Of a stretch of DNA of 60,510 bases, positions 1 to 60,510 are shown piece after piece. A program made the position numbers and the translations under genes. The stretch comes from a virus. Its lineage: Duplodnaviria; Caudoviricetes. How positions within the stretch are numbered: the stretch's first letter is position 1; each line of letters begins with the position of its first letter. Location of the stretch: positions 1 to 60,510 of the IMG/VR virus record IMGVR_UViG_3300010052_000208, one strand, 5' to 3'. The notes beneath the pieces were generated by a model that searched no databases, was not told the origin of the DNA, and was given only the letters and a program-made list of their open reading frames with translations.

Positions 1-1104
1 TCAGGCCGAATGTGTCCCACGCGAGAACCAGTCGTGGGACACACTGACTCGGCTGATGGCCTTTTCGGCCAGCCGCCAGCGTTCCACCCGCCGCGTGTAA
101 ACCTCGCTCGTCTTGGCCTCCGAGTGACCGAGGATCGCCATGATGTCGTATTGGCTGCAGCCCAGCTCGGCGAGCAGCTCGGCGAGGCCCTTGCGGACCC
201 CATGCGCGGATAGGTGATGAAGGCCGGCGTCCTGGCACCATCGCTTGAACATGGCGGACATGCTATCGCCGCTCGCGTAGGCCTTACCTCCCCTCCCCAG
301 AACGTACGTTGAGCCTTGCACCTTCGGCGCTCTCGTCGCTGCCTTCAGCGGCGGCAGCAACGGCACGGCGACCTCGGTCGAGCCTTTCTTCAGCGGCTGC
401 CAGCGAACCGCCTCGATCCCTTCGATCACGCATTCATGCGCGCGGCCGAGCATCGTGAGGTCTTCGATGCGGCAGCCGGTCCAAAGCAGCACCGACATGG
501 CGACGTGCGGCTTCGTGCCGGGCGCATGCCGGGCGAAGAAAGCCTTCACGTCCGCGGCTTTCCACGGCGTCGCACCCTCCCCCTTCTGGTAGACGGCCTT
601 GATGCCCCGCGCCGGGTTCTCTCGCGTGTGTTTGCGCTCGATCGCCCAATCGTACATCACGGCGACTGCCTCGATGAACGCGTCGGCCTGGGCTGGTGTC
701 GCGCCCATTTCATCGTGCATCTCGATGAGCTTTTCATGCGGGATGAGCATCTTGCGATCGGGATCGGCGGCCAGCCGACCGAGCAGGTTGCGCTTCTTCT
801 TCAGTGTCTTATGGCTGGTCGTCCCGGCCACGACCCGCTTTTCGAGGTATTCGAAATAGGCGTTTACCAGCCAGCCAATCGACTTCGGCTTCGCGTAGTC
901 GGAGGCTGCCTTCAACGGTTCGGGCGTCTCGCCACGCCGAGCTGCAAGATACTGGCGCTGGAAATCGTCGTGGCCGGGGCCGCAATGGATGCGGATACGC
1001 TTCGCACGATCGCCGGCAGGGCGGACGCGGTAGCGCACGGCGCCCGAGGGCAGCGGCTCGTGCAACAGGCCCGGATAGTCGACTTTCACGGCAGACCTCA
1101 CCAA
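1..1104 (-). CDS. int: Tyrosine recombinase / phage integrase
   Basis: TGCR, HGVRK, LGH and VY catalytic residues (R, HxxR, H, Y). Confidence 0.95.
   Translation of the reverse strand: MVRSAVKVDYPGLLHEPLPSGAVRYRVRPAGDRAKRIRIHCGPGHDDFQRQYLAARRGETPEPLKAASDYAKPKSIGWLVNAYFEYLEKRVVAGTTSHKTLKKKRNLLGRLAADPDRKMLIPHEKLIEMHDEMGATPAQADAFIEAVAVMYDWAIERKHTRENPARGIKAVYQKGEGATPWKAADVKAFFARHAPGTKPHVAMSVLLWTGCRIEDLTMLGRAHECVIEGIEAVRWQPLKKGSTEVAVPLLPPLKAATRAPKVQGSTYVLGRGGKAYASGDSMSAMFKRWCQDAGLHHLSAHGVRKGLAELLAELGCSQYDIMAILGHSEAKTSEVYTRRVERWRLAEKAISRVSVSHDWFSRGTHSA
11..43. repeat. 11-bp perfect inverted repeat at integrase 3' end, possible integrase arm-type sites
   Basis: TGTGTCCCACG (11-21) and CGTGGGACACA (33-43). 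Confidence 0.5.
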
Positions 1105-1307
1105 TCCTTGAGGCCTCCATCCTTTTCGGACACTGGCGCGTCCTCAACGGGCCCGCACCGGATTTCAACTTTTCCACCGCTTATCCACAACGCCTGAACG
1201 TGGTGACCGGTGGCGCGCAGCGCGTTCAGCGCGGCGGTGATCGCAGCCTCGCTTGCGCGCACACGAGTGGCCGGTCGGTCGTCAGTCGAGCTCGACATCG
1301 TGCCCAT
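1098..1307 (-). CDS. Small protein overlapping int start, possible excisionase
   Basis: 69 aa, directly upstream of int; positional call only. Confidence 0.4.
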   Translation of the reverse strand: MGTMSSSTDDRPATRVRASEAAITAALNALRATGHHVQALWISGGKVEIRCGPVEDAPVSEKDGGLKDW

Positions 1308-1839
1308 CCAACCAGAGCCGGTACTTGCCGTCGATCACGCGCCAGATCTCGGCGGCCCGCGGATCGTGATCCAGCATCTTGCGCGTCGTGATCCCGCAGC
1401 GCCGCAGTATCTCGGCGCGGGCTTCCTCGGCTGTTTCGACACCGAGGAGCAGCCGGAAACTGCCTTCACCGCAACAGATCGAGGCACGCTGGGCCAGCGC
1501 ACCGCCCTTCAGGTCTGGTCCCGGCGGCGAAGCTTCGTCTTCGTCCCACGGCGGCGAATCCGAGTCGCTGGCGCCGATCGCGGGCTCTTCAATCTTGGGA
1601 GTTACCTGTGAACCTACTTGCAAGGGAGCTGCCAAGGTTTCGATTGATGGCTCCAGGGCAGGTGCCGCCGCCGGCGGCGACTCCGGGCGGGCTTCTCCCG
1701 GGTTGATCAAGTCGACCTGAAGCCAGCCCGCCAGCGTCACAGTCAGAAGCATCGTGTTCTCGCCTGGGCCGAGCAGGCCGAGCGCATCCGCAACCTCAGC
1801 AGGCGAGAAGTGATGACGGTGGATCACGGTGTGCGTCAC
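1282..1839 (-). CDS. Hypothetical phage protein
   Basis: Overlapping start/stop with neighbours in leftward operon. Confidence 0.7.
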   Translation of the reverse strand: MTHTVIHRHHFSPAEVADALGLLGPGENTMLLTVTLAGWLQVDLINPGEARPESPPAAAPALEPSIETLAAPLQVGSQVTPKIEEPAIGASDSDSPPWDEDEASPPGPDLKGGALAQRASICCGEGSFRLLLGVETAEEARAEILRRCGITTRKMLDHDPRAAEIWRVIDGKYRLWLDGHDVELD

Positions 1840-2198
1840 AGACCAATCTCCTCAAGGAAAGCGTCGAGCCCAGCCGGCTTCTCGGGGTTGAGGTAGAACG
1901 CACGCACGCGGTCCCAATGACGCCGCCAGATGGCCTGCATCTTCGTCGCCATCGTGAAGCTCTGCGGGGCACCGATGTTCGGATGGCCGAACTTGCGCCC
2001 TCTGCGCCGGTACGCGGTCCCCTTGGCTTCAAGCCGCTCGACCAGTTTCCAGCGCCGGCGAAGTTGTCGATCGCGCTGACGAACGGACGCCGGAAGCAGC
2101 TTCCAGCACTTGCCGCAGATCGTTTCCTCGTCCTCGTGCTGGCGCTTGAAGGTCCGACCGCAGCGCGGGTTGAGGCAGGGAGTCCGGCGCTCGGTCAT
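1836..2198 (-). CDS. Hypothetical protein with Cys pairs (possible Zn finger)
   Basis: CLNPRC...CGKC; coupled to neighbours. Confidence 0.65.
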   Translation of the reverse strand: MTERRTPCLNPRCGRTFKRQHEDEETICGKCWKLLPASVRQRDRQLRRRWKLVERLEAKGTAYRRRGRKFGHPNIGAPQSFTMATKMQAIWRRHWDRVRAFYLNPEKPAGLDAFLEEIGL

Positions 2199-2695
2199 AG
2201 GAAGCCCGCCTCCTTGTTCGCCTTAATGGCAGCGCGGCCAACCTTGCAAGCGCGCCGCAGGTCTGACCGATCTTCCATCGTGGCATATTCCAGAGCGAAT
2301 AGCGCCTCCGAGAGGTCGTAGGCATCGGCCGCGTTGCCTGGGCGAACACCATTCTCCTCGAAGTAACCGATCTCCTCCCACGCACCATAGGAAAGCAGCG
2401 AGCAGGCGAGCCTTGCCCCGCACTGGGTACAGGAGATGAGAGTGTCGTGCTCAGACGACCACCCACCGTCGAGGATATAGTCGCGGCGCTTGCCCCGATC
2501 GCGCTCGCGGCGACGCAGGTGCCGAACCATGAACGTGCCGCAGTCTCGGCACCACTCGTTGTTGCCGTGGTGGGTCTGATACTCGCCGCGGGGCGTGGAA
2601 ATCCAGTAAGCGGCCTTTACCTGCGCCTGCTTTGCCAGCGGGTAGAGCGCGTCAGCAAGTTCGCGAAGCTCGGGTGTGTGGACGATATCAGGCAT
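2195..2695 (-). CDS. Hypothetical protein with two CxxC motifs
   Basis: CRDC and CTQC; coupled to neighbours. Confidence 0.65.
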   Translation of the reverse strand: MPDIVHTPELRELADALYPLAKQAQVKAAYWISTPRGEYQTHHGNNEWCRDCGTFMVRHLRRRERDRGKRRDYILDGGWSSEHDTLISCTQCGARLACSLLSYGAWEEIGYFEENGVRPGNAADAYDLSEALFALEYATMEDRSDLRRACKVGRAAIKANKEAGFL

Positions 2696-3062
2696 CGGAC
2701 CTGGCCTCTCCCCATCGGATCAGGACCCCGGTGAACTCATCGATCCCGGGATGGTGCTCTCGCCAGAACGCCTTCAGGTCAGCCCAGTCGGCGAAGCCAT
2801 CAAGCATTGCGAAGTGATCGAGGTTGGCGAAGGCGACATCAGGGACGAGCACCGCGTCTCGATCGAGGACCAGCGTGATCGGCAGGACATCGCGGCAGAC
2901 CGTGCGGGCGACCAGCTCGCACTGCTTCGTCCGCATCCCGGTGTATAGCTGCAGGTCCTCGCCGACGCGCGCATGGCGTTTTCTGGGCGCGCGAATGGTC
3001 TGCCGCTTCACGCCGGAGCGGATCGGGACAACGAACCGGCGCTGGAAGGAATAGGCAACCAT
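2688..3062 (-). CDS. ASCH domain protein
   Basis: F..PIRSGVKRQTIR...LQLYTGMRT...FAMLDGF pattern. Confidence 0.75.
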   Translation of the reverse strand: MVAYSFQRRFVVPIRSGVKRQTIRAPRKRHARVGEDLQLYTGMRTKQCELVARTVCRDVLPITLVLDRDAVLVPDVAFANLDHFAMLDGFADWADLKAFWREHHPGIDEFTGVLIRWGEARSDA

Positions 3063-3080
3063 CTGACGCGCCCTGTGCTG

Positions 3081-3518
3081 CTAATTGACCGCGGCGCCAG
3101 CAGGGGCGCCCCGCTTCCGACCGAGACCCATCTTGCGCGCCAGTTCCGACCGCGCGCTGGCGTAGTTCGGCGCCACCATCGGGTAGCTGGGATCTAGACC
3201 CCACTTCTCGCGATACTGCTCGGGGGTCAGGCTGTAGTGCACGCGGATATGGCGCTTCAGCGATTTGAACTTCTTGCCGTCCTCGAGACAAATGATGAAG
3301 TCGTCGTGCACGGACCTCTTCGGGTTGACGGCCGGCTTCAACTCCGCTGCCGAAGCTGCGGGTGCGGCCGTCACCAGCGGCGCAGCGATGGCCGCGCGTG
3401 TCTGCTGAATGAACGACGGAACTTCCTCGCGCGTGATCAGGCGATTGGCGATCGCCGCAACGACGATATCGGCGGTGGCCATGATGACCTCGGTATCGGG
3501 ATTGAACTCGTCTGACAT
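3081..3518 (-). CDS. mucR: Ros/MucR family zinc-finger regulator
   Basis: ICLEDGKKFKSLKRHIRVHYSLTPEQYREKWGL..YPMVAPNY signature. Confidence 0.95.
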   Translation of the reverse strand: MSDEFNPDTEVIMATADIVVAAIANRLITREEVPSFIQQTRAAIAAPLVTAAPAASAAELKPAVNPKRSVHDDFIICLEDGKKFKSLKRHIRVHYSLTPEQYREKWGLDPSYPMVAPNYASARSELARKMGLGRKRGAPAGAAVN

Positions 3519-3531
3519 TGCCTTCTCCTTT

Positions 3532-3795
3532 TCAGCTGCTGTGTTTGCCGGTGAACCCGGTTTCGATCATCTTCTCGACAGCGGCCTGGCATCTGAGCCG
3601 GTCGCCCATCGCGCCTGTTCGGCCATAGGCCGTGCGCCCGTAGTAGGGGGATTCATCACCGCCGAATTGCTGGACGACGCCGATGACATCGCAGGCATCA
3701 TTGCGGAGTTCCCAGGCGGCGATCCTCATGAAAGGCTCGCAATCGCACGACGCCTCGCCATGCTCTCGGCAGGTGGCTTTCGCTTGCCAGCTCAT
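3532..3795 (-). CDS. Hypothetical protein
   Basis: Coupled ORF in leftward operon. Confidence 0.55.
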   Translation of the reverse strand: MSWQAKATCREHGEASCDCEPFMRIAAWELRNDACDVIGVVQQFGGDESPYYGRTAYGRTGAMGDRLRCQAAVEKMIETGFTGKHSS

Positions 3796-4031
3796 GCCGC
3801 CCGACCTCCGGCTCCCCGATTGAGCAGCACCTCAAGGTACGAAACGGTGTCACGAGCGAAGCGTTGATGCTCGCGCCAAAAGGCTGCCCCTTGACGGATT
3901 TCCGCATCGGTAACGCCGGAAGCAGGCGATGCGTTGTGGCGCGCCACAAGCTCGTCGATCTCGTCGCCGCATTCCTTGGCACGTTCGCGCCAATGCTCGA
4001 TGAGTTCCGGCAGGGGCGTCATTACCGCCAC
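3792..4031 (-). CDS. Hypothetical protein
   Basis: Coupled ORF downstream of ssb. Confidence 0.55.
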
Positions 4032-4519
4032 TCCGGACCGAACGGTATCTCGTCGTCGAGCTCGCGCGACGATCGGCTGCTGGTACCGCCGCTGCTACGC
4101 CCGAAGTCCCCGCCGCTGGAGCGGTCGTCTCGGCGATCATCCCGCCGATCGCCGCCGCCATCGCCCTGCCCGCGCGAATCCAGCATCTGAAGCTCGCCGC
4201 GGAACTTCTGCAGCACGATCTCGGTCGTGTAACGCTCGACGCCGTCCTTTTCCCATTTCCTGGTCTGAAGCTGGCCCTCGATGTAGACCTTCATGCCTTT
4301 CTTCAGGTATTGCTCGGCGACCTTGGCGATGTTCTCGTTGAATATCACCACCTGATGCCACTCGGTCTTTTCCTTGCGTTCGCCAGAATTCTTGTCCCGC
4401 CAGCTCTCGGACGTGGCTATGCGGAGGTTGACGACGGCGTCACCGCTGTTCATGCGCCGTATTTCCGGGTCGGCGCCGAGATTGCCGACCAGGATGACCT
4501 TGTTGACGCTGCCTGCCAT
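4022..4519 (-). CDS. ssb: Single-stranded DNA-binding protein
   Basis: [16 protein letters not shown]-terminus, acidic DDEIPF tail. Confidence 0.97.
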
Positions 4520-6280
4520 TTACTTCGTGCCTCCTGAGAATAGAAAATCTGCTGCGCGGACCATGCTGCCCGGCAAGGGGTCGATAAAACCAAGCCGGGA
4601 TACCTTGCCGACGTAGACGCCGAGGGTACTGGCTGTGCGCGACAACCCCATCTTGTCGGCCAGATCGCCGCGGCTGATCGGTTCGGGGTAAGCGGAGACG
4701 ACCAAGTCGAAGACTCGCGCCGGCTGCGCTTCCAGGAGCGCGCGGGCCATCGAGAGGACAGTCAAGCCTGCGGGCACCTTCCCTGCGGACATGCCGGCCG
4801 GCGTAGCCCGGATATGGCCTGGCGCGCCGGCTTCGACTAGACCGCGCTCGACCAGCTTTCCAATGTAGACCCCGAAGGTCGAGGCTGTCGGGCTCAGACC
4901 GGCGGTGATCGCGGCCCGTGTCCTGGCAACTTCGTCGAAGCCGATCGAATGCCACCAAACTATCGAATCGAGGGCGCGTTGAAGCGAGGCAGGCAGATCG
5001 CCGGGCTGGCTTTGGGTAGCCAGTTGACCTGAGATGGTCATTTCGGGAATCTGGTTTACCGAAGGCGATTTCGGGCTTTTGGCTGCCGGGGCAGGATTCG
5101 AACCTGCGGTCGGAGATCCAAAGTCTCCTGCCTTACCGCTTGGCGACCCGGCATCATTCAGTTGCGGAAGCGCCAGCACGCTCGTGATGGCATCCCGAAC
5201 GGAGCCGAGCTCGCGCGTCACCAGATGGGCGATGAGCGCCCGACCCTCTCGATTGCCTTCCGTCCAACCTCTCTCGTACCCGCGCTTCTCAGCCGCTTCG
5301 ATTGCCGCCGGATCGGGCATGTCGTGTTTTGGACTTTTATTTAATGCCGCAGTCAGCCTGGTGATCTCAGCCTTGAGCTTCGTGGGGTCGTTGGCCTCAG
5401 CCTCTTTGACTGCGTCGCCGATGATCGAGCGCAGTTCGTCCTGGTCGACAGGCGCGGTGTTGACGTCGACCTCGATGCCGTCGCGCGTCGGTGTCGCGGT
5501 GTTGTCGTAGGTTTTAAACTTCGGAAAGGCGATCTTCTCAAAGATACGGGCCTCGCCGGAGCAAACCCAGCCCGTCCCGGTCGGCAGCGACGAAAGGGAA
5601 CTCGCGACCGCATCCAGCGTATCCTTGCCAACGTTCGCCTTCAGCCATTTGATGACAGGCTCCTGGTCGGCCGGTGTTGTGAGACGATGCGTGATCACGG
5701 TCTCGCAGCTGCCTAAGACGGCATTGTGCAGCGCCTGCGTGCGCTGGGTGGCGACGACCAACCTGATACCTTTCGACCGGCCCGCCGTCGCCAGCTTCTT
5801 CATCCAGTGGATGGTCAGGTTTTCGACGCCGATGCCGGCGCGCTCCTTGGGCGCGAACTCGTGGGCCTCTTCAATCACGAGATAGATGACGCCCCGCGCG
5901 AACCGCATCAACGCCGGTGCGAAGTCGACAAAGAACCGCTGCAGCCCACCGGGCTCGAAGTCGGCCATGTCGATGATCGAGAGGGGGAGTTTGCCTTCCC
6001 CAACAAGCCGACCGATCACCTTGCCGGCAGACGAATGCAGGGGGACGTGGCCGCGCGGCCCGCCGAGTATCTTGAACGGCAGCCCCGGCTTCTTGCCGTC
6101 GCCGCTTGAGGTGATGCCCCACCAGTCCGACTTGATCGAGTCGAGGACGCAGACCCGGAAGCCGCCGGCAACAACTTGCTCGATCGCAAGCTTTTCGGTC
6201 GAAGTCTTGCCGCTGCCTGTCTTGCCGAGGATGGCGGTATGCTGCGCCAGCACGGCATCGGGAATCGGGTGGGGCATCAT
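4520..6280 (-). CDS. HerA/FtsK-like (DUF87-type) ATPase with probable C-terminal winged-helix domains
   Basis: Walker A GKTGSGKT, Walker B LVIEEAH, ATQR motif. Confidence 0.85.
   Translation of the reverse strand: MMPHPIPDAVLAQHTAILGKTGSGKTSTEKLAIEQVVAGGFRVCVLDSIKSDWWGITSSGDGKKPGLPFKILGGPRGHVPLHSSAGKVIGRLVGEGKLPLSIIDMADFEPGGLQRFFVDFAPALMRFARGVIYLVIEEAHEFAPKERAGIGVENLTIHWMKKLATAGRSKGIRLVVATQRTQALHNAVLGSCETVITHRLTTPADQEPVIKWLKANVGKDTLDAVASSLSSLPTGTGWVCSGEARIFEKIAFPKFKTYDNTATPTRDGIEVDVNTAPVDQDELRSIIGDAVKEAEANDPTKLKAEITRLTAALNKSPKHDMPDPAAIEAAEKRGYERGWTEGNREGRALIAHLVTRELGSVRDAITSVLALPQLNDAGSPSGKAGDFGSPTAGSNPAPAAKSPKSPSVNQIPEMTISGQLATQSQPGDLPASLQRALDSIVWWHSIGFDEVARTRAAITAGLSPTASTFGVYIGKLVERGLVEAGAPGHIRATPAGMSAGKVPAGLTVLSMARALLEAQPARVFDLVVSAYPEPISRGDLADKMGLSRTASTLGVYVGKVSRLGFIDPLPGSMVRAADFLFSGGTK
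5080..5153 (-). tRNA. tRNA-Gln(UUG) with encoded CCA, inside the ATPase CDS on the same strand
   Basis: Minus strand reads TGCCGGG TC GCC AAGCGGTAA GGC A GGAGA CT TTG GA TCTCC GACC GCAGG TTCGAAT CCTGC CCCGGCA G CCA; all four stems fully paired. Confidence 0.9.
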
Positions 6281-6291
6281 CAACGCAGCCC

Positions 6292-6483
6292 CTATGCCGA
6301 GACCAGTTCGAAGCGGTCGCCGGCCTTGTCGGTGACGACCGGCCCCTTCCCCTTCTTGCCGGCTTCGATGACGGGGACGCCGACGACCTTCAGGGCGGTG
6401 CCCTTGGCGTCGAACCCGCTGATCGAGATCGAGTTCGTCGACCTCTTGGCCGACCAGTTGAAAACCTTCTTCGGTGCTGCCAT
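6292..6483 (-). CDS. Hypothetical protein
   Basis: AAGGAG RBS, 63 aa. Confidence 0.7.
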   Translation of the reverse strand: MAAPKKVFNWSAKRSTNSISISGFDAKGTALKVVGVPVIEAGKKGKGPVVTDKAGDRFELVSA

Positions 6484-6505
6484 TTCCGTGCTCCTTTTGC
6501 GCGGC

Positions 6506-6709
6506 TCAGTGGGGTTTTTGCGTTACCGGCGCGCCGCGTTGGCGCCGGCAGCTTTCCTCGATAGTCGCCATGAGATCAGCGGCGACTCCATCGATGTCGG
6601 TCGGGATGGCTTCCGCAAACATTTTGCCGTTCCGCCAAAGCCCTATGTGCACGGAATGGCAGTGTTCGCAGAGGAAGAAGTTGATGCTCTGAGCGAGCTT
6701 GGGTTTCAT
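6506..6709 (-). CDS. Hypothetical protein with CxxC motif
   Basis: TGATG overlap with helicase gene. Confidence 0.6.
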   Translation of the reverse strand: MKPKLAQSINFFLCEHCHSVHIGLWRNGKMFAEAIPTDIDGVAADLMATIEESCRRQRGAPVTQKPH

Positions 6710-7842
6710 CACATCACCACCGTGAGTTTTTCGGCCGCGCGCGTGATCCCGGTGTAGAGCCACCGCATCCGGTCCGTGCTGAATGATCCAGATTCATCGA
6801 ACAGGCAGACGTGATCCCACTGGCTGCCCTGGCTCTTGTGCACCGTGAGTGCATAGCCGTAGTCGAATTGCTGCGTACCCCGGAGTTCCTTCCAAGGAAC
6901 CTCGTTGCCGCGCCCCTCGAAGAATTCCTCCCGCACCCGGACATCGACGGGCGTCGTCGATTCGAAATCGAGCGAGGTCACGAACATCCGGACGGAGTGA
7001 TCGTTGAGGCTGCCGCGGCGTCGCTTCTTCAACTCGACCACCCGCCACAGCCCGCCGTTGAAGATGCCCTTGTTGCGATCGTTCTTCAGGCAGACCAGCT
7101 GTTCGCCGACCTCGGGCATCGGGCTCACGAAGCCCTTCAGGTGGCGCATGCGGCCGTTGTACTGCGCCCGCGTCTTGTTGAGCCCGACGAGGACTTGATC
7201 GGCGGCCAGGACATCGTCTTGACCGAGGTCAGCCCTCTGAATGATCCTGCTATCCCCGTGGACGCCGTATTCGAGACGGCCGCCTTCACGGACATGCGTC
7301 GCCAGCCTGACTATAGGGTTCTCTGCCGCTTGACGATGGATCTCGGTCAGCATCACGTCGGGATCGGCGTCGGTGAAGAACCCGCCGCCGGTACCCTTCA
7401 CCGGCGGCAGTTGCGCGGGATCGCCGAGGACGAGGACAGGGACGCCGAACGAGAGCAAGTCCTTGCCGATCTCGGCGTCGACCATGGAGCACTCATCGAT
7501 GACAAACAGCGCGACATGGGAGAGATCGTCGACGTCCTTCAGGACGAACTTCTTAACCCCGGTGTCGGCATTGAAATCGACGTTGTAGATCGTGGCGTGG
7601 ATCGTCATGGCGTTGTGACAGCCATTGCGGCGCATCACCATCGCGGCCTTGCCGGTGTAGGCTGCGTACAGAACGTCACCGTTCAGGCCTTCGGCGAAGT
7701 GCCTGGCAAGGGTCGTCTTGCCGGTCCCGGCGTAGCCGAAGACGCGGAAGACCTGACGGCGATCGAGCCCGCTGTCATACCAGCGAGAGACCGCGTCGAG
7801 CGCTGCGGCCTGTTGGGGCGACCAGGAGCGCGACTCGGTCAT
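6709..7842 (-). CDS. RecD/Dda-like superfamily 1 helicase
   Basis: GYAGTGKT, DECSM, GDPAQLPP, HRQA, YALTVHKSQGS, YTGITRA. Confidence 0.93.
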   Translation of the reverse strand: MTESRSWSPQQAAALDAVSRWYDSGLDRRQVFRVFGYAGTGKTTLARHFAEGLNGDVLYAAYTGKAAMVMRRNGCHNAMTIHATIYNVDFNADTGVKKFVLKDVDDLSHVALFVIDECSMVDAEIGKDLLSFGVPVLVLGDPAQLPPVKGTGGGFFTDADPDVMLTEIHRQAAENPIVRLATHVREGGRLEYGVHGDSRIIQRADLGQDDVLAADQVLVGLNKTRAQYNGRMRHLKGFVSPMPEVGEQLVCLKNDRNKGIFNGGLWRVVELKKRRRGSLNDHSVRMFVTSLDFESTTPVDVRVREEFFEGRGNEVPWKELRGTQQFDYGYALTVHKSQGSQWDHVCLFDESGSFSTDRMRWLYTGITRAAEKLTVVM

Positions 7843-7996
7843 GCGCGCGCGACCTCCCTGCCCGTAGCCTTTTCGATCAGGATGCAGACCGGCTCACGCG
7901 GATTACCGCTGCCGGTGTGGAGCGTGCGCAGCCGGAATCCCCGCCGGCGAAGCCATGTCGAGATGATCGCGAAGCGGCGATCGCGCCGGCGCGACG

Positions 7997-8380
7997 TCAT
8001 TCCGACGCTCCCGGATAAACGACGACAACCTTCGACGGGTGTACCTTCTCGGCGAGCTCGGACAGCGGGTCGATGCGCTCGTGCTGTTCGATCGTCAGCT
8101 GCGGAACAGCGACCTTTGCGCCATATCGCGCCGTCCACGTAGCAAGCCATTGCGGCCAGTTCTCTGTGCTGACCTGGTCGGCCTCGTCGATCGCCGTTTG
8201 CAACCCTGGCAAAGCGGCAACAATGACAGGGGTTGCCTCGGCGCTGACGCGCGGAAGCTGATGGGTGAACAGGCTCTGACCCGTCATCCAGTTGAGAATT
8301 TCGTACACACCGCCGATCTCGCAGAGCAACCTGCCGGTCACGACGGAGAGAACGGAAGCGACGGGGAATTCCTTGGTCAT
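7997..8380 (-). CDS. Hypothetical phage protein
   Basis: Coupled ORF in operon. Confidence 0.65.
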   Translation of the reverse strand: MTKEFPVASVLSVVTGRLLCEIGGVYEILNWMTGQSLFTHQLPRVSAEATPVIVAALPGLQTAIDEADQVSTENWPQWLATWTARYGAKVAVPQLTIEQHERIDPLSELAEKVHPSKVVVVYPGASE

Positions 8381-8601
8381 GACGATACTCCCGGTTGACG
8401 GCGCAGCACGTACCCGACCCCGGCTTCGCCCCTGATGGGGACGCCGGCGGCCTTCATCTGCGCGATGTTGCGATAGAGCGAGCGCGGGCTGATCCCGAGC
8501 CGCTTGGCCAAGTCCTCGCCCCGGCAGAGCCCTGCCCTCAGGGCCTCGACGATCGCCGCCTCGTGGCGGCTGCGGCGGGTTTCAACGGAGAATGTGCTCA
8601 T
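8377..8601 (-). CDS. Stand-alone winged HTH protein (HTH_11/YafY N-terminal like)
   Basis: LAKRLGISPRSLYRNI...GVPIRGEAGVGY. Confidence 0.8.
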   Translation of the reverse strand: MSTFSVETRRSRHEAAIVEALRAGLCRGEDLAKRLGISPRSLYRNIAQMKAAGVPIRGEAGVGYVLRRQPGVSS

Positions 8602-9416
8602 TAGGCGGGGATCCCTGCGAATTGGCGGTGCCAGGCGTCGGGATCGTGCGGCGAGTTCTGTTGCACCGTTCCCTGATCGGCGCTGCGGCGCTCAAGTTCC
8701 GCGCGGGCGGTGAAGACGGTGTCGACCTTCGTCGGGTCGGTCGGCATGTTCGACTTGAAGACGATCCAGCGCAGGTAATCGAACGGGATCTCTGAGAAGT
8801 GCTTGCCGGCGTGTTCGCCGAATCCGATCTTCTTCAGCCGGACCGGGTTCTCGGTGATCTCGATGGCGCGCTCGATCGAGATCTCGCTTAGGACATCGAG
8901 CAGGATGTGGGCGGTGATCCAGGTATCAGGCCCGGCGCGGTGCGGCGGGTAGGCTCGGTCATCCCCGAGGCAGAGCCCGCGCTCGTAGCGGATCGACCCG
9001 TTGCTGTGGCTCTGCAGGTCGGGCCACAGCGTCATCGCGCATTTGAAGGTGCAGATCGCCGGCATCTTGGTCCGGACAAAGCGGACGTCGAACGCCCAGT
9101 TGTGAGAGGCCAGCATGTCGACACCGGCGACGAGTTCCGCCCTGGCTCGGTCCGGGTCGATGCCATCGACGGCGTCCCGCTCGGTGATGTGGTGGGTGGC
9201 CATGGCCGGAAAAGGGATCGGCATTCCCGGATTAACGAGCTTGCTGTGGGGGCCATCATCGATGACCCAGCCGCCTCGCGTCAGCACGATGTCTGTCCAG
9301 CCGATCTCGACCAGCTCGGCGGGATCGTCGAGCCCGGTTGTCTCCGTGTCGCATACCCTAATCAGCTTGGGCGGCACGAAGGCTGGCCGCAGAGGGAGGG
9401 GGGGATCGTCGGTCAC
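8601..9416 (-). CDS. DEDDh 3'-5' exonuclease (exonuclease X-like)
   Basis: DTETTG, HNWAFD, HRAGPD; C-terminal FGEHAGK...YLRW motif. Confidence 0.88.
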   Translation of the reverse strand: MTDDPPLPLRPAFVPPKLIRVCDTETTGLDDPAELVEIGWTDIVLTRGGWVIDDGPHSKLVNPGMPIPFPAMATHHITERDAVDGIDPDRARAELVAGVDMLASHNWAFDVRFVRTKMPAICTFKCAMTLWPDLQSHSNGSIRYERGLCLGDDRAYPPHRAGPDTWITAHILLDVLSEISIERAIEITENPVRLKKIGFGEHAGKHFSEIPFDYLRWIVFKSNMPTDPTKVDTVFTARAELERRSADQGTVQQNSPHDPDAWHRQFAGIPA

Positions 9417-9631
9417 TGGTCGTCTTCCTTGGCCGCGACAGGGCTTTTCGCCCACTCGGACGCCTCGAGCGCCGCTGCAGCCCGCTCCCACTGATCAGCT
9501 TTGGAATCTGCCTCGTACGCTCGCTTCATCGCCCGCTCCGCGTCGGCCCGGAACGCTTTTGCGGCGTCACGCTGGCTCCGGGCGTTGTTGCGCAGCAATT
9601 CCAGCGGACCGAATTCCTTGTCGTTGGCCAT
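9413..9631 (-). CDS. Hypothetical coiled-coil protein
   Basis: RBS present; overlaps exonuclease start. Confidence 0.6.
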   Translation of the reverse strand: MANDKEFGPLELLRNNARSQRDAAKAFRADAERAMKRAYEADSKADQWERAAAALEASEWAKSPVAAKEDDQ

Positions 9632-9637
9632 GGCCGC

Positions 9638-9868
9638 CTACCTCCTTTCAACACGCGCGATTGCATCGCCGACGGTCCGGATCGCGGCCATCTCGTCGTC
9701 GGTGATCTCGATCCCGAATTCTTCCTCAAGCGTCATGATGATCTCGACGTGGTCGAGGCTGTCGCCGCCGAGATCCTCGATGATCGAGGCCGAAGGGATG
9801 GCGCGCTCGGCAGGCACACCGAGATGCTTGGCGATGATCGAAGTGACGCGGGCTTTGATGTCAGTCAT
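9638..9868 (-). CDS. acpP: Acyl carrier protein
   Basis: DLGGDSLDHVEIIMTLEEEFGIEI...TVGD with the phosphopantetheine Ser. Confidence 0.9.
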   Translation of the reverse strand: MTDIKARVTSIIAKHLGVPAERAIPSASIIEDLGGDSLDHVEIIMTLEEEFGIEITDDEMAAIRTVGDAIARVERR

Positions 9869-9883
9869 GGACGATCTCCAGTC

Positions 9884-10237
9884 TCAGGCCGTCGCCAGGG
9901 CGGCGGCTTCAGCTGCGGGTGGCGGCGCAATCGGCGGCTGGATGGACGAGATCGCAACGATCGCGGCGGCGAGCATCTGAAGCCCGATCGGGTCGGTGTT
10001 CGCCCGCTGGTCGCCGTCAAGAACCCGCTCCGCGAAATCGAGGACGGCCTCGAAGCCTGCAGGCGCAACGATCACGGTGCCGTCGCCGGCGGTCAGCGCG
10101 ATGTCGCCCGGCCTGAAGGGATGGTCGACCAGGCCGGCTTTAGTCATCACCTTGGTGACGCCGGGTTCGGAGACGACCTGCACGAGGCGCTCACCCTTCC
10201 TGAACCTATCGATGACGTTGGCCCTGATCTCTTTCAT
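9884..10237 (-). CDS. Hypothetical protein
   Basis: ORF in operon. Confidence 0.6.
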   Translation of the reverse strand: MKEIRANVIDRFRKGERLVQVVSEPGVTKVMTKAGLVDHPFRPGDIALTAGDGTVIVAPAGFEAVLDFAERVLDGDQRANTDPIGLQMLAAAIVAISSIQPPIAPPPAAEAAALATA

Positions 10238-10315
10238 GCGGCTTCTCTTTTTGACAAAGCGGTGGCGTCCGCCGCCCTCAAACCAGGGCGGCGGGTCTCC
10301 AAATGCTGATGCAAA

Positions 10316-11566
10316 CTAGCCGTCTTCGCCGGGCTGCCTCTCGGCCTCTCCGGTGTCAAATCCGAGCAACCAGGCCTCCGACAGGGCTTCATCCTTGCGG
10401 TACGCGGCGGGCATCGATTTGCGGACCTGCTTGTTCGCGCGGGCCTGGGCGCCTTCGGCGCGGGCCTTCGCGAGTGGATCGCCGTCGCCCGACGGTTCGG
10501 TGGTATCGGGCGACGGCTTCACGGCGGCTTGGGCCGGGGTCGGGGCTTGGGGGCTGCCCTCACCGCCTTCGGAGCCCGCAACGGGGCCGGGCTCCGAACT
10601 CTTCGTTTCCTTGGGTTTCGCCTTCTCGGCGGGTTTCGCCTCGGCCGGCTTGGCCTTGTCGGGCTGCTTGGCCTCCGCGGGTTTCTGATCCGCCGCGGGC
10701 TGCTGCTGTCCACCAGCAAACTCGTCGAGCTTCTTGTCGCTCTCGCCATCGCCGGCGGGATCCTCCTTGCCTTCGCCGGCAGCGGCGATCGGCGGGAAGG
10801 TCTCGTCCAGCGTCGCCATGCCATCCTGAACCGCCTTCATCATGGCGATGATTCTGGCGATGTCAGGCGCCAGCCAATCCGCCGCCTTGCGGCCGACGAC
10901 GGTCTCGACGCGGATCAGCTCGACGTGTTCCTGGATGCGGTCCACGGTGATGCCGCGCCACTTGGCGATGTCCTTGCCGATCTTCTCGACAAGGGCACCC
11001 TTGGCTTCTTCGAACGCGAAGTCGGCAAAGGTCTGCAGCGCGTTGACGGTGACGTTGCGGATCGCCTTCGAGGCTCCGATCTGCAACGCGATATCAAGCC
11101 GGCGGCTGTCGTCGGAGCCGCCGATCCGGGAGCCGCCCTTGTTCTGCTGGAACGGCCGCACCAGCGAATAGCCGGTCTCGAGGTCGACGAACCGGGCATA
11201 GATCATCCAGGCCTGCCCGACGTCCTGCACCCTGACGTCGATGTCGCAGTTGCCGTAGAGGCGGGCAAGATCGTTCGCGAGCTTGATGGAAGGCCCCTCG
11301 ATCCAGTCGGTCCGGTTGTCCTTCCGGTTCTTGACCGGGAACCGATAGTACCAGTCCGTTCCTGCGGCTGCGGCGAGCGCCTTCAGCTTGCCGAGGACGC
11401 GGGCCTCGTCGCGGTAGACGGCCACCTTCTGGGCGCCAACCACGCGATCGACGGGCGCCGCGAACGCTGGTATCGCAGCGACCTCTCCTCTGCTTTGCTC
11501 GCCCTGCCGGGCAAACTGATCGAGCGCCGAGTAGCGCTCCTCCCGTTCTGCTGTCACGGTTTCCAT
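10316..11566 (-). CDS. Probable single-strand annealing/recombination protein with long disordered C-terminal linker
   Basis: Directly downstream of YqaJ nuclease; GPSIKLA..LARLYGN core. Confidence 0.55.
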   Translation of the reverse strand: METVTAEREERYSALDQFARQGEQSRGEVAAIPAFAAPVDRVVGAQKVAVYRDEARVLGKLKALAAAAGTDWYYRFPVKNRKDNRTDWIEGPSIKLANDLARLYGNCDIDVRVQDVGQAWMIYARFVDLETGYSLVRPFQQNKGGSRIGGSDDSRRLDIALQIGASKAIRNVTVNALQTFADFAFEEAKGALVEKIGKDIAKWRGITVDRIQEHVELIRVETVVGRKAADWLAPDIARIIAMMKAVQDGMATLDETFPPIAAAGEGKEDPAGDGESDKKLDEFAGGQQQPAADQKPAEAKQPDKAKPAEAKPAEKAKPKETKSSEPGPVAGSEGGEGSPQAPTPAQAAVKPSPDTTEPSGDGDPLAKARAEGAQARANKQVRKSMPAAYRKDEALSEAWLLGFDTGEAERQPGEDG

Positions 11567-11567
11567 T

Positions 11568-12494
11568 TCAGCCGTTTCCCTTCTCTCTGCGGTCGGTGAC
11601 CCGGAGCGGCCTGATGGTCGAGGCCTCCACGGTGTATTCCTTGCGATGCTGCGTCTTCCACGTCAGCTTGAACCCGGGGACGAGCGCTTCTTCCGCGTCG
11701 CCCATCTTGGACTTGATCTCGGTGTCGAGGTCGTCGACGCGCTCGCTGTCAGCCTTGATGCGCGCCTTAAGGTCGGCGCGCTCGGCGAGCAGGACGGGCA
11801 TGCGATTGTCGGCGCGGAGGTCTATCGTCTTCCCGGGCTGGTGTTCCGGGTACATCGATGACAGCAGCTCGCCGTCTGCCTGGTAGTCGACCTTGGGCTG
11901 CCGGCCCGCAGCGATGTCCGCCCAGAACGTCTTGACGATTTCTCTGACCCTGGCCTCCGCGTCGGCGTGGCGCGGAACTTCGTCGACGACAAGCTCGGCC
12001 GAGAAGGTGTCGATGACCAGCGCGGCGATCAGGCTGGTACGGGCATTCAGCATCAGGCCCTCGGCAAGGGTCTGCAGCTGGTACTTCAGCGGCGCCCTGC
12101 CATCGTCCCATTCCTTTTCGAAGATCGGTTTCGCGACGACCTTGCATTGGACGTTGATGATGCCCGGTTCGGCTCCATCCTCCGCGATGCAGTCCGGAGT
12201 TGCGCCCATGCGGATCTCGGTGTCACGCAGATAGACTCCGGCGCGACGGATGTCCCACGTCGGAAAGCGTTCCCTGAGAGCCTCGATCACGGCTGGCTCC
12301 AGCCAGCGGCCGCGCCGCATCATGTTGTTGTCGGAATCGTCTTGGAACTGTCCCGTCTTCTCGGCATAGACCCGGAGCGCTGACCGGTAGCGGTCGACGC
12401 CGGCGACAGCGCCGATATCCGAGGCGGTAAGGTCCTTGCGGCGCTCGGCAAGCCAGGCGGTGCGGTCGGCGGGTCGTAGAACTTCAACTGACAT
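11568..12494 (-). CDS. YqaJ-like viral recombination exonuclease
   Basis: WLAERRKDLTASD, GRWLEP, ATPD, QCK, YQLQ. Confidence 0.88.
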   Translation of the reverse strand: MSVEVLRPADRTAWLAERRKDLTASDIGAVAGVDRYRSALRVYAEKTGQFQDDSDNNMMRRGRWLEPAVIEALRERFPTWDIRRAGVYLRDTEIRMGATPDCIAEDGAEPGIINVQCKVVAKPIFEKEWDDGRAPLKYQLQTLAEGLMLNARTSLIAALVIDTFSAELVVDEVPRHADAEARVREIVKTFWADIAAGRQPKVDYQADGELLSSMYPEHQPGKTIDLRADNRMPVLLAERADLKARIKADSERVDDLDTEIKSKMGDAEEALVPGFKLTWKTQHRKEYTVEASTIRPLRVTDRREKGNG

Positions 12495-12946
12495 AATGAA
12501 AGTCTCCCCCTCAATTGCACTGAACATGGAAAGCAGCGCGAGATACGCCGGGAACGTCCCTAGTAACGCCGTCGTAATTGCTGCCGCTTTCAGATGAGAC
12601 CTTGCCGATAGTCTTTGCAACGTCCGCAAGTTCCGACCGAGGTGGCTCAGGCTGGCGATAGCCGAGTCGAACTTCGAACGTCCGGACAAGCTCGGCGATC
12701 TGCTGCTCCTTGTTGAAGCCGAGGCGCTTCGCCCAATTCAGGACATCAAAGCTGCACTCGGCAAGGTCGCGGAGCTGCTCGCCGCTTAGCCGCGAAGCGG
12801 GGACCATCAGCGAGCCTCCCGCCTGATGTGACAGGACCCGAGCCGGCGCCACATGGCCTCGTAGCGGTCGGCGTCAATCGCCTCCGCGAACTCACCGAAG
12901 AACATCGGCTGCGGCGGCATGGTCAGGGCATAGATGACGACGCGGA

Positions 12947-13300
12947 TCATGACCCGACCCCACCCCTAACGCCCCAGATGCAGAGCGCGATCAGGCCAGC
13001 GGTCGCCAGGATCGCAGCCGCCATGCAGATCCAGCCGACCAGGTCAGAATGGGGGCGGTCCTCGAATGGCTCCGCCGCATCCGGCGCGATCCTGATCTCG
13101 TGCGGGTAAAGCGGGATGTCGAGTTCGTTCTCGATAATCGTTGCGTAGTCGAGCGGCGGCGCCTCAGCGATCTCCGCCCTGCCCGCCTTGCGGCGGCGCT
13201 CCATCTCGTCGGCGAATCGGGCGGAGGAAATGGCATGGGCATCGGCCCAGCCGCGAAGTTGCGAGTCGGAGGCGGTCTGAATTCTTGGGTGGTCGCTCAT
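12947..13300 (-). CDS. Hypothetical protein with C-terminal TM helix
   Basis: Hydrophobic C-terminal segment. Confidence 0.55.
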   Translation of the reverse strand: MSDHPRIQTASDSQLRGWADAHAISSARFADEMERRRKAGRAEIAEAPPLDYATIIENELDIPLYPHEIRIAPDAAEPFEDRPHSDLVGWICMAAAILATAGLIALCIWGVRGGVGS

Positions 13301-13451
13301 GGGACCACCACGGGGCTCGTCGCGATCGCCCAGGCGACGAAGTACCAGCCGCTGAGCGCGGCGGCGATCGCGACCAGCTTTGCCGCGTCGGAAAGAAATT
13401 CGAGGAAGGCTGATATCTCAGACATCGGGGCAAGCACCTTGTTGCCCCTAT

Positions 13452-13491
13452 AGGCTTCCCCAAAATGGGATAGTCGTCAACCCATTGTGGG
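13452..13491 (-). promoter_or_regulatory. pL/oL: TTGACG -35 flanked by two CCCA-N3-TGGG operators
   Basis: CCCAAAATGGG (13459-13469), CGTCAA (13475-13480), CCCATTGTGGG (13481-13491). Confidence 0.75.
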
Positions 13492-13696
13492 AAATTATTT
13501 TCGGACTGATTTTGGCGGAAATAAGCACGCGCTCGCGCGGAGACGCAAACCACGAATCGTTGAGTGGGGTGGACGCGTAAGCGTCCAACCATCAACCTCC
13601 AGGGACACGGAATCGTTTCGCGTAGAGCTCTACGTTTAAGGGTAGAGATAATCTTCTACCGCGCATGCGCGCGATACCGCGCGCGCGAGGATTGCC

Positions 13697-14422
13697 CTAT
13701 TTCAGCTTCACCAGCTGGCCCTCGTCGAGGTCGTAGACCGCTTTGCCGAACAGCGTATAAGCGCCGGTGACGTAGGCGAGGATCGTTATCGATTCGCCCT
13801 CGATCTCGCCATCACGAGGGACCGAGATCGCTCGATGTTTGTCATTGGTCGAATCAGGGACAAAGGCGATTCCTCCCCTCTCTTTCCAGAACTTTTTGCA
13901 GGTCAGTTCGCGCTCCTGGCCGTCGAATCGCATCCGCTCAACGACCACGATGTCGCCGGGCTCGATGTCCCGATAGAACTCGACGAAATCCTTGTAATCT
14001 ATGCCTACGGCGAACATGCCGTCGAGCAGGCCGGCGCGGTTCATCGAGTCTCCAGCGATTTGCCAGACGTATTGCCTGGCGCGCTTGTATCGAGGATCCG
14101 GCGCGATCGGCACCACCCGACGACGGTCGTCGTTGTGGACGTCGACCTCACGGAAGGCGCCAGCTTCGGCGACCCCGGCAAACTCTAGGAAGCCCTGCAG
14201 GCCAGCAGAACGGTCGGCGGGCATCACGTCATCATCTTCGGCGATGATATCGCTCGGCGGGACCCTGAAAGTGCGCGAGGCGCGCATGATGTAATCCTCG
14301 TTGAGTCGGCGATCGCCGCGCTCAAGCTTGATGTATTGGCCTTTGGACACGCGCATGCCTTCAGCGGCTTGCTGCTGCGTCATCCCCTTGGAATTTCGTA
14401 TTGATTTCAGGTTGTTGCCCAT
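13697..14422 (-). CDS. cI: CI-like repressor (XRE HTH plus S24 peptidase)
   Basis: N-terminal HTH, AG scissile site, GDSM catalytic Ser and TCKK Lys. Confidence 0.92.
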   Translation of the reverse strand: MGNNLKSIRNSKGMTQQQAAEGMRVSKGQYIKLERGDRRLNEDYIMRASRTFRVPPSDIIAEDDDVMPADRSAGLQGFLEFAGVAEAGAFREVDVHNDDRRRVVPIAPDPRYKRARQYVWQIAGDSMNRAGLLDGMFAVGIDYKDFVEFYRDIEPGDIVVVERMRFDGQERELTCKKFWKERGGIAFVPDSTNDKHRAISVPRDGEIEGESITILAYVTGAYTLFGKAVYDLDEGQLVKLK

Positions 14423-14509
14423 AACGGGACCATGTAGCACGTCAGGAGCGTTAGCGATGTTTCCCAAATAGGGTTGACGCAATTACCCATTATGGGCAAC
14501 TTTGCGCCC
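14418..14509 (+). promoter_or_regulatory. pR/oR: three operators around TTGACG-N17-CAACTT; cro probably leaderless
   Basis: CCCATAACGGG (14418-14428), CCCAAATAGGG (14463-14473), TTGACG (14474-14479), CCCATTATGGG (14486-14496); ATG at 14510. Confidence 0.75.
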
Positions 14510-14722
14510 ATGACACTCGCTGAATTTGTCAAAGCCACAAGCATTCCCCTGGACGAGCTCGCCGCGAAGATCGGCGATTGCTCGGTTTCCGGCTTGAGGA
14601 AGTGGATCAATCGCGAGCGGATCCCGCAGAAAGATCAGATGGAGCGCATCGTCGCCGCGACTGATGGCCAGGTGCTCCCGAACGATTTCTATGACCTCCC
14701 GAAAGCGGAGGCCGCTGAATGA
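14510..14722 (+). CDS. cro: Cro-like HTH regulator
   Basis: Divergent from cI; IVAATDGQVLPNDF C-terminal motif. Confidence 0.85.
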   Translation: MTLAEFVKATSIPLDELAAKIGDCSVSGLRKWINRERIPQKDQMERIVAATDGQVLPNDFYDLPKAEAAE

Positions 14723-14892
14723 TTTCCCCGCGCATCCTCCCATTTGCGCGAACCGGCCGCCGGAGCTTCTCTTCCCGGCGGCCGGCCATGGTGGCCCACG
14801 TATTTCGTTCTGCGTCCGTGGGTCTTCCAACTTTCTCCGTCTGCTCATCGCTGCACCCCAGAAGTTCCGTCGCTGGAAACAGGGGTAGCGGT

Positions 14893-15304
14893 CATGGACT
14901 TGCAGCAGCGCAAAAATCCTTTGCGCGAAAATCAAAAATCCTTTGCGCCGGGTGCAAAGATGTCTGAGACCTACGTCAGCCAGGCGCAGGGCTGGGCGGA
15001 ATTCCTCGTTCGCAAGGAATATCGCGGCCCGGGCGATACTCTCGACGCCGCGATGGCAAGGTGCGAGCGGAAGCACCAAATCTCCCGGTCGGTCTTGTGG
15101 GGGCTTCGATACCGGCCGCCCCGAGACCTGATGGTGAGCCTGTATATGCGTCTGCGTGATGCGTACGAGGCCGAGCTCGCGAAGCTCGACCAGCGACTCG
15201 AGGATGAAATCCGCAAGGCGGAATTGCTGGGTACAGATGCGACCAATTCGAAAGCTTATCGCATGGCTGTCGCTGCTCTGGGAAAACCGGAGGCGAGAGC
15301 GTGA
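14893..15304 (+). CDS. Hypothetical protein, possibly CII-like (start uncertain)
   Basis: Position after cro; LWGLRYRPP motif. Confidence 0.5.
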
Positions 15305-15993
15305 CCGTCTACTTCATCAGCCGCAAAGACAGCAAGGAGAGTCCGGTCAAGATCGGCGTGACAGCCGACCTGGGAGCCCGGCTGTCGGGCCTCCAGACAA
15401 GCCACCATGAAGAGCTAGAGATAGTTGCCGAGGTCGAGGGAGGTCCTGAAACCGAGGCCTATTTTCACGAAATCCTGTCGGCCCACAGAATCCGCGGAGA
15501 ATGGTTCCGGCGTACCCACGAAGTCGACGCGGTCATTGACAGGGTTCGCCGGTCAGGCGCGTCCGCCCTTCCACTATCGGATCCCGGACTGCCTGACCGG
15601 CGCTTCATTCCCAACCAAGATGTCAAGGTCGCCCAGCAGGTCAGTCGCTACATCGCGGCCCGCCTCTATCCGGTCGAGCCGCTGAAATTTGTACTGCCGG
15701 GAATCGCGCGCCGGTTGCGACGTTATTGCCCCTCGATGCGAGAGGGTAGGTTCAAGGCCCTTCTGTATGGTGAAGCTCGCCGGGTAGACCACTTTGAAAT
15801 GCGGGCCCTGATTGCGCTACGCGATGAGGTTAATCGCATAGACAGCGCCCGCGCGCACTTGGCAGCGATCCCGACGATCGTCGCTCATATGAGGGCAGCG
15901 GGTGCGCCATTCGACGATCGTCAGCTTAAGGTCGTAGATCAGTTTGTTGAAAGATGCCTCCGCGAGGCAGATGAACCGGCCGGAGACGCCTGA
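15301..15993 (+). CDS. GIY-YIG (T5orf172/MUG113-like) domain protein
   Basis: VYFI..VKIG..RL..LQT..E..H..HRIRGEWF. Confidence 0.82.
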   Translation: MTVYFISRKDSKESPVKIGVTADLGARLSGLQTSHHEELEIVAEVEGGPETEAYFHEILSAHRIRGEWFRRTHEVDAVIDRVRRSGASALPLSDPGLPDRRFIPNQDVKVAQQVSRYIAARLYPVEPLKFVLPGIARRLRRYCPSMREGRFKALLYGEARRVDHFEMRALIALRDEVNRIDSARAHLAAIPTIVAHMRAAGAPFDDRQLKVVDQFVERCLREADEPAGDA

Positions 15994-16295
15994 TGCGGCC
16001 GGCGATCAAGGACGTGGAGCCATCGGTCAGGCGAACGATCGAAGACTGGCTGCGGGAGAACGGCGGACCCCGCCGCTTTAAGCAGGGTACATCGAACGAC
16101 TTCGACGCCGTCAGGCATTACCTGGCCGAGCGGGGCTACGGTGCCAAGTTCTCACAGCGCGGCGACGTCGCCGTCGAGAAGGCCGGCGAGAAAACGCGCA
16201 AGCTGACCGTCGCCGCGTTCTTCCGGTTCGTCGATACGATCCGCATTTCCGAGGGCCTGGAGCCCTATCTCGCGCCGGCGGGTGACCGGCCATGA
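15993..16295 (+). CDS. Hypothetical protein
   Basis: Coupled at both ends. Confidence 0.7.
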   Translation: MRPAIKDVEPSVRRTIEDWLRENGGPRRFKQGTSNDFDAVRHYLAERGYGAKFSQRGDVAVEKAGEKTRKLTVAAFFRFVDTIRISEGLEPYLAPAGDRP

Positions 16296-17629
16296 GCCCA
16301 GCGATCGCCAAATGGGAGCGGATGTCGCTGGAGCGGCAGACCGCCGCTGTCCGCGAGCTGCTTGCCCAGGATCAGGCCCCTAGCACGATCGCCTTCAAGC
16401 TGAAGGCTCCCCGCAAGGAAGTCGATCGGCTCTCCGCGCTGATCCGGCGCGAAGGGTGGGCCAAGTCAGAAGATCAGGAATCGCAAAGCGGCGAAGGCGA
16501 CGCGGTACCGCCGACGCCATCCTTGGGAGCGTCGCCGGCCGGGCGCGACAGCGATGAAAGCCCGGCAGCCGACGAGGTGAGCGCTGGCCCGGGAGGGCAG
16601 CCGAACCCCGCAAATGGGCAAATTGCCCCGGTATCCAATCCGGCCCTCGTCGGCGACCCCAATCCCGTAGCGAAAGCCTCCGAGGACAACGGCAGGATCA
16701 GCGGCGTGGCCGCCCCTGCGACGGGAGAGGCGAGTAGGCAACGTCGGCGGAGGCGTGACGGCGGGGAGAGACCCGCACCCAATTTGCCGGAAACGGCATC
16801 CGAGTCAGGCGGGTTCGACTCCCGCTCGTTGACCGAGGTCGTGGTGAGATCGCGGGTTCAAGTCCCGCCCGGCGATGCCTTCGGGGTCGCTAAGGGAGGC
16901 CCCACCGGTATGGGGCGGTCTGACGGCCGGGAAAGACCGGCAACCCGTTCAGAGAAACCGGCCACCTCCTCCCGGTCGGCGCCCGAGGCGGCACCTCCTC
17001 CCGCCGTCTCGGGCAATCTTCCGGCAGCGCCTGATCCATCGATCCCATGGACGATGCTCAGCTCGCGACAGAAGGAAGCCGCCGTGCTGCCATTGGCAAA
17101 GGCCGGGCTGTCAGCCTCCGCGATCGCCAGCAGACTCCGGCTCGACAGCCGCAATCAGGTTATCACCGTGATCGCGCGGCTTCAGGTAGCGGGCCATCTG
17201 CCGCCAGCCGGGTCGGCGAGGGGCGCAAGGACGCCGCGGTCAACGAAGGTGGCGGCACCCAAGATTGCAAAACCATCGCCGCTTTTGGCTGTCCTCCCAG
17301 GCGGGAAGCCGAAAACCAACCAGTTTGATTTCAAGCAGCGCGCGGCCGACCGCGCCTCATCACAGGGCCTTGCGCCGCATCTCATCGCCGGCGACGCGCG
17401 TGAGCCCATCCTCCTTGAGGTCCCGCAATCGCGCCGGCTGACCCTCCTGCAGCTCACGGAGCAGACCTGCAAGTGGCCGGCAGGCGATCCGCTTAGCGAC
17501 GACTTCTCGTTTTGCGGGACCGCCACCGGCGAGTTCGGCCCGTACTGCTCCTACCACAGCAGCCTGGCTTACACGCCGGCTAACCAACGTCAGAAAGCCG
17601 GGCTGCGCTCGGCGGAAAGGATTCGCTGA
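16292..17629 (+). CDS. gcrA: GcrA-family regulator with extra N-terminal HTH and long linker
   Basis: GLSASAIASRL..SRNQVI HTH; LLQLTEQTCKWPAGDP..FSFCG..PYCSYH...AY C-terminal domain. Confidence 0.88.
   Translation: MSPAIAKWERMSLERQTAAVRELLAQDQAPSTIAFKLKAPRKEVDRLSALIRREGWAKSEDQESQSGEGDAVPPTPSLGASPAGRDSDESPAADEVSAGPGGQPNPANGQIAPVSNPALVGDPNPVAKASEDNGRISGVAAPATGEASRQRRRRRDGGERPAPNLPETASESGGFDSRSLTEVVVRSRVQVPPGDAFGVAKGGPTGMGRSDGRERPATRSEKPATSSRSAPEAAPPPAVSGNLPAAPDPSIPWTMLSSRQKEAAVLPLAKAGLSASAIASRLRLDSRNQVITVIARLQVAGHLPPAGSARGARTPRSTKVAAPKIAKPSPLLAVLPGGKPKTNQFDFKQRAADRASSQGLAPHLIAGDAREPILLEVPQSRRLTLLQLTEQTCKWPAGDPLSDDFSFCGTATGEFGPYCSYHSSLAYTPANQRQKAGLRSAERIR
16496..16942 (+). ncRNA. Putative structured RNA array inside gcrA linker
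   Basis: About 10 consecutive stem-loops with GAAA, GGGA and UUCG tetraloops and two T-arm-like hairpins. Confidence 0.5.
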
Positions 17630-18132
17630 TGCCGAAAGTGCATGAAGGCGCTAACCGCGCGACCGAATCGGAGGCGGCGTCGTTCGCCGACGAGCTCGAT
17701 CGGATGGAGCAGGATCGCGAGAATCGGCTCGCCCAGATCGACGCAGAGTTCAAACGCAAGAAGCGCGATCTCAACAAGTCGATCAATTCCGACCAGGCAG
17801 CGATCTACGCCGACGCCAAGAAGGTAGGCGTCAAGAAGGGCGTGCTCTCGGCGATCGTCAACGGCCAGCGCCGTATCCGCAAATACGAGGAAGGCCTCGC
17901 TGGTGCCCGCGAGAAGGCTGTCAGCGCGATCGACGAGCTCGAGGACGAGGACCGCAGCTATGCGCGCGGCATCGTCGAGGCGCTCGGCGCCGACTTCGCC
18001 GGCTTCGGGCTCGGAGCGGCGGCTGTCGCGGCTGATGTCACGAAGCCGAACGGGGTCGATCCGGTCGCTGCCGCTGCTGCCAAGGCCTGGGGCGAGGAGG
18101 ACGCGCCGCCGGCTGCAGCTGGTCCTCACTGA
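17629..18132 (+). CDS. Possible GapR/DUF2312-like nucleoid protein
   Basis: Coiled coil plus DQAAIYADAKKVGVKKGVLSAIV, resembling the GapR DIKEVYAEAK..G motif. Confidence 0.45.
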   Translation: MPKVHEGANRATESEAASFADELDRMEQDRENRLAQIDAEFKRKKRDLNKSINSDQAAIYADAKKVGVKKGVLSAIVNGQRRIRKYEEGLAGAREKAVSAIDELEDEDRSYARGIVEALGADFAGFGLGAAAVAADVTKPNGVDPVAAAAAKAWGEEDAPPAAAGPH

Positions 18133-18259
18133 CATCGCGGAATTCTGGGCGGACTTGCCGGTGGCTGCAGCGGAATCAAACGCGGAGTGAACCGGACGGA
18201 ACGGCGACGCGAAGCTCGTGACAGACCGGAGAGACGGTCATCTAACCCGAGGAACCTTC

Positions 18260-18865
18260 ATGCTGATCGTCGGTCTCGACGTCGCGACACGCACCGGCCT
18301 TTGCGACATGGACACCGCCATGCCGACCTCGCACTGGAAGTGCCTGGCCGTTGAGTCCGAGGGCGAAAACGCGGAGGACAAAGCCGCCGACCTCGGTCTC
18401 TACCTGTTCGAACGCTGGCAGGTCCGCCGGCCGGATTTTGTGGCGATCGAGATGCCGCAACGAAGCGTCTCGCAGTTCGATCGTACCAAACGCGACCCCG
18501 CCACCGGCGAGGATAAGCTGGTCAAGACCATCAACCCGAACGCCCTGCAGCTGTCCGGCCTCGCCGGTGGCGCCGCGGCGGCATGCGAGATCTGCAGGGT
18601 GCCATGGGGCCTGGTCGCCGTCAGCACATGGCGCTCGAGCTATTTCGGCAAGGGTTGGAAGCCGCGCGATGAGGACGGCTGGAAACAGGCCGCCATTGAT
18701 CGCGCCGTGATGCAGAAGATCCCGCTGCCGGGTCCGGTGCAGGCGCAGCGCGATGCGGCCGAGGCGGTCGGCGTGGCCTCCGCATGGGCGAGATGCACGT
18801 TCATCCCGGCGCGCTGGCAGAAGGCGTTCATGGATTTGAGGACCGGGAAAGCGAGGGCGGCGTGA
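18260..18865 (+). CDS. RuvC-like Holliday junction resolvase
   Basis: IVGLDVATRTG, VAIE, DAAEA RNase H-fold acidic residues. Confidence 0.75.
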   Translation: MLIVGLDVATRTGLCDMDTAMPTSHWKCLAVESEGENAEDKAADLGLYLFERWQVRRPDFVAIEMPQRSVSQFDRTKRDPATGEDKLVKTINPNALQLSGLAGGAAAACEICRVPWGLVAVSTWRSSYFGKGWKPRDEDGWKQAAIDRAVMQKIPLPGPVQAQRDAAEAVGVASAWARCTFIPARWQKAFMDLRTGKARAA

Positions 18866-19155
18866 TGTTCCATCCCGGTCAGCCAGTGGTTTGTGTCGAC
18901 GACGCCTTCACCAATGTTTTCGGCACCAACGAGATTGTGTGCGGACGGACCTATACGGTCCGCGCCGTTGTTGAACCCGATCCTTTGATGTCGAAGCTGT
19001 TCGGACGTCCGCTCGACGAGCCAGGGGTGTTGTTGGTCGAGGTCCGCAGGGAAGTCGATCCGGAATACGGCGAGTGGCCCTTCGGCGCCTATAGGTTCCG
19101 CCCGCTGGACCAGACCGAGTACGGCGTCGAGACGGCTGAACGGGTGCCCGCGTGA
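18865..19155 (+). CDS. Hypothetical phage protein
   Basis: F.PGQ.VVCVD...RFRPL pattern; coupled. Confidence 0.7.
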   Translation: MFHPGQPVVCVDDAFTNVFGTNEIVCGRTYTVRAVVEPDPLMSKLFGRPLDEPGVLLVEVRREVDPEYGEWPFGAYRFRPLDQTEYGVETAERVPA

Positions 19156-19267
19156 CGCGCGCCCTGCCCTATCTCGCCTTCGCGGCCGCGATCGGGTTCA
19201 TCGCCGTGATGACGTACAGCGCCGGCGCGCATGAACGGCTGGCCGGGTTCTCGGTGGGTGCATCACC

Positions 19268-19999
19268 ATGCGCGCGGTGATTTTCTGTAGGGGCCAAGCC
19301 GTGGCGACGGCCGTCAGCGTCGTTGCGTCGATCGCCGGGATCGAACTCGAGGCCTTTCCGTCATTGCAGGAGCTCGGTTCCGCGCTCTACCGCGATCCGG
19401 ACTGCATCGGCGTGTTCTGGATCGGCGGATGGGCCGGAGGTGTGGAGGTCTGCCGCGAATTCCGGGAGACCGGAATCCGCAACGCGCTGTTTGTTGTTCT
19501 GACAAGCAAGTCGGCCGATGGCGCGCGGTTGGCGCGCGAACGGGTCATGGTGCTGAACGCCGGGGCCGATGACGCCCAGCATGAACCGATCGACGACCGC
19601 GAAATCGTTGCTCGCCTGCAGGCCCTCCATCGTCGTGAACGGGACCGCGCACTGCCATTCGTGGCCCTGCCCGGCGGCGCCATCTACACGCCCGACAAGT
19701 CCGCCATCGAGGGCGGGGTCACAGTCAGCCTGACGGGACAGGAAAACCGGCTGTTCGATCTGTTGGCGTCACGGCCCGGCGTCCTCGTCAGCCGGGCGAT
19801 GTGCATGCTGGCGCTCTACAACGAACGCGACGAGCCCCAGGTCAAGATCGTCGACGTCTTCATCTGCAAGCTGCGCAAGAAGCTGACTGCGGCAACGGAC
19901 GGGATCAATGTGATCGAGACCGTCTGGGGTCAAGGCCACCGCTTTCGCCCCGAGGGCGTCACGGCACATGTCATTCCTCTCGATCGGAGGTCGGCCTGA
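19268..19999 (+). CDS. ctrA: CtrA-like OmpR-family regulator with degenerate receiver domain
   Basis: DEPQVKIVDVFICKLRKKL...IETVWGQG closely matches CtrA DEPELKIIDVFICKLRKKL...IETVWGRG. Confidence 0.85.
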   Translation: MRAVIFCRGQAVATAVSVVASIAGIELEAFPSLQELGSALYRDPDCIGVFWIGGWAGGVEVCREFRETGIRNALFVVLTSKSADGARLARERVMVLNAGADDAQHEPIDDREIVARLQALHRRERDRALPFVALPGGAIYTPDKSAIEGGVTVSLTGQENRLFDLLASRPGVLVSRAMCMLALYNERDEPQVKIVDVFICKLRKKLTAATDGINVIETVWGQGHRFRPEGVTAHVIPLDRRSA

Positions 20000-20000
20000 C

Positions 20001-20489
20001 ATGGGTGATGCCCCACGCGAGATCCGGGACATTCTCGCCGATGCCATGCGAAGGGAACGATTGGGTGGCCTGGTCCGTCCGCTCTGGCAGGAATACGTGA
20101 CCTTCAATCCGGAGGCCTGCGAGCAGGTCAGGCTTCGCGCCGACCACCTGATCCGCCTGCTCGCCGGTGACGGCCTCACGATCGTCCGCAAGGGTGAGCC
20201 GGTGGCGGATGTCCAGACATCTGACGTGGTCTGGCGGTACTACCTCGCCGGCCAGCAGGTCGAGCGCATCATCCGCCGCAAGGGCGACGACTGGCAGATC
20301 ATCCTGGTCGGCGCCGACGGCAAGGAAACCGTCGAGCAGACCTTCGCGCTCGCTGATGCTCACGCGAACGCAGGGCTGGTGCTGACCGACGATCCCTCGG
20401 CGCGCACAATCGCCGGGCTCGGCCGGCAGCTCGCCGCGCTCGCCGAGATCTATCGCCTCTGCGCGCAATCGACGGGAGGGCAGAAATGA
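20001..20489 (+). CDS. Hypothetical protein
   Basis: GGAGG RBS, coupled. Confidence 0.65.
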   Translation: MGDAPREIRDILADAMRRERLGGLVRPLWQEYVTFNPEACEQVRLRADHLIRLLAGDGLTIVRKGEPVADVQTSDVVWRYYLAGQQVERIIRRKGDDWQIILVGADGKETVEQTFALADAHANAGLVLTDDPSARTIAGLGRQLAALAEIYRLCAQSTGGQK

Positions 20490-20779
20490 CGAAAGCCCGC
20501 GCCAAGCGCAGCCTTGAACCGATCGGGACATACGACCCCTATCATCCCCGCGTGTACGGCACTGCCAATGAAATCTTGAAGGGCAGGCACAGGCGCGAGC
20601 TCGCCAATGTCGACGCCGCCAACGAGGCTTTCGCCAGCGAGAAGCGGCAGGAAATAGATGAGCGCACCCGCCAACAGGCGGAGCAGGACATCAACGCGAT
20701 CGAGGTCCTCAAGGCCACTGCCAAAAAGATTCGGCGGATCGAGCGCCATGCGCACAAGCTCCGGATGAAGCGCCAATGA
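20486..20779 (+). CDS. Hypothetical protein
   Basis: ATGA overlaps at both ends. Confidence 0.65.
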   Translation: MTKARAKRSLEPIGTYDPYHPRVYGTANEILKGRHRRELANVDAANEAFASEKRQEIDERTRQQAEQDINAIEVLKATAKKIRRIERHAHKLRMKRQ

Positions 20780-20959
20780 CCGGCCCGCTCGCCCGCCTGG
20801 GTCCCATGTGGGACGATCTCGCCGACCGGGTGACGGATTGGCAGGTCGATTTGTTGCGGCGCAAGGCGAGCGAACTCTCGACCGGGCTCGATGCCGCCGC
20901 GCAGCGCGACGTCGAAGGCTCAGCCGAATGGCGCAATCTCAATCCCAGGGAGGAACGTT

Positions 20960-22342
20960 ATGCAGCAGCTCATTCGTGAAGCGCCGGAACGGCCGATTGA
21001 TCGCCGTTTCGGGATCGTGTTCCCGCAGGACGTCTCCAAACTATCGGACGCCGACCGCAAGGTCATGCAACTGCTCGCCAACGAAAGCGGTATCGAGATC
21101 GCCAAAACCGCTGGGGGACCATCGCTCGCTGCGGTTACGGCGATCATTCCGACGGCCACGATGCCCGGGCTCGGAGCCAAGCCGACCGACACCGAGATCG
21201 GTATGGCGCCCAACGGCGACACCATCGGGATCGATCTAGCCCGCTTGCTTGACGGCCGGCTCCTGATCCAAGGCACCTCCGGAGCAGGAAAGTCGTGGAC
21301 GCTCCGCCGCCTAATCGAACAGACCCACGGTCGGGTGCAGCAGATCATCGTTGACCCGGAAGGCGAGTTCCGTTCGATCGCGGACAGGTTCGGGCATCTG
21401 CACGTCGAGGCTCATCGCCTCGACGCCGCGGCCATCGCACAGCTTGGCGCCAAGGTCAGGGCACATCGGGTGTCTGTCCTGCTCGACATGTCGGAGCTTG
21501 ATCGCGAAGGCCAGATGGTGGCCGTTGCCGCCTTCTTCCAAGCACTGATTGATGCGCCGCGCGCGCACTGGCATCCCTGCCTGATCTTCGTCGACGAAGC
21601 TCATCTCTTCGCACCTTTCGGTGGCCAGTCCATTGCGCCGAACTCTGTGCGCAAGGCGGCGATCGGCGCCGTCACCGATCTCATGAGCCGCGGCCGCAAG
21701 CGGGGGCTATGCGGGGTGCTCGCCACACAGCGTCTCGCCCGCATGGCGAAGTCGGTTGCTTCCGAGATGCACAACTTCCTGGTCGGTCTCAACACGCTTG
21801 ACCTCGATATCCGGCGCGCGGCCGAAACCATTGGCTGGGATGCCCGGCGAGCCTTTGACCGGCTGCCCTCGCTCGAACCCGGCGACTTCATAGCGGTGGG
21901 GCCGGCGTTCTCGCACTCGCCGGTCGGCTTCCGGGTCGGCCCCGTCGAGACACAGCATCGCGGCGCCCGCCCTGACATCAGTGCACCGGACGACATCGGC
22001 GCCGAGCAGGCTGCAGAGCTGCTCGACATCGGTTCGCTGATGGCAGCCACGGAAGCCGATGAGGCCTCCCGCGACGAAAACGCGATGGTTCCAGGCCTCA
22101 AGGCTGTCCGCGCATTCATCCGGGATCCCGCGTTCCCAGTTGCGGGTCGCATTTTCGAGGCTCTGAGGCCGCTTGCTCCTGATGGAGCGAGGATCGCGGA
22201 CATGCCTGCAGCGTTCGACTGCACGGCCGAGGACGTCGCCGCAGCCGTAGCGCTCCTCGATCAGTATGGCGTTCTCGATTTCGTTGGTAACGGCGTCAAC
22301 CGAGCGGCTCGGATCGAAAAGGGAACGCTCGCATGTCTCTGA
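20960..22342 (+). CDS. Second HerA/DUF87-like ATPase
   Basis: GTSGAGKS, DPEGE, FVDEAH, RGRKRG, ATQR. Confidence 0.88.
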   Translation: MQQLIREAPERPIDRRFGIVFPQDVSKLSDADRKVMQLLANESGIEIAKTAGGPSLAAVTAIIPTATMPGLGAKPTDTEIGMAPNGDTIGIDLARLLDGRLLIQGTSGAGKSWTLRRLIEQTHGRVQQIIVDPEGEFRSIADRFGHLHVEAHRLDAAAIAQLGAKVRAHRVSVLLDMSELDREGQMVAVAAFFQALIDAPRAHWHPCLIFVDEAHLFAPFGGQSIAPNSVRKAAIGAVTDLMSRGRKRGLCGVLATQRLARMAKSVASEMHNFLVGLNTLDLDIRRAAETIGWDARRAFDRLPSLEPGDFIAVGPAFSHSPVGFRVGPVETQHRGARPDISAPDDIGAEQAAELLDIGSLMAATEADEASRDENAMVPGLKAVRAFIRDPAFPVAGRIFEALRPLAPDGARIADMPAAFDCTAEDVAAAVALLDQYGVLDFVGNGVNRAARIEKGTLACL

Positions 22343-23190
22343 CTCCAGTATCGTTCAAGCGGCCGGTGACACGGCTGCCACGGTTGTCCAAGCCTTATGT
22401 GCCCGGCAAGCGGGATGAGCGCTATTGGACCCCGGCCGAGCTAGCCGCTGTCCGAGAACATTTCCCGAAGTCAGGCGCCGCCGCCTGCCTGCCGCACCTA
22501 AAGCCACATCGAAGCATCGGTACTGTCTACCAGCAGGCCCACAAGATGGGCCTCAGTGCACCGAAGAAGCAAGCCGGAAAACCGCGCCTCCAGCATCACA
22601 TCTCCCCGGAAATGGACGAGACCATCAGGCGCGAATGGGCGCTGCTGGACGGCAAGAGGCGCGGCGAAGTCTCCGAGCTCGCCAATCGGCTCGGCCTCGA
22701 AAGGTGGGTGCTTTCGAAGCGGGCGACGAAGCTTGGCCTCACCATGCCCCACAAGAAGGAGCCTCCGTGGACGGCGGCCGAGATCGCGCTGATGTCGAAG
22801 GTGCCGCTGCACGACCCGCACAAGTGCGCGGACATCTTCCGCGAACACGGATTTCATCGGTCCGAAACCGCCATTGTCGTCAAGGCGAAACGCCTCGACT
22901 TGTCGCGGCGCGACACCAGGCAGGAATGGTCCGCCACGAAGGCCGCCAGGATGCTCGGAGTCGACGGCAAGACGATGACCCGGTGGATTCTGGAGTGGAA
23001 CCTGCCGGCGACCAAGCGCGCCGATCGCCGCCTCCCCCAGCAAGGTGGAAGCAGCTGGGACATCAAGCCCGGCGATCTCCGGCGATTCATCATCGACAAC
23101 CTCGAACACATCGACCTCCGCAAGGTGGAGAAATTCGCGTTCGTCGATCTGCTCACGACCGAACCCGAAACCGAAAGGACACCGACATGA
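22333..23190 (+). CDS. Multi-HTH DNA-binding protein
   Basis: Repeated WT.AE..(L) helices and C-terminal AARMLGVD..TMTRWI HTH. Confidence 0.6.
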   Translation: MSLTPVSFKRPVTRLPRLSKPYVPGKRDERYWTPAELAAVREHFPKSGAAACLPHLKPHRSIGTVYQQAHKMGLSAPKKQAGKPRLQHHISPEMDETIRREWALLDGKRRGEVSELANRLGLERWVLSKRATKLGLTMPHKKEPPWTAAEIALMSKVPLHDPHKCADIFREHGFHRSETAIVVKAKRLDLSRRDTRQEWSATKAARMLGVDGKTMTRWILEWNLPATKRADRRLPQQGGSSWDIKPGDLRRFIIDNLEHIDLRKVEKFAFVDLLTTEPETERTPT

Positions 23191-24902
23191 CCGACATCAC
23201 GTCAGTAGCACTCGTCGACATCGAGCCCGACGAGACGATCAACGCCAGGCGCATGAAATCCGACGAGGGCCTCGACGAACTCAAGGCGTCGATCGTCGCG
23301 CATGGCCTGGCGCAATCCCTGCGGGTGCGCGCCGCCGGCAAGAAGTTCAAGATCATCGCCGGCCATCGTCGGTACCGCGTGCTGTGCGAGCTTGCTTCGA
23401 CGGGTGGCACCATCGCCGGCGTCACGGTCACCGATGCCTACCCGGTGCCGGTGATCATCGGTGACGAGGACGACACCACGGCGCGCGAGATCAGCCAGGC
23501 CGAGAACCTGATCCGGCTGCCGCAGCACGAGGCCGATACCTACGAGACCTTCCGGGACCTCGCCGATCGCGGCCTCGATGAGGGCCAGATCGCCAGCCGG
23601 TTCGGGATCGAGTCGAAGCGTGTGAAGCGCATGCTGGCGCTGGGGCGGCTCTCGCCGCTGGTGCTGGACTGGTGGCGGACATCCACCGCCCGGGATGTTG
23701 CGGACACCGTGCGCGCCTTCACGCTGGCGCCGTCGATCGAGGAGCAGGAGCGCGTCTTCAAGAAGCTGAAGAAGTCCGGCGGCCTCTGGTACCACTACGT
23801 CAAACGCGAGTTCGGTGCCGGCGATCATGATGTTGGCAAACTGCTCACCTTCGTCGGCGACAAGGCCTTCACCAAGGCTGGTGGCGTCATCATAGAGGAT
23901 CTCTTCGGCGAAGATCACGTAGTCAGCGACCCGGCCCTCCTGAAGAAACTCGCCGACGAAAAGCTTGCCGCCAAGGTTGACGAGCTGATCGCGGATGGTT
24001 GGTCCTGGGCTTCCATCGCGTCGGAGATGCCGCAGGGCTGGTCCTGGTCGTGGGATAAACTTTCGCTCAACAAGAAGAAGGCCACCAAGGCGGAAAAGGC
24101 GAAATCTGGCGCTGTCGTCGATCTCGACCACAAGGGCAAGCTTTTGATCACCTACGGCGTCGTGAAGCCGGAGGATGCCAAGAAAGAGAAGAAGGCCAAG
24201 GACAAGGCCGAAGGCAAGGCGCCGGCCGCGCAGACGGTTTCCAACGCCATGATGCACCGCCTCAGCGTGGCCGCCACGATGGGTACCAGGACAGCACTGG
24301 CTGAAGAGCCGCGTGTCGGTCTCGTCGCCTTGCTGGCGGGCCTGACGAGCTGGAACGATGGTCCGCTGAAAGCATCGATCAACGGCTATCGGAGCGGCGG
24401 CCGTCAACCGGAAAAGTTCGGCATCCTCTTTCAACGCTTTTCTGCGATGAAGGACGCCGATCTGTTCAGGGTAGCGGCGGGGCTCGCCGGCGAGGCGCTG
24501 GATTTGCAGCGCCACAACAGCGGCAACACGATCTTCGACGCGCAAGCAGCACCGCTTGCCAATGCCATCAGCGCTGACCGGATGTCGGCGGCGCTCACGG
24601 AGGCGTTTGACCCGGCCGACTATTTCGGCGGCGTGGCCAAGCCGCTGGTAGTGCAGGCCATCCGCGAAGCGATCAACGACGACGAAGCCAAGAAGGCAGA
24701 TAAGATGAAGAAGGCTGAATTAGTCGCCTTCGCGGTTGCCAACGTTCCGTCGTCGGGCTGGCTTCCTCCCGAGCTGCGCTGCGCTACCTATGGCGGGCCG
24801 GGCGAGATTCCGCGCTCCGTTCTGGAGCCGCCGCCGATTGTCCAAGACCCTGCCGGCGAAGACGAGCTCGATGAGGACGTCGATCAGGACGAGGCAGCCT
24901 GA
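23187..24902 (+). CDS. ParB/RepB/Spo0J family protein
   Basis: ELKASI..HGLAQ, IAGHRRY, AEN, HTH. Confidence 0.9.
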   Translation: MTDITSVALVDIEPDETINARRMKSDEGLDELKASIVAHGLAQSLRVRAAGKKFKIIAGHRRYRVLCELASTGGTIAGVTVTDAYPVPVIIGDEDDTTAREISQAENLIRLPQHEADTYETFRDLADRGLDEGQIASRFGIESKRVKRMLALGRLSPLVLDWWRTSTARDVADTVRAFTLAPSIEEQERVFKKLKKSGGLWYHYVKREFGAGDHDVGKLLTFVGDKAFTKAGGVIIEDLFGEDHVVSDPALLKKLADEKLAAKVDELIADGWSWASIASEMPQGWSWSWDKLSLNKKKATKAEKAKSGAVVDLDHKGKLLITYGVVKPEDAKKEKKAKDKAEGKAPAAQTVSNAMMHRLSVAATMGTRTALAEEPRVGLVALLAGLTSWNDGPLKASINGYRSGGRQPEKFGILFQRFSAMKDADLFRVAAGLAGEALDLQRHNSGNTIFDAQAAPLANAISADRMSAALTEAFDPADYFGGVAKPLVVQAIREAINDDEAKKADKMKKAELVAFAVANVPSSGWLPPELRCATYGGPGEIPRSVLEPPPIVQDPAGEDELDEDVDQDEAA

Positions 24903-25125
24903 TCGAACATGCCAAGACAGTTCGGGAGAATGAATGACGACTTGCTCGGGCCTTTGAGCGTCCCGCTGCGCGTGCAAGTCGTTTTCCACTTGGGGTGGGG
25001 AGAACCTGTGGACATTGTGGATAGCGGGTATGCGGCGCTTTTGTCAGCGCCAGCAGCGACAAGGGTCGCGTATATTGCAAGCCTGATTTGCGGCCATTCC
25101 GCCGCACCCAGAACGAGAAGCGAAC

Positions 25126-25305
25126 GTGACAGCGAAAATCATCCCCATCATGAGCGAGGCCGAAGTGGCCTGGGCAGCGTTTATCGAGGCACGAGACTTG
25201 GCAGAAACGACTGGCAAGCTAGAAGACGGCATCGCCGCCAAACGGGCTCTGGCCGTCTTCAACGCCCTGTTCGTCCCCGAGCTCTACCGAAACCGGCGCG
25301 GATAG
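25126..25305 (+). CDS. Small hypothetical protein (59 aa, not in ORF track)
   Basis: Manual translation MTAKIIPIMSEAEVAWAAF... Confidence 0.5.
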   Translation: MTAKIIPIMSEAEVAWAAFIEARDLAETTGKLEDGIAAKRALAVFNALFVPELYRNRRG

Positions 25306-25351
25306 CCTCAACCCCTTTATCGGCCCCAAGCCTCTTCCGGGGAGCCGATCG

Positions 25352-25639
25352 ATGAACGACGCAGAGGTCCGCGCCATCCCGGAGATGAACGGTTTCCGGG
25401 CCGAATTCCGCAAGGTGCACCGCACCGCGTGGGAGGCCGTATGCGTCGACGGCGTCCCCCAGCTCTATGCTACACCAGCGGAGGCCGAGAACGCCGGCTA
25501 CAAGGCGCTGATGCGCCATATCTTCGGCGACGGCATCGTCCGCGTCGGCGAGAAGGCATCGATCGCGCGGGCAGAGCGCGAGTTCGCCAGAATATTCCCA
25601 GGCAAGGGGCGTCGGCCGGTCGAGGTGGTGCGGCGATGA
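25352..25639 (+). CDS. Hypothetical protein
   Basis: GGAG RBS, coupled downstream. Confidence 0.65.
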   Translation: MNDAEVRAIPEMNGFRAEFRKVHRTAWEAVCVDGVPQLYATPAEAENAGYKALMRHIFGDGIVRVGEKASIARAEREFARIFPGKGRRPVEVVRR

Positions 25640-26412
25640 CGGCATCAGCCAAAAACGGGTTTCCGACCGAATCAGCGCTTTGCGCAGCATTCATTGCTGC
25701 CCTCCCCGAGGGCTGGCGCGCCTACCCGGAATCGGCGGGCTTCGACATCCTGCTGGTGCGTCTCTCCGACGGAACCCAGATCGGAATTCAGGCCAAGCTG
25801 ACGCTCAACGCAGCGGTGATCGCTCAGATAGTCGACTACGGCTACGACCCATGCTCGGAAGGGACAGACTTCCGCGCCGTCCTTGTCCCGGCCTCAAAAG
25901 CCGGTTCGCTCGTCGTGGTCTGCAAACTGCTCGGCATCACGGTGATCAGGATGACCGACCCCGGCGAGGAAGAGGTGCGCGCTCGTTACCGGCTTGGCCG
26001 GGCGGAGCCGTTTCGCCCAGAATTGCCGTTACCGGGAGAACGCTACTGGCGCAGCGCCAGCGAATGGCTGGAGTGGGCGCCAGCGAAGCGCATGGCACTT
26101 CCCGATTATGTGCCTGATGTCGTCGCTGGAGCCTCAGCCCCGCTACAACTCACAGACTGGAAGATCCGCGCTATCAAGATCGCCATCATCGTTGAACGCC
26201 GGGGTTCGGTAACCAGAGCCGACTTCAAGGCCATCGGGATCGATTACCGGCGCTGGATCGATCCCTATGTGAAATGGCTTGCCAGGGGTGAGACACCGGG
26301 CGTCTGGATCGCCGGTGACAAGCTCGGCGCTTTCAAGGCGCAGCATCCCGTCAACTACGAGCAGATCGCCGCCGACTTCGACAAGTGGGCCCCGAAGGCG
26401 GTGCAGGCCTGA
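25636..26412 (+). CDS. Putative PD-(D/E)xK-fold protein
   Basis: E...FDILL...IGIQAK pattern. Confidence 0.5.
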   Translation: MTASAKNGFPTESALCAAFIAALPEGWRAYPESAGFDILLVRLSDGTQIGIQAKLTLNAAVIAQIVDYGYDPCSEGTDFRAVLVPASKAGSLVVVCKLLGITVIRMTDPGEEEVRARYRLGRAEPFRPELPLPGERYWRSASEWLEWAPAKRMALPDYVPDVVAGASAPLQLTDWKIRAIKIAIIVERRGSVTRADFKAIGIDYRRWIDPYVKWLARGETPGVWIAGDKLGAFKAQHPVNYEQIAADFDKWAPKAVQA

Positions 26413-26414
26413 GC

Positions 26415-28661
26415 ATGACCGATTCAGCAGAGTTCGCCGCCATCATGGGGCCGGTCGCCGAGGCCGTGCTCCCAGAGTTCGTCGACAAGAACAAGGCGAT
26501 GTCGAGTGCCAGCGAGCTGCGCTGGGGCAAGAACGGCAGCGTCTCCGTAGATCTGGTTAAGGGCGTGTGGGCGGATCATGAAGATCAGACCGGCGGCGGA
26601 GTCCTCGACCTGCTCCGTGCCTTCAAGGGTTTCGAGAAGCCTGAAGCGCTCGAATGGCTGCAGGAGAATGGCTTCATTCAGCGCAGGGAACGCGGTGGTG
26701 GTGACGGCAATCGGTCACCACAGGGCAAGTTCGCCGGGTTCATGGATGACCATCCGATCGCGACCTTCGAATATTTCGACGACAAGGGCCGCCTCGCCTA
26801 CGAGGTCCTCAAATTCGCCAAGACGGCCCCACGCCGCTATATGCAGCGCCGTCGACATCCATCCGGTGGCGGCTGGATCTGGGGCCTGCAGGCTGGCCTC
26901 TACGGCCGCGTCCGCTCCGGAGACTGGTTCAAGGCGAAGTCCGGCAAGCACTACGAGGCCGAGGAACACATCCCGGAGGCGCAGCGCTGGCTCTATCAGC
27001 GTGACGAGGTCCTGGCCGCAATCGCAGCTGGGAAAACGATCTTCCTAACCGCCGGTGAGAAGGACGCGGAAACCCTGCGGGCTTGGGGGCTGACGGCCAC
27101 CACCAACGCCGGCGGCGAGAAATATTGGACCGACAGCTTCGACGACGACCTCGCCGGCGCCGACATCATCATCCTGCCCGACAATGACGACACCGGCCGG
27201 CAGCGGGTCATGCTGCGCGGCGCCGGCCTGAAGCCGAAGGCGAAATCGGTTCGCGTCCTCGATCTTGCACAGCACTGGAAAGAGATCGGGCCGAAGGAAG
27301 ACGTCACCGACTGGAAGGAAAAGGGCGGCGGTACCGCGGATAAGCTGAAGGCGCTGGCGAAGAAGGCACCGCACTGGACGCCGGTGCGGCCGCGCGACTT
27401 CGGCGCCTATTACCACGACGAGATCGACGGGCCCGGGCTCGAATACGACTATCTGATCGACGGTCTCCTGACCTCGCGCGGCCGTTCGGTCGTCGGCGGT
27501 CCTTCAGGATCCGGCAAATCATTCTTCGCGCTGCACGCCGCGTACTGCATCGCCAGGGGCCAGGAGTTCTTCGGCCACGCCGTCGAGCGCGGTGGCGTCA
27601 TCTACCAGGCCGGCGAAGGCGGTCTTGGCATGAAGAAGCGGCAGAAGGCGTACCGCAAACACTTCGAGGTCGCCGATGATGAGGAAATCCCGCTGGTCGT
27701 CCTGCCCGCCAAGGTCGATCTCTTCGCCCGGGAGGGCGACACCGACCGCCTGATCACGACCATAAAGGCGATCAAGATCACGATGTCGCAGCCGCTGCGC
27801 GTGGTCTTCATCGATACCCTCGCCACCGCGACGATCGGCGCCGACGAGAACAGCGGCAAAGACATGTCGGTGGTACTCTCCAACATTGCCCGCATCGAGC
27901 ATGAATGCGGCGTCCACGTCTGCCTCGTCCACCACATGAACGCCGACGGCAAGAAACTCAGGGGCCACACCTCGATCCATGCCAACGTCGACACCGTGAT
28001 CGTGGTCACGATGGATGAGAGCACGAAGATCCGCACCGCGAGGCTGACGAAGCAGAAGGATGATGAGGACGGCATCAAGATACCGTTCACGCTGGCCTCG
28101 GTCCCGGTGGGCATGAACCCGAAGACGGAGCGGGAGATCACGTCCTGCGTCGTGCTCACGGTGTCGGAGAAGGACAAACTCAAGAAGGAGCAGGAGCAGT
28201 TCGGCTATTCGGTCCGGCCGTCGGAGGAAGCCCTCCTCATCCCCATGTTTCGAGCCATCAAGAAGTATGGCCGCTTCATCACCGACGAGAAGGAAGGACC
28301 ATCCGAGGCTGTCGGCAAGCACGTCGTTGACTTCACCCACTTCCTCGATGTTGCCGTGGAGATGGACCCTACCGGTGACGATAAGGGAGACGCGCGCGAT
28401 CGCATCAGGGTCTCATTCAAGCGCAACACCAATTACCTGATCAAGCACCAGGTCATCGCGTTCAAACGGGTCACCGACAAGACCGCTCTGCTTTGGTGGA
28501 CTGGCAAGCCGATCCGAAGCTTCCCGGAGACGTTCCCGGAGCATATGCGCGATCGGACAAATTCCGGACAAAGCACCGACATTTCCCGGACAAACGCCGA
28601 CATGCCCACTTCGCCGGGCCTCGCTGAAATGATCGACAGCGATCAGGAGATCCTGTTTTGA
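26415..28661 (+). CDS. Primase-helicase (TOPRIM plus RecA-like AAA_25)
   Basis: GEKDA and PDNDDTG TOPRIM motifs; GPSGSGKS, FIDT, VHH, RG helicase motifs. Confidence 0.92.
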   Translation: MTDSAEFAAIMGPVAEAVLPEFVDKNKAMSSASELRWGKNGSVSVDLVKGVWADHEDQTGGGVLDLLRAFKGFEKPEALEWLQENGFIQRRERGGGDGNRSPQGKFAGFMDDHPIATFEYFDDKGRLAYEVLKFAKTAPRRYMQRRRHPSGGGWIWGLQAGLYGRVRSGDWFKAKSGKHYEAEEHIPEAQRWLYQRDEVLAAIAAGKTIFLTAGEKDAETLRAWGLTATTNAGGEKYWTDSFDDDLAGADIIILPDNDDTGRQRVMLRGAGLKPKAKSVRVLDLAQHWKEIGPKEDVTDWKEKGGGTADKLKALAKKAPHWTPVRPRDFGAYYHDEIDGPGLEYDYLIDGLLTSRGRSVVGGPSGSGKSFFALHAAYCIARGQEFFGHAVERGGVIYQAGEGGLGMKKRQKAYRKHFEVADDEEIPLVVLPAKVDLFAREGDTDRLITTIKAIKITMSQPLRVVFIDTLATATIGADENSGKDMSVVLSNIARIEHECGVHVCLVHHMNADGKKLRGHTSIHANVDTVIVVTMDESTKIRTARLTKQKDDEDGIKIPFTLASVPVGMNPKTEREITSCVVLTVSEKDKLKKEQEQFGYSVRPSEEALLIPMFRAIKKYGRFITDEKEGPSEAVGKHVVDFTHFLDVAVEMDPTGDDKGDARDRIRVSFKRNTNYLIKHQVIAFKRVTDKTALLWWTGKPIRSFPETFPEHMRDRTNSGQSTDISRTNADMPTSPGLAEMIDSDQEILF
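28554..28603 (+). repeat. Five CGGACAAA/CCGACAT iteron-like repeats at 10-11 bp spacing
   Basis: Units start at 28554, 28565, 28576, 28587, 28597. Confidence 0.65.
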
Positions 28662-29107
28662 ACCCGCGTCTCACCGGCATCGTCAGGCAGCTCTGCGACG
28701 AGTTCCGCATCGAGATTATCGACGGCCAAAGCTATCCCGAGATCGGGCAAACGAGGGCCGTGGAAACGCTGGCCCGAATCTATCGTCGGCACGGCGAAAC
28801 GCATCTCCGAATGGTGCTGACGACGCTGGCGGAAACGGCCAACAACAAGGTGCTGCTCGACGAAGTCGGCCTCTGGATGGCATCCGACATGGTGCTTGTC
28901 CGCGGCGTCGATCATATCGACAGCGAATGGCTCGACTTGTGGGACCGCATGCCGGTCGGCCAGCTGCAGTATGTCTGTCAGGATCTCAGCGGGCTCGTTC
29001 CGCAGCGCTACGCCTTGGGCGGCATGGTTTATGAGAGAATTTACCGGACCTTCGGCAAGGATGCTGACCAGCTCGATCTGTTCGATGACATGAGGCGGCC
29101 GCGTTGA
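28658..29107 (+). CDS. Hypothetical protein
   Basis: Coupled to primase. Confidence 0.7.
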   Translation: MNPRLTGIVRQLCDEFRIEIIDGQSYPEIGQTRAVETLARIYRRHGETHLRMVLTTLAETANNKVLLDEVGLWMASDMVLVRGVDHIDSEWLDLWDRMPVGQLQYVCQDLSGLVPQRYALGGMVYERIYRTFGKDADQLDLFDDMRRPR

Positions 29108-29802
29108 ATACCGGCGAGATCGCAGAGCTCTTTATTCGCGCCGCCGAGATCGATCGCGCCACCCCTGAGCACGTCGGTCCTTCTCAGCCACGGTCGCTGG
29201 CCCTCCCCTATGTCCACACCCATGCCGACAAGACAGGCTGGGGGAAAGTGCCCGGCGATCAGCTCGTCGCCGGCGCCGATCCGCTCGCCGAGGAGCGCAA
29301 AGCTTTCTGGGATCGCATCGGTATCTTGCCCAGCGCGCACGAGATCTCGGAGCTTGAAATCCTGCAGGCCTGGTTGACGGCGATCGACAAGGAAGAAGAA
29401 CGCCGCGCCTTGCTGGCATGGGCTCGTTCTAAGGTCGGCGGAAAGGCTTTCAGGCGCTGGTGCTTCAAGGTCGAGGGCATCCATCCTGAGACCGGGAGAC
29501 GCAGGAAAGACCGCGCTTTGGCGAAAATTTCCGCAAAACTGGTTCGCAGCGGATCGCAGAATGGCGAAAACCCGGGAATCAGGGTGTTGCGCAGTGGCCC
29601 CGAAATCGGCCACCTTTCCGATACGATCGCGGAAGATGCGGGGCAACGAGACGGCCTCAACTCATGGGTCGCGGATGGCGCCATCAGCCCCTTTGTTCGT
29701 GATGAACCACAGGCCGCCTTCAGCTGGGCCCGGAAGCGCAACGAGCGCCGCCGCAAAAAGGAAGCGGCGAGACAAAAGGCGCTGAAATCAGGCCAGCCCT
29801 GA
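29104..29802 (+). CDS. Hypothetical protein, possible late-gene regulator
   Basis: Last early gene before HNH/packaging; positional call. Confidence 0.4.
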   Translation: MNTGEIAELFIRAAEIDRATPEHVGPSQPRSLALPYVHTHADKTGWGKVPGDQLVAGADPLAEERKAFWDRIGILPSAHEISELEILQAWLTAIDKEEERRALLAWARSKVGGKAFRRWCFKVEGIHPETGRRRKDRALAKISAKLVRSGSQNGENPGIRVLRSGPEIGHLSDTIAEDAGQRDGLNSWVADGAISPFVRDEPQAAFSWARKRNERRRKKEAARQKALKSGQP

Positions 29803-29824
29803 AAAGCTGTCAAGCTAAATCGAG

Positions 29825-29866
29825 CGGACAAACTCGCTACAAACCTCGGACATTTCCTGGACAAAT
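29825..29866 (+). repeat. Second iteron-like array, four GGACAAA-type units at 11-bp spacing
   Basis: CGGACAAAC, GCTACAAAC, CGGACATTT, TGGACAAAT. Confidence 0.6.
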
Positions 29867-30044
29867 TCGCCCCGGGCCCGAAACGCCGAAAAACCGTGGT
29901 ACCGATTCGCGGCCCCCTCGCGCACGCGCGCAGACGCTGATTCTGATCTTTCGGAGCCCTACGGCCGGCGGGCGAAAGCCCGGCCCGGCCAAGGCAGCGC
30001 TCTACGATATAAACGTAGAGCACTACATCAGGATCAATAATGGC

Positions 30045-30374
30045 ATGGTGCGCTTGCTACGTCCCCAAGTGCGCACCCTTGATATCCGCACCGCCAGGCC
30101 AGCAGTAAAGAAGGCTGACCCCGAGCTGCTCACCCCCGAGCACCGGACATGGCGAGCTGCTGTCCTTGCCCGTGCAGGCTACCGTTGCGAGTGGACCGAG
30201 GATGGAAAGCGCTGCCTGACGGCAGCTCCCCTGCGTCTGATCGCTGACCATATCAAGGAACGGAAGGACGGTGGCTCAGCGCTCGATCCTGCCAACGGTC
30301 AGTGTCTATGCGTCAAGCACAACACCCTGAAAGGTATCCGAGCTCGAGCTGCTCGCATGCAGCAACGCATCTGA
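30045..30374 (+). CDS. HNH endonuclease (packaging-associated)
   Basis: ADHIKE...N.QCLC..HN; upstream of terminase. Confidence 0.9.
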   Translation: MVRLLRPQVRTLDIRTARPAVKKADPELLTPEHRTWRAAVLARAGYRCEWTEDGKRCLTAAPLRLIADHIKERKDGGSALDPANGQCLCVKHNTLKGIRARAARMQQRI

Positions 30375-30515
30375 TCGGCTGGACGGACGAGGCTATGGCT
30401 CGTGAGGTCATACGCTGGGAGTGGGAGCATCCATGCTAGCGCGTCTAGCATCCATGCCAAGACCACCGAGGCCTGCGACCAAACCGAGGTGGGAAGCGAG
30501 CGGTCCAGCCGACCA

Positions 30516-30590
30516 GACCGGGGGGGTATCCGATCTCTGGGGGCTTGGGGGCCTGAACCGCTCGGGGCTCACGCGCGGATTTTTTTCTCA
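30516..30590 (+). other. Probable cos/packaging site region
   Basis: G-run ...CACGCGCGGATTTTTTT after HNH, resembling HNH-associated cos regions. Confidence 0.45.
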
Positions 30591-30810
30591 GCCTCAGGCT
30601 GAACACCACACTTTCCCGTCTATTAAAGGATGGGAGAACGAAGGCCCTGCTTCGGAAGAGGCGGGAGCACGGGCGTTGACGCGCCCGAGCCGCGAGCTGT
30701 CACTCGCATGACCAAGACCCGGCCGGCAGTCCGGCCACCCCGCCACCGCGCACGCGGCGGGGCGACGATGGGCCTTTTTCATGCATTCGCACAATTCATA
30801 CTCGGCCGAG

Positions 30811-31410
30811 ATGCGGCCGATTGCAGAGGTTATCCCCTACGAACGCAATCCGCGGGTGATCCCGGAGAGCGCGGTTCTCAAGGTTGCGGCTTCCATCCGG
30901 GAGTTCGGATGGCGACAGCCGATCGTGGTCGACGAGGCCGGCGTGATCATCGTCGGGCACACCCGGCTGAAAGCCGCCCAGCATCTCGGGCTCGAATCCG
31001 TCCCGGTGCATATCGCGTCCGGATTGTCAGCGAAGCAGGTCAAAGCCTACCGCCTGGCTGACAACCGGGTCGGCGAGGAAACCAGCTGGGATCTCCCGGC
31101 GCTGGCGATAGAGCTCGACGATCTCGGCGACTTCGATCTCGATCTCGGCGAGATAGGCCTCGACTTTGCGGGCTTTGACGACTTTGGCGATCAGTCCGCC
31201 AACGGCGATGAGCCGAAGGTCTCCTTGATGGAGCGTTTCGGGATCGCGCCATTCTCGGTGCTGAATGCCCGCGACGGATGGTGGCAGGATCGCAAACGCG
31301 CCTGGCTAGCAATTGGGATTGAATCAGAGCTCGGCCGCGGCGCCAACGCGATCGGCTTCAGCGAGACGGTGCTATCAGCGACGACCCCGAAAAAGCGGGG
31401 CAAGCGCTGA
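30811..31410 (+). CDS. ParB/Srx N-terminal domain protein
   Basis: PYERNPR, SIREFGW.QPIVVD, GHTR, RLADN. Confidence 0.88.
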   Translation: MRPIAEVIPYERNPRVIPESAVLKVAASIREFGWRQPIVVDEAGVIIVGHTRLKAAQHLGLESVPVHIASGLSAKQVKAYRLADNRVGEETSWDLPALAIELDDLGDFDLDLGEIGLDFAGFDDFGDQSANGDEPKVSLMERFGIAPFSVLNARDGWWQDRKRAWLAIGIESELGRGANAIGFSETVLSATTPKKRGKR

Positions 31411-32228
31411 TGCCCGGCAAAGCAAAGTCCAAGGTCAGGGCCGGACTCGTGTTCGGCGAAATGAAGATGGATGACGGTTCGGCGCGCACGCTGACCGGGA
31501 CATCCGTCTTTGATCCTGTCCTCTGCGAGCTGGCCTATCGCTGGTTCTGCCCGGTTGGCGGCGTCGTGATCGATCCCTTCGCCGGCGGATCGGTGCGCGG
31601 GATCGTGGCCTCAAAGCTCGGCCGATCCTATATCGGCGTCGACCTCCGGATCGAGCAGGTTGAGGCCAACCGCCTGCAGGCCGATCGAATATGCCAGGCG
31701 CCGGCGCCGGAATGGATTGAAGGGGACAGCCTCAAAATCGTCGATTTGCTCGGCGACCGCCGCGGCGACTTTCTGTTCTCTTGTCCGCCATACGCTGATC
31801 TTGAGCGCTACAGTGACGATGTTCGCGATCTGTCGACGATGGATTACGACGCCTTTCTGGCGGCCTATCGCGGGATCATCGCGGCGAGCGCCAAGCTGCT
31901 GAAAGACGACCGGTTCGCCTGCTTCGTCGTCGGTGACGTCCGGGACAAGCTCGGCCTCTACCGGAATTTTCCGGGGCATACGATCGACGCGTTTCATGCG
32001 GCTGGGCTTCGGCTCTACAACGAGGCGATCCTCGTCACACAGGCCGGCTCGCTTCCTGTCCGCGCCGGTAAGCAATTCGAGACCAGCCGCAAGCTGGGCA
32101 AGACGCACCAGAACTGCCTCGTTTTCGTGAAGGGCGACCCGCGGAAGGCCACCGCGGCATGCGGAATGGTGGAATTCGGCGAGCTGTCCGACGACGCCGG
32201 CGATCTGGAGTTCGGGGAGCCGCTTTGA
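31410..32228 (+). CDS. SAM-dependent amino-methyltransferase-fold protein
   Basis: DPFAGGS (motif I), FSCPPY (motif IV-like). Confidence 0.85.
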   Translation: MPGKAKSKVRAGLVFGEMKMDDGSARTLTGTSVFDPVLCELAYRWFCPVGGVVIDPFAGGSVRGIVASKLGRSYIGVDLRIEQVEANRLQADRICQAPAPEWIEGDSLKIVDLLGDRRGDFLFSCPPYADLERYSDDVRDLSTMDYDAFLAAYRGIIAASAKLLKDDRFACFVVGDVRDKLGLYRNFPGHTIDAFHAAGLRLYNEAILVTQAGSLPVRAGKQFETSRKLGKTHQNCLVFVKGDPRKATAACGMVEFGELSDDAGDLEFGEPL

Positions 32229-32917
32229 ACCCACCGGTCGTGATCGAGCATGACGGCGTCCATGTCGTTCGCGACGATCTCTTCCCTGGCGGGACGAAGG
32301 CGCGGTTCATCGGCCAGCTCTTCGATGGCGCCGACGAGGTTGTCTACGCCAGCCCGCAGGAGGGCGGCGCGCAAACTGCGCTGGCTACTGTCGCGCGGGA
32401 TCTCGGCAAGCGGGCGACGATCTTTGTCGCCAAGCGTGCTGATCCCCATCGTCGCGTCTTGGCCGCGAAGGCATTGGGCGCCAAGGTGCTGCAGGTCGAC
32501 CCGGGCTACCTGTCCGTGGTGCGTGCGAGGGCTGCAGCGTACTGCGAGGCTCGCGGCGCGCGCCTGGCGCCGTTCGGAATGGATTTTCCCGGCGCGGTGG
32601 ATGCTATCGCCGAGGCGGCGCTGCTCGCCGATGATGGGCCTTACGAAGTTTGGTGCGCGGGTGGGTCGGGCGTTCTAGCTCGCGGCCTAAAGAAAGCATG
32701 GCCGGATACGCGCCTGCATGTCGTGGAGGTCGGCCGCCTACTTTCGATTGACGCCAAGATCGAGCCATACGGGCGGCCGTTCTCGTCGGTCGCGCGGGTC
32801 GCGCCGCCCTTCCCCAGCGATCCGCACTACGATGCGAAGGCTTGGGAGGTCTGCCGACAGAAACGCGCCCGGGTCGGGCGCGTGCTGTTCTGGAATGTGA
32901 CGGGGCCGGCTATCTGA
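32225..32917 (+). CDS. Fold-type II PLP-dependent enzyme
   Basis: VRDDLFPGGTKAR (PLP Lys motif), GGSG phosphate loop, YDAK. Confidence 0.75.
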   Translation: MNPPVVIEHDGVHVVRDDLFPGGTKARFIGQLFDGADEVVYASPQEGGAQTALATVARDLGKRATIFVAKRADPHRRVLAAKALGAKVLQVDPGYLSVVRARAAAYCEARGARLAPFGMDFPGAVDAIAEAALLADDGPYEVWCAGGSGVLARGLKKAWPDTRLHVVEVGRLLSIDAKIEPYGRPFSSVARVAPPFPSDPHYDAKAWEVCRQKRARVGRVLFWNVTGPAI

Positions 32918-33134
32918 TCGCCTTGACGAAGGCCTGTCTGCCGGCGGCGTTGATCGCGTAGATGATAGTTCCGCGACCCATGCTCTCGGCCAGGGCGTCG
33001 GCCTCCGGTTGGGTTTCCGCTTCACGGGTGTCGTAGCGGCCGACCCCGCACTTGCGGGAGGCGGTGAACCGCACCGCCTCCGCGATGATGCCGGCGTTGT
33101 ATTCGTCGGCCGTCATTTCAGTCAGGCGCTTCAT
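32910..33134 (-). CDS. Hypothetical protein
   Basis: Coupled to 33131-33667, opposite strand. Confidence 0.6.
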   Translation of the reverse strand: MKRLTEMTADEYNAGIIAEAVRFTASRKCGVGRYDTREAETQPEADALAESMGRGTIIYAINAAGRQAFVKAIR

Positions 33135-33667
33135 GCCGCGGCCTCGATCGCGATGACGGCCAGGTCGCGGTAGCGTGAGATCGCCTTCGGGCTGCTCGAA
33201 TACGTCGGGATCTGCAGGGCTTTCAGCGCCTTGATATCCTTCTTCTCTACAAGGGCGACCACCTCGGCCAGCTTCTTTCGATAGGGCTTATGGGTCTCGG
33301 CGCTAAAATCCGGGGCGGCCGGCAGGTTGCCTGCTTTGGCATCTGCTTCGATCGCGGCGCGCTTTCCAGCGGCAGGCGCGGGTGTCACCTTCTGGCCATT
33401 CTTCGCCGTGGGCTTCTTGCCGGCCGTCTTCGGCTCTGTCTTCGCCTTCCCGGCCTCTATCAGGCCCGAAAGCATGCTGCAGGCGGCCTGATAGTCGATC
33501 GACTCGATGACCGCTGCGGCGTCGGCCACCGCGATCTTCTTGTCCGAGGCGACATTGTAGAACCGAGTCAAGCCGGCTTCCTTGCTGTTGGCTCGCTTGA
33601 AGCCGCCGCCCGAGATCATCGCGGTCAGCTTGGCGATCTCGGTCCCGCTGAGGTTCGTCTTGGTCAT
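33131..33667 (-). CDS. Hypothetical basic protein
   Basis: AAGGAG RBS; divergent from terS. Confidence 0.7.
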   Translation of the reverse strand: MTKTNLSGTEIAKLTAMISGGGFKRANSKEAGLTRFYNVASDKKIAVADAAAVIESIDYQAACSMLSGLIEAGKAKTEPKTAGKKPTAKNGQKVTPAPAAGKRAAIEADAKAGNLPAAPDFSAETHKPYRKKLAEVVALVEKKDIKALKALQIPTYSSSPKAISRYRDLAVIAIEAAA

Positions 33668-33784
33668 TTCAGTTTCTCCTTTTGCCTTCGGCGCCCTCGC
33701 CGATGGGTCTGGAGTTAAGCCTTCGTCCGACCGAAGCAACTCCAGAAAATGGAGATTTTTCAACGAATTGCAGGCCGACACCTG

Positions 33785-34195
33785 ATGCCAGGGAAACAAC
33801 ATAAGCCGGATGCGAAATCGCGGAAGATGGTCGAGGCCATGGCCGTGGTGGTGACGCAGGAAGAGATCGCGATCGTACTGGAAATCGACACCAAGACGCT
33901 GCGAAAGCACTACCGGCAGGAGCTCGATCGCGCGCTCATCATTGCCAACTCCAAAGTCGGTGCGAACCTCTTTAGGCTCGCTACCGGCAAGGGCCGCGAG
34001 GCAGTGACCGCGGCAATATTCTGGCTCAAGACCCGCGCCGGCTGGTCGGAATACACCCCGCCCCCAGTCCCGAAGGCGCCGACCCAGCCGATGCAGAAGC
34101 CTATGGGCAAGAAGGCCCAGGCCGACGCCGATGCCAAGGAGCCGCCGTCGGGCGACTGGTCCGACATCCTACCGGCTAACCGCCGGCCGGCCTGA
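33785..34195 (+). CDS. terS: Terminase small subunit
   Basis: HTH TLRKHYRQEL, AAIFWLKTRAGW; precedes terL. Confidence 0.8.
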   Translation: MPGKQHKPDAKSRKMVEAMAVVVTQEEIAIVLEIDTKTLRKHYRQELDRALIIANSKVGANLFRLATGKGREAVTAAIFWLKTRAGWSEYTPPPVPKAPTQPMQKPMGKKAQADADAKEPPSGDWSDILPANRRPA

Positions 34196-35886
34196 TGTAC
34201 GCCACGCTGGCGTGCCCCGACTGGGCGACGCGCCTTGAGGCAGGGGAATCGCTGATCCCGCCGCTGCCGCTGCACGCCGAAAAGGCGGCGACCGCGGTCA
34301 AGATCTTCAACAAGCTGCGGTTGCCCGACGTCATCGGCCAGCCGACGCTCGGTGAGGCCTGTGGAGACTGGCAGCGCGATATCGTCGCTGCTCTGTTCGG
34401 CGGCTTCGTCGAGCATGGAGAGTCCCGGTTCATTCGGGAAATCTTCAACCTTGTCCCGAAGAAAAACAACAAGACGACCGGTGCCGCAGCGATCATGATG
34501 ACCGCGCTGCTCGTCAACGAGCGGCCGCGTGCTGAATTCTTGCTTGTCGGGCCGACGCAGGCAGTCGCCGAAACCGCGTTCAGCCAGGCGGTCGGCATGA
34601 TCGAGGCCGACCCGTATCTTGCAAAGCGGTTCCACTGCGTCGAACACACGAAGCTGATCCGCGACCGCACCAACGGCGCGAAACTCAAGATCAAGACGTT
34701 CGATACCAAGGTCCTGGTCGGAGTGAAGCCGGTCGGCGTCCTGATCGACGAGTTGCACGAGATCGGCAAGGACGCCAAGGCGGCGAAAGTGCTGCGCCAG
34801 ATCCGGGGCGGTATCCTGCCGTTCCCGGAAGGCTTCCTGATCATCATCACGACACAGTCGGATGATGCGCCGACCGGCGTTTTCAAGGAGGAACTGCAGA
34901 AGGCCCGCGCGATCCGCGACGGCAAGCAGCAGGGCAACATGCTGCCGGTGCTCTACGAGTTCCCGGTTCGCATGATGAAGGACGGGTCGTGGCGGAACCC
35001 CGAGAACTGGTGGATGGTCACGCCGAACCGCGACCGCTCCATCACGATCGAGGCTTTGATCGAGGATTTCGCCGGCGAGGAACCGAAGGGCGACGCGGCG
35101 ATCCGGTTGTGGGCATCGCAGCACCTCAACATCGAGATCGGAATCGCGCTTGGCGGCGACAGCTGGGCCGGCGCCGAGTTCTGGCTCGGCAATACCGAGA
35201 CCGGGAAATCGAACGTCGACCGGACGCTGACATTCGCTGAGCTGCTGAAGCGCTCCGAAGTTGTCGTGGTGCATATCGACGGCGGCGGCCTCGACGATCT
35301 TCTCGGCTTCGCGGCGCTCGGCCGGGAGATCGGGACCGGCCACTGGCTGCTCTGGAATCATGCGTGGGCGCACAAGATCGTCCTGAAGCGCCGCAAGGAT
35401 ATCGCGGCCAAGCTGGAGGATCTCGAAGCGCTGAACCAACTGACGATTGTCGCCAAGCCAGGCGACGACGTCGACGAGGTCGCGCTTCTCATCATGCAGG
35501 TCGAGAATGCCGGCCTTCTCGCGGAAGAGGACGCGATCGGCGTCGACTCCTTCGGGGTCACCGACATCACCAAGGCGCTGACGGGTGACGAGTTCGGAAT
35601 CGCCTTGGAGCGGATTGTTGGCATCCCGCAGGGCTGGCAGCTCAACGGCGCGATCAAGACGACCGAGCGCGCGCTTGCCGGCGGTACGCTGGTGCACGGC
35701 GGCCTGGAGCTCATGAACTGGTGCGTCGAGAACGCGCGGGTTGAACCGCGCGGCAACGCGATCTCGATCACGAAACAGGTATCCGGGTCAGCCAAGATTG
35801 ATCCGCTGATGGCGACCTTCGGCTGCGTCGTGCTGATGGGTCGCAATCCGCAGCCGGCCGGGACGGCCGAAGTTTTTGCCATCTGA
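34195..35886 (+). CDS. terL: Terminase large subunit
   Basis: VPKKNNKTT, IDELH, ITTQ, KIDPLMA. Confidence 0.95.
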   Translation: MYATLACPDWATRLEAGESLIPPLPLHAEKAATAVKIFNKLRLPDVIGQPTLGEACGDWQRDIVAALFGGFVEHGESRFIREIFNLVPKKNNKTTGAAAIMMTALLVNERPRAEFLLVGPTQAVAETAFSQAVGMIEADPYLAKRFHCVEHTKLIRDRTNGAKLKIKTFDTKVLVGVKPVGVLIDELHEIGKDAKAAKVLRQIRGGILPFPEGFLIIITTQSDDAPTGVFKEELQKARAIRDGKQQGNMLPVLYEFPVRMMKDGSWRNPENWWMVTPNRDRSITIEALIEDFAGEEPKGDAAIRLWASQHLNIEIGIALGGDSWAGAEFWLGNTETGKSNVDRTLTFAELLKRSEVVVVHIDGGGLDDLLGFAALGREIGTGHWLLWNHAWAHKIVLKRRKDIAAKLEDLEALNQLTIVAKPGDDVDEVALLIMQVENAGLLAEEDAIGVDSFGVTDITKALTGDEFGIALERIVGIPQGWQLNGAIKTTERALAGGTLVHGGLELMNWCVENARVEPRGNAISITKQVSGSAKIDPLMATFGCVVLMGRNPQPAGTAEVFAI

Positions 35887-35898
35887 GAAGGCGGGTCT

Positions 35899-37608
35899 AT
35901 GAGGCATGTTCCCCTGATCCCGCGCTCCGGGGCGTCGATGGAGGCGAAGGCCGTCGATTTCTCGTCCGAGATGTGGACCGCGATCAATGGCGGCTGGGGC
36001 CTGCCCACGAAGTCAGGCGCGCAGGTCTCGGCAACGAACTCGCTGCAGGTCACGCCGTATCACCGCGGAATCCTCGTGATCGCAGAGGGCATCGCGCAGC
36101 TCCCGATCGAGCTGCACCGCCGTGTCGACAAGGGAACCGAGCCGGCAGTCGATCACCCCGCCTATGATGTGCTGCTGCACCGCGCCAACAACCTGCAGGA
36201 CGCCTTTCAGTTCTGGCGCACCACGCTGATGCACGCCGCCGGCGCCGGCAATGGTGTCTCGTACAAGGTGGTCGTCAACGGCCAGCTTCGCGAGTTGATC
36301 CCGGTGCGGCCGGAATGCGCCTCGATCAATCTGCCGAACCGCTTCAACATGGTCACCTACGACCTGACCTTCGAAGGCGGCGAGTTCGTCACTGTCAGCG
36401 CCGACCAAGTACTGCACATCGCGGGCCCGTCGTGGGCGCAATACAAGGGTCTGGATCCGTCCGTCATTGGCCGCGAGGCGATCGGACTGGCGAAAACGAC
36501 CGAGGAATCGCACGCCAGGCTGCATTCCAACGGCGCGCGCCCAAGCGGTGCGCTCGAATCCGATCAGAGGCTTAACAAGGCTCAGATCGACCTGCTGCGG
36601 GAGCAATGGCAGCAGAGCTACGGCGGTGTCGGCAACGTTGGCAAGACGCCGATCCTGGCGGGCGGCCTGAAATGGAAGCAGATCGAGCAGAGCGGTGTCG
36701 ACTCCGAGCACCTCGACACCCGGAAGTACCAGATTGAGGAGATCGCGCGGCTACTTGGCGTGTTCCCGATTATGCTCGGGCACGCCGGCGATCAGTCGCC
36801 GACCTTCGCCAGCGCCGATGCCTTCCTCGAGGCGCACGTCCGGTACACGCTGCAGCCGTGGATCAAGGCGGTTCGCTCCGCAATCGAGACCCAGATTCTT
36901 TCCAAGGAGGAGCGCGCCGCCGGCTACTATTGCCGGATCGACACCTCCGAGCTGCTGCGCGGATCGCTCAAGGACCGCACCGAGTATTACAAGGCCGCGC
37001 TTGGAACGAATTCGTCGCCGGGCTGGCTGAAGCCAAACGAGGTCCGCGAGGACGACGGCTGGAATCCCGACGACGACGCGAAGATGGACGAAGTCTGGCA
37101 GCCTGCAACGATGGCGCCTGCGGGACAGCCGCAGCCCCCGCCTGCAGAGGCCAAGAGCTCGACGCCGCGCTCGCTCTACATCTGCAGGAAGCTGCTCAAC
37201 TCGGCCGAATTCCTGAAGTGGGCGAAGGCCCAAGGCTTCAAGTCGACGCTCGCGGCCGACGATCTGCATGTCACGGTCTGCTACAGCCGCGCGGCCGTGG
37301 ACTGGATGTCGATCGGCGAGACATGGAGCGGTGACCGCAAGGGCAACCTGCTGATCGCGCCCGGCGGGCCTCGCGTGGTCGAGAAGATCGGTTCCGAGGG
37401 CGCTGTCGCGCTGAAGTTCGCGTCGACCGACCTTTCGTGGCGTCACATGGCTATCCGTGAGGCCGGTGCATCATGGGATCATCATGATTACCAGCCGCAC
37501 GTCACGATCACCTACGATGCCGGCGACGTCGACCTCGAACAGGTCGAGCCGTACCGGGGCGAGCTTCGCTTCGGGCCGGAGATTTTTTCTGAAATCGACG
37601 AAAACTAG
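35899..37608 (+). CDS. HK97-type portal fused to C-terminal 2H phosphoesterase (Acb1-like)
   Basis: Portal motifs IAQLP, NGARPSG, EEIAR, PNEVR; then LHVTVCYS and PHVTITY. Confidence 0.9.
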   Translation: MRHVPLIPRSGASMEAKAVDFSSEMWTAINGGWGLPTKSGAQVSATNSLQVTPYHRGILVIAEGIAQLPIELHRRVDKGTEPAVDHPAYDVLLHRANNLQDAFQFWRTTLMHAAGAGNGVSYKVVVNGQLRELIPVRPECASINLPNRFNMVTYDLTFEGGEFVTVSADQVLHIAGPSWAQYKGLDPSVIGREAIGLAKTTEESHARLHSNGARPSGALESDQRLNKAQIDLLREQWQQSYGGVGNVGKTPILAGGLKWKQIEQSGVDSEHLDTRKYQIEEIARLLGVFPIMLGHAGDQSPTFASADAFLEAHVRYTLQPWIKAVRSAIETQILSKEERAAGYYCRIDTSELLRGSLKDRTEYYKAALGTNSSPGWLKPNEVREDDGWNPDDDAKMDEVWQPATMAPAGQPQPPPAEAKSSTPRSLYICRKLLNSAEFLKWAKAQGFKSTLAADDLHVTVCYSRAAVDWMSIGETWSGDRKGNLLIAPGGPRVVEKIGSEGAVALKFASTDLSWRHMAIREAGASWDHHDYQPHVTITYDAGDVDLEQVEPYRGELRFGPEIFSEIDEN

Positions 37609-37646
37609 AAACCGCGCCGACAAGCGGGCAACGCGGAGTGACAAGG

Positions 37647-38372
37647 ATGGAAATCGGCCACGTCGGCGCGCCCTTCGAGGTAAAATTCGCTGAAGGTGAA
37701 GGGGCGGCGCCAGGCACGTTCGAGGGCTATGGCGCCGTCTTCGGCAACATCGATGACCATGGCGACGTCATCGAGCCCGGTGCTTTCGCTAAGTCCCTGC
37801 TCGAGCGCAAGCGCGACCGCTTCTCGCTGCCGCCCATGTACAAGATGCACGGCAAGATGACGGGCAACCGTCACGAGCCGATCGGCGTCTGGGATCACAT
37901 GGAGGAAGACACGAACGGCCTGCATGTGAAGGGTCGTCTGGTCGGCCTCGACACCGAACAGGGCAAGTGGAATCTCGCGCAGCTGAAAGAAGGGGCTCTC
38001 AAGGGCCTCTCTATCGGCTACCGCATTCCCGCCGGCGGCTCGAAGCGTGGTTCTGGTCGCGGCGGCGAGCCGGCGCGCTGGATCAAGGCAGCGCACCTCA
38101 CCGAGGTATCGCTCGTCGACGATCCTTCGAATGCGCTCGCCCGCGTCTACGTCATGAAATCGCTCGCCGGCGGCGAGCCGGCGGACGAGATCAAGACCAT
38201 TCGTGAATTCGAGGACTTCCTACGGGATGTAGGCGGTTTCTCGCATGCCGCCGCCAAGGCCATCGCCGCTGGCGGCTTCAAGTCTGCTGAACTGGACCCT
38301 CGGGATGAGGACAGGGAAAGCGCCGTCGCGGCCGTCATCGATGACGCCGTAAAACGCATCCGGGGTCGCTGA
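37647..38372 (+). CDS. HK97-family prohead protease
   Basis: FEGYGAVFGNID..GD.I..GAF, GLSIGY, EVSLV. Confidence 0.93.
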   Translation: MEIGHVGAPFEVKFAEGEGAAPGTFEGYGAVFGNIDDHGDVIEPGAFAKSLLERKRDRFSLPPMYKMHGKMTGNRHEPIGVWDHMEEDTNGLHVKGRLVGLDTEQGKWNLAQLKEGALKGLSIGYRIPAGGSKRGSGRGGEPARWIKAAHLTEVSLVDDPSNALARVYVMKSLAGGEPADEIKTIREFEDFLRDVGGFSHAAAKAIAAGGFKSAELDPRDEDRESAVAAVIDDAVKRIRGR

Positions 38373-38397
38373 ACCCCATCACCCGAAAGAGGGAAAA

Positions 38398-39831
38398 ATG
38401 AAGAACCTTGGCATCTTTGCGGTACTGGGCGCGATCGCGCTCGTCGCCGTTGCCGCGCTGGCGCCTGACGCCATCGCAGCTGTTCACCACATCATCACCT
38501 CGCCGCCATCAGGTGGGCTCATGATCGCCTCCGCCGCCGCGGCCGCGATCGATCCCGAGGAATTGAAGAAGGCGGTCAGCCCGATCATGACCGCGTTCGA
38601 AGAGTTCAAGGCGACGAACGACAACCGGCTGAAGGAACTGGAAAAGAAGGGGGCCGCTGACGTCCTCACCGAGGAGAAGCTCACCCGTATCGAGAGCACG
38701 CTTTCCGGCTATGAAGGTCTCAATCAGAAGCTGACGCTCGCCGAGCAGCAGGCCAAGGCGGCGAAGGAAGTGGCAGATCGTATCGAGGTCGCCATGGCAA
38801 GGCTGCCGGCCGACGTCCGCGCCCGCCAGGACGGAGTCGAAGCCAAGGTGCTCCACGGCAAGTGGGCTCGCTCGGTTGTGTTCGCGCACGCCGTCGGTAT
38901 TCCGAACCTCGGCGAAGAGGAACGGAAGATCCTGGCCGACGTCGCCGCAGAGGCCAAGGCTCTCTCGATCACCCCCGACGCTGCCGGCGGCTATCTGGCG
39001 CCGACGGAATATGTCCGCGAGATCATCAAGGGCATTACGCTGTCTAGCCCGGTGCGCGGGCTGGTTCGTATCCGCAACACGGCCGCGAAGTCGGTTGAGC
39101 TGCCGAAGCGCACCGGCCAGTTCGCTGCCCGCCGCACCACGGAACAGAGCACCCGCACCGAAACCACGGGCCTTGCCTACGGTCTCGAAGAGGTGGCGGT
39201 CCCCGAGGGCTATGCGCTGATCGACATCTCCAACCAGATGCTGGAGGACAGCGCCTTCGACATGGAGGCGGAGATCCGCGGTGAGGCTTCCGAGCAGTTC
39301 GCCGTCAAGGAGGGCGCCGAGTTCGTCTCCGGCTCCGGCATCGGCGAAATGGAAGGTATCCTCACCAACGCCAGCGTCGGCGAGAACAACTCGGGCACCG
39401 CTGCCACGATCGCCGACTCCGATGGCCAGGCCAACGGCTTGCTGACCCTCAAGTATGCGATCAAGTCCGGGTATGCGCGTAACGCGACCTGGATCATGAA
39501 CCGCACCACGATGGGTTCGGTCCGCAAGCTCAAGGATGCCCAGAAGAACTACATCTGGATGCCTGGCATCCAGAACGGGCAGCCGAACACCATCGACGGC
39601 GATCCCTATGCCGAGTTCCCCGACATGCCGAACGAGGGTGCCGGCCTCTACCCGATAGCCTATGGCGACTTCCGCCGCGCCTACACGATGATCGACCGCA
39701 TCGTGATGGAGATGCTGCGCGATCCCTATACGCAGGCCACCGCCGGCAACATCCGCTTCATCTTCCGCAAGCGGTGGGGCGGCAAGGTTGTGCTGGCCGA
39801 GGCCATCCGCAAGCTGAAGTGCTCGACCTGA
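38398..39831 (+). CDS. HK97-fold major capsid protein with hydrophobic N-terminal extension
   Basis: Coiled-coil delta domain, GGYL.P, ISNQMLEDS, GDFRRAY, RDPY. Confidence 0.95.
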   Translation: MKNLGIFAVLGAIALVAVAALAPDAIAAVHHIITSPPSGGLMIASAAAAAIDPEELKKAVSPIMTAFEEFKATNDNRLKELEKKGAADVLTEEKLTRIESTLSGYEGLNQKLTLAEQQAKAAKEVADRIEVAMARLPADVRARQDGVEAKVLHGKWARSVVFAHAVGIPNLGEEERKILADVAAEAKALSITPDAAGGYLAPTEYVREIIKGITLSSPVRGLVRIRNTAAKSVELPKRTGQFAARRTTEQSTRTETTGLAYGLEEVAVPEGYALIDISNQMLEDSAFDMEAEIRGEASEQFAVKEGAEFVSGSGIGEMEGILTNASVGENNSGTAATIADSDGQANGLLTLKYAIKSGYARNATWIMNRTTMGSVRKLKDAQKNYIWMPGIQNGQPNTIDGDPYAEFPDMPNEGAGLYPIAYGDFRRAYTMIDRIVMEMLRDPYTQATAGNIRFIFRKRWGGKVVLAEAIRKLKCST

Positions 39832-39864
39832 CCTGATCGACTGATCCGGCTCCTGGAGCTCTTG

Positions 39865-39902
39865 CGGCGCCCGCGCAACCCAACGCGCGGGCGTCGGCCT
39901 TT
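39865..39902 (+). terminator. Possible intrinsic terminator after capsid gene
   Basis: GGCGCCCGCGC / GCGCGGGCGTC stem followed by a short T-run. Confidence 0.45.
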
Positions 39903-39940
39903 CACCCATCCCCGAATCCAGTCCATCACGGAGAACCACA

Positions 39941-40366
39941 ATGGACGATCTGTACAGCGGGCTGAATATTACCCGCGCAATCCCGCCGGTCGCCGTTGGC
40001 ACGACCGGCACCGGTCAGGCCGGCAAGATCATCGACCGCAAGGGCTATATCGGGCCCGTGCTGTTCGACATCGGTTACGGTGCGATCACAGCCACCGCCG
40101 CCGTATTTACCGTCACGGTGAAGGAAGGCGACACCACCGGCGCCATGACGTCCGCCGCGGACGCTGATCTCATCGGCACCGAGGCGGCCGCCGGCATCGC
40201 CGCCGGCACACCGCGGACTTCCAACGTCAACAAGCTTGTCACCAAGAAGATCGGCTACAAGGGCGGCAAGCGGTACGTGCAGTGCAGCGTCAAGTCGACG
40301 GCTACCGCGGGCACTCCCGTGGCGGTGAACGCTATCCAGCAGGCCGCTTCCAAGCCGGCTTCCTGA
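39941..40366 (+). CDS. Probable head decoration protein
   Basis: Follows MCP; GYKGGKRYV motif. Confidence 0.6.
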   Translation: MDDLYSGLNITRAIPPVAVGTTGTGQAGKIIDRKGYIGPVLFDIGYGAITATAAVFTVTVKEGDTTGAMTSAADADLIGTEAAAGIAAGTPRTSNVNKLVTKKIGYKGGKRYVQCSVKSTATAGTPVAVNAIQQAASKPAS

Positions 40367-40429
40367 TCTAACGCCGGGCCGACACCCGGCAACTTCTTCC
40401 CCTGTCCGACAGCAGGAATCTTCCACACA

Positions 40430-41767
40430 ATGACCGAACTCCGAGGCGACCAGGCCCTGACGCGTCTGCTTGAATATTCAGACATCCGCACCGTCATCGA
40501 CCTTGGCAGCGGCGATGGCGCCCATGCTGCAGTCATGAGAGAGGCCGGCCGCGAAGTCACGGCGATCTCGCTCATTGAGCCAGCCGATATCGTTGGCGAC
40601 TTCATGGCATGGGATTCGGATCGCACCGATTTCGATGCTGTCTGGGCCTGTCATGTGCTTGAGCATCAGGTCGACCCTGGCTCTTTCCTCAGGGAATGCC
40701 GGCGTCGACTGCGTCCGGGCGGCTATCTTGCCGTAACGGTCCCGCCTCTGAAGCATCAGGTGGTCGGGGGCCACGTCGCTCTCTGGAACGCCGGCACCCT
40801 GCTCTATCATCTCATCATGGCTGGGTTCGACTGCCGCAACGCGCGGGTGGGAACCTACGGCTACAACATCTCGGTCATCGTACAGAACGTCGAGGCGTCG
40901 CTCCCAGATCTGCACTTCGATTTTGGTGATGTAGAGCGGCTCGCAGGTTTCTTTCCGGTGCCGGTGGCGCACGGCTTTGACGGAAGGCTCCCCAACATCC
41001 GCTGGGGCGGTGACGCCGGACCCCACGATCACCACCGTTCCTACGTACCGCGTCACGTCTGCATCCTTGGCCTCGGGCCGTCGCTCGAGGCCTACGTCGA
41101 CCAGGCTAAGCGGCTCGGCGGACGGCATGCATTCGCGGACGAGATCTGGGGCATCAACGCCGTTGGTGGCCTGATCCAGTGCGACCGCGTCTTCCACATG
41201 GACGACGTCCGGGTACAGATGGCGCGAGCCGCGGCCGCACCGGAGAGCAACATCGCCCGCATGCTGGACTGGATGCGGGTCCATCCGGGCCCGATCTATA
41301 CCAGCCGGGCTCACCCTGATTTCCCGGGGCTCGTCGAGTTCCCCCTTGAGGCGGTCATCAACAGCTGCGGCTGGTCGTATTTCAACAGCACCGCTGCCTA
41401 TGCGGTCGCCTATGCGGCCTACATCGGGGTGGAGCAGCTCAGCCTCTTCGGCTTCGACTTCACCTATTCGGACAGCCACAAGGCCGAGAAGGGTCGCGCC
41501 TGCGTCGAGTTCCATCTCGGGATCGCGGTCTCGCGCGGGATGAAGATCGGGTTCCCCGGCAACACCTCGCTGCTGGATTCGAACGCACCGTTCAACGAGC
41601 GGGTCTACGGCTATGACACCGTCGACCTCGACTTCCAGGGTGACGGCGACGGCCCGATCAAGGTGGTGATGACGCCGCACGATCGAGTGCCCGAAGCGGC
41701 CGAGATCGAGGCCCGATACGACCATTCGAAACATCCGAACCGCATCGTTGCGGCCGGCCAACAGTAG
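40430..41767 (+). CDS. Class I SAM methyltransferase fused to Maf/CstII(GT42)-like domain
   Basis: IDLGSGDG, CHVLEH, LRPGG; then ILGLGPS, WGIN, STAAYAVAYA..IG...LSLFGFDF. Confidence 0.72.
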   Translation: MTELRGDQALTRLLEYSDIRTVIDLGSGDGAHAAVMREAGREVTAISLIEPADIVGDFMAWDSDRTDFDAVWACHVLEHQVDPGSFLRECRRRLRPGGYLAVTVPPLKHQVVGGHVALWNAGTLLYHLIMAGFDCRNARVGTYGYNISVIVQNVEASLPDLHFDFGDVERLAGFFPVPVAHGFDGRLPNIRWGGDAGPHDHHRSYVPRHVCILGLGPSLEAYVDQAKRLGGRHAFADEIWGINAVGGLIQCDRVFHMDDVRVQMARAAAAPESNIARMLDWMRVHPGPIYTSRAHPDFPGLVEFPLEAVINSCGWSYFNSTAAYAVAYAAYIGVEQLSLFGFDFTYSDSHKAEKGRACVEFHLGIAVSRGMKIGFPGNTSLLDSNAPFNERVYGYDTVDLDFQGDGDGPIKVVMTPHDRVPEAAEIEARYDHSKHPNRIVAAGQQ

Positions 41768-41779
41768 GAGACCCCTGCC

Positions 41780-42316
41780 ATGTCGAAAGTTGCAGTTGAC
41801 GTCCTGAAGACCACTCGCGTTGCTGACGAGGCGGCGCCGATCTACGGCCGCGAGATCGTTGCTGGCACGACCGACCAGGTGCCTGAGGCGCTATTCGCTG
41901 ACCTGAAAAAGGAAGGCTACGTCATCGAGGCTGGCGCTGAGCATCCGCGCCTGGATGGCCCCACGATCGCCGAATGGGTCGACGCCGGTTACCCGGCTTC
42001 CAAATATCCGCCGAAGGGTTTTGCGCCGCAGAGCTCGGCCGAAGAGATCGCAGAAGCGATCGAGGCTGAGAAGGCCAAGGGCGCCGGCGGTGGTGGGAAC
42101 GGTGGCGACGGCAACGACGACGACGAAGCCAAGCGGAATTCCGAGGAAGCCGCAAAGCTGAAAGAGGCTATGGAAGCGGAGCTTGGCGCAATGACCGTCG
42201 CGCAGCTGAAGGATCTCGCCAAGGCCGAGAACGTGACTCTCACGGCTGAAGACAACCGCAAGGACGAGATCATCGCCAGAATCGTCGAGGCACGTCTGGC
42301 CGCGCCGACGGCCTGA
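41780..42316 (+). CDS. Hypothetical virion-region protein with C-terminal HeH/SAP-like motif
   Basis: MTVAQLKDLAK...RKDEIIARI. Confidence 0.6.
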   Translation: MSKVAVDVLKTTRVADEAAPIYGREIVAGTTDQVPEALFADLKKEGYVIEAGAEHPRLDGPTIAEWVDAGYPASKYPPKGFAPQSSAEEIAEAIEAEKAKGAGGGGNGGDGNDDDEAKRNSEEAAKLKEAMEAELGAMTVAQLKDLAKAENVTLTAEDNRKDEIIARIVEARLAAPTA

Positions 42317-42369
42317 TCTAGCAACCGCCGCGGGCGCAACGCGGCTCTCCCCTCGTCGAGGTTTCGGCC

Positions 42370-43038
42370 ATGCGATCAACCTTGGTAGTAACGACGCCAG
42401 CCGAAGACACCGCGCTGGCGTCGATCGAGACCATGCGCGTAGCCGCCGGCCTTGCCGCCGACGATAGCAGCCGTGACGCCCAGCTGACCTCTTTGGCGCT
42501 TCGCCTCTCGGCCGAGATCGTGAACGCATGTTCCGTTGTGGCCGCCAGCGGCGCTCCCCCTACCCTTCGCCAGGAGCGCTTGACCGAGACCTTTTTCCCG
42601 AAGGGCCAGTCGGTCGGAACGCTGGTGCTCAGCCGGCGCCACGAGGTCGCGATTGTCAGCGTTACGGAGGACGACGACGCACTCACGCTCGACGCCGAGG
42701 CGATCGACGTCGAGTCCGGGTTGCTGGACCGTCTGATCGATGGGACTTCATCGCAGTGGTGCGCCAGCAAGATAGTGGTGGTCTACGACGCCGGGTTCGG
42801 TGACGAAATCCCGCCGGATCTCGAAGGTTGTGTCGGCGATCTCGCGAGAATCCGGCTATCGGAAGCCGCCGCCGATCCGCTTGCCAAGGCGGTCACCATC
42901 GAAATCCCCGGCGTTGAGACCGTCCGAACCGATCGCTGGGTCGGCGGCTACCCCGGGCAGGCATCCAGCAAGAACACGACCGGCCTGCCGCCGGAGATTA
43001 TGGCCAGGCTTGGTCGATATACGAACCAGTGGGTGTGA
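42370..43038 (+). CDS. Head-tail adaptor
   Basis: L.VTTPA....LAS N-terminus, VVYDAGF; position. Confidence 0.7.
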   Translation: MRSTLVVTTPAEDTALASIETMRVAAGLAADDSSRDAQLTSLALRLSAEIVNACSVVAASGAPPTLRQERLTETFFPKGQSVGTLVLSRRHEVAIVSVTEDDDALTLDAEAIDVESGLLDRLIDGTSSQWCASKIVVVYDAGFGDEIPPDLEGCVGDLARIRLSEAAADPLAKAVTIEIPGVETVRTDRWVGGYPGQASSKNTTGLPPEIMARLGRYTNQWV

Positions 43039-43044
43039 GAACCG

Positions 43045-43446
43045 ATGACCCCAGCGATCTATTCCCTTGGTGATTTCCAGATCACCGCGGCAGGCACCGT
43101 TGTCGGCGACGTCGTCTCCGGTCTCGCAGGCGTTGCCCAAATAGATGCCCAGCTCCGCTTTGCCTACGGCTCCGGAGGAACCACGGCGAAAGCCTACCTG
43201 CAGACCTCGCTGGATCAGGGCACTACGTGGTTCGACCTCTGGTGTTTCGCTGCAGCTCAGGCCAGCAAGACGAGAATCCGCGCGCTGATCCCCGCGGCTG
43301 GGGAGGTGGCGCCAGTCGATGCAGCCCTCGCCGACGATACCGTTGCAGCCGGCATCGTGCTCGGGGACCGGTTCCGGCTGAAGCTGGTCTCCGTGGGCGT
43401 CTACGCGGGCAACACGCTGCTCAGTGCCAGGCTGCACGCCCGGTGA
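43045..43446 (+). CDS. Hypothetical structural protein
   Basis: Beta-rich, LQTSLDQGTTWFD. Confidence 0.6.
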   Translation: MTPAIYSLGDFQITAAGTVVGDVVSGLAGVAQIDAQLRFAYGSGGTTAKAYLQTSLDQGTTWFDLWCFAAAQASKTRIRALIPAAGEVAPVDAALADDTVAAGIVLGDRFRLKLVSVGVYAGNTLLSARLHAR

Positions 43447-43802
43447 GGTTGGATGACAGCGCCGAGGGCCGGATTGCCCGGCTCGACGCTTCCCTCGCCC
43501 GCAGAGGCCAGGACATCACGGTACGCAGGCTCACGCTAGGGCCCGGCGGCCTGCAGATACCGTTCGACGCCGAAGGCGTTAGAGCCAGAGTCCGCGCGGC
43601 TGCAGACGACGAGCTGATCGCCAACATCGCGCAGCAGCAGTGGATCGTTATCCTGAGCCCGACCGGCCTATCGGCTTTTCCGCTGCCGCTGCGCAAGGGC
43701 GACAAGGCCGTGATCGACGGCGCCGCCAAGAATGTCGAGCTTGTGAAACCTTTCCTTGTCGACGGCACGCTGGTGCGGATCGAATTGACGGTGTTTGGAT
43801 GA
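43443..43802 (+). CDS. Probable head closure protein
   Basis: Position and size. Confidence 0.55.
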   Translation: MRLDDSAEGRIARLDASLARRGQDITVRRLTLGPGGLQIPFDAEGVRARVRAAADDELIANIAQQQWIVILSPTGLSAFPLPLRKGDKAVIDGAAKNVELVKPFLVDGTLVRIELTVFG

Positions 43803-43989
43803 TCGTAAATCGCACGGTTCTGCAGGAATTCCAGTATGCCGGCGTCGACGGACGGACACCGCGCAAGATGAAAGCAGGCCGAACCTATCCGTTCGACGCC
43901 GACCATGCTGCCAGGTTTGAGCAGGAAGGCTATCTCGAAACCCCGGTCGACGAGAAGGTCGCCAAGGCGAAGCGGACCCGCAAGGCCAA

Positions 43990-44436
43990 ATGACGACCGT
44001 TTCACAGGCTCGCGCCGTTGTCCGGTCGCGGATCGAGGCCAACATCACTTCGGTCCCGCTGCGCTGGCAAAATGAGGATGGCGGCCCGCTGGCCGACGTT
44101 CCTGAGCCATTCGTCTATGTCGAGTTCAACACGGAACGCGGGTCGATCGCCGGGTTCGGTGGCGGCCGAGGGAACAATCTTTACCGCAACCCGGCGCGCA
44201 TCGAGGCATATGTCTTCGTGCCGAAGGGCTCGGGGCTAGACCAAGCCGAGAGCCTCGCGGAACAGATCGCCGCGCTGTTCCGGTCCTATCGTGACGCCGA
44301 CATCTCCTGCTTCGACGCCACGGTATACCCGGGCGGCGACGGGGCGGCGCTGACCCCGCCGGGCTTGTCGTCAGAGGTCGGAAATTACTTCTGGGCTGGC
44401 GTCGAAATCAGCCTCCACTTCGATCAGATCGGCTGA
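43990..44436 (+). CDS. Probable tail terminator
   Basis: Precedes tail tube; VFVPKGSG motif. Confidence 0.6.
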   Translation: MTTVSQARAVVRSRIEANITSVPLRWQNEDGGPLADVPEPFVYVEFNTERGSIAGFGGGRGNNLYRNPARIEAYVFVPKGSGLDQAESLAEQIAALFRSYRDADISCFDATVYPGGDGAALTPPGLSSEVGNYFWAGVEISLHFDQIG

Positions 44437-44466
44437 TCGCGCCTTCCAACTTGATGGAGAACCACC

Positions 44467-45717
44467 ATGTCGCTCGCTGAAGGCGTGGCCGCACGCATCG
44501 CATACAAGTTCTACTCCGACGCCGCTATCATTCCGGGCGTGGAACCGGCTGCCGGCACCGATCCCGGCGCATCCGGCGCGCAGATCCTGCGCCGTGTCGG
44601 TTCGACGCTGGCCTTGTCGAAGGACACTTACCAGTCCGGCGAAATTCGCTCCGATCGGCAGATCGCGGACTTCCGCCACGGCGTCCGCCGCGTGTCGGGC
44701 AACATTTCGGGCGAGCTTTCCCCGCTGACCTATGCGGACTTCTTCGAAGCGGCTTTCCGTGGCACCTGGTCTGCGTCTGCTGTCACCAAGAGCAACAGCG
44801 AGTTGACTTCCGTCGCGGCGGATAATGCGACGAGCAAGTTCACCTTCGGCGGCGGCAATCCGGTTACCGAAGGCCTGCGCGTCGGCATGGTCATGCGCTT
44901 CACTAACCTGTCGGAAGCGGCCAACAACAGCCGGAATTTCGTTATCCTGTCGTTCGGCGGCGCCAGCAACCGCGAGGTCACCGTCTACCCGGCGCCGACG
45001 GACATGGGCGCGGACTCCGCATTCAACGTTGCCACGGTCGGTCGCCAGTTGATCGTTCCGTCGACCGGCCATGTCAGCCGCAAGGTGGCCGTCGAAATCT
45101 ACAACGAGGATGTCGACGTCGCCCGGCTGTTCACCGAAAACCGCGTCGGCAGCTTCAACGTCCAACTCCCGGCCTCGGGCATGTCGACGGTCGAGTTCGG
45201 CATGCTCGGCCGCAACATGGAGATCTACGAGGACGGCGCGGCGCCATTCTTCACTTCGCCGACCGCCGCCACCACAACGGGCCTCTTGGCGGCCGTGAAC
45301 GGGCTCCTGCGCATCGGTGGCGACACCGTGGCTGTGGTGACCGCGGCGAATATCCAGATGGACCTTTCGCCTTCCGCTGATCCGGTTGTCGGTTCCAACC
45401 TTGTGCCGGAAATCTTCCTCGGCCGCGCCAACGTCACCGGCCAGATGACCGCGTTCTTCGAAAACCCGGACCTGATCAACGACTTCATCAACGAGACCGA
45501 GATTGAATTCCTCGCCTATCTGACGGCCAGCAACGATGCCGCCGCCCAGGCGATGACGTTTTACCTGCCCCGCATCAAGCTTGGCGGCGCCGATCTGCAG
45601 ACGGCAGGCGAAGGAGGCCAGTCGATCACACTGCCGTTCCAGGCGCTCAAATATGAGGGCGCGGCGGCTGGCGTCGAGCAGACCACGGTCCAGATTTTCG
45701 ACACGCAGGTTAGCTAA
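44467..45717 (+). CDS. Tail tube (major tail) protein
   Basis: S.EIRSDRQ..RHG...V.G.I..ELS pattern; position. Confidence 0.8.
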   Translation: MSLAEGVAARIAYKFYSDAAIIPGVEPAAGTDPGASGAQILRRVGSTLALSKDTYQSGEIRSDRQIADFRHGVRRVSGNISGELSPLTYADFFEAAFRGTWSASAVTKSNSELTSVAADNATSKFTFGGGNPVTEGLRVGMVMRFTNLSEAANNSRNFVILSFGGASNREVTVYPAPTDMGADSAFNVATVGRQLIVPSTGHVSRKVAVEIYNEDVDVARLFTENRVGSFNVQLPASGMSTVEFGMLGRNMEIYEDGAAPFFTSPTAATTTGLLAAVNGLLRIGGDTVAVVTAANIQMDLSPSADPVVGSNLVPEIFLGRANVTGQMTAFFENPDLINDFINETEIEFLAYLTASNDAAAQAMTFYLPRIKLGGADLQTAGEGGQSITLPFQALKYEGAAAGVEQTTVQIFDTQVS

Positions 45718-45826
45718 TCCGCCCCGACAGGCGGCTAGAAATCCGGTGCCTCGTCGCCCGGATTGTTCGCGAACAGGTGGGCGGCATGTCGGTGCCGTCC
45801 ACCATTCCTCCGACAAGGATTTCGAC

Positions 45827-46255
45827 ATGAGCAAATTCGCAGCACTGGCGGCCGACGTCGCCACGCCCTATCGCGTCGAGCTTCTCGATCCGCTCACCGA
45901 TGAGCCGATCAAGGACAAGCAGGGCAACCCCGCCTATATCGATGTGTTCTCCACCGACAGCGCTCCCGGCCGGGCATTCGATGCGACCGAGCGCAAGAAG
46001 GTGACCGAGAAGGCGATCAAGGGCCGTTCGGCCGATCTCCCCGACCAGCTCGAGGCGAACTTCGCCAAGGCCGCCAAGCTGACCAAGGCGTGGCACCTGG
46101 TCGATCCTTCCTCCGGCGCCGTGATCGACGTTCCCTGCAATGCCGACAATGCGCTGGAACTCTATTCCGAGCCAGGCATGGCGTGGCTGTTCAGCCAGGT
46201 GTGGGTCGGAGCGACCAATCCCGCAAATTTCATGAAGCGCTCGCCGAAGAACTGA
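45827..46255 (+). CDS. Tail assembly chaperone (gpG-like)
   Basis: Between tube and tape measure; ends over slippery site. Confidence 0.8.
   Translation: MSKFAALAADVATPYRVELLDPLTDEPIKDKQGNPAYIDVFSTDSAPGRAFDATERKKVTEKAIKGRSADLPDQLEANFAKAAKLTKAWHLVDPSSGAVIDVPCNADNALELYSEPGMAWLFSQVWVGATNPANFMKRSPKN
46225..46231 (+). other. -1 ribosomal frameshift site A-AAT-TTC giving gpGT-like fusion to 46650
   Basis: X XXY YYZ heptamer in frame; -1 frame continues KFHEALAEEL...YLWNWF...W.DVKAW. Confidence 0.8.
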
Positions 46256-46618
46256 TTGCCTTCGCCGAGCAGGAATTCCGGGCTGCCCGCGTCAAGGCGG
46301 ACGGCTCCACCGAACGACAGCATAACGAGGCAGCCGACAGGATCAGGGCCGGCCTGCCGAAGAAAAAACAGACCAGGCAGCAGCCTGGTCGGGCGCACTT
46401 CTGCCCTCCCGATCTGATCTATTTGTGGAACTGGTTTGTCGAGCTTGTCGGAGGCTCATCCGGCGGCGGATCAGGCCCGGCAACCATCGCATGGGTCGAC
46501 GTCAAGGCATGGTCGGAACTGACCGGCGAAGCGGTCGAGCCATGGGAGGTTCGGCTGATGATGCGGCTTTCCGGTATCCGGGCGGAGATCGAAAGCGAAG
46601 AGATCAGGAAGTCGCTCG

Positions 46619-47257
46619 ATGGCGCTGCGGGTAAAGGTCGAGCCGGTTGATAGCTGGGTGGCGGTGACGGTAAGCGAACTGCTGTCACCCGAAGCAAGGT
46701 CAGTTGCTGTCGCCGAGTTTGCCAGAGGGCGTCTCGCAGAGGCGCTCGACAAAAACAGCAAGGCGGTCGGTGGCCTCACGCCCTACGATCAATTCGTCGA
46801 CGGCCGCAAGGGGGCGATGCTGGAAAGCGTCAACCCGGAACGCGGCGTCATCGTCTTTGAGTTCGAATTGGTCAGTGAGGTATTGGCCTGGATAATGGCG
46901 ATGCTGATTGAGCGGTCGCCCCGGCGATCTGGGCGATATCGCGACAGCCACGCCTTCTTTGCGGACGGCGCGCAGGCCGCGGTCGGGTCTCCGTCGCCGG
47001 CCGACGAATATAGCTTTGCCAATCTACAGCCTTACGCCCGAAAGCTGGAGATCGGGCGGACGGAGAGCGGACGCGACTTCCTGATCTCGGTCCCGAACCG
47101 GATCTATGAGCGCACGGCGAAAGACGCCCGTGCCCGGTTTGGCAATGTGGCGAAGATCGGTTTCACCTATCGCGGCTATGCTGGCGGCGGGGTGGTCGGC
47201 GGACGCGCCGGGAACAAGTCGAAGCTGCGATACCCAACGATCACGGTGAGGCCATAA
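46619..47257 (+). CDS. Tail completion/neck protein (HK97 gp10-like)
   Basis: SP.RSGRYR.SH, N.QPYARKLE. Confidence 0.6.
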   Translation: MALRVKVEPVDSWVAVTVSELLSPEARSVAVAEFARGRLAEALDKNSKAVGGLTPYDQFVDGRKGAMLESVNPERGVIVFEFELVSEVLAWIMAMLIERSPRRSGRYRDSHAFFADGAQAAVGSPSPADEYSFANLQPYARKLEIGRTESGRDFLISVPNRIYERTAKDARARFGNVAKIGFTYRGYAGGGVVGGRAGNKSKLRYPTITVRP

Positions 47258-47570
47258 GCGCATCGGCGTACAGATCGAAAGAGTTGCGCTCAAATGCCGT
47301 CAGCGACGCGTAGGTATAGCACAGACGAGCGTGGCTGAGATCAGACGGCGATAGCTCCCCGCGTGCGTCAGTAATTGCCTTGGCCAGGGCTGTACATCTG
47401 CCTGTTGCGGCCAGCTCTGTGGCCGCGTCTCGCATCGCTGCTGTAACCGCAGCCTCCGCTTTGGCCTGATATGCAGCTTGGCGGGCAACGTGAGTCCGGT
47501 ATTCGCCCCAAAAATAGTAGCCAATCGTGGCGAGTACCGCGAGGCACGTCACCGCCTGCAAAAACTTCAT
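47241..47570 (-). CDS. Reverse-oriented small membrane protein (moron-like)
   Basis: GGGAGG RBS; N-terminal TM helix. Confidence 0.7.
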   Translation of the reverse strand: MKFLQAVTCLAVLATIGYYFWGEYRTHVARQAAYQAKAEAAVTAAMRDAATELAATGRCTALAKAITDARGELSPSDLSHARLCYTYASLTAFERNSFDLYADALMASP

Positions 47571-47617
47571 AGCCAGGCCTCCCGATCCGGCCTGAGCATA
47601 TCCAGCGGAAGACCTTG

Positions 47618-49633
47618 ATGGCAACAGTACAGGAAGCGGTTCGCCGGCTGACGGTCGAAGCGCGCTCCGTCAATGTCAAGGAAACGGCCAAGGATGCGCA
47701 GGCTCTAGGCACAGCGCTCGACGGCGTTGCCGTGTCCGGAGCACGCGCCGAGAAGACGACGCAGAGCCTGGACACGCGCCTTGGCGCCATCCAACGCCGA
47801 TATGACGAAAACTATCGCTCGCAGATGGATCTCGCCCGCGTCGAGCGCACCTTGGCCTCAGCGCAGCAGCAGGGTCTGATTACGCTCCAGCGCCGCGTCG
47901 AACTGCTTGGCATGGCGGCTGAACGGCACAATCTGGCGACATCGGCGATCCGTCAGCAGACCGACGCGACCGAACGCCTGACCAACGTTCAGCGCATGCA
48001 GGCTGCTGCCAATTCGAACACTCCCGGCACCCTGAATACCGCCAATATCGCCGCCCAGTTCCAGGATATCGGCGTCACCTCCGCCATGGGCATGTCGCCC
48101 ATTCAGATCGCCCTCCAACAGGGCACGCAGCTTTCGGCGGTATTCGAGGGCCTGAAGGCCAGCGGCCACGGCGTGGGCACCGCTTTGGCGAGTGCTTTCA
48201 CCTCGATCATAAGCCCGGTGTCGCTCGTGACGATTGGCGTCGTTGCGTTGACCGCGGTTGCCATCCAGTATTTTTCCAGCGTCGTTTCCGGCGGGCAGAA
48301 GAGCGAAGAGACGCTCGAAAAGGAAGCGGCGCTGATCCGCGAGGTCGCCAACACCTGGGGCGCGGCCCTTCCTGCTTTGAAAGCGTTCGCTGACGAGCGA
48401 CAGAAACTGGCCGATCAGACCAAGATGCGCGAGGCGACCGACCTCGGCCTTGAGGCGGCTTATGCCGATGCGGCTGAGCAGGTTCGCATGCTCAACGCCG
48501 AGGTCGTCGACACTGTTTCCCGAATGCAGATGCTTGGGGCGTCGGACACGGAAATTGTCACCCTTCAGCGGGCGTTTGCCGACCTCGACAAGGCCGTCCA
48601 GGCTCAGAATGGCGGCGTCGAGGAAGCAAACCGGGTCAGCGCTGCCCTCGCAACCCTTTTCAATTCCGTAGCATCGCCGGCGACAGCTGCACTGGCTGGC
48701 CGATTCGACGCCTTGGCCGGATCGATCGCGACCGCGAGCGCCAATGCGATAAAGCTACGCTCCGACCTGGCGATACAGGACTTCAATTCACGCAACCCGC
48801 TGGGCACGATACCAGCGGTTTTTAGCGGCGGCGGCGTTTTCCAGAATGAGGCCGACGTTCAGAACGATCGCGCGAACTCGACGAAATCGCAGTATGAGAT
48901 CGAGCAGGAAGCCCTCGCGCGGCAGGGGCAAGCTGCGGCCGAAGCCGCCGCCAGGCAAGCCGAGGCGGCTGCAGCGGCTCAGATGCAGCGCCTGGAGAGC
49001 TTGCAGGCGTCGCTTCTTACCGAGGAAGAGACTGCTCGCAACAGCTACGCAAACCAACTGATCGACATCCAGGAGTTCTATGACGCCAACCTGATCCAGG
49101 ATGCCGACTACTACGAGCTGATCGAGCGCGCAAAGCAGGAGCATGAAGACCGGCTTCTGGCGATTGCGCAGCAGCGTCTGGAAACAGAGCAGCGTATCCG
49201 TTTGGCATCGTTCGATGCTGTGGCGTCAGCGCTGTCCAGCGTCGGCAGTCTCCTTGAAAGCCAGGGCGAAAAGCAGCTTGCGACCTCAAAGGCGTTCGGC
49301 ATCGCGTCTGCTCTGATCTCGACCTACACCGGCATCGCGAAGGCCATGGAACTGCCGTTCCCGCTCAACTGGGCTCAGTCGGCCGCCGTGGCCGCGCATG
49401 GCTTCGCGCAGGTCGCTGCGATCAGCTCGACAGGCAAAGGCGGCGGCGGCGGTGCGGCGTCCGGCGGTGCGGCCGGCCCAAACGCCGCGGCTGGTGCGAA
49501 TGCGGCGCCGCAGCAAGCTGTGTCGATCAACCTCACCGGCGATGTCTACAGCCGGCAATCAGTCGAGGACCTGCTTGCGCAGATCAATGAAGCCGTGTCC
49601 GACGGGCACAAGCTGGTAATCAGGACCGTCTGA
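47618..49633 (+). CDS. Tail tape measure protein
   Basis: NIAAQFQDIGV....GMSP..IALQQGTQL motif; Ala-rich helical. Confidence 0.92.
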   Translation: MATVQEAVRRLTVEARSVNVKETAKDAQALGTALDGVAVSGARAEKTTQSLDTRLGAIQRRYDENYRSQMDLARVERTLASAQQQGLITLQRRVELLGMAAERHNLATSAIRQQTDATERLTNVQRMQAAANSNTPGTLNTANIAAQFQDIGVTSAMGMSPIQIALQQGTQLSAVFEGLKASGHGVGTALASAFTSIISPVSLVTIGVVALTAVAIQYFSSVVSGGQKSEETLEKEAALIREVANTWGAALPALKAFADERQKLADQTKMREATDLGLEAAYADAAEQVRMLNAEVVDTVSRMQMLGASDTEIVTLQRAFADLDKAVQAQNGGVEEANRVSAALATLFNSVASPATAALAGRFDALAGSIATASANAIKLRSDLAIQDFNSRNPLGTIPAVFSGGGVFQNEADVQNDRANSTKSQYEIEQEALARQGQAAAEAAARQAEAAAAAQMQRLESLQASLLTEEETARNSYANQLIDIQEFYDANLIQDADYYELIERAKQEHEDRLLAIAQQRLETEQRIRLASFDAVASALSSVGSLLESQGEKQLATSKAFGIASALISTYTGIAKAMELPFPLNWAQSAAVAAHGFAQVAAISSTGKGGGGGAASGGAAGPNAAAGANAAPQQAVSINLTGDVYSRQSVEDLLAQINEAVSDGHKLVIRTV

Positions 49634-49634
49634 C

Positions 49635-50444
49635 ATGCCAGTCGTCATTTCCCAGGCTCTCGTCCTCGCGACGCCAACCGAGGGTGGACCGGATGCACCG
49701 CTGATCGGCTGGCACAATCTGGTAACAGCGGCTGGCGTCGCCGCCGACGAGGAAGACGCCGACTATCCGGCAACCAATCTCGCGAATCCGTCGACCGCGC
49801 TGCGGTGGCAGGCGGAGACGACCGACGATCAATACCTGACCTTCACGCTGACGGGGTCCGACGAGATCGATTACGTCGGCATCGCCCGGCACAACCTCGG
49901 ATCGGGCCAGGTCACCGTGTCGGTCGAGTCTTGGGACGGCGATAGCTGGGAAGAGGTCGCTGCGGAATACATCCCGGCCAGCGACCAGCCCATCGTCATC
50001 CGATTCGAGGAAGTTCAGCCATCCGAGATCAGGATCAAGCTGCAGCCCGGTTCCGTGATCCCGAGCATCGCCGTGGTTTATGTCGGGAAACTGCTTCGAC
50101 TGCAGCGTGGCGTCCAGCCCGGCCTGATACCTATCCTCTGGGCCGCGTCGGACACCGTCGTCTCTTCGGAATCGGAAGCCGGAGATTATCTCGGCGCCAT
50201 CGTCATGCGCCAGTCGCTGTCGATGTCAGTTTCGGTGCAGTGGGTCGACTACGACTGGTGGAACACCAACATGCCTGGATTCATCACCCACGCCCGCCAG
50301 CGGCAGCCATTCTTCTTTGCCTGGCTCCCGGCGACCTATCCGAACGAAGTCGGCTTCGCGTGGACGCAGAGCGATATCCGCCCTGAGATGCAGAGCAATC
50401 TCATGGTGAACTTCAGTCTCGATATGAAGGTCGTCGCCCTGTGA
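49635..50444 (+). CDS. Probable distal tail protein
   Basis: Immediately after tape measure. Confidence 0.6.
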   Translation: MPVVISQALVLATPTEGGPDAPLIGWHNLVTAAGVAADEEDADYPATNLANPSTALRWQAETTDDQYLTFTLTGSDEIDYVGIARHNLGSGQVTVSVESWDGDSWEEVAAEYIPASDQPIVIRFEEVQPSEIRIKLQPGSVIPSIAVVYVGKLLRLQRGVQPGLIPILWAASDTVVSSESEAGDYLGAIVMRQSLSMSVSVQWVDYDWWNTNMPGFITHARQRQPFFFAWLPATYPNEVGFAWTQSDIRPEMQSNLMVNFSLDMKVVAL

Positions 50445-50617
50445 ACCGCCGGGCTTTCCTTGTGGGTCTGACAGCCGCGCCATTTGCGGCGACCGGCGAT
50501 CCGCGTGCATCCGAAGCCATCTCGATCAGGATTCAGGGCGATAGCTATTCGAAGCAGGACGTTGAAGACCTTCTCCGCTCCATAAACGACGCCGTTCGTG
50601 ACGGGCACGCCAAGTGA
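50441..50617 (+). CDS. 58-aa protein: twin-arginine signal plus copy of tape-measure C-terminus (not in ORF track)
   Basis: MNRRAFLVGLTAAPFAATGDPRASEAISIRIQGDSYSKQDVEDLLRSINDAVRDGHAK; GTGA overlaps at both ends. Confidence 0.8.
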   Translation: MNRRAFLVGLTAAPFAATGDPRASEAISIRIQGDSYSKQDVEDLLRSINDAVRDGHAK

Positions 50618-52896
50618 GCAAGGCGCTGACGTTCATCGAACTCGACATCGAGTACTGCAGCCTGAGCTATGGCGTTTCGCCCTGCACTGCGACATTGTCC
50701 GGCGGGAGCCCGACGGGAACCATCAAGTGTTTCAACAGCAAGGGCACATGCCAGGATCGCGTCAACTTCGCGACCAGCACCGTCACGCTGCGCTTTGCCG
50801 AGGGCACCGCATACCTGGCCGAAAGCGGCATCGAGGCCATCGCCTGCATCGAGGACATCGCGTTCACGCCGGGCACGATCTCGCTTGGCGAAGATCTGGG
50901 AACCCGGTCATCGCTCAAGGTCACCATGGCGGACTTCCCATGGTCGGACACCGGGCCGGGCTTCGACAAGTATCTCGCCGATCGAACCTATGATCCCTAC
51001 CGGCAGGGAACGTTCTGGGGCAAGTTCCGGTCACGGCATCCGTCATTGCGGGGACGGGCGATCCGCGTCATCAGGGGCTTTCTCGGGCAGACGCTCGAGG
51101 AAATGGAAACCCGCCACTATGTCGTGGAGAGCATCGACGGGCCGGCGCGTGACGGCAAATATGCCATCATCAGCAAGGATGTCCTGAAGCTTCTCGACGG
51201 CGACCGCGCGCAGGCGCCGAAGATGTCGAACGGCTTCCTCGCCGGCGACATCAACGACAGCACGACCAGCGCCACGCTTTCGCCGTCCGGCATCGGCAAC
51301 CTGGAATATCCGTCGTCTGGATATGTGGCGATCGGCGGATCGGAAATTTGCGCCTTCACCCGGTCGGGGAATGCCCTGACGTTGACGCGCGGCCAGTTCA
51401 ACACGACGGCCGTGGCGCATAGCGCCTCAGATCGTGTCCAGATCTGCATCCGCTACACCAGCGCCGACATCGCGGACGTGCTGAACGACCTGATGGTCAA
51501 CTATGCGGCGATGCCAGGGAGCTACATCGATCTGGTCGGCTGGAAGGCGGAGACGACGACCTTCCTGCGCACGCTCTATACAGCGCTGATCGCTGAACCG
51601 ACTTCAGTGGAGAAGCTGACCAAGGAACTGATCCGGCAGGGCGCGCTTTCGCTGTGGTGGGACGACATCGCCCGACTGATCCGCCTCAAGGTGCTTCGGC
51701 AGATCGACACCGACGCCGCGGTCTTCGATGAAAACGTGATCGTCGCCGACAGCCTGGCCATCAGCGATCAGCCGACGAAACGGCTATCGCAGGTCTGGAC
51801 CTACTTTGCGCAGATCAACCCGCTGAAGGGTGTAGACGATACTGACAACTACCGCTCCTGCTCGGTGGTGGCCAACCTCGAGCTGGAAAGCGACTACGGG
51901 TCGCCGGCTATCGAGAAAATCTATTCGCGGTGGATCCCGCTGGGCGGCCGCGCCATCGCGGAGCGCATCGGTGAGATCCTGGTCGGGCGGTTCGGGCGGC
52001 CGCCGCGCCGGTTCAAGCTGACGGCAAGCCGTGGCGGCCCGGTGACGCCGACGGCAGGCATCGGCTACAAGATGTCGTGGCGGACGCTGCAGGACGCCAC
52101 GGGCGAGCGCATAGAGGTCCCGGCCCAGGTCGTCAGGATCGATGCGCAGTCGGCGCTGATACCAACCGAGCTCGAGGAGTTCGATTTCTCGTTCGTCGAC
52201 GACGGCGACCCCACGGTCATCTTCGATATCGACACCTACAATGTGAACGCGCGGACGGTTTTCGATCTCTTCTATCCGACGCCGGAAAGCGGCGACGATG
52301 TCTATTTCATCGTCGAGGCCGGCGTGAAGATCGGATCGACCAGCACGTCGCAACCGGCCTTCAACGTCGGATCGTGGCCATCTGGCGTGAATGTCCACCT
52401 GATCGTGCGCGGCCGCATCCAGGGCAAGGGCGGCAAGGGCGGGGCCGGCACCGGCCAGAATGGCTTTGTCGGCGGCCCTGCGCTCTACACGCGCCGCGCC
52501 ATCACCATCGAGAAACTGGAATCCGGCGACCCCGAGGGCGAGATCTTCGGCGGTGGCGGTGGTGGCGGTGGCGGCTATGGCTTGGCCGTAGGCAAAGATG
52601 CGGGTGGCGGTGGTGGCGGCGGCGCAGGCTTCGATCCCGGCCAGGGCGCCAGCGACGGCGCCTATGGCGGCTACAGCGACCCCGGCACGACGGAAGCCGG
52701 AGGCAACGGCAGCGACGGTGTCGGCAGCTCGAACGGCGGCAATGGTGGCGGGCCGGGTCTGTCCGGGCAGAACGGCTCCAAGCAGGGTTTAGGATCGCCT
52801 GGGACGGGCGGCGCGGCAGGCGCGGCGATCGACGGCGTCAGCTACGTGACCCTGACAGGGGCATCGCCCGACAGACGCGGCCCACAAATCAACTGA
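50614..52896 (+). CDS. Tail tip/hub protein with Gly-rich C-terminus
   Basis: 760 aa; N-terminal Cys cluster, poly-Gly C-terminal repeats. Confidence 0.72.
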   Translation: MSKALTFIELDIEYCSLSYGVSPCTATLSGGSPTGTIKCFNSKGTCQDRVNFATSTVTLRFAEGTAYLAESGIEAIACIEDIAFTPGTISLGEDLGTRSSLKVTMADFPWSDTGPGFDKYLADRTYDPYRQGTFWGKFRSRHPSLRGRAIRVIRGFLGQTLEEMETRHYVVESIDGPARDGKYAIISKDVLKLLDGDRAQAPKMSNGFLAGDINDSTTSATLSPSGIGNLEYPSSGYVAIGGSEICAFTRSGNALTLTRGQFNTTAVAHSASDRVQICIRYTSADIADVLNDLMVNYAAMPGSYIDLVGWKAETTTFLRTLYTALIAEPTSVEKLTKELIRQGALSLWWDDIARLIRLKVLRQIDTDAAVFDENVIVADSLAISDQPTKRLSQVWTYFAQINPLKGVDDTDNYRSCSVVANLELESDYGSPAIEKIYSRWIPLGGRAIAERIGEILVGRFGRPPRRFKLTASRGGPVTPTAGIGYKMSWRTLQDATGERIEVPAQVVRIDAQSALIPTELEEFDFSFVDDGDPTVIFDIDTYNVNARTVFDLFYPTPESGDDVYFIVEAGVKIGSTSTSQPAFNVGSWPSGVNVHLIVRGRIQGKGGKGGAGTGQNGFVGGPALYTRRAITIEKLESGDPEGEIFGGGGGGGGGYGLAVGKDAGGGGGGGAGFDPGQGASDGAYGGYSDPGTTEAGGNGSDGVGSSNGGNGGGPGLSGQNGSKQGLGSPGTGGAAGAAIDGVSYVTLTGASPDRRGPQIN

Positions 52897-52909
52897 ACGG
52901 GATTGACCG

Positions 52910-53284
52910 ATGGCATACGGACGCTTCCAGACGACGGCGCAAGACAGCGCTGGCAACGTGCTTCCATCGGCATCGATCGAGGTGCGCCTGGAATCATCGG
53001 GATCGCTGGTCTCGGTCTATTCCGACCGGGATGGCGAGACGCCAAAGAGCAACCCGTTCACGGCGGACAGCGAAGGGTATTTCTTCTTCCATGCGCCGGG
53101 CGGGGCTTATCGCATCACGGCGACGCTGGGCAGCGCGACAAAGACATGGCGGTATGTCGCCGTCGGGCTCGCCGGGGAGAGCGACGCAATCGCCTATCCC
53201 ATGATCATGCTGACGCAGGAGGAGTATGACGCGCTCGATCCGCCGACGCCCGGCGTCCTCTATTACATCGTAGAAGATGCCTGA
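52910..53284 (+). CDS. Tail fibre adaptor protein
   Basis: NPFTADSEGYFFF; C-terminal LTQEEYDAL...LYYI module. Confidence 0.6.
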   Translation: MAYGRFQTTAQDSAGNVLPSASIEVRLESSGSLVSVYSDRDGETPKSNPFTADSEGYFFFHAPGGAYRITATLGSATKTWRYVAVGLAGESDAIAYPMIMLTQEEYDALDPPTPGVLYYIVEDA

Positions 53285-54347
53285 CCTCCGCGTAGGCAGC
53301 GCTTCGGTCGACGCGATCTACTACGGGTCGAGCGAAGTAACGGCAGTCTATTATGGATCGGAGCGGATCTGGCCATCCGTGCTGACCGTGCGCGTGCCGG
53401 TCGATTCGATGGTCTGGAGCGACTTCGCGGCGGTCATCGAGGCAACACCGGATACAGGCATTGCTGGCGACCTCGGCACCTGGACCGACTACGCGCCGAG
53501 CATTCTAACCGGCGTCAATGTCGCCGTGCCGGTCAACATGATGGACTGGCGCGATTTCGAGGTTTCCAGCTACGGGTTTTCGAAGGGCTTCTCGTCGGGC
53601 TTCACGGCACTGCCTTCGGACGCCGGGCCGACCCTTCCCACCTCCGACGCAATGGTCTTCACGGACTATGCGCCAACGATCGAAGCGGAATCGATCGCCA
53701 CCCGCGAATTTCGCGGCAGCAAGTCATCGGGCAACAGCACGTCGGCGACGCACACCTTCGCGGCCTGCGATATCGGTTCGGCCGTTGTCGGCCGGCGAGT
53801 CTTCGCCATGGTGGTGTTCTACGCCACCTCCAGCAAGACGGTAAGCTCGGCGACGATCGGCGGAAACGCCGCTGCCGTGCATCTCCAGCACTCCTTCTCC
53901 ATGGGCGGGAGCTACTACCTGCACGTCGCGCTGGTTTCGGCTCAGGTCGACACCGGAACGACCGGCGATGTGGTCATAACACTGAACAGCTCGGCTGCCC
54001 TGCAATTGAAGAGTTGCGGGACATACAAGGTGCTGGGGCTGCAGTCGACGACGCCAGTGGATACAGCGGTGGGCGGATGGTCGACCGCCGGCGGCGCCAA
54101 GGATCTGCTTGTCGATGTGCTTGCCGGCGGGCTGCTGTTCGACTGCCAGATGGCCCTGAATGGCACGGCCGGCTCGACTTACTCCTATACGGCCGGCGCG
54201 ACGCTGGACGCCGATGTCGCGATCAACTCCAACCATAGCATGGTCTGCGGATCAGCCGAACTGACGGCCGACCAAACCAACCGAACCGTCACAATGGACG
54301 GCACCGCCATTTTCCGCGGCACCCGCATCCTCGCATCGTTCCGCTGA
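53277..54347 (+). CDS. Tail fibre / receptor-binding protein
   Basis: N-terminal G...V.AIYYG...V..VYYG..IW module; repeated W.DYAP units. Confidence 0.6.
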   Translation: MPDLRVGSASVDAIYYGSSEVTAVYYGSERIWPSVLTVRVPVDSMVWSDFAAVIEATPDTGIAGDLGTWTDYAPSILTGVNVAVPVNMMDWRDFEVSSYGFSKGFSSGFTALPSDAGPTLPTSDAMVFTDYAPTIEAESIATREFRGSKSSGNSTSATHTFAACDIGSAVVGRRVFAMVVFYATSSKTVSSATIGGNAAAVHLQHSFSMGGSYYLHVALVSAQVDTGTTGDVVITLNSSAALQLKSCGTYKVLGLQSTTPVDTAVGGWSTAGGAKDLLVDVLAGGLLFDCQMALNGTAGSTYSYTAGATLDADVAINSNHSMVCGSAELTADQTNRTVTMDGTAIFRGTRILASFR

Positions 54348-54388
54348 TCCACTTTCTCCACAATCTGATCTGACAGGAGCCTTTTCCC

Positions 54389-54832
54389 ATGGCCGTCACC
54401 ATCTCGCGCTACAACCACACGGCAAAGCTGATCACGAACAAGGAGATCGACTACACCGCTCTCAAGTTCATGCTGCTCGACAGCAATGCCGCATTTGACG
54501 CCACGGACACGACGCTGACCGATGTGCTGGCGGGCGCTGCGACCGAGGTATCCGGCAACGGATGGGATGCCGGCGGCGAGGCGCTGGCCAGCGTTGCCAT
54601 CACCACGGTCTCGACCAGCGGCGCGATGCTCGACGCCGCCGATATTTCCGTCACAGCAACGGGCGGCAACATCGGGCCGGCGTCGGCAGGCTGCATCTAT
54701 GACAGCGCGCACGCCGACGATGCGCCGCTCTGGTACGTCGATTTCGACGGCCCGCAGGAGGCCGGGGTCGGCACCGACTTCAAGGTGACGTTCAACGCCA
54801 ACGGCATCTTCCGCATCACGAATCCGGCTTGA
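54389..54832 (+). CDS. Minor tail protein
   Basis: Beta-rich; in tail operon. Confidence 0.55.
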   Translation: MAVTISRYNHTAKLITNKEIDYTALKFMLLDSNAAFDATDTTLTDVLAGAATEVSGNGWDAGGEALASVAITTVSTSGAMLDAADISVTATGGNIGPASAGCIYDSAHADDAPLWYVDFDGPQEAGVGTDFKVTFNANGIFRITNPA

Positions 54833-54846
54833 TCGGAGACTGACCC

Positions 54847-55494
54847 ATGACCGTTCGCACGCGCGCGCAGCTCAACAGCGACGCCGGAACCTATCTGGCC
54901 GACAACACGACCGGCGACATCACGCCGGAGGATGTCCGGCAGCGGGTCAAGGATCTTGCCGACAGCGCGCTACTGCCGGAGGATATCGGTGTGAGCGTCC
55001 AAGGCTATGATGCCGACCTCGCGGCTATCGCAGCGCTCACGCCGTCAAACGACCACATCATCCAACGCAAGGCCGGCTCATGGGCCAGCCGGACTATGGC
55101 ACAGCTAATCGCGGACCTGGCCGCTCTCGGCACGACCTTCCAGCCGCTGCTTGCCACGCTGACGAGCTGGGGCGCGATCACGAGGGCATCTGGCGTCGAC
55201 ACGTTCATCGCTTCGCCGACCTGGACAAACTTCCTGTCCATGGTGACGGGCGAGCCGACCTTCTACACTTCAGGTGGAACCGACGTGGCCTTGGCGGACG
55301 GCGGCACGGGCGCAAGCGATGCGGCCACAGCGAGAAGTAACCTTGGCCTCGCGATAGGGACTAATGTTCAGGCGTACGATGCGCAGTTGGCAGCATTTGC
55401 TGCCAACACTGGCATCTCAGGCACGATCACGGTTTCGACTAGCGACCCATCGGGCGGATCAGACGGCGATGTCTGGCTCAAATACACGGCTTGA
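54847..55494 (+). CDS. Tail fibre protein
   Basis: VQ.YDA.LAA repeats, DGGTGAS..ARSNLGL, PSGG.DGDVW. Confidence 0.7.
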   Translation: MTVRTRAQLNSDAGTYLADNTTGDITPEDVRQRVKDLADSALLPEDIGVSVQGYDADLAAIAALTPSNDHIIQRKAGSWASRTMAQLIADLAALGTTFQPLLATLTSWGAITRASGVDTFIASPTWTNFLSMVTGEPTFYTSGGTDVALADGGTGASDAATARSNLGLAIGTNVQAYDAQLAAFAANTGISGTITVSTSDPSGGSDGDVWLKYTA

Positions 55495-55497
55495 CCA

Positions 55498-56112
55498 ATG
55501 AGCATCGGAATCAAGGTGTCCGGCGCATGGAAAGACGTTGCGGCTGTGTCGGTTCGGGTAAGCGGAGCTTGGAAGACTGTCTCTCAGGCCTATGTGAAAG
55601 TGTCGGGGGTGTGGGAGGAACTGCTTAACGCTCGCGGTCCTGCATCCATCATCGACCGCACGACCGGCACCAATATCGGCGACATGACGGCCAATGGCGG
55701 GCTTGCCGCTGCGTTCGACGGCGACACCACACAGGGTGGCACGACGACCGCCAACAAGACATCGGTATCGAGCGCTGGGTCGGCTTATGTCGGCAAGACG
55801 ACTGCCGCACCAACGGCGGTCGAAAGTGTGACGGTCCATGGTACGGACAATCAGGGATATGTGGCGTCGGTCAACCCATCGACCACGCTTACGCTGTTCG
55901 GCAAGCAGGGGTCTGCCCCGGCCAATTCCGGCGACGGCACAAGCCTTGGCAGCACGACGTTCACCGACACCGCAAACGAGTCTACCGGGCGGACGATCAA
56001 CAGCAGCGACACCGCTACCTATTGGGATCACGTCTGGGTTCGCCTGACCCATGCGGACGGTTCCGCGCGGACGGTTGGTATCGCGGAACTCGTAATCACA
56101 GGATGGCAATGA
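55498..56112 (+). CDS. Tail fibre distal subunit
   Basis: Triple (K/R)VSG.W N-terminal repeat. Confidence 0.6.
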   Translation: MSIGIKVSGAWKDVAAVSVRVSGAWKTVSQAYVKVSGVWEELLNARGPASIIDRTTGTNIGDMTANGGLAAAFDGDTTQGGTTTANKTSVSSAGSAYVGKTTAAPTAVESVTVHGTDNQGYVASVNPSTTLTLFGKQGSAPANSGDGTSLGSTTFTDTANESTGRTINSSDTATYWDHVWVRLTHADGSARTVGIAELVITGWQ

Positions 56113-56822
56113 TGCCCTATGTCGTAAAGAAGCGCACCTTCACCTATGCGACCGCGCACGCCACGCTCAACACGCTCGATTACTATGAACCCAAGGGCCT
56201 GCTCGGGCAGAAGCCTGCGGTCATGTTCATCATTGGCGGGGGGTTTTCGTCAGCTTCCGCGACCAACCGGGCAAAGTGGGACGCGGAGTGCAATGAGCTT
56301 GCATCGATAGGCTACGTCTGCACAACCATCTCCTATCGCGGCGGCTCCAGCTACCACTTGCCGGAGACAATGGTGGACGTGAACGCCGCGCTCGACTGGA
56401 TGAAGGGGCACCAGGATGTAGACCCCGCTCGTATCTGCGCATGGGGTCGGTCTGCCGGCTCTTTTATGGCGGCGCAGCTTGGCAACGAGGCCAAGGTGAA
56501 GCTGTTCATGGGCGAGTGCGGCCCCTACGATCTGGTTGGCATCACTGAGCCCGACGCGGTTGCGTGGCTTGATGGGGCAGACCCGGCGGTTGTCTCGCCT
56601 CGCTACAACGTCACGGCTTCCGCATCCCGCTCAATGCTTGTTCACGGCACTGCCGACACGACGGTTTTGCCTGTGCAGAGCGCCAACATGAAAGCGGCGC
56701 TCGATGCCGCCGGGGTTCCCTGCACCTTGCGGACGCACAGCGGCGGGCATGGAACCCTCAATTCGTCGGTACGGCCTGCCTTCTGGACAGCGCAGAAGGC
56801 GTTCCTGGCGTCCTATCTGTGA
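56109..56822 (+). CDS. Alpha/beta hydrolase (esterase-like)
   Basis: GGGF oxyanion loop, GRSAG nucleophile, HGTAD, GGH. Confidence 0.88.
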   Translation: MMPYVVKKRTFTYATAHATLNTLDYYEPKGLLGQKPAVMFIIGGGFSSASATNRAKWDAECNELASIGYVCTTISYRGGSSYHLPETMVDVNAALDWMKGHQDVDPARICAWGRSAGSFMAAQLGNEAKVKLFMGECGPYDLVGITEPDAVAWLDGADPAVVSPRYNVTASASRSMLVHGTADTTVLPVQSANMKAALDAAGVPCTLRTHSGGHGTLNSSVRPAFWTAQKAFLASYL

Positions 56823-56956
56823 CAGCCAGCGAAGAGTGCATTGCCAAGGGTAAGCGACGGCGTATCGGCCTCACAGACCGGCGGCGCGTACCAGAACACC
56901 AACCCGGTCAGGACCAACAGCGCTGCCACCGCGACACCTGTCAGACGAAAAGCCAT
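56813..56956 (-). CDS. 47-aa reverse-oriented membrane peptide (not in ORF track)
   Basis: MAFRLTGVAVAALLVLTGLVFWYAPPVC...GCHR; G-rich RBS. Confidence 0.55.
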   Translation of the reverse strand: MAFRLTGVAVAALLVLTGLVFWYAPPVCEADTPSLTLGNALFAGCHR

Positions 56957-57181
56957 GTTAACCCCCGGAACAGAGTCGGGGAGTTCGAAACTCTCGGTGG
57001 AGAGCGCTCGCGCCTTTAGGGATTGCTCCCCTGGACATACGCGCGAGCCTCCCCGACCACTGTTCGGAGAGTGCTGACAACGGCTGCACTGAAGCCGCCA
57101 CCGAGGGGTTTCGACGCCCCAGCCCGCCTACGGCAAGCCGCCGCCTGTCTAACACATCTCCCCGACCGAAAGGAACCTCCC

Positions 57182-57376
57182 ATGCCCAAGGCACCGACCA
57201 AGCTCCAGGTCAACGCGCTGACCGACGCGATGGTGCGCGGCGGCGTGCTGACGAACAAGGACGGCAAGTGGAAGGTCGGCCGCAAGGTCTTCAGCCAGGC
57301 CATCGTCGATGCGGCTAAGGCCCGGATCAACCTCGTCGAGGGCGAAGACGGCTCATGGACGTTCAAGCCGGCCTAG
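57182..57376 (+). CDS. Small basic hypothetical protein
   Basis: AAAGGA RBS. Confidence 0.6.
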   Translation: MPKAPTKLQVNALTDAMVRGGVLTNKDGKWKVGRKVFSQAIVDAAKARINLVEGEDGSWTFKPA

Positions 57377-57378
57377 CC

Positions 57379-57708
57379 ATGCGGCTTGCCCTGCTTGCCG
57401 CCGTGCTCTGGGCCGCGCCGGCGCATGCGGGGACGGCTTCGTGGTACGGGCCGGGCTTCGATGGCGAGGTGACGGCATCGGGCGAAGTGTTTGACCAAGG
57501 GGCTGCAACCTGCGCGCACCGCAGCCTGCCCTTCGGCACGACGGTGCGCGTCACCAATCTCGACAACGGCCGCGCGGCCACCTGCCGGATCTCCGATCGC
57601 GGGCCGTTCGTCCGGGGCCGCGTCATCGACGTCTCGAAAGCCGTGGCCCGCCGGCTCGGCATGCTCCGCGCGGGCCTCGCGCCGGTGACGATCAACATCA
57701 TCAAGTGA
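57379..57708 (+). CDS. RlpA-like (DPBB) lytic transglycosylase with signal peptide
   Basis: GTASWYG, TASGE, AHRSLPFGT, DRGPF, IDVS. Confidence 0.92.
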   Translation: MRLALLAAVLWAAPAHAGTASWYGPGFDGEVTASGEVFDQGAATCAHRSLPFGTTVRVTNLDNGRAATCRISDRGPFVRGRVIDVSKAVARRLGMLRAGLAPVTINIIK

Positions 57709-57719
57709 AAGGAACCGCT

Positions 57720-58847
57720 ATGTTCGACGCGGAAACGATTGCCGGCATCGACAGGATCGCCGCCGCCCTCAAGGTCGAGCCCGCAGCCCTGCAGGCCGTG
57801 GCCGAGGTGGAAAGCGCCGGCAAGGTGTTCGCGCTGGTCAAGGGTCGGCAGGAGCCGGTCATTCGATGGGAGGGCCACTACTACGACCGGCGGCTGAAGG
57901 GCGCTGCGCGCGACCGTGCCCGCGCCGAGAAGCTGGCCAGCCCCACGGCCGGCGCCATCAAGAACCCGGCCAGCCAGGCCAAGCGCTGGGACATGGTGAC
58001 CCGGGCATCGCAGATCGACCGGCATGCGGCGCTGGAATCGTTCTCGATCGGGCTCGGCCAGGTGATGACGGCGCACTGGAAGGCGCTCGGGTTCGCCAAG
58101 GTCGACGACCTCATCAAGGAAGCCCGGCGCGACGCCAAGGGCCAGATCGAACTCATGGTGAAATATTGCGCCGCGTTCGGGCTGATCGACGAGCTGCAGC
58201 GGCTCGACTTCACCGGCTTCGCGCGCGGCTACAACGGGCCGGGCTTCCGCAAGGGCGGCTACCACAAGAAGATGGCGGCGGCCTACAAGCGGCTCTCGGG
58301 CAAGCCCGCGGTGTCGGCCGCGACCGGCATGCTGCGCATGGGCTCGTCGGGCGCGCGGGTGCGCGAGCTGCAGGCCCTGCTGCTGCGCGCCGGCTATGCG
58401 GTGAAGGTCGACGGCGACTACGGCCCCTCGACGCGCGACGCCGTGAAGGGTTTCCAGCGCTCGCAGAAGATTAAGGCCGATGGCGTCGCCGGGCCGGAGA
58501 CGTTCCGCCGGCTGGAGAACTGGAAGGTCACGCCGGAAGAGAAGGTCGGCCAGCAGAAGCCTACCGACGTCAAGGAGGTCAAGGATGCGGCCGGCGGCGG
58601 GGTCGTGTTGACCTTGGTGGTCTCGCTGCGCAACCAGATCGCCGAGACGGCGACCAGCCTCACCGGGATCGAGGCGGAGACGGCACAGACGGTTGCCAAC
58701 GTCCTGATGGCCGGTTCTGGCGCCATCGGCGTCGGTCTCGCCGTGTGGGCGTTCTGGGGCTGGGTCAGGAGCAAGCGCACCGACGAGGGCGATGTCGAGC
58801 CGGTGGGGATCGCGCCGGCCGGCGACAGCGATCCGGTGCTGGCGTGA
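57720..58847 (+). CDS. Endolysin: N-acetylmuramidase (DUF3380-like), PG-binding domain, C-terminal TM helices
   Basis: AVAEVES, GLGQVM, FARGYNG; DGDYGPST..AV..FQ...DGVAGP. Confidence 0.9.
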   Translation: MFDAETIAGIDRIAAALKVEPAALQAVAEVESAGKVFALVKGRQEPVIRWEGHYYDRRLKGAARDRARAEKLASPTAGAIKNPASQAKRWDMVTRASQIDRHAALESFSIGLGQVMTAHWKALGFAKVDDLIKEARRDAKGQIELMVKYCAAFGLIDELQRLDFTGFARGYNGPGFRKGGYHKKMAAAYKRLSGKPAVSAATGMLRMGSSGARVRELQALLLRAGYAVKVDGDYGPSTRDAVKGFQRSQKIKADGVAGPETFRRLENWKVTPEEKVGQQKPTDVKEVKDAAGGGVVLTLVVSLRNQIAETATSLTGIEAETAQTVANVLMAGSGAIGVGLAVWAFWGWVRSKRTDEGDVEPVGIAPAGDSDPVLA

Positions 58848-59176
58848 TCTACGCGCTGGCACTTTTGATAGTCGGCCACGCGCTTGCCGATTATCCGCTT
58901 CAGGGCGACTTCCTGGCTAGAGCCAAGAATCGAGCTGCGCCGATCCCGGGCGTGCCGTGGTATCAGGGTCTCGTCAGCCACGCTCTGATCCACGCCGGTT
59001 TTGTCGGCGTCATAACCGGCAGCCTATTGCTTGCGTGCTTTGAACTAATCGCCCACTGCCTCATCGATGACAGCAAATGCATGGGCCGCATTTCCTACAA
59101 CGCCGATCAGGCGCTGCACGTCGCATGCAAGTTGCTCTGGGTCGCGCTGATCCTATCGTTGGGTCCAATGCCATGA
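58844..59176 (+). CDS. DUF3307-like membrane protein
   Basis: GHALADYPLQ, H..ID, DQALH. Confidence 0.8.
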   Translation: MIYALALLIVGHALADYPLQGDFLARAKNRAAPIPGVPWYQGLVSHALIHAGFVGVITGSLLLACFELIAHCLIDDSKCMGRISYNADQALHVACKLLWVALILSLGPMP

Positions 59177-59279
59177 AGCGGCTCGGGTACGCAGTGGCTG
59201 GTGGCGTAGTCGCGCTGGCTCTCGCCGCCGGGGCTGTATGGTGGTGGTTTACGGCGTGCACAGGCTGGGCGTTCTGCTG

Positions 59280-59693
59280 ATGGGCGTGCTTCTCGTCATC
59301 CTGCGTCTCGTCACCGGCACGCTGGGCACCAAGCTTGTCGAGGCCTATCGCATCCGCGAAGCCGCGCAGAACGAAACGCAGCGCCTGATCGCCGATGTCG
59401 CGGTCAAGGACATCGAACGGCAGATGGCCGACCGCGCGGCGGCGAAGGAAATTCGTCTCGCCACCGCCGGGTTCTGGGAGATGCGGCTGATCACCGCGAT
59501 CATCGCCGGCTGCGCGACGGCGCACTATCTCGCCGTGACGCTCGACACGATCGGCCGGTTCGGCTGGGGCATCCCGAAATATCCGCCGCCCTTCGACGAA
59601 TACCAGGGCACCATCCTGCTGTCCTTCTTCGGCGTCCAGGCGGTTGGCATGGGCTTCTCGGCAATCGCAGCGGCAATCAGAGGGCGGAAATGA
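59280..59693 (+). CDS. Holin-like membrane protein
   Basis: Multiple TM segments, ILLSFFG; after endolysin. Confidence 0.6.
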   Translation: MGVLLVILRLVTGTLGTKLVEAYRIREAAQNETQRLIADVAVKDIERQMADRAAAKEIRLATAGFWEMRLITAIIAGCATAHYLAVTLDTIGRFGWGIPKYPPPFDEYQGTILLSFFGVQAVGMGFSAIAAAIRGRK

Positions 59694-60073
59694 CGGATGC
59701 AAGCCTTAACGACATCTACAGGCAGATCGGCGAACTGATCGGATCGATGAAAGGCCTGGTCGGCAACGTCGCCGACCTGAAGATCGCCGCGGCGGCGTCG
59801 GAGGAAAGTGCTGCAGAATACCGTCAGGGCGTGCGCGACGAACTCGGCAAGATCGTGCTGCGCACCACGCATCTGGAAACCGACATGAGCACGGTGAAAG
59901 AAAGCATCGAAAAGATGCGCGGCGTGACGGACGACGTGGTGAAGATGCGGGAGCGCGCGCTGGGCGCCGGAACCGCCGGCAATATCGTCATCAAGATCGG
60001 CGTCGGCGTCGTCGGCATGGTCGGCTGGGTGGCGTGGCTCTACACCTATCTGACCGGCCGGCCGCCGCCGTGA
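59690..60073 (+). CDS. Coiled-coil protein with C-terminal TM helix (lysis-module associated)
   Basis: Typical last gene of alphaproteobacterial prophage lysis cassettes. Confidence 0.55.
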   Translation: MTDASLNDIYRQIGELIGSMKGLVGNVADLKIAAAASEESAAEYRQGVRDELGKIVLRTTHLETDMSTVKESIEKMRGVTDDVVKMRERALGAGTAGNIVIKIGVGVVGMVGWVAWLYTYLTGRPPP

Positions 60074-60149
60074 ACCGCAGTGATCCAATCAGGACGTGTC
60101 GGCGTAAAACCGGTTGCATTTATGGTAGCCGAAGGGGGCGTTGCCGGCC

Positions 60150-60338
60150 ATGTCTGACGTACCCGAGAAGCTCGATGGTGCGGGCGATGACGGGCTGCTG
60201 AAGCGTCTGATTCGGGAGACGGGTATCACTGAAGCCGAAGCCTCCGACCTCGTGATGATGCTCGGGCCGAATTGGTCTTCCCTCGTGCGGGAGGCGCGCC
60301 TTCTGAAACGGCGAGACGCTAGCGCCGCCGATTCATGA
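60150..60338 (+). CDS. Small hypothetical protein
   Basis: ETGITEAEA..LV..LG.NWSSL.REA. Confidence 0.6.
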   Translation: MSDVPEKLDGAGDDGLLKRLIRETGITEAEASDLVMMLGPNWSSLVREARLLKRRDASAADS

Positions 60339-60510
60339 GTTCGGCCAGAAGCACGTCTTCTTCCTGGAAGCCGAGATCGAACAATTCCAGGATGTGAGCC
60401 GCGACGCTGTCGCGATCCACAGTGTTTTTGACGCCATAGGTGCTGCAGTATACTTCCAGAACCCTCGCCATCATCGCCAACTGCTCGGCGGTCGCTATAC
60501 CACTCGGCAT
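60319..60510 (-). CDS. Small hypothetical protein
   Basis: ORF at window edge. Confidence 0.55.
   Translation of the reverse strand: MPSGIATAEQLAMMARVLEVYCSTYGVKNTVDRDSVAAHILELFDLGFQEEDVLLAELMNRRR

What the first reader, a model, noticed from the sequence alone, without database searches (positions are those of the whole stretch)
5080..5153. Perfect tRNA-Gln(UUG) in-frame inside an ATPase gene
Seen: a 74-nt cloverleaf with fully paired acceptor, D, anticodon and T stems, U1-A72, G73 and encoded CCA lies on the coding strand of the HerA-like gene. It is also read as the peptide AGSPSGKAGDFGSPTAGSNPAPAA, in the linker between the ATPase and C-terminal domains. Established: U1-A72 is a bacterial tRNA-Gln determinant, and phage tRNAs can replace host tRNAs cut by anticodon nucleases. 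Inference: tRNA processing would sever the mRNA, so tRNA and full-length protein may be alternative products, or this is an mRNA-processing switch for the downstream ssb-mucR-int genes.
Basis: partly seen in the sequence, partly recalled or inferred. Interest (0 to 1): 0.85.

Follow-up and report, generated by a model that had tools for sequence, protein, structure and literature searches.

The report
tRNA gene nested inside phage ATPase gene
A complete glutamine tRNA gene sits in frame inside the floppy linker of a prophage DNA-motor protein gene, and related phages keep this or other tRNAs at the same spot, so the same DNA most likely serves as both tRNA and protein code.

Summary
ARAGORN and Rfam (59.7 bits; cut-off 29) call a 74-nt tRNA-Gln(UUG) at 5080-5153 on the minus strand. 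It lies in sense and in frame within a 587-codon ORF (6283-4520). That ORF encodes a HerA/FtsK-like ATPase, a helical stretch, a predicted disordered linker (residues 372-427) and two winged-helix domains.

It is not a fusion artefact:
- The best 120 listed homologues are mostly single proteins of about 550-620 aa, and most lack a tRNA.
- A Logan contig matches the window across the site without a difference.

It is not a one-off:
- A metagenome contig (L130) has the same tRNA-Gln in the linker of a very different ATPase.
- Two viral contigs (L005, L044) have tRNA-Gly(UCC) at the same spot.
- Four database proteins have linkers that back-translate to a full cloverleaf.

Window and L130 differ at 9 of 74 tRNA positions. 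None breaks a pair and two pairs are swapped on both sides, while the flanks are unalignable. L044's copy has two broken pairs, and some relatives seem to hold only remnants.

Best reading: a selected phage tRNA gene nested in tolerant linker codons and released from the early transcript. Expression is untested. This scan saw such nested phage tRNAs before on other DNA. In print I found only selC inside selB.

The parts
5080..5153 (-). tRNA-Gln(UUG), 74 nt, with U1-A72, G73 and an encoded CCA. It is also read as codons 378-401 of the surrounding ORF. Its first and last bases belong to codons 377 and 402.
   Evidence: ARAGORN; Rfam 59.7 bits; translation; covariation with L130, L129 and host tRNA-Gln.
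4520..6283 (-). ORF of 587 codons, open through the tRNA: HerA/FtsK-like ATPase followed by two winged-helix domains. The probable real start is an ATG at 6280 or 6277.
   Evidence: Pfam DUF87 26.8 bits against a cut-off of 23.2. The 120 homologues listed mostly cover 96-99% of the query. Foldseek top hits are HerA, E 4.2e-10.
5504..6283 (-). ATPase domain, about residues 1-260. The Walker A motif lies near residues 20-27.
   Evidence: AlphaFold2 model with pLDDT mostly above 85 here; invariant columns of alignment A1; HerA structures.
5171..5443 (-). Long helices, residues about 281-371, leading up to the tRNA. The last ~50 residues travel together with the tRNA-Gln in P0099, P0122 and L130.
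   Evidence: Secondary structure; identities by domain.
5003..5170 (-). Predicted disordered linker, residues 372-427. It is the hypervariable region of the family and contains the tRNA.
   Evidence: pLDDT below 50 for residues 372-427; unconserved, gap-rich columns in A1.
4544..4990 (-). Two tandem winged-helix-like domains, residues about 432-580.
   Evidence: Confident fold; 85% identical to the C-terminus of P0099; conserved in the family.
4022..4519 (-). SSB gene. It starts one base after the ATPase gene's stop codon, so the two are in one operon.
   Evidence: Pfam SSB, E 1.5e-35; sequence.
3081..3518 (-). MucR/Ros-type regulator (context).
   Evidence: Pfam ROS_MUCR, E 5.1e-43.
1..1104 (-). 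Tyrosine integrase at the very edge of the provirus record. The real attachment site therefore probably lies just outside the window.
   Evidence: Pfam Phage_integrase. The window is a whole IMG/VR provirus record. A Logan contig ends 63 bases beyond the window start.
6709..7842 (-). SF1 (RecD/PIF1-like) helicase just upstream in the same leftward early operon (context).
   Evidence: Pfam AAA_30 and UvrD_C_2.

Best explanation
This is a genuine tRNA-Gln(UUG) gene kept by selection and nested, in sense orientation and in frame, in the codons for a disordered linker. The gene around it is a prophage early-operon gene for a HerA/FtsK-like ATPase with two C-terminal winged-helix domains.

The linker tolerates almost any sequence. 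The tRNA is read in the frame that gives a Gly/Ser/Pro/Ala-rich peptide, so the protein stays intact.

Inferred mechanism, not shown:
- The tRNA is transcribed as part of the leftward early transcript (repressor side, then exonucleases, helicase, ATPase, ssb, mucR and int).
- It is cut out by RNase P and by 3' processing at its encoded CCA.
- Each transcript so processed can no longer give full-length ATPase. Transcripts covered by ribosomes give protein.
- The tRNA gives the phage its own decoder for Gln codons during lytic growth.

Related phages hold tRNA-Gly(UCC) at the same spot. By back-translation, others hold tRNAs with UUY or CCN anticodons there. Some relatives appear to hold only remnants. 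The linker therefore acts as a landing pad where tRNA genes are gained, exchanged and lost.
For: Real tRNA.

The fused gene is the ancestral state, and the tRNA lies in its variable, disordered part:
- The 120 listed homologues are mostly 547-621 aa and cover 96-99% of the query.
- Alignment A1 is hypervariable in the linker.
- pLDDT is below 50 for residues 372-427.

Recurrence at DNA level:
- Of 80 viral loci with a homologue, 2 (L005, L044) carry tRNA-Gly(UCC) inside the gene at the linker, in sense, with the ORF open.
- L087, in a Dongiaceae MAG, has the same tRNA as L005 and was not counted again.
- L130, a metagenome contig, has tRNA-Gln(UUG) at 61.8 bits in the linker of an ATPase only 34% identical to the window's, with the ORF open.

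Selection on RNA structure:
- Window and L130 differ at 9 of 74 positions. Four of these make two pairs changed on both sides and one makes a G-U. Four are unpaired and none breaks a pair. This is my count on A5.
- The flanks match at about 13 of 42 columns, my count on A4.
- On 6 tRNA-Gln sequences (2 embedded, 1 from a phage tRNA array, 3 host), 95.2% of cells pair and 8 pairs change on both sides. The covariation score is 0.451, against 0.133 in shuffles (0 of 500 reach it) and at most 0.127 when partners are slid.
- Compared with 8 Rhizobiales tRNA-Gln, the window's copy has four fully compensated pair swaps.
- CCA is kept in all 4 DNA-level embedded copies.

Protein-level screen:
- P0122 has the same flanks and the same tRNA-coded ends. 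Its anticodon-stem codons force a different stem that is still complementary.
- Linkers of P0073, P0075 and P0020 also back-translate to a cloverleaf with no mismatch.
- In total, 6 of 125 proteins gave such a hit, all in the linker. Shuffles gave 10 of 1000 for whole proteins and 0 of 1000 for linker segments.

Orientation: the antisense strand of these tRNAs is at least as free of stops as the sense strand. Yet all copies found by the two-strand ARAGORN scan are in sense.

Not an assembly error: a 13,667-base Logan contig covers 3258-7000 with 0 differences. That run may be the source sample.
Against: - No RNA evidence of any kind. No mature tRNA, processed ends or charging have been shown.
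- No promoter-like site was found in 4300-6600. Expression would depend on an early operon that is probably repressed in the lysogen.
- The arrangement is rare and dispensable. It was seen in 2 of 80 viral loci, in 3 of the 120 listed homologues and in 0 credible cases among 147 further cluster representatives. The 2 hits among those 147 both lie in the ATPase domain, at the false-positive rate.
- L044's tRNA-Gly has two broken pairs (11-24 and 29-41) and a poorer fold.
- P0079 and P0099 seem to keep only end fragments of the tRNA-Gln (weak matches, E 0.09 and 0.24). Copies therefore do decay.
- The covariation set mixes embedded and free tRNAs. Only two embedded tRNA-Gln copies are known at DNA level.
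- P0020, P0073, P0075 and P0122 are inferred from protein alone.
- The host is unknown, so whether the phage needs this tRNA cannot be judged. CAA is 26% of Gln codons in early genes and 15% in late genes, with no host baseline.
Confidence: 0.6

Rival explanations
1. Neutral passenger. A tRNA gene, probably from a phage tRNA pool, was inserted by chance into a linker that tolerates anything. It is not used and is on its way to decay. It looks intact only because the insertion is recent.
For: - Rarity in the family.
- Two broken pairs in L044.
- Apparent remnants in P0079 and P0099.
- No promoter-like site.
- An in-frame, stop-free insert is the only kind that selection on the ATPase gene would let survive.
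Against: - Window and L130 sit in ATPases only 34% identical, with unalignable flanks. Yet the tRNA is 65 of 74 identical, and every stem change is compensated or wobble-preserving.
- P0122 shows a third, different but complementary anticodon stem.
- CCA, which takes no part in pairing, is kept in 4 of 4 copies.
Confidence: 0.15
2. DNA-level recombination site. The conserved tRNA sequence serves as a joint for homologous or integrase-mediated exchange. That exchange shuffles ATPase heads and winged-helix tails between phages, or the tRNA acts as an attachment site for another element. On this view it does not act as an RNA.
For: Strong mosaicism around the linker:
- The window's ATPase head is 79-83% identical to P0079 and P0073, which carry a remnant or a different tRNA.
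- It is only 29-38% identical to P0122, L130 and P0099, which share the tRNA-Gln or its ends.
- Its tail is 85% identical to P0099.

These phages do use tRNA-derived attachment sites next to int.
Against: - A DNA site has no need to keep Watson-Crick complementarity through double changes.
- The provirus ORF is intact, so this is not the site used for integration here. Int lies 3.4 kb away at the record's edge.
- No second partial copy exists in the window, and no tRNA-like match in 56500-60510.
- The att-like fragments in relatives are of other tRNAs: Pro(UGG)-like in L085, and a different acceptor end in L087.
Confidence: 0.1
3. tRNA-dependent lysogeny. Integration destroys a host tRNA-Gln gene, and the nested copy replaces it in the lysogen (Guerrero-Bustamante and Hatfull 2024; abstract read).
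For: - It is a temperate phage with a tyrosine integrase.
- The junction lies outside the window, so the idea cannot be excluded here.
- A Logan contig breaks 63 bases beyond int, as it would at a repeated tRNA.
- Most matching Rhizobiales genomes gave a single match to the tRNA-Gln query (not typed by anticodon). Losing such a gene would matter.
Against: - In the two relatives where the site next to int can be read, the tRNA-like fragment is of another isotype than the nested tRNA. L044's phage has a Pro(UGG)-like 5' part against nested Gly. L087 has a 3' end with a different acceptor.
- Those records are circular permutations with tail genes on the other side. The fragments are therefore attP and are long, not the ~10-bp cores of that system.
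- The nested tRNA sits in an early lytic operon with no promoter-like site of its own.
Confidence: 0.08
4. Processing switch. The main role of the cloverleaf is as an RNase P cut site that uncouples the stability or translation of the downstream ssb-mucR-int genes from the upstream genes.
For: - Its position is mid-operon, directly upstream of ssb.
- The published selB/selC case proposes that processing represses the host ORF (abstract).
Against: - A cut site would not need a specific anticodon, identity elements or CCA.
- Different isotypes occupy the site.
- 78 of 80 viral relatives with the same gene manage without it.
- An in-frame ATG 38 bases after the tRNA (5042-5040) is not conserved in L005, L044 or L130.
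Confidence: 0.05

Closest known systems
selC (tRNA-Sec) nested inside the selB ORF of Alphaproteobacteria (Mukai 2021, Int J Mol Sci 22:4605, PMC8124441; abstract and outline read)
   Same: - An entire tRNA gene lies in sense inside a bacterial-type protein ORF, in a non-conserved extension.
- Remnant copies occur in relatives.
- It is a bioinformatic prediction.
- The proposed trade-off is between tRNA processing and full-length protein.
   Different: - There the tRNA lies in a C-terminal extension that overlaps the next ORF's start, and it is the cognate ligand of the host protein.
- Here it lies mid-gene between two folded domains of a phage ATPase with no known link to tRNA-Gln.
- Here several isotypes occupy the same site in relatives.
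Ordinary phage-encoded tRNA genes (intergenic clusters; recalled from general knowledge, and seen here in L129)
   Same: - A phage-borne tRNA distinct from the sampled host tRNAs.
- L129's array holds a tRNA-Gln with the same 25-base 5' part and the same acceptor stem.
- Proposed roles are codon supply or escape from anticodon nucleases (van den Berg 2023, abstract read).
   Different: Those genes lie between ORFs. This one is translated as well.
attP inside a coding gene
   Same: tRNA-derived sequence inside a phage ORF.
   Different: - Those are partial tRNA segments within int, and the gene is split or altered on integration.
- Here the tRNA is full-length with covarying stems, lies 3.4 kb from int, and sits in an ORF that is intact in the integrated provirus.
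Nested in-frame tRNAs in other phage genes noted earlier by this scan (e1-931926, e1-3294340, e1-5379051, e1-5878825; AI notes on other DNA, not checked by me)
   Same: An intact tRNA in frame in the linker codons of a phage protein, with swapped or decayed copies at the same spot in relatives.
   Different: - The host genes differ: amidase, primase-helicase, a small protein, a glycosyltransferase.
- The tRNAs differ.
- Here the host gene is a HerA/FtsK-like ATPase with winged-helix domains, in a temperate alphaproteobacterial-type phage.

Membership tests
tRNA (Rfam RF00005), isotype Gln(UUG) | Cloverleaf scoring above the family's gathering score | tested here: met
   59.7 bits against 29; ARAGORN call.
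tRNA (Rfam RF00005), isotype Gln(UUG) | Isotype features shared with cellular tRNA-Gln: U1-A72, D arm, UUG anticodon after U33 | tested here: met
   U-A at 1-72 in 6 of 6 sequences. D arm and T loop are identical to Rhizobiales tRNA-Gln. Positions 32, 37 and 38 and the variable-loop length differ.
tRNA (Rfam RF00005), isotype Gln(UUG) | Stems kept through compensatory change | tested here: met
   8 pairs changed on both sides; 0 of 500 shuffles reach the covariation score.
tRNA (Rfam RF00005), isotype Gln(UUG) | Transcribed, processed and aminoacylated | not testable with these tools
   No RNA holder listed.
Nested tRNA inside a protein ORF (selB/selC type) | The whole tRNA, in sense, inside an ORF that stays open | tested here: met
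   Also L130, L005 and L044.
Nested tRNA inside a protein ORF (selB/selC type) | Remnant copies in relatives | tested here: inconclusive
   P0079 and P0099 keep end fragments at protein level only, E 0.09 and 0.24. Their DNA could not be fetched.
Nested tRNA inside a protein ORF (selB/selC type) | The tRNA is the functional partner of the host protein, and lies in a C-terminal extension overlapping the next ORF | tested here: not met
   The position is mid-gene (residues 378-401 of 587). The host protein is a DNA-motor ATPase.
HerA/FtsK-superfamily ATPase | P-loop ATPase fold of the HerA type | tested here: met
   Pfam DUF87 26.8 against 23.2 and HerA_C 23.1 against 22. Foldseek top hits are HerA, E 4.2e-10, and STIV2 B204.
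HerA/FtsK-superfamily ATPase | Orthology to HerA proper (NCBIfam equivalogs) | tested here: not met
   Best score 47.7 bits against a cut-off of 850. It is a distinct family with 7554 representative clusters at E<=0.001.
tRNA-dependent lysogeny | The phage tRNA has the same isotype as the host tRNA at the attachment site | tested here: not met
   Tested only in relatives. L044's phage has a Pro(UGG)-like fragment against nested Gly, and L087 has a different acceptor end. The window's own junction lies outside the record.
attP inside an ORF (SSV1/Mx8 type) | The ORF is split or altered in the integrated state, and the site lies next to int | tested here: not met
   The ORF is intact in a provirus record. 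Int lies 3.4 kb away at the record's edge.
Phage tRNA with anticodon-loop changes (van den Berg 2023) | The anticodon loop differs from the host's tRNA of the same anticodon | tested here: inconclusive
   The window has C32, G37 and A38 against U32, A37 and U38 in 8 of 8 sampled Rhizobiales tRNA-Gln. L130 has A37 and U38. The host is unknown.

The most novel reading that the evidence does not exclude
Linker codons of phage early genes are a general landing pad for exchangeable tRNA cassettes, and nesting is itself the mechanism. The cloverleaf can fold and be cut out only when ribosomes are not covering it. If host tRNA-Gln is depleted, for instance by an anticodon nuclease, ribosomes stall at the Gln codons upstream in the same ORF. 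The nested tRNA is then exposed and released, and decoding is restored. That would make it a self-sensing tRNA supply built into an mRNA.
Probability: 0.08. Interest if true: 0.9.

Novelty: new variant of a known kind. Interest (0 to 1): 0.66.

Why it matters
Gene finders and curators assume that tRNA genes and protein genes do not overlap, so cases like this are either missed or 'corrected'.

Here one stretch of DNA is under two kinds of selection at once: RNA pairing and an open reading frame. The same linker hosts different tRNAs in related phages. If the tRNA is made, every matured tRNA costs one mRNA for a DNA-motor protein. That would be a built-in trade-off or coupling between translation capacity and an early phage function.

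With the earlier cases from this scan, it suggests that disordered linkers of phage proteins are a recurrent home for tRNA genes. In the searchable literature I found this described only for selB/selC in bacteria.

It is directly testable. The nested tRNA's acceptor stem differs from the sampled Rhizobiales tRNA-Gln at three pairs, so a specific probe is possible.

Tried and rejected
The only feature is a weak 22-nt pair (73%) just after the tRNA. Rejected.

Relaxed ARAGORN on 35 linkers gave mostly complementary-strand calls of poor quality, which I treated as noise. blastn-short of those 35 linkers against 51 harvested tRNAs found only L005/L087 and one 17-nt match. Only 35 of 85 loci had both ends recognisable with the window's protein, so the other 50 linkers were not screened this way.

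Source of the tRNA:
- Of 401 genomes of the order of Bradyrhizobium embrapense, 242 matched. The best were 83% identical over 69 nt and 86% over 58 nt, and none was near-identical.
- For the tRNA-Gly of L005, the best match in 31 genomes was 84%.
- The 29-nt match in the Dongiaceae MAG (L093) is a tRNA/tmRNA-like 3' end in front of an AT-rich island, not a tRNA-Gly.

Searches for more copies:
- The exact 25-mer of the 3' part in viral contigs found only L120, an unrelated intergenic tRNA.
- The linker region of the window protein in the 5.8-billion-protein set found only P0122.
- The linker of L005's protein found nothing.
- P0122 in viral contigs found nothing.
- The window protein in 401 genomes of the family matched only the centre genome at E<=1e-80, with only 3 candidates scored per genome.
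- GenBank phages gave one distant hit at 29.5% identity.
- Plasmids gave 42 records, all below 60% identity, and I did not check them for tRNAs.

RNA evidence: no RNA holder was listed. The one DNA run (X1, contigs, possibly the source) shows no differences, joints or indels over 1-7000.

Promoter scan of 4300-6600: 0 sites against 0.2 expected. Three terminator-like sites against 2.4 expected, all on the + strand.

Codon usage could not be interpreted without a host.

Supplementary files of the papers were not consulted. Those of van den Berg 2023 may list tRNA-Gln cases.
Full report
1. THE OBSERVATION

The window is a complete IMG/VR provirus record of 60,510 bases. ARAGORN finds exactly one tRNA in it, tRNA-Gln with anticodon UUG, at 5080-5153 on the minus strand. 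Rfam's tRNA model scores it 59.7 bits against a gathering score of 29, E 2.1e-10, over the full model. U1-A72, G73 and an encoded CCA are there.

The minus-strand ORF 6283..4520 (587 codons) runs through it without a stop. The only correction concerns the D stem. It has three standard pairs plus an A-A, exactly as in all host tRNA-Gln compared.

2. WHAT THE SURROUNDING GENE IS

The N-terminal ~260 residues are a P-loop ATPase of the HerA/FtsK kind.
- Pfam DUF87 and HerA_C score just above their cut-offs.
- The Foldseek top hits of an AlphaFold2 model are HerA hexamers (E 4.2e-10) and the STIV2 packaging ATPase.
- It is not an orthologue of HerA proper: NCBIfam gives 47.7 bits against a cut-off of 850.

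Long helices follow (residues 281-370). Then comes a stretch with pLDDT below 50 (residues 372-427), then two confidently folded winged-helix-like domains.

The gene sits in a leftward early operon. The order is: CI-like repressor, YqaJ-type exonuclease, RNase T-like exonuclease, SF1 helicase, this gene, SSB (starting one base after its stop), MucR, and integrase at the record's edge.

The family is large, with 7554 representative clusters at E<=0.001. It reaches actinobacterial plasmids with the same full-length layout.

3. NOT A FUSION OR AN ERROR

The best 120 of 938 homologues are mostly single proteins of 547-621 aa that cover 96-99% of the query. In an alignment of 36 of them, the two ends are conserved and the linker is hypervariable in length and sequence. 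The fused gene is therefore the normal state and the tRNA is an insert in its least constrained part. A 13,667-base Logan contig covers 3258-7000 with no difference or indel. That run may be the source sample.

4. RECURRENCE

Among 80 viral loci that encode a homologue, ARAGORN finds 6 tRNAs. Two of them lie inside the homologous gene, at the linker and on the coding strand: tRNA-Gly(UCC) in L005 and in L044. Both ORFs are open through the tRNA. L044's gene also carries an intein in the ATPase. L087, from a Dongiaceae MAG, has the same tRNA as L005 and I count it with L005.

An exact search for the tRNA-Gln's 5' 25-mer in 241 million metagenome records gave two places.
- L129 is a phage-like tRNA array.
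- L130 has a tRNA-Gln(UUG) (61.8 bits) again inside the linker of an ATPase-winged-helix ORF.

L130's ATPase head is only 34% identical to the window's.

A region-restricted protein search found P0122. It has the same flanking residues and the same tRNA-coded ends.

I then wrote a screen that back-translates each protein into degenerate DNA and asks whether a canonical cloverleaf is possible with no mismatch.
- It hit 6 of 125 proteins, all in the linker: P0001, L130's product, P0122, P0073 (anticodon UUY), P0075 and P0020 (both CCN).
- Shuffles gave 10 of 1000 for whole proteins and 0 of 1000 for linker segments.
- Among 147 further cluster representatives there were only 2 hits, both in the ATPase domain, which is the false-positive rate.
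- With the U8 requirement relaxed, L005 is also recovered, together with several non-linker hits.

The arrangement is therefore real and recurrent, but rare, at a few per cent of the family.

5. IS THE RNA STRUCTURE UNDER SELECTION?

Window and L130 differ at 9 of 74 tRNA positions (my count on A5):
- four make up two pairs changed on both sides;
- one turns C-G into U-G;
- two are in the anticodon loop;
- one is in the variable loop;
- one is the discriminator.

None breaks a pair.

The flanks match at about 13 of 42 columns (my count on A4). The tRNA is thus far better conserved than the linker around it.

On six tRNA-Gln sequences (two embedded, one from the phage array, three host), 95.2% of cells pair and 8 pairs change on both sides. 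The covariation score of 0.451 is reached by 0 of 500 shuffles, and the slid controls give at most 0.127.

Against eight Rhizobiales tRNA-Gln, the window's copy shows four fully compensated swaps, with an identical D arm and T loop. P0122's codons force a third anticodon stem that is again complementary.

Against this:
- L044's tRNA-Gly has two broken pairs (11-24 and 29-41) and folds poorly.
- P0079 and P0099 seem to keep only fragments of the tRNA-Gln. These are weak protein-level matches.
- P0079's tail closely resembles L130's, read by eye.

Copies therefore decay in some lineages.

6. WHERE THE tRNA COMES FROM

No near-identical tRNA-Gln was found in 401 sampled genomes of the order (best 83-86%). 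The only other exact holder of its 5' half is a phage tRNA array (L129). It therefore looks like a member of a phage-borne tRNA-Gln lineage and not a recent copy of a host gene. The host itself is unknown.

The region is mosaic.
- The window's ATPase head is 79-83% identical to P0079 and P0073.
- It is only 29-38% identical to the other holders of the tRNA-Gln or its ends.
- Its tail is 85% identical to P0099.

7. RIVALS

- Attachment site. The provirus ORF is intact, and int lies at the record's edge, 3.4 kb away. There is no second copy of the tRNA's 3' part in the window and no tRNA-like match near the right end. In L044's and L087's records the tRNA-like fragments next to int are of other tRNAs. 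Those records are circular permutations with tail genes on the far side, so the fragments are attP. This also argues against tRNA-dependent lysogeny (abstract read). For the window itself the junction cannot be seen.
- Replication origin in the linker: no iterons.
- Neutral passenger: hard to square with the compensated changes, but not excluded for individual copies such as L044's.

8. HOW IT MOST LIKELY WORKS (INFERENCE)

The tRNA has no promoter-like site of its own, so it would be made from the early transcript. RNase P and 3' trimming at the encoded CCA would release it and sever that mRNA copy (general knowledge, recalled). Translated, ribosome-covered copies would give the full-length protein.

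The frame used gives a Gly/Ser/Pro/Ala-rich peptide that suits a disordered linker. In both Gln and Gly copies the T loop is read in the same frame. The antisense strand would have been at least as free of stops, yet all copies are in sense. That fits a need for transcription, although the number of independent events is small.

The window's anticodon loop differs from the sampled Rhizobiales type at positions 32, 37 and 38. This recalls the anticodon-nuclease escape idea (abstract read). But L130 has the common 37 and 38, so I give this little weight.

9. COMPARISON AND NOVELTY

In print I found one case of a tRNA nested in a bacterial ORF: selC within selB. Its author calls it the first such report (Mukai 2021; abstract and outline read). 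Four full-text searches turned up no phage case.

This scan has noted at least four other phage genes with in-frame tRNAs in linker codons, on other DNA (AI notes that I did not check). I therefore file this as a new variant of a known kind. It is a mid-gene linker of a phage ATPase, with several tRNA isotypes at one site and direct covariation between embedded copies.

Confidence that it is a real tRNA nested in a real ORF is high. Confidence that it is expressed and useful is moderate, and nothing is known about expression.

Noticed in passing
window 16947-17020 (+), inside ORF 16292-17629: Weak Rfam matches lie in the linker codons of the GcrA-like gene: CcsR1 at 25.1 bits (E 0.0016, gathering 65.3) and ar14 at 26.2 bits. 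They are two hairpins with CCUCCUCCC loops. This may be a second small RNA motif nested in a linker of the same prophage.
   Followed up: partly
L044 1546-4284; P0122: Two homologues of the ATPase carry an intein-like insert of about 340 residues right after the Walker B region. It begins with Cys and ends before Cys.
   Followed up: no
L085 1501-1557 (+) beside int 1547-2812 (-); L087 about 17598-17615: The attP regions of two related phages carry tRNA fragments. One is the 5' part of a tRNA-Pro(UGG)-like gene up to the anticodon loop. The other is a short 3' acceptor end with CCA. Tail and acetyltransferase genes lie on the far side, so these records are circular permutations.
   Followed up: partly
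L120 2270-2345 (-): An unrelated phage contig has an intergenic tRNA, between a scaffold-like gene and a capsid-like gene, that ARAGORN reads with a four-base anticodon. It shares the window tRNA's last 25 bases.
   Followed up: no
L100 (G005:C1:34478-37551): Bradyrhizobium embrapense holds an array of 12 tRNA genes within 2.6 kb, including Gln(UUG), Gln(CUG) and Gly(UCC).
   Followed up: no
L093 about 1500-1560 (-): In the Dongiaceae MAG, a T arm plus acceptor end with CCA and no full tRNA is followed by AT-rich DNA. It looks like a tmRNA or tRNA 3' end with an island inserted behind it.
   Followed up: no
window 1-63 and beyond the left end: In run X1 the contig that covers the integrase end stops 63 bases beyond the window's first base. 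Short high-depth pieces pile up at 3250-3287 and 4476-4513, which suggests repeated sequence at those places.
   Followed up: no

Follow-up and report, generated by a model that had tools for sequence, protein, structure and literature searches.

Several proteins that act on the tape-measure protein (TMP) of tailed phages during DNA entry are located in the envelope, and these, namely Ltp of TP-J34, HK97 gp15 and SNIPE, are among the described systems with which a small gene of the provirus analysed here can be compared. Ltp of TP-J34 reportedly targets the TMP, and HK97 gp15 is said to act by TMP-directed exclusion. SNIPE is a nuclease reported to associate with the TMP while DNA is being injected (PMC13190303), and exclusion lipoproteins of the Ltp type are the subject of PMC3952083. 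All three are TMP-binding proteins whose genes are expressed from the prophage or from the host genome, whereas the product of the small gene, a 58-aa protein designated P0001, is itself a copy of a piece of the TMP and is encoded within the late tail operon. No sequence similarity of P0001 to defence or exclusion proteins was detected in the PADLOC-independent families searched.

The two parts of P0001 each have a known counterpart. The C-terminal part corresponds to the C-terminal module of siphophage TMPs (phrog_9483-type), with residues 16–56 matching the end of the profile and 19 of 30 residues identical to the end of the phage's own TMP; the TMPs of cultured Marinomonas and Pseudoalteromonas phages end in the same module. 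Compared with a TMP, P0001 is free-standing at 58 aa, has no coiled-coil ruler part and carries a twin-arginine (RR) leader in front. This leader resembles Tat signal peptides in that the members of the P0001 family have N-R-R-x-F-L followed by 15–17 uncharged, weakly hydrophobic residues, and three of the four members have a basic c-region ending in A-x-A. It differs from them in a very short n-region, in a cargo that is a 35-aa peptide and not a cofactor enzyme, and in the lack of a match to Tat hidden Markov models.

Two further comparisons concern the design of the gene. Like morons, the P0001 gene is a small extra gene that sits between conserved tail genes and is missing in close relatives; unlike morons, it has no promoter or terminator of its own and is translationally coupled on both sides. 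In mammals, Fv1, Fv4 and enJS56A1 are virus-derived fragments of structural genes that restrict related viruses. Their common point with P0001 is that a diverged piece of a virion protein is kept as a separate gene, but they belong to another domain of life and show no homology, and are conceptual analogues to which P0001 is likened by gene design alone. Full-text literature searches, judged on titles and abstract openings, yielded no description of a TMP or capsid fragment that is copied behind a signal sequence. Judged from its sequence, the 58-aa ORF is a real and probably functional gene, of a design that appears not to have been described previously.

The 58-aa gene and its place in the tail module

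The window, by which we mean the whole stretch of DNA analysed, is a provirus record of 60.5 kb with a CheckV completeness of 94%. Its tail module is of the siphophage type. The relevant features are as follows.

43990–44436, tail terminator gene
44467–45717, gene of a 416-aa tail protein (phrog_290, 'minor tail protein')
46090–46650, gene of a 186-aa protein with a weak tail-assembly-chaperone match
47615..49633 (+), TMP gene, 672 aa (Pfam TMP_2, E 9.8e-11; phrog_8892, E 6.8e-79)
49520..49609 (+), stretch of the TMP C-terminal end, residues 636–665 of 672, that is matched by the 58-aa ORF (BLASTP)
49635..50444 (+), 269-aa tail gene 3' of the TMP gene (phrog_11633, an unnamed family)
50426..50430 (+), GAAGG, Shine-Dalgarno-like, 10 nt 5' of the GTG at 50441
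50441..50617 (+), 58-aa ORF (product P0001), with GTG start, 58 codons and TGA stop
50441..50497 (+), P0001 leader, residues 1–19 (N-R-R-A-F-L plus 15 uncharged residues, mean Kyte-Doolittle hydropathy (KD) 1.51)
50445..50617 (+), 173-bp insertion compared with relatives (alignment with L001, L002 and L003)
50519..50608 (+), TMP-C-end-like module of P0001, residues 27–56 (BLASTP, phrog_9483, tblastn)
50614..52896 (+), 760-aa tail-tip/fibre (hub) gene (phrog_11439; Gly-rich, Gp38-like C-terminal part)

The product of the 58-aa ORF reads VNRRAFLVGLTAAPFAATGDPRAS followed by EAISIRIQGDSYSKQDVEDLLRSINDAVRDGHAK. An earlier note on this DNA had described the ORF as overlapping both neighbours by GTGA, and inspection of the sequence confirmed this: the GTG start overlaps the stop of the 269-aa gene, and the GTG start of the 760-aa gene overlaps the TGA stop of the small ORF. 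The position of the 269-aa gene suggests that it encodes a distal-tail protein. Sequence searches of the PDB detected homologues of neither the TMP end nor the 269-aa protein nor the hub. The reading frame of the small ORF stays open for 18 codons upstream of its GTG. A fusion of the 269-aa protein with the small ORF by frameshifting was considered and rejected, as inspection of the final 18 codons of the upstream gene revealed no slippery heptamer.

Relatives of this locus were found by searching with the neighbouring 269-aa protein. In L001, L002 and L003, in which this protein is 93%, 73% and 49% identical to that of the window, respectively, the 269-aa gene directly overlaps the tip gene (by GTGA, TTGA or ATGA). 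Alignment of the window with these relatives revealed a clean and recent gain of 173 bp with GTGA on both borders, and the ends of the insertion are ambiguous by 4 nt because this 4-nt repeat bounds the insert. The GC content of the insert was unremarkable.

Absence from relatives was among the signs by which the earlier note proposed to recognize a passive duplication remnant, and this half of the case was indeed observed in every close relative examined. None of 115 related loci had a TMP-end copy at the junction of the 269-aa and hub genes, tblastn with P0001 matching TMP C-terminal ends only; when the complete records of the five closest relatives were searched with the family profile, it likewise matched TMP ends only, and no small gene was found. 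The small gene is therefore dispensable for this type of phage. Other extra genes were present at the same junction in L092/L093, L055, L050, L101/L102 and L112.

Neither promoter-like nor terminator-like sites were found in positions 49000–51500 (0 of each), and the predicted RNA fold of 50400–50660 was nothing special (z-score 0.23). The GAAGG 5' of the small ORF is the same site that precedes the start of the hub gene in L001. In the window, the hub gene has therefore probably come to rely on translational coupling via the small ORF, and the open frame might persist only through the need of the hub gene for this coupling. P0001 is encoded by a late-operon gene that is coupled on both sides, and not by an autonomous moron.

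Tape-measure module, leader and free-standing homologues

Residues 27–56 of P0001 align without gaps to TMP residues 636–665, with 19 of 30 residues identical (BLASTP, pairwise E 9e-12). In a tblastn search of the whole record, the match widened to P0001 residues 9–56 (56% identity, E 1.1e-11), and the ungapped 20/34 identity to the TMP end given in the earlier note was reproduced with the codon table. In addition, the TMP family phrog_9483 matched P0001 residues 16–56 at the C-terminal end of the profile (positions 607–650 of 657, E 7.5e-4), and phmmer with P0001 recovered two TMPs from 1.84 billion proteins (whole-library E 6.8e-7 and 1.5e-4). Because of these BLASTP, tblastn, PHROG and phmmer matches, the similarity of P0001 to TMPs is far beyond chance. 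At 11 of the 20 residues identical between P0001 and its own TMP the codons are different; thus, the duplication is old, and the protein sequence has been maintained since. Across the aligned columns, which number only 32, P0001 is identical to the P0006 TMP end at 23, to its own TMP at 20 and to the other mimics at 14–17. The last 6–8 TMP residues have no counterpart in P0001. Toward its N-terminus, residues 9–24 can be aligned by tblastn to an Ala/Gly-rich linker of the TMP.

When 1.84 billion representatives were searched with P0001 by phmmer, nine proteins were found at E<=0.001: P0001 itself, three small proteins, two TMPs and three repeat proteins, the last of which were judged spurious. 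The small proteins, P0005 (74 aa, E 8.5e-8), P0008 (69 aa, E 5.9e-6) and P0011 (106 aa, E 6.2e-5), are each a singleton from a Logan assembly. All three open with MNRRAFFAGLALAP, and the leader is followed by a basic stretch ending in A-x-A (c-regions KKAAA, KEAIA and KKAVA, respectively) and then by a strand-helix-DGH TMP-end module. The four small proteins can be aligned from residue 1, with the leader as their best-conserved part, in which the invariant columns of the alignment (N2, R3, R4, A5, F6, G9, L10, A13, P14 and G19) are clustered. Overall identity of the homologues to P0001 is 43–50%, and the open frames kept at this level of identity argue for purifying selection. That the RR leader and the TMP-C-end module are conserved together in three distant, free-standing homologues indicates that the small ORF is a real gene and not noise, in agreement with the earlier note.

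Within this family, P0001 is the most degenerate member, having a GTG start, a weaker h-region, no A-x-A and an 11-column gap in the linker. It also has no counterpart of the final 'LVIRTV'-type residues of the TMPs and the other members, and could be a decaying copy. The family consists of four members among 5.8 billion clusters, all of them singletons. A word-seeded search returned P0001 itself only among proteins of near length and nothing at E<=0.01 among longer proteins, and a search with the family profile returned the four known members only. Against cultured phages, P0001 had no tblastn match, and P0005 and P0011 matched the TMP ends of Marinomonas and Pseudoalteromonas phages only. 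No related loci were found when P0001 or the family alignment was compared with viral and genome contigs, and P0003 had no match in genome contigs.

The earlier note had further assigned a Tat signal to P0001. Residues 2–7, N-R-R-A-F-L, agree with the Tat consensus (S/T/N)-R-R-x-F-L-(K), and the h-region of 15 uncharged residues (mean KD 1.51) lies within the 12–20 residues typical of Tat signals; the h-regions of the homologues have 16–17 residues and KD values of 1.74–2.00. The c-region of P0001, GDPRAS, departs from a Tat signal in having no A-x-A signal-peptidase site. None of the four family members was matched at E<=10 by the curated Tat-signal profiles of Pfam (TAT_signal) and NCBIfam (TIGR01409), a result to be read with the fact that HMMER filters may lose very short matches. 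Tat export of P0001 is a putative property. Four ORFs of any length in the window passed a filter for an RR-x-[FLIVM]-[LFIVMA] N-terminus followed by at least 12 uncharged residues; besides one antisense ORF, the 58-aa ORF was the sole one of at least 40 aa.

Structure prediction for P0001 alone (AF2 monomer) gave a mean pLDDT of 57, with residues 1–30 below 50 and a predicted helix at residues 41–57 with pLDDT of about 75–80. A search of the ESM Atlas with P0001 had top scores of 0.76 and 0.75, under the level of a lead. A complex model of the 269-aa protein, hub residues 1–420 and P0001 residues 20–58, run without controls, scored 0.00, a value that counts neither for nor against binding.

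Leader-plus-own-fragment genes in other viral records

We scanned IMG/VR with the DNA pattern of M-N-R-R-x-F-[LFI]-x-G-L and found this leader in 61 stretches, mostly in small ORFs. Whole-record comparisons covered 49 records (33 whole records and 16 loci that span the record whole or nearly whole), in which 49 pattern matches corresponded to 44 distinct ORFs of 40–210 aa. Eleven of the 61 stretches (L122, L127, L128, L135, L136, L138, L147, L148, L150, L163 and L167) fell outside this test, as they belonged to very long or giant-virus records, had an ORF outside 40–210 aa or one running off the edge of the locus, or were duplicates. The cargo of each ORF, defined as residue 21 to the end, was compared with the record it came from, after masking of the ORF. 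As a control set, 400 ORFs were drawn at random from 689 other small ORFs in the same records.

Matches of the cargo to the own record were detected for 8 of the 44 leader ORFs at E<1e-4 and for 13 at E<1e-2. Compared to these, the same cargo in reversed order gave 0/44 and 1/44, and the other small ORFs gave 3/400 and 17/400, respectively. The enrichment of leader ORFs over control ORFs was about 7- to 24-fold (Fisher p 6.6e-7 at E<1e-4 and 5.4e-7 at E<1e-2). Ten source proteins were scanned against PHROGs, of which seven were major head proteins (from several families), one was a head-tail adaptor, one was a TMP and one was an unnamed protein. For the 335-aa protein copied in L156/G001, it is the fragment that matches a major-head family, phrog_9953. 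The copied capsid residues vary by phage (1–32, 2–27, 8–53, 17–50, 45–60, 116–144, 254–304 and 270–292). The fragment sources of the proposed class of mini-genes would include the capsid N-arm, internal or C-terminal capsid segments, the TMP C-terminal end and adaptor/portal pieces. By eye, the source in L152, a 753-aa protein, was read as a protease-capsid fusion, the C-terminal end of which is copied, and most genes with capsid cargo appeared to have a longer common leader, MNRRGFLxGLxAAPAIVRxxxLMPVK.

Synonymous sites in the leader vary freely; therefore, its conservation is at the level of protein and not of DNA. A mobile element that carries the leader at the DNA level was considered and rejected, as synonymous sites differ among leaders. 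Defined as a small ORF that starts with M-N-R-R-x-F-[LFI]-x-G-L and whose remainder matches a larger virion protein encoded in the same record, the proposed class includes P0001.

One sister gene, in G015, also copied the end of a TMP. This 77-aa leader ORF matches residues 1492–1538 of the 1543-aa TMP of its own phage, and a gapped alignment pairs mini-protein residues 4–74 with TMP residues 1455–1538 (E 2e-10). Nearly the whole mini-protein can thus be aligned to the last 84 TMP residues, and it resembles a miniature TMP end. The TMP ends of G015 and the window show no significant similarity to each other (top BLASTP E 0.41 over 9 residues), and the G015 mini-protein and P0001 have the leader alone in common. 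As the two TMP ends are unrelated, the cargo follows the resident TMP. The copy of the phage's own TMP end that the earlier note had seen in the window hence recurs independently, and the co-variation of such a mimic with its own TMP end, which the note had named as a check, was found between these two phages.

The sister genes are embedded among their neighbours with 4-nt ATGA overlaps. In G015 the mini-gene is located in the neck region, 5' of the tail genes; that of L156 follows immediately after the large terminase; and that of L130 overlaps the genes on either side, with a 495-aa ORF downstream. These mini-genes are late-operon genes and not autonomous morons.

Possible roles of the mini-protein

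The sequence data show how the gene is built and conserved, that it was inserted recently, where it lies in the operon and that its design recurs; how P0001 may be targeted to the membrane, what it may bind and what its biological role may be are inferred. In the preferred reading, the ORF is a real and translated late gene, gained by the phage when 173 bp were inserted between two genes of the tail tip. Its first module, the conserved twin-arginine-type hydrophobic leader, would most likely direct the protein to the inner membrane, which it would either cross or remain anchored in. The second module copies, in diverged form, the terminal module of the TMP, about 35 residues long. It would occupy the site normally bound by the TMP end, whether within the tail-tip complex or on a partner in the envelope at DNA entry, and the leader would set where this C-terminal module acts. 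Possible consequences include interference with incoming related tails, a decoy function at a membrane-bound TMP-directed defence such as SNIPE, and service as a small membrane-active TMP-like subunit within the phage's own tail tip. For this general mechanism, in which a membrane-directed leader is joined to a TMP-end module that competes for or shares the TMP-end site, our confidence lies slightly below even. Against it stand the absence of the small gene from close relatives, the tiny family, the eroded state of P0001, the lack of a Tat-profile match and the poor AF2 monomer. In addition, the sister genes with capsid fragments have no obvious periplasmic target, so a reading based on export may not generalise.

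A broader and more tentative proposal is that tailed phages of Gram-negative hosts may carry an unrecognised modular class of late mini-genes, which combine a twin-arginine-type leader with a diverged fragment of one of the phage's own virion proteins. The fragment would be a handle for the binding site of its parent, the leader would link it with the inner membrane or with the Tat translocon, and the 58-aa gene would be the TMP member of the class. We regard this as a possibility worth stating, with the odds leaning against it.

The fragment might alternatively serve to dock the mini-protein in the virion at the place of the parent segment, i.e., in the tail tip for the TMP end and in the shell for capsid segments, the leader being a membrane-active payload that is delivered on ejection or removed on maturation. 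A similar logic is found in T4, whose internal proteins carry capsid-targeting sequences. Such docking would cover capsid and TMP cargo with one model, and it is consistent with the location of the mini-genes inside late structural operons with 4-nt overlaps (P0001, G015, L156 and L130), with a conserved leader in front of phage-specific cargo and with the likeness of the G015 mini-protein to a miniature TMP end. However, a membrane-active payload leaves unexplained why the N-R-R-x-F-[LFI] motif, the feature recognised by the Tat receptor on the cytoplasmic side, is so strict, and the gene is missing in close relatives that build the same tail; we consider docking rather unlikely. The same absence, in 5/5 close relatives and, for the junction, in 115 related loci, is what would be seen if P0001 were a passive scar, that is, a foreign TMP 3' end caught at a mosaic joint and kept open by hub coupling alone, with an accidental RR leader. 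The joint between the 269-aa gene and the hub gene holds other inserted genes in some relatives, the C-terminal end of P0001 is shorter than in its homologues, and the alignment of residues 9–24 to the Ala/Gly-rich TMP linker also suits this origin. It is hard to reconcile with three independent homologues that keep the start and the leader at 43–50% overall identity, with high synonymous divergence at conserved amino acids and with the about 7- to 24-fold enrichment of the leader-plus-own-fragment design over control ORFs. We consider a scar unlikely; it retains some weight because P0001 is eroded and dispensable.

Superinfection exclusion had been put forward in the earlier note. Here the mimic would be exported by a lysogen into its periplasm or inner membrane and, by competing with the TMP end, would block entry of sibling DNA. 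The leader features of P0001 and its homologues point in this direction, and TMP-directed exclusion and defence at the inner membrane do exist. The fit is nevertheless poor: the gene has no promoter or terminator of its own in 49000–51500 and is coupled inside a late tail operon, so expression from a repressed prophage is not expected, and the capsid-fragment cargo of the sister genes would be left without an explanation. We judge this role quite unlikely. Such cargo would be accounted for if the fragments copied virion epitopes seen by a defence sensor, with the leader trapping the sensor, once bound, at the membrane or at the translocon of the Tat system. The cargo is derived from major capsid, TMP and adaptor/portal-type proteins, and bacterial immune systems are commonly triggered by proteins of these kinds; moreover, different parts of the capsid protein are copied in different phages, and the mini-genes, lying in late operons, would be co-expressed with the triggers. 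This immune-decoy function seems very unlikely, and we know of no precedent for sensor eviction.

If functional, genes of the leader-plus-own-fragment design would represent a general and easily recognised reuse by phages of short capsid and tail pieces as separate membrane-directed mini-proteins, with a bearing on the assembly or delivery of tails and heads, on the competition of related phages and on how phages cope with defences that sense structural proteins. If the class is real, it would give phages a new means of controlling, tethering, delivering or shielding the proteins of their virions. Sub-100-aa ORFs that are skipped by gene callers can form conserved families. With a neighbour protein 93% identical to that of the window, L001 is a natural near-isogenic relative without the small gene.

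Leader ORFs and their cargo

In whole viral records (G001–G033) and viral loci (L119–L179), small ORFs starting with MNRRxF[LFI]xGL were found to bear pieces of a virion protein of their own phage, whether the major capsid protein, the tape measure or an adaptor. Own-phage fragments were matched at E<1e-2 by 13 of 44 such leader ORFs, compared to 17 of 400 control ORFs. A longer leader, MNRRGFLxGLxAAPAIVRxxxLMPVK, was common to many of them. Examples are:

L156:4841-5128, leader ORF
L166:553-789, leader ORF
L130:11853-12131, leader ORF
L152:11331-11573, leader ORF
L278:8736-8966, leader ORF

One leader ORF (L155:8492-8842), when compared with the capsid locus L199:3655-4695, contained two short capsid-like segments, corresponding to capsid protein residues 45-60 (E 1.4e-5) and about 232-246 (E 0.02). 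Since these regions are far apart in the capsid protein, the cargo following the leader is composite.

Locus L184 had a tandem pair of RR-leader ORFs (1103-1501 and 1501-1806), in which ATGA both ended the 133-aa ORF, containing ..TRRGFIRGITAAIALAASP.., and started the 102-aa capsid-fragment ORF. In record G027, the leader ORF was located within the direct terminal repeat and therefore occurred twice (positions 50-78 and 47435-47463).

The joint where the 269-aa gene meets the tip gene

This joint is an insertion hot spot, because in some relatives it was occupied by other extra genes:

L092:1042-1422, extra gene
L055:4669-5163, extra gene
L050:4621-5196, extra gene
L101:1309-2442, extra gene
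L112:4583-5032, extra gene

Two of the joint's extra genes had a GF(M/I)(S/T)DGA(T/S)(V/I)PR motif, which we take to be DUF1353-like.

Tip proteins of several relatives were 200–500 aa longer, owing to an insert that follows the conserved N-terminal ~35–60 residues, which represents domain swapping in this host-recognition protein:

L002:4825-7764, longer tip protein
L015:4804-7839, longer tip protein
L034:4819-8295, longer tip protein
L036:4801-7857, longer tip protein
L069:4676-8515, longer tip protein
L090:4807-8208, longer tip protein

Tape measure and putative capsid protein of the window

The final ~40 residues of P0006, a Logan-assembly tape measure of 633 aa, were nearly identical to the end of the window tape measure, and its N-terminal part, judged by eye, was quite unlike, which suggests that the C-terminal module has been swapped between tape measures. 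The putative major capsid protein ORF of the window (38398-38700) had a hydrophobic, signal-like start (MKNLGIFAVLGAIALVAVAALAPDAIAA) followed by a coiled-coil part.
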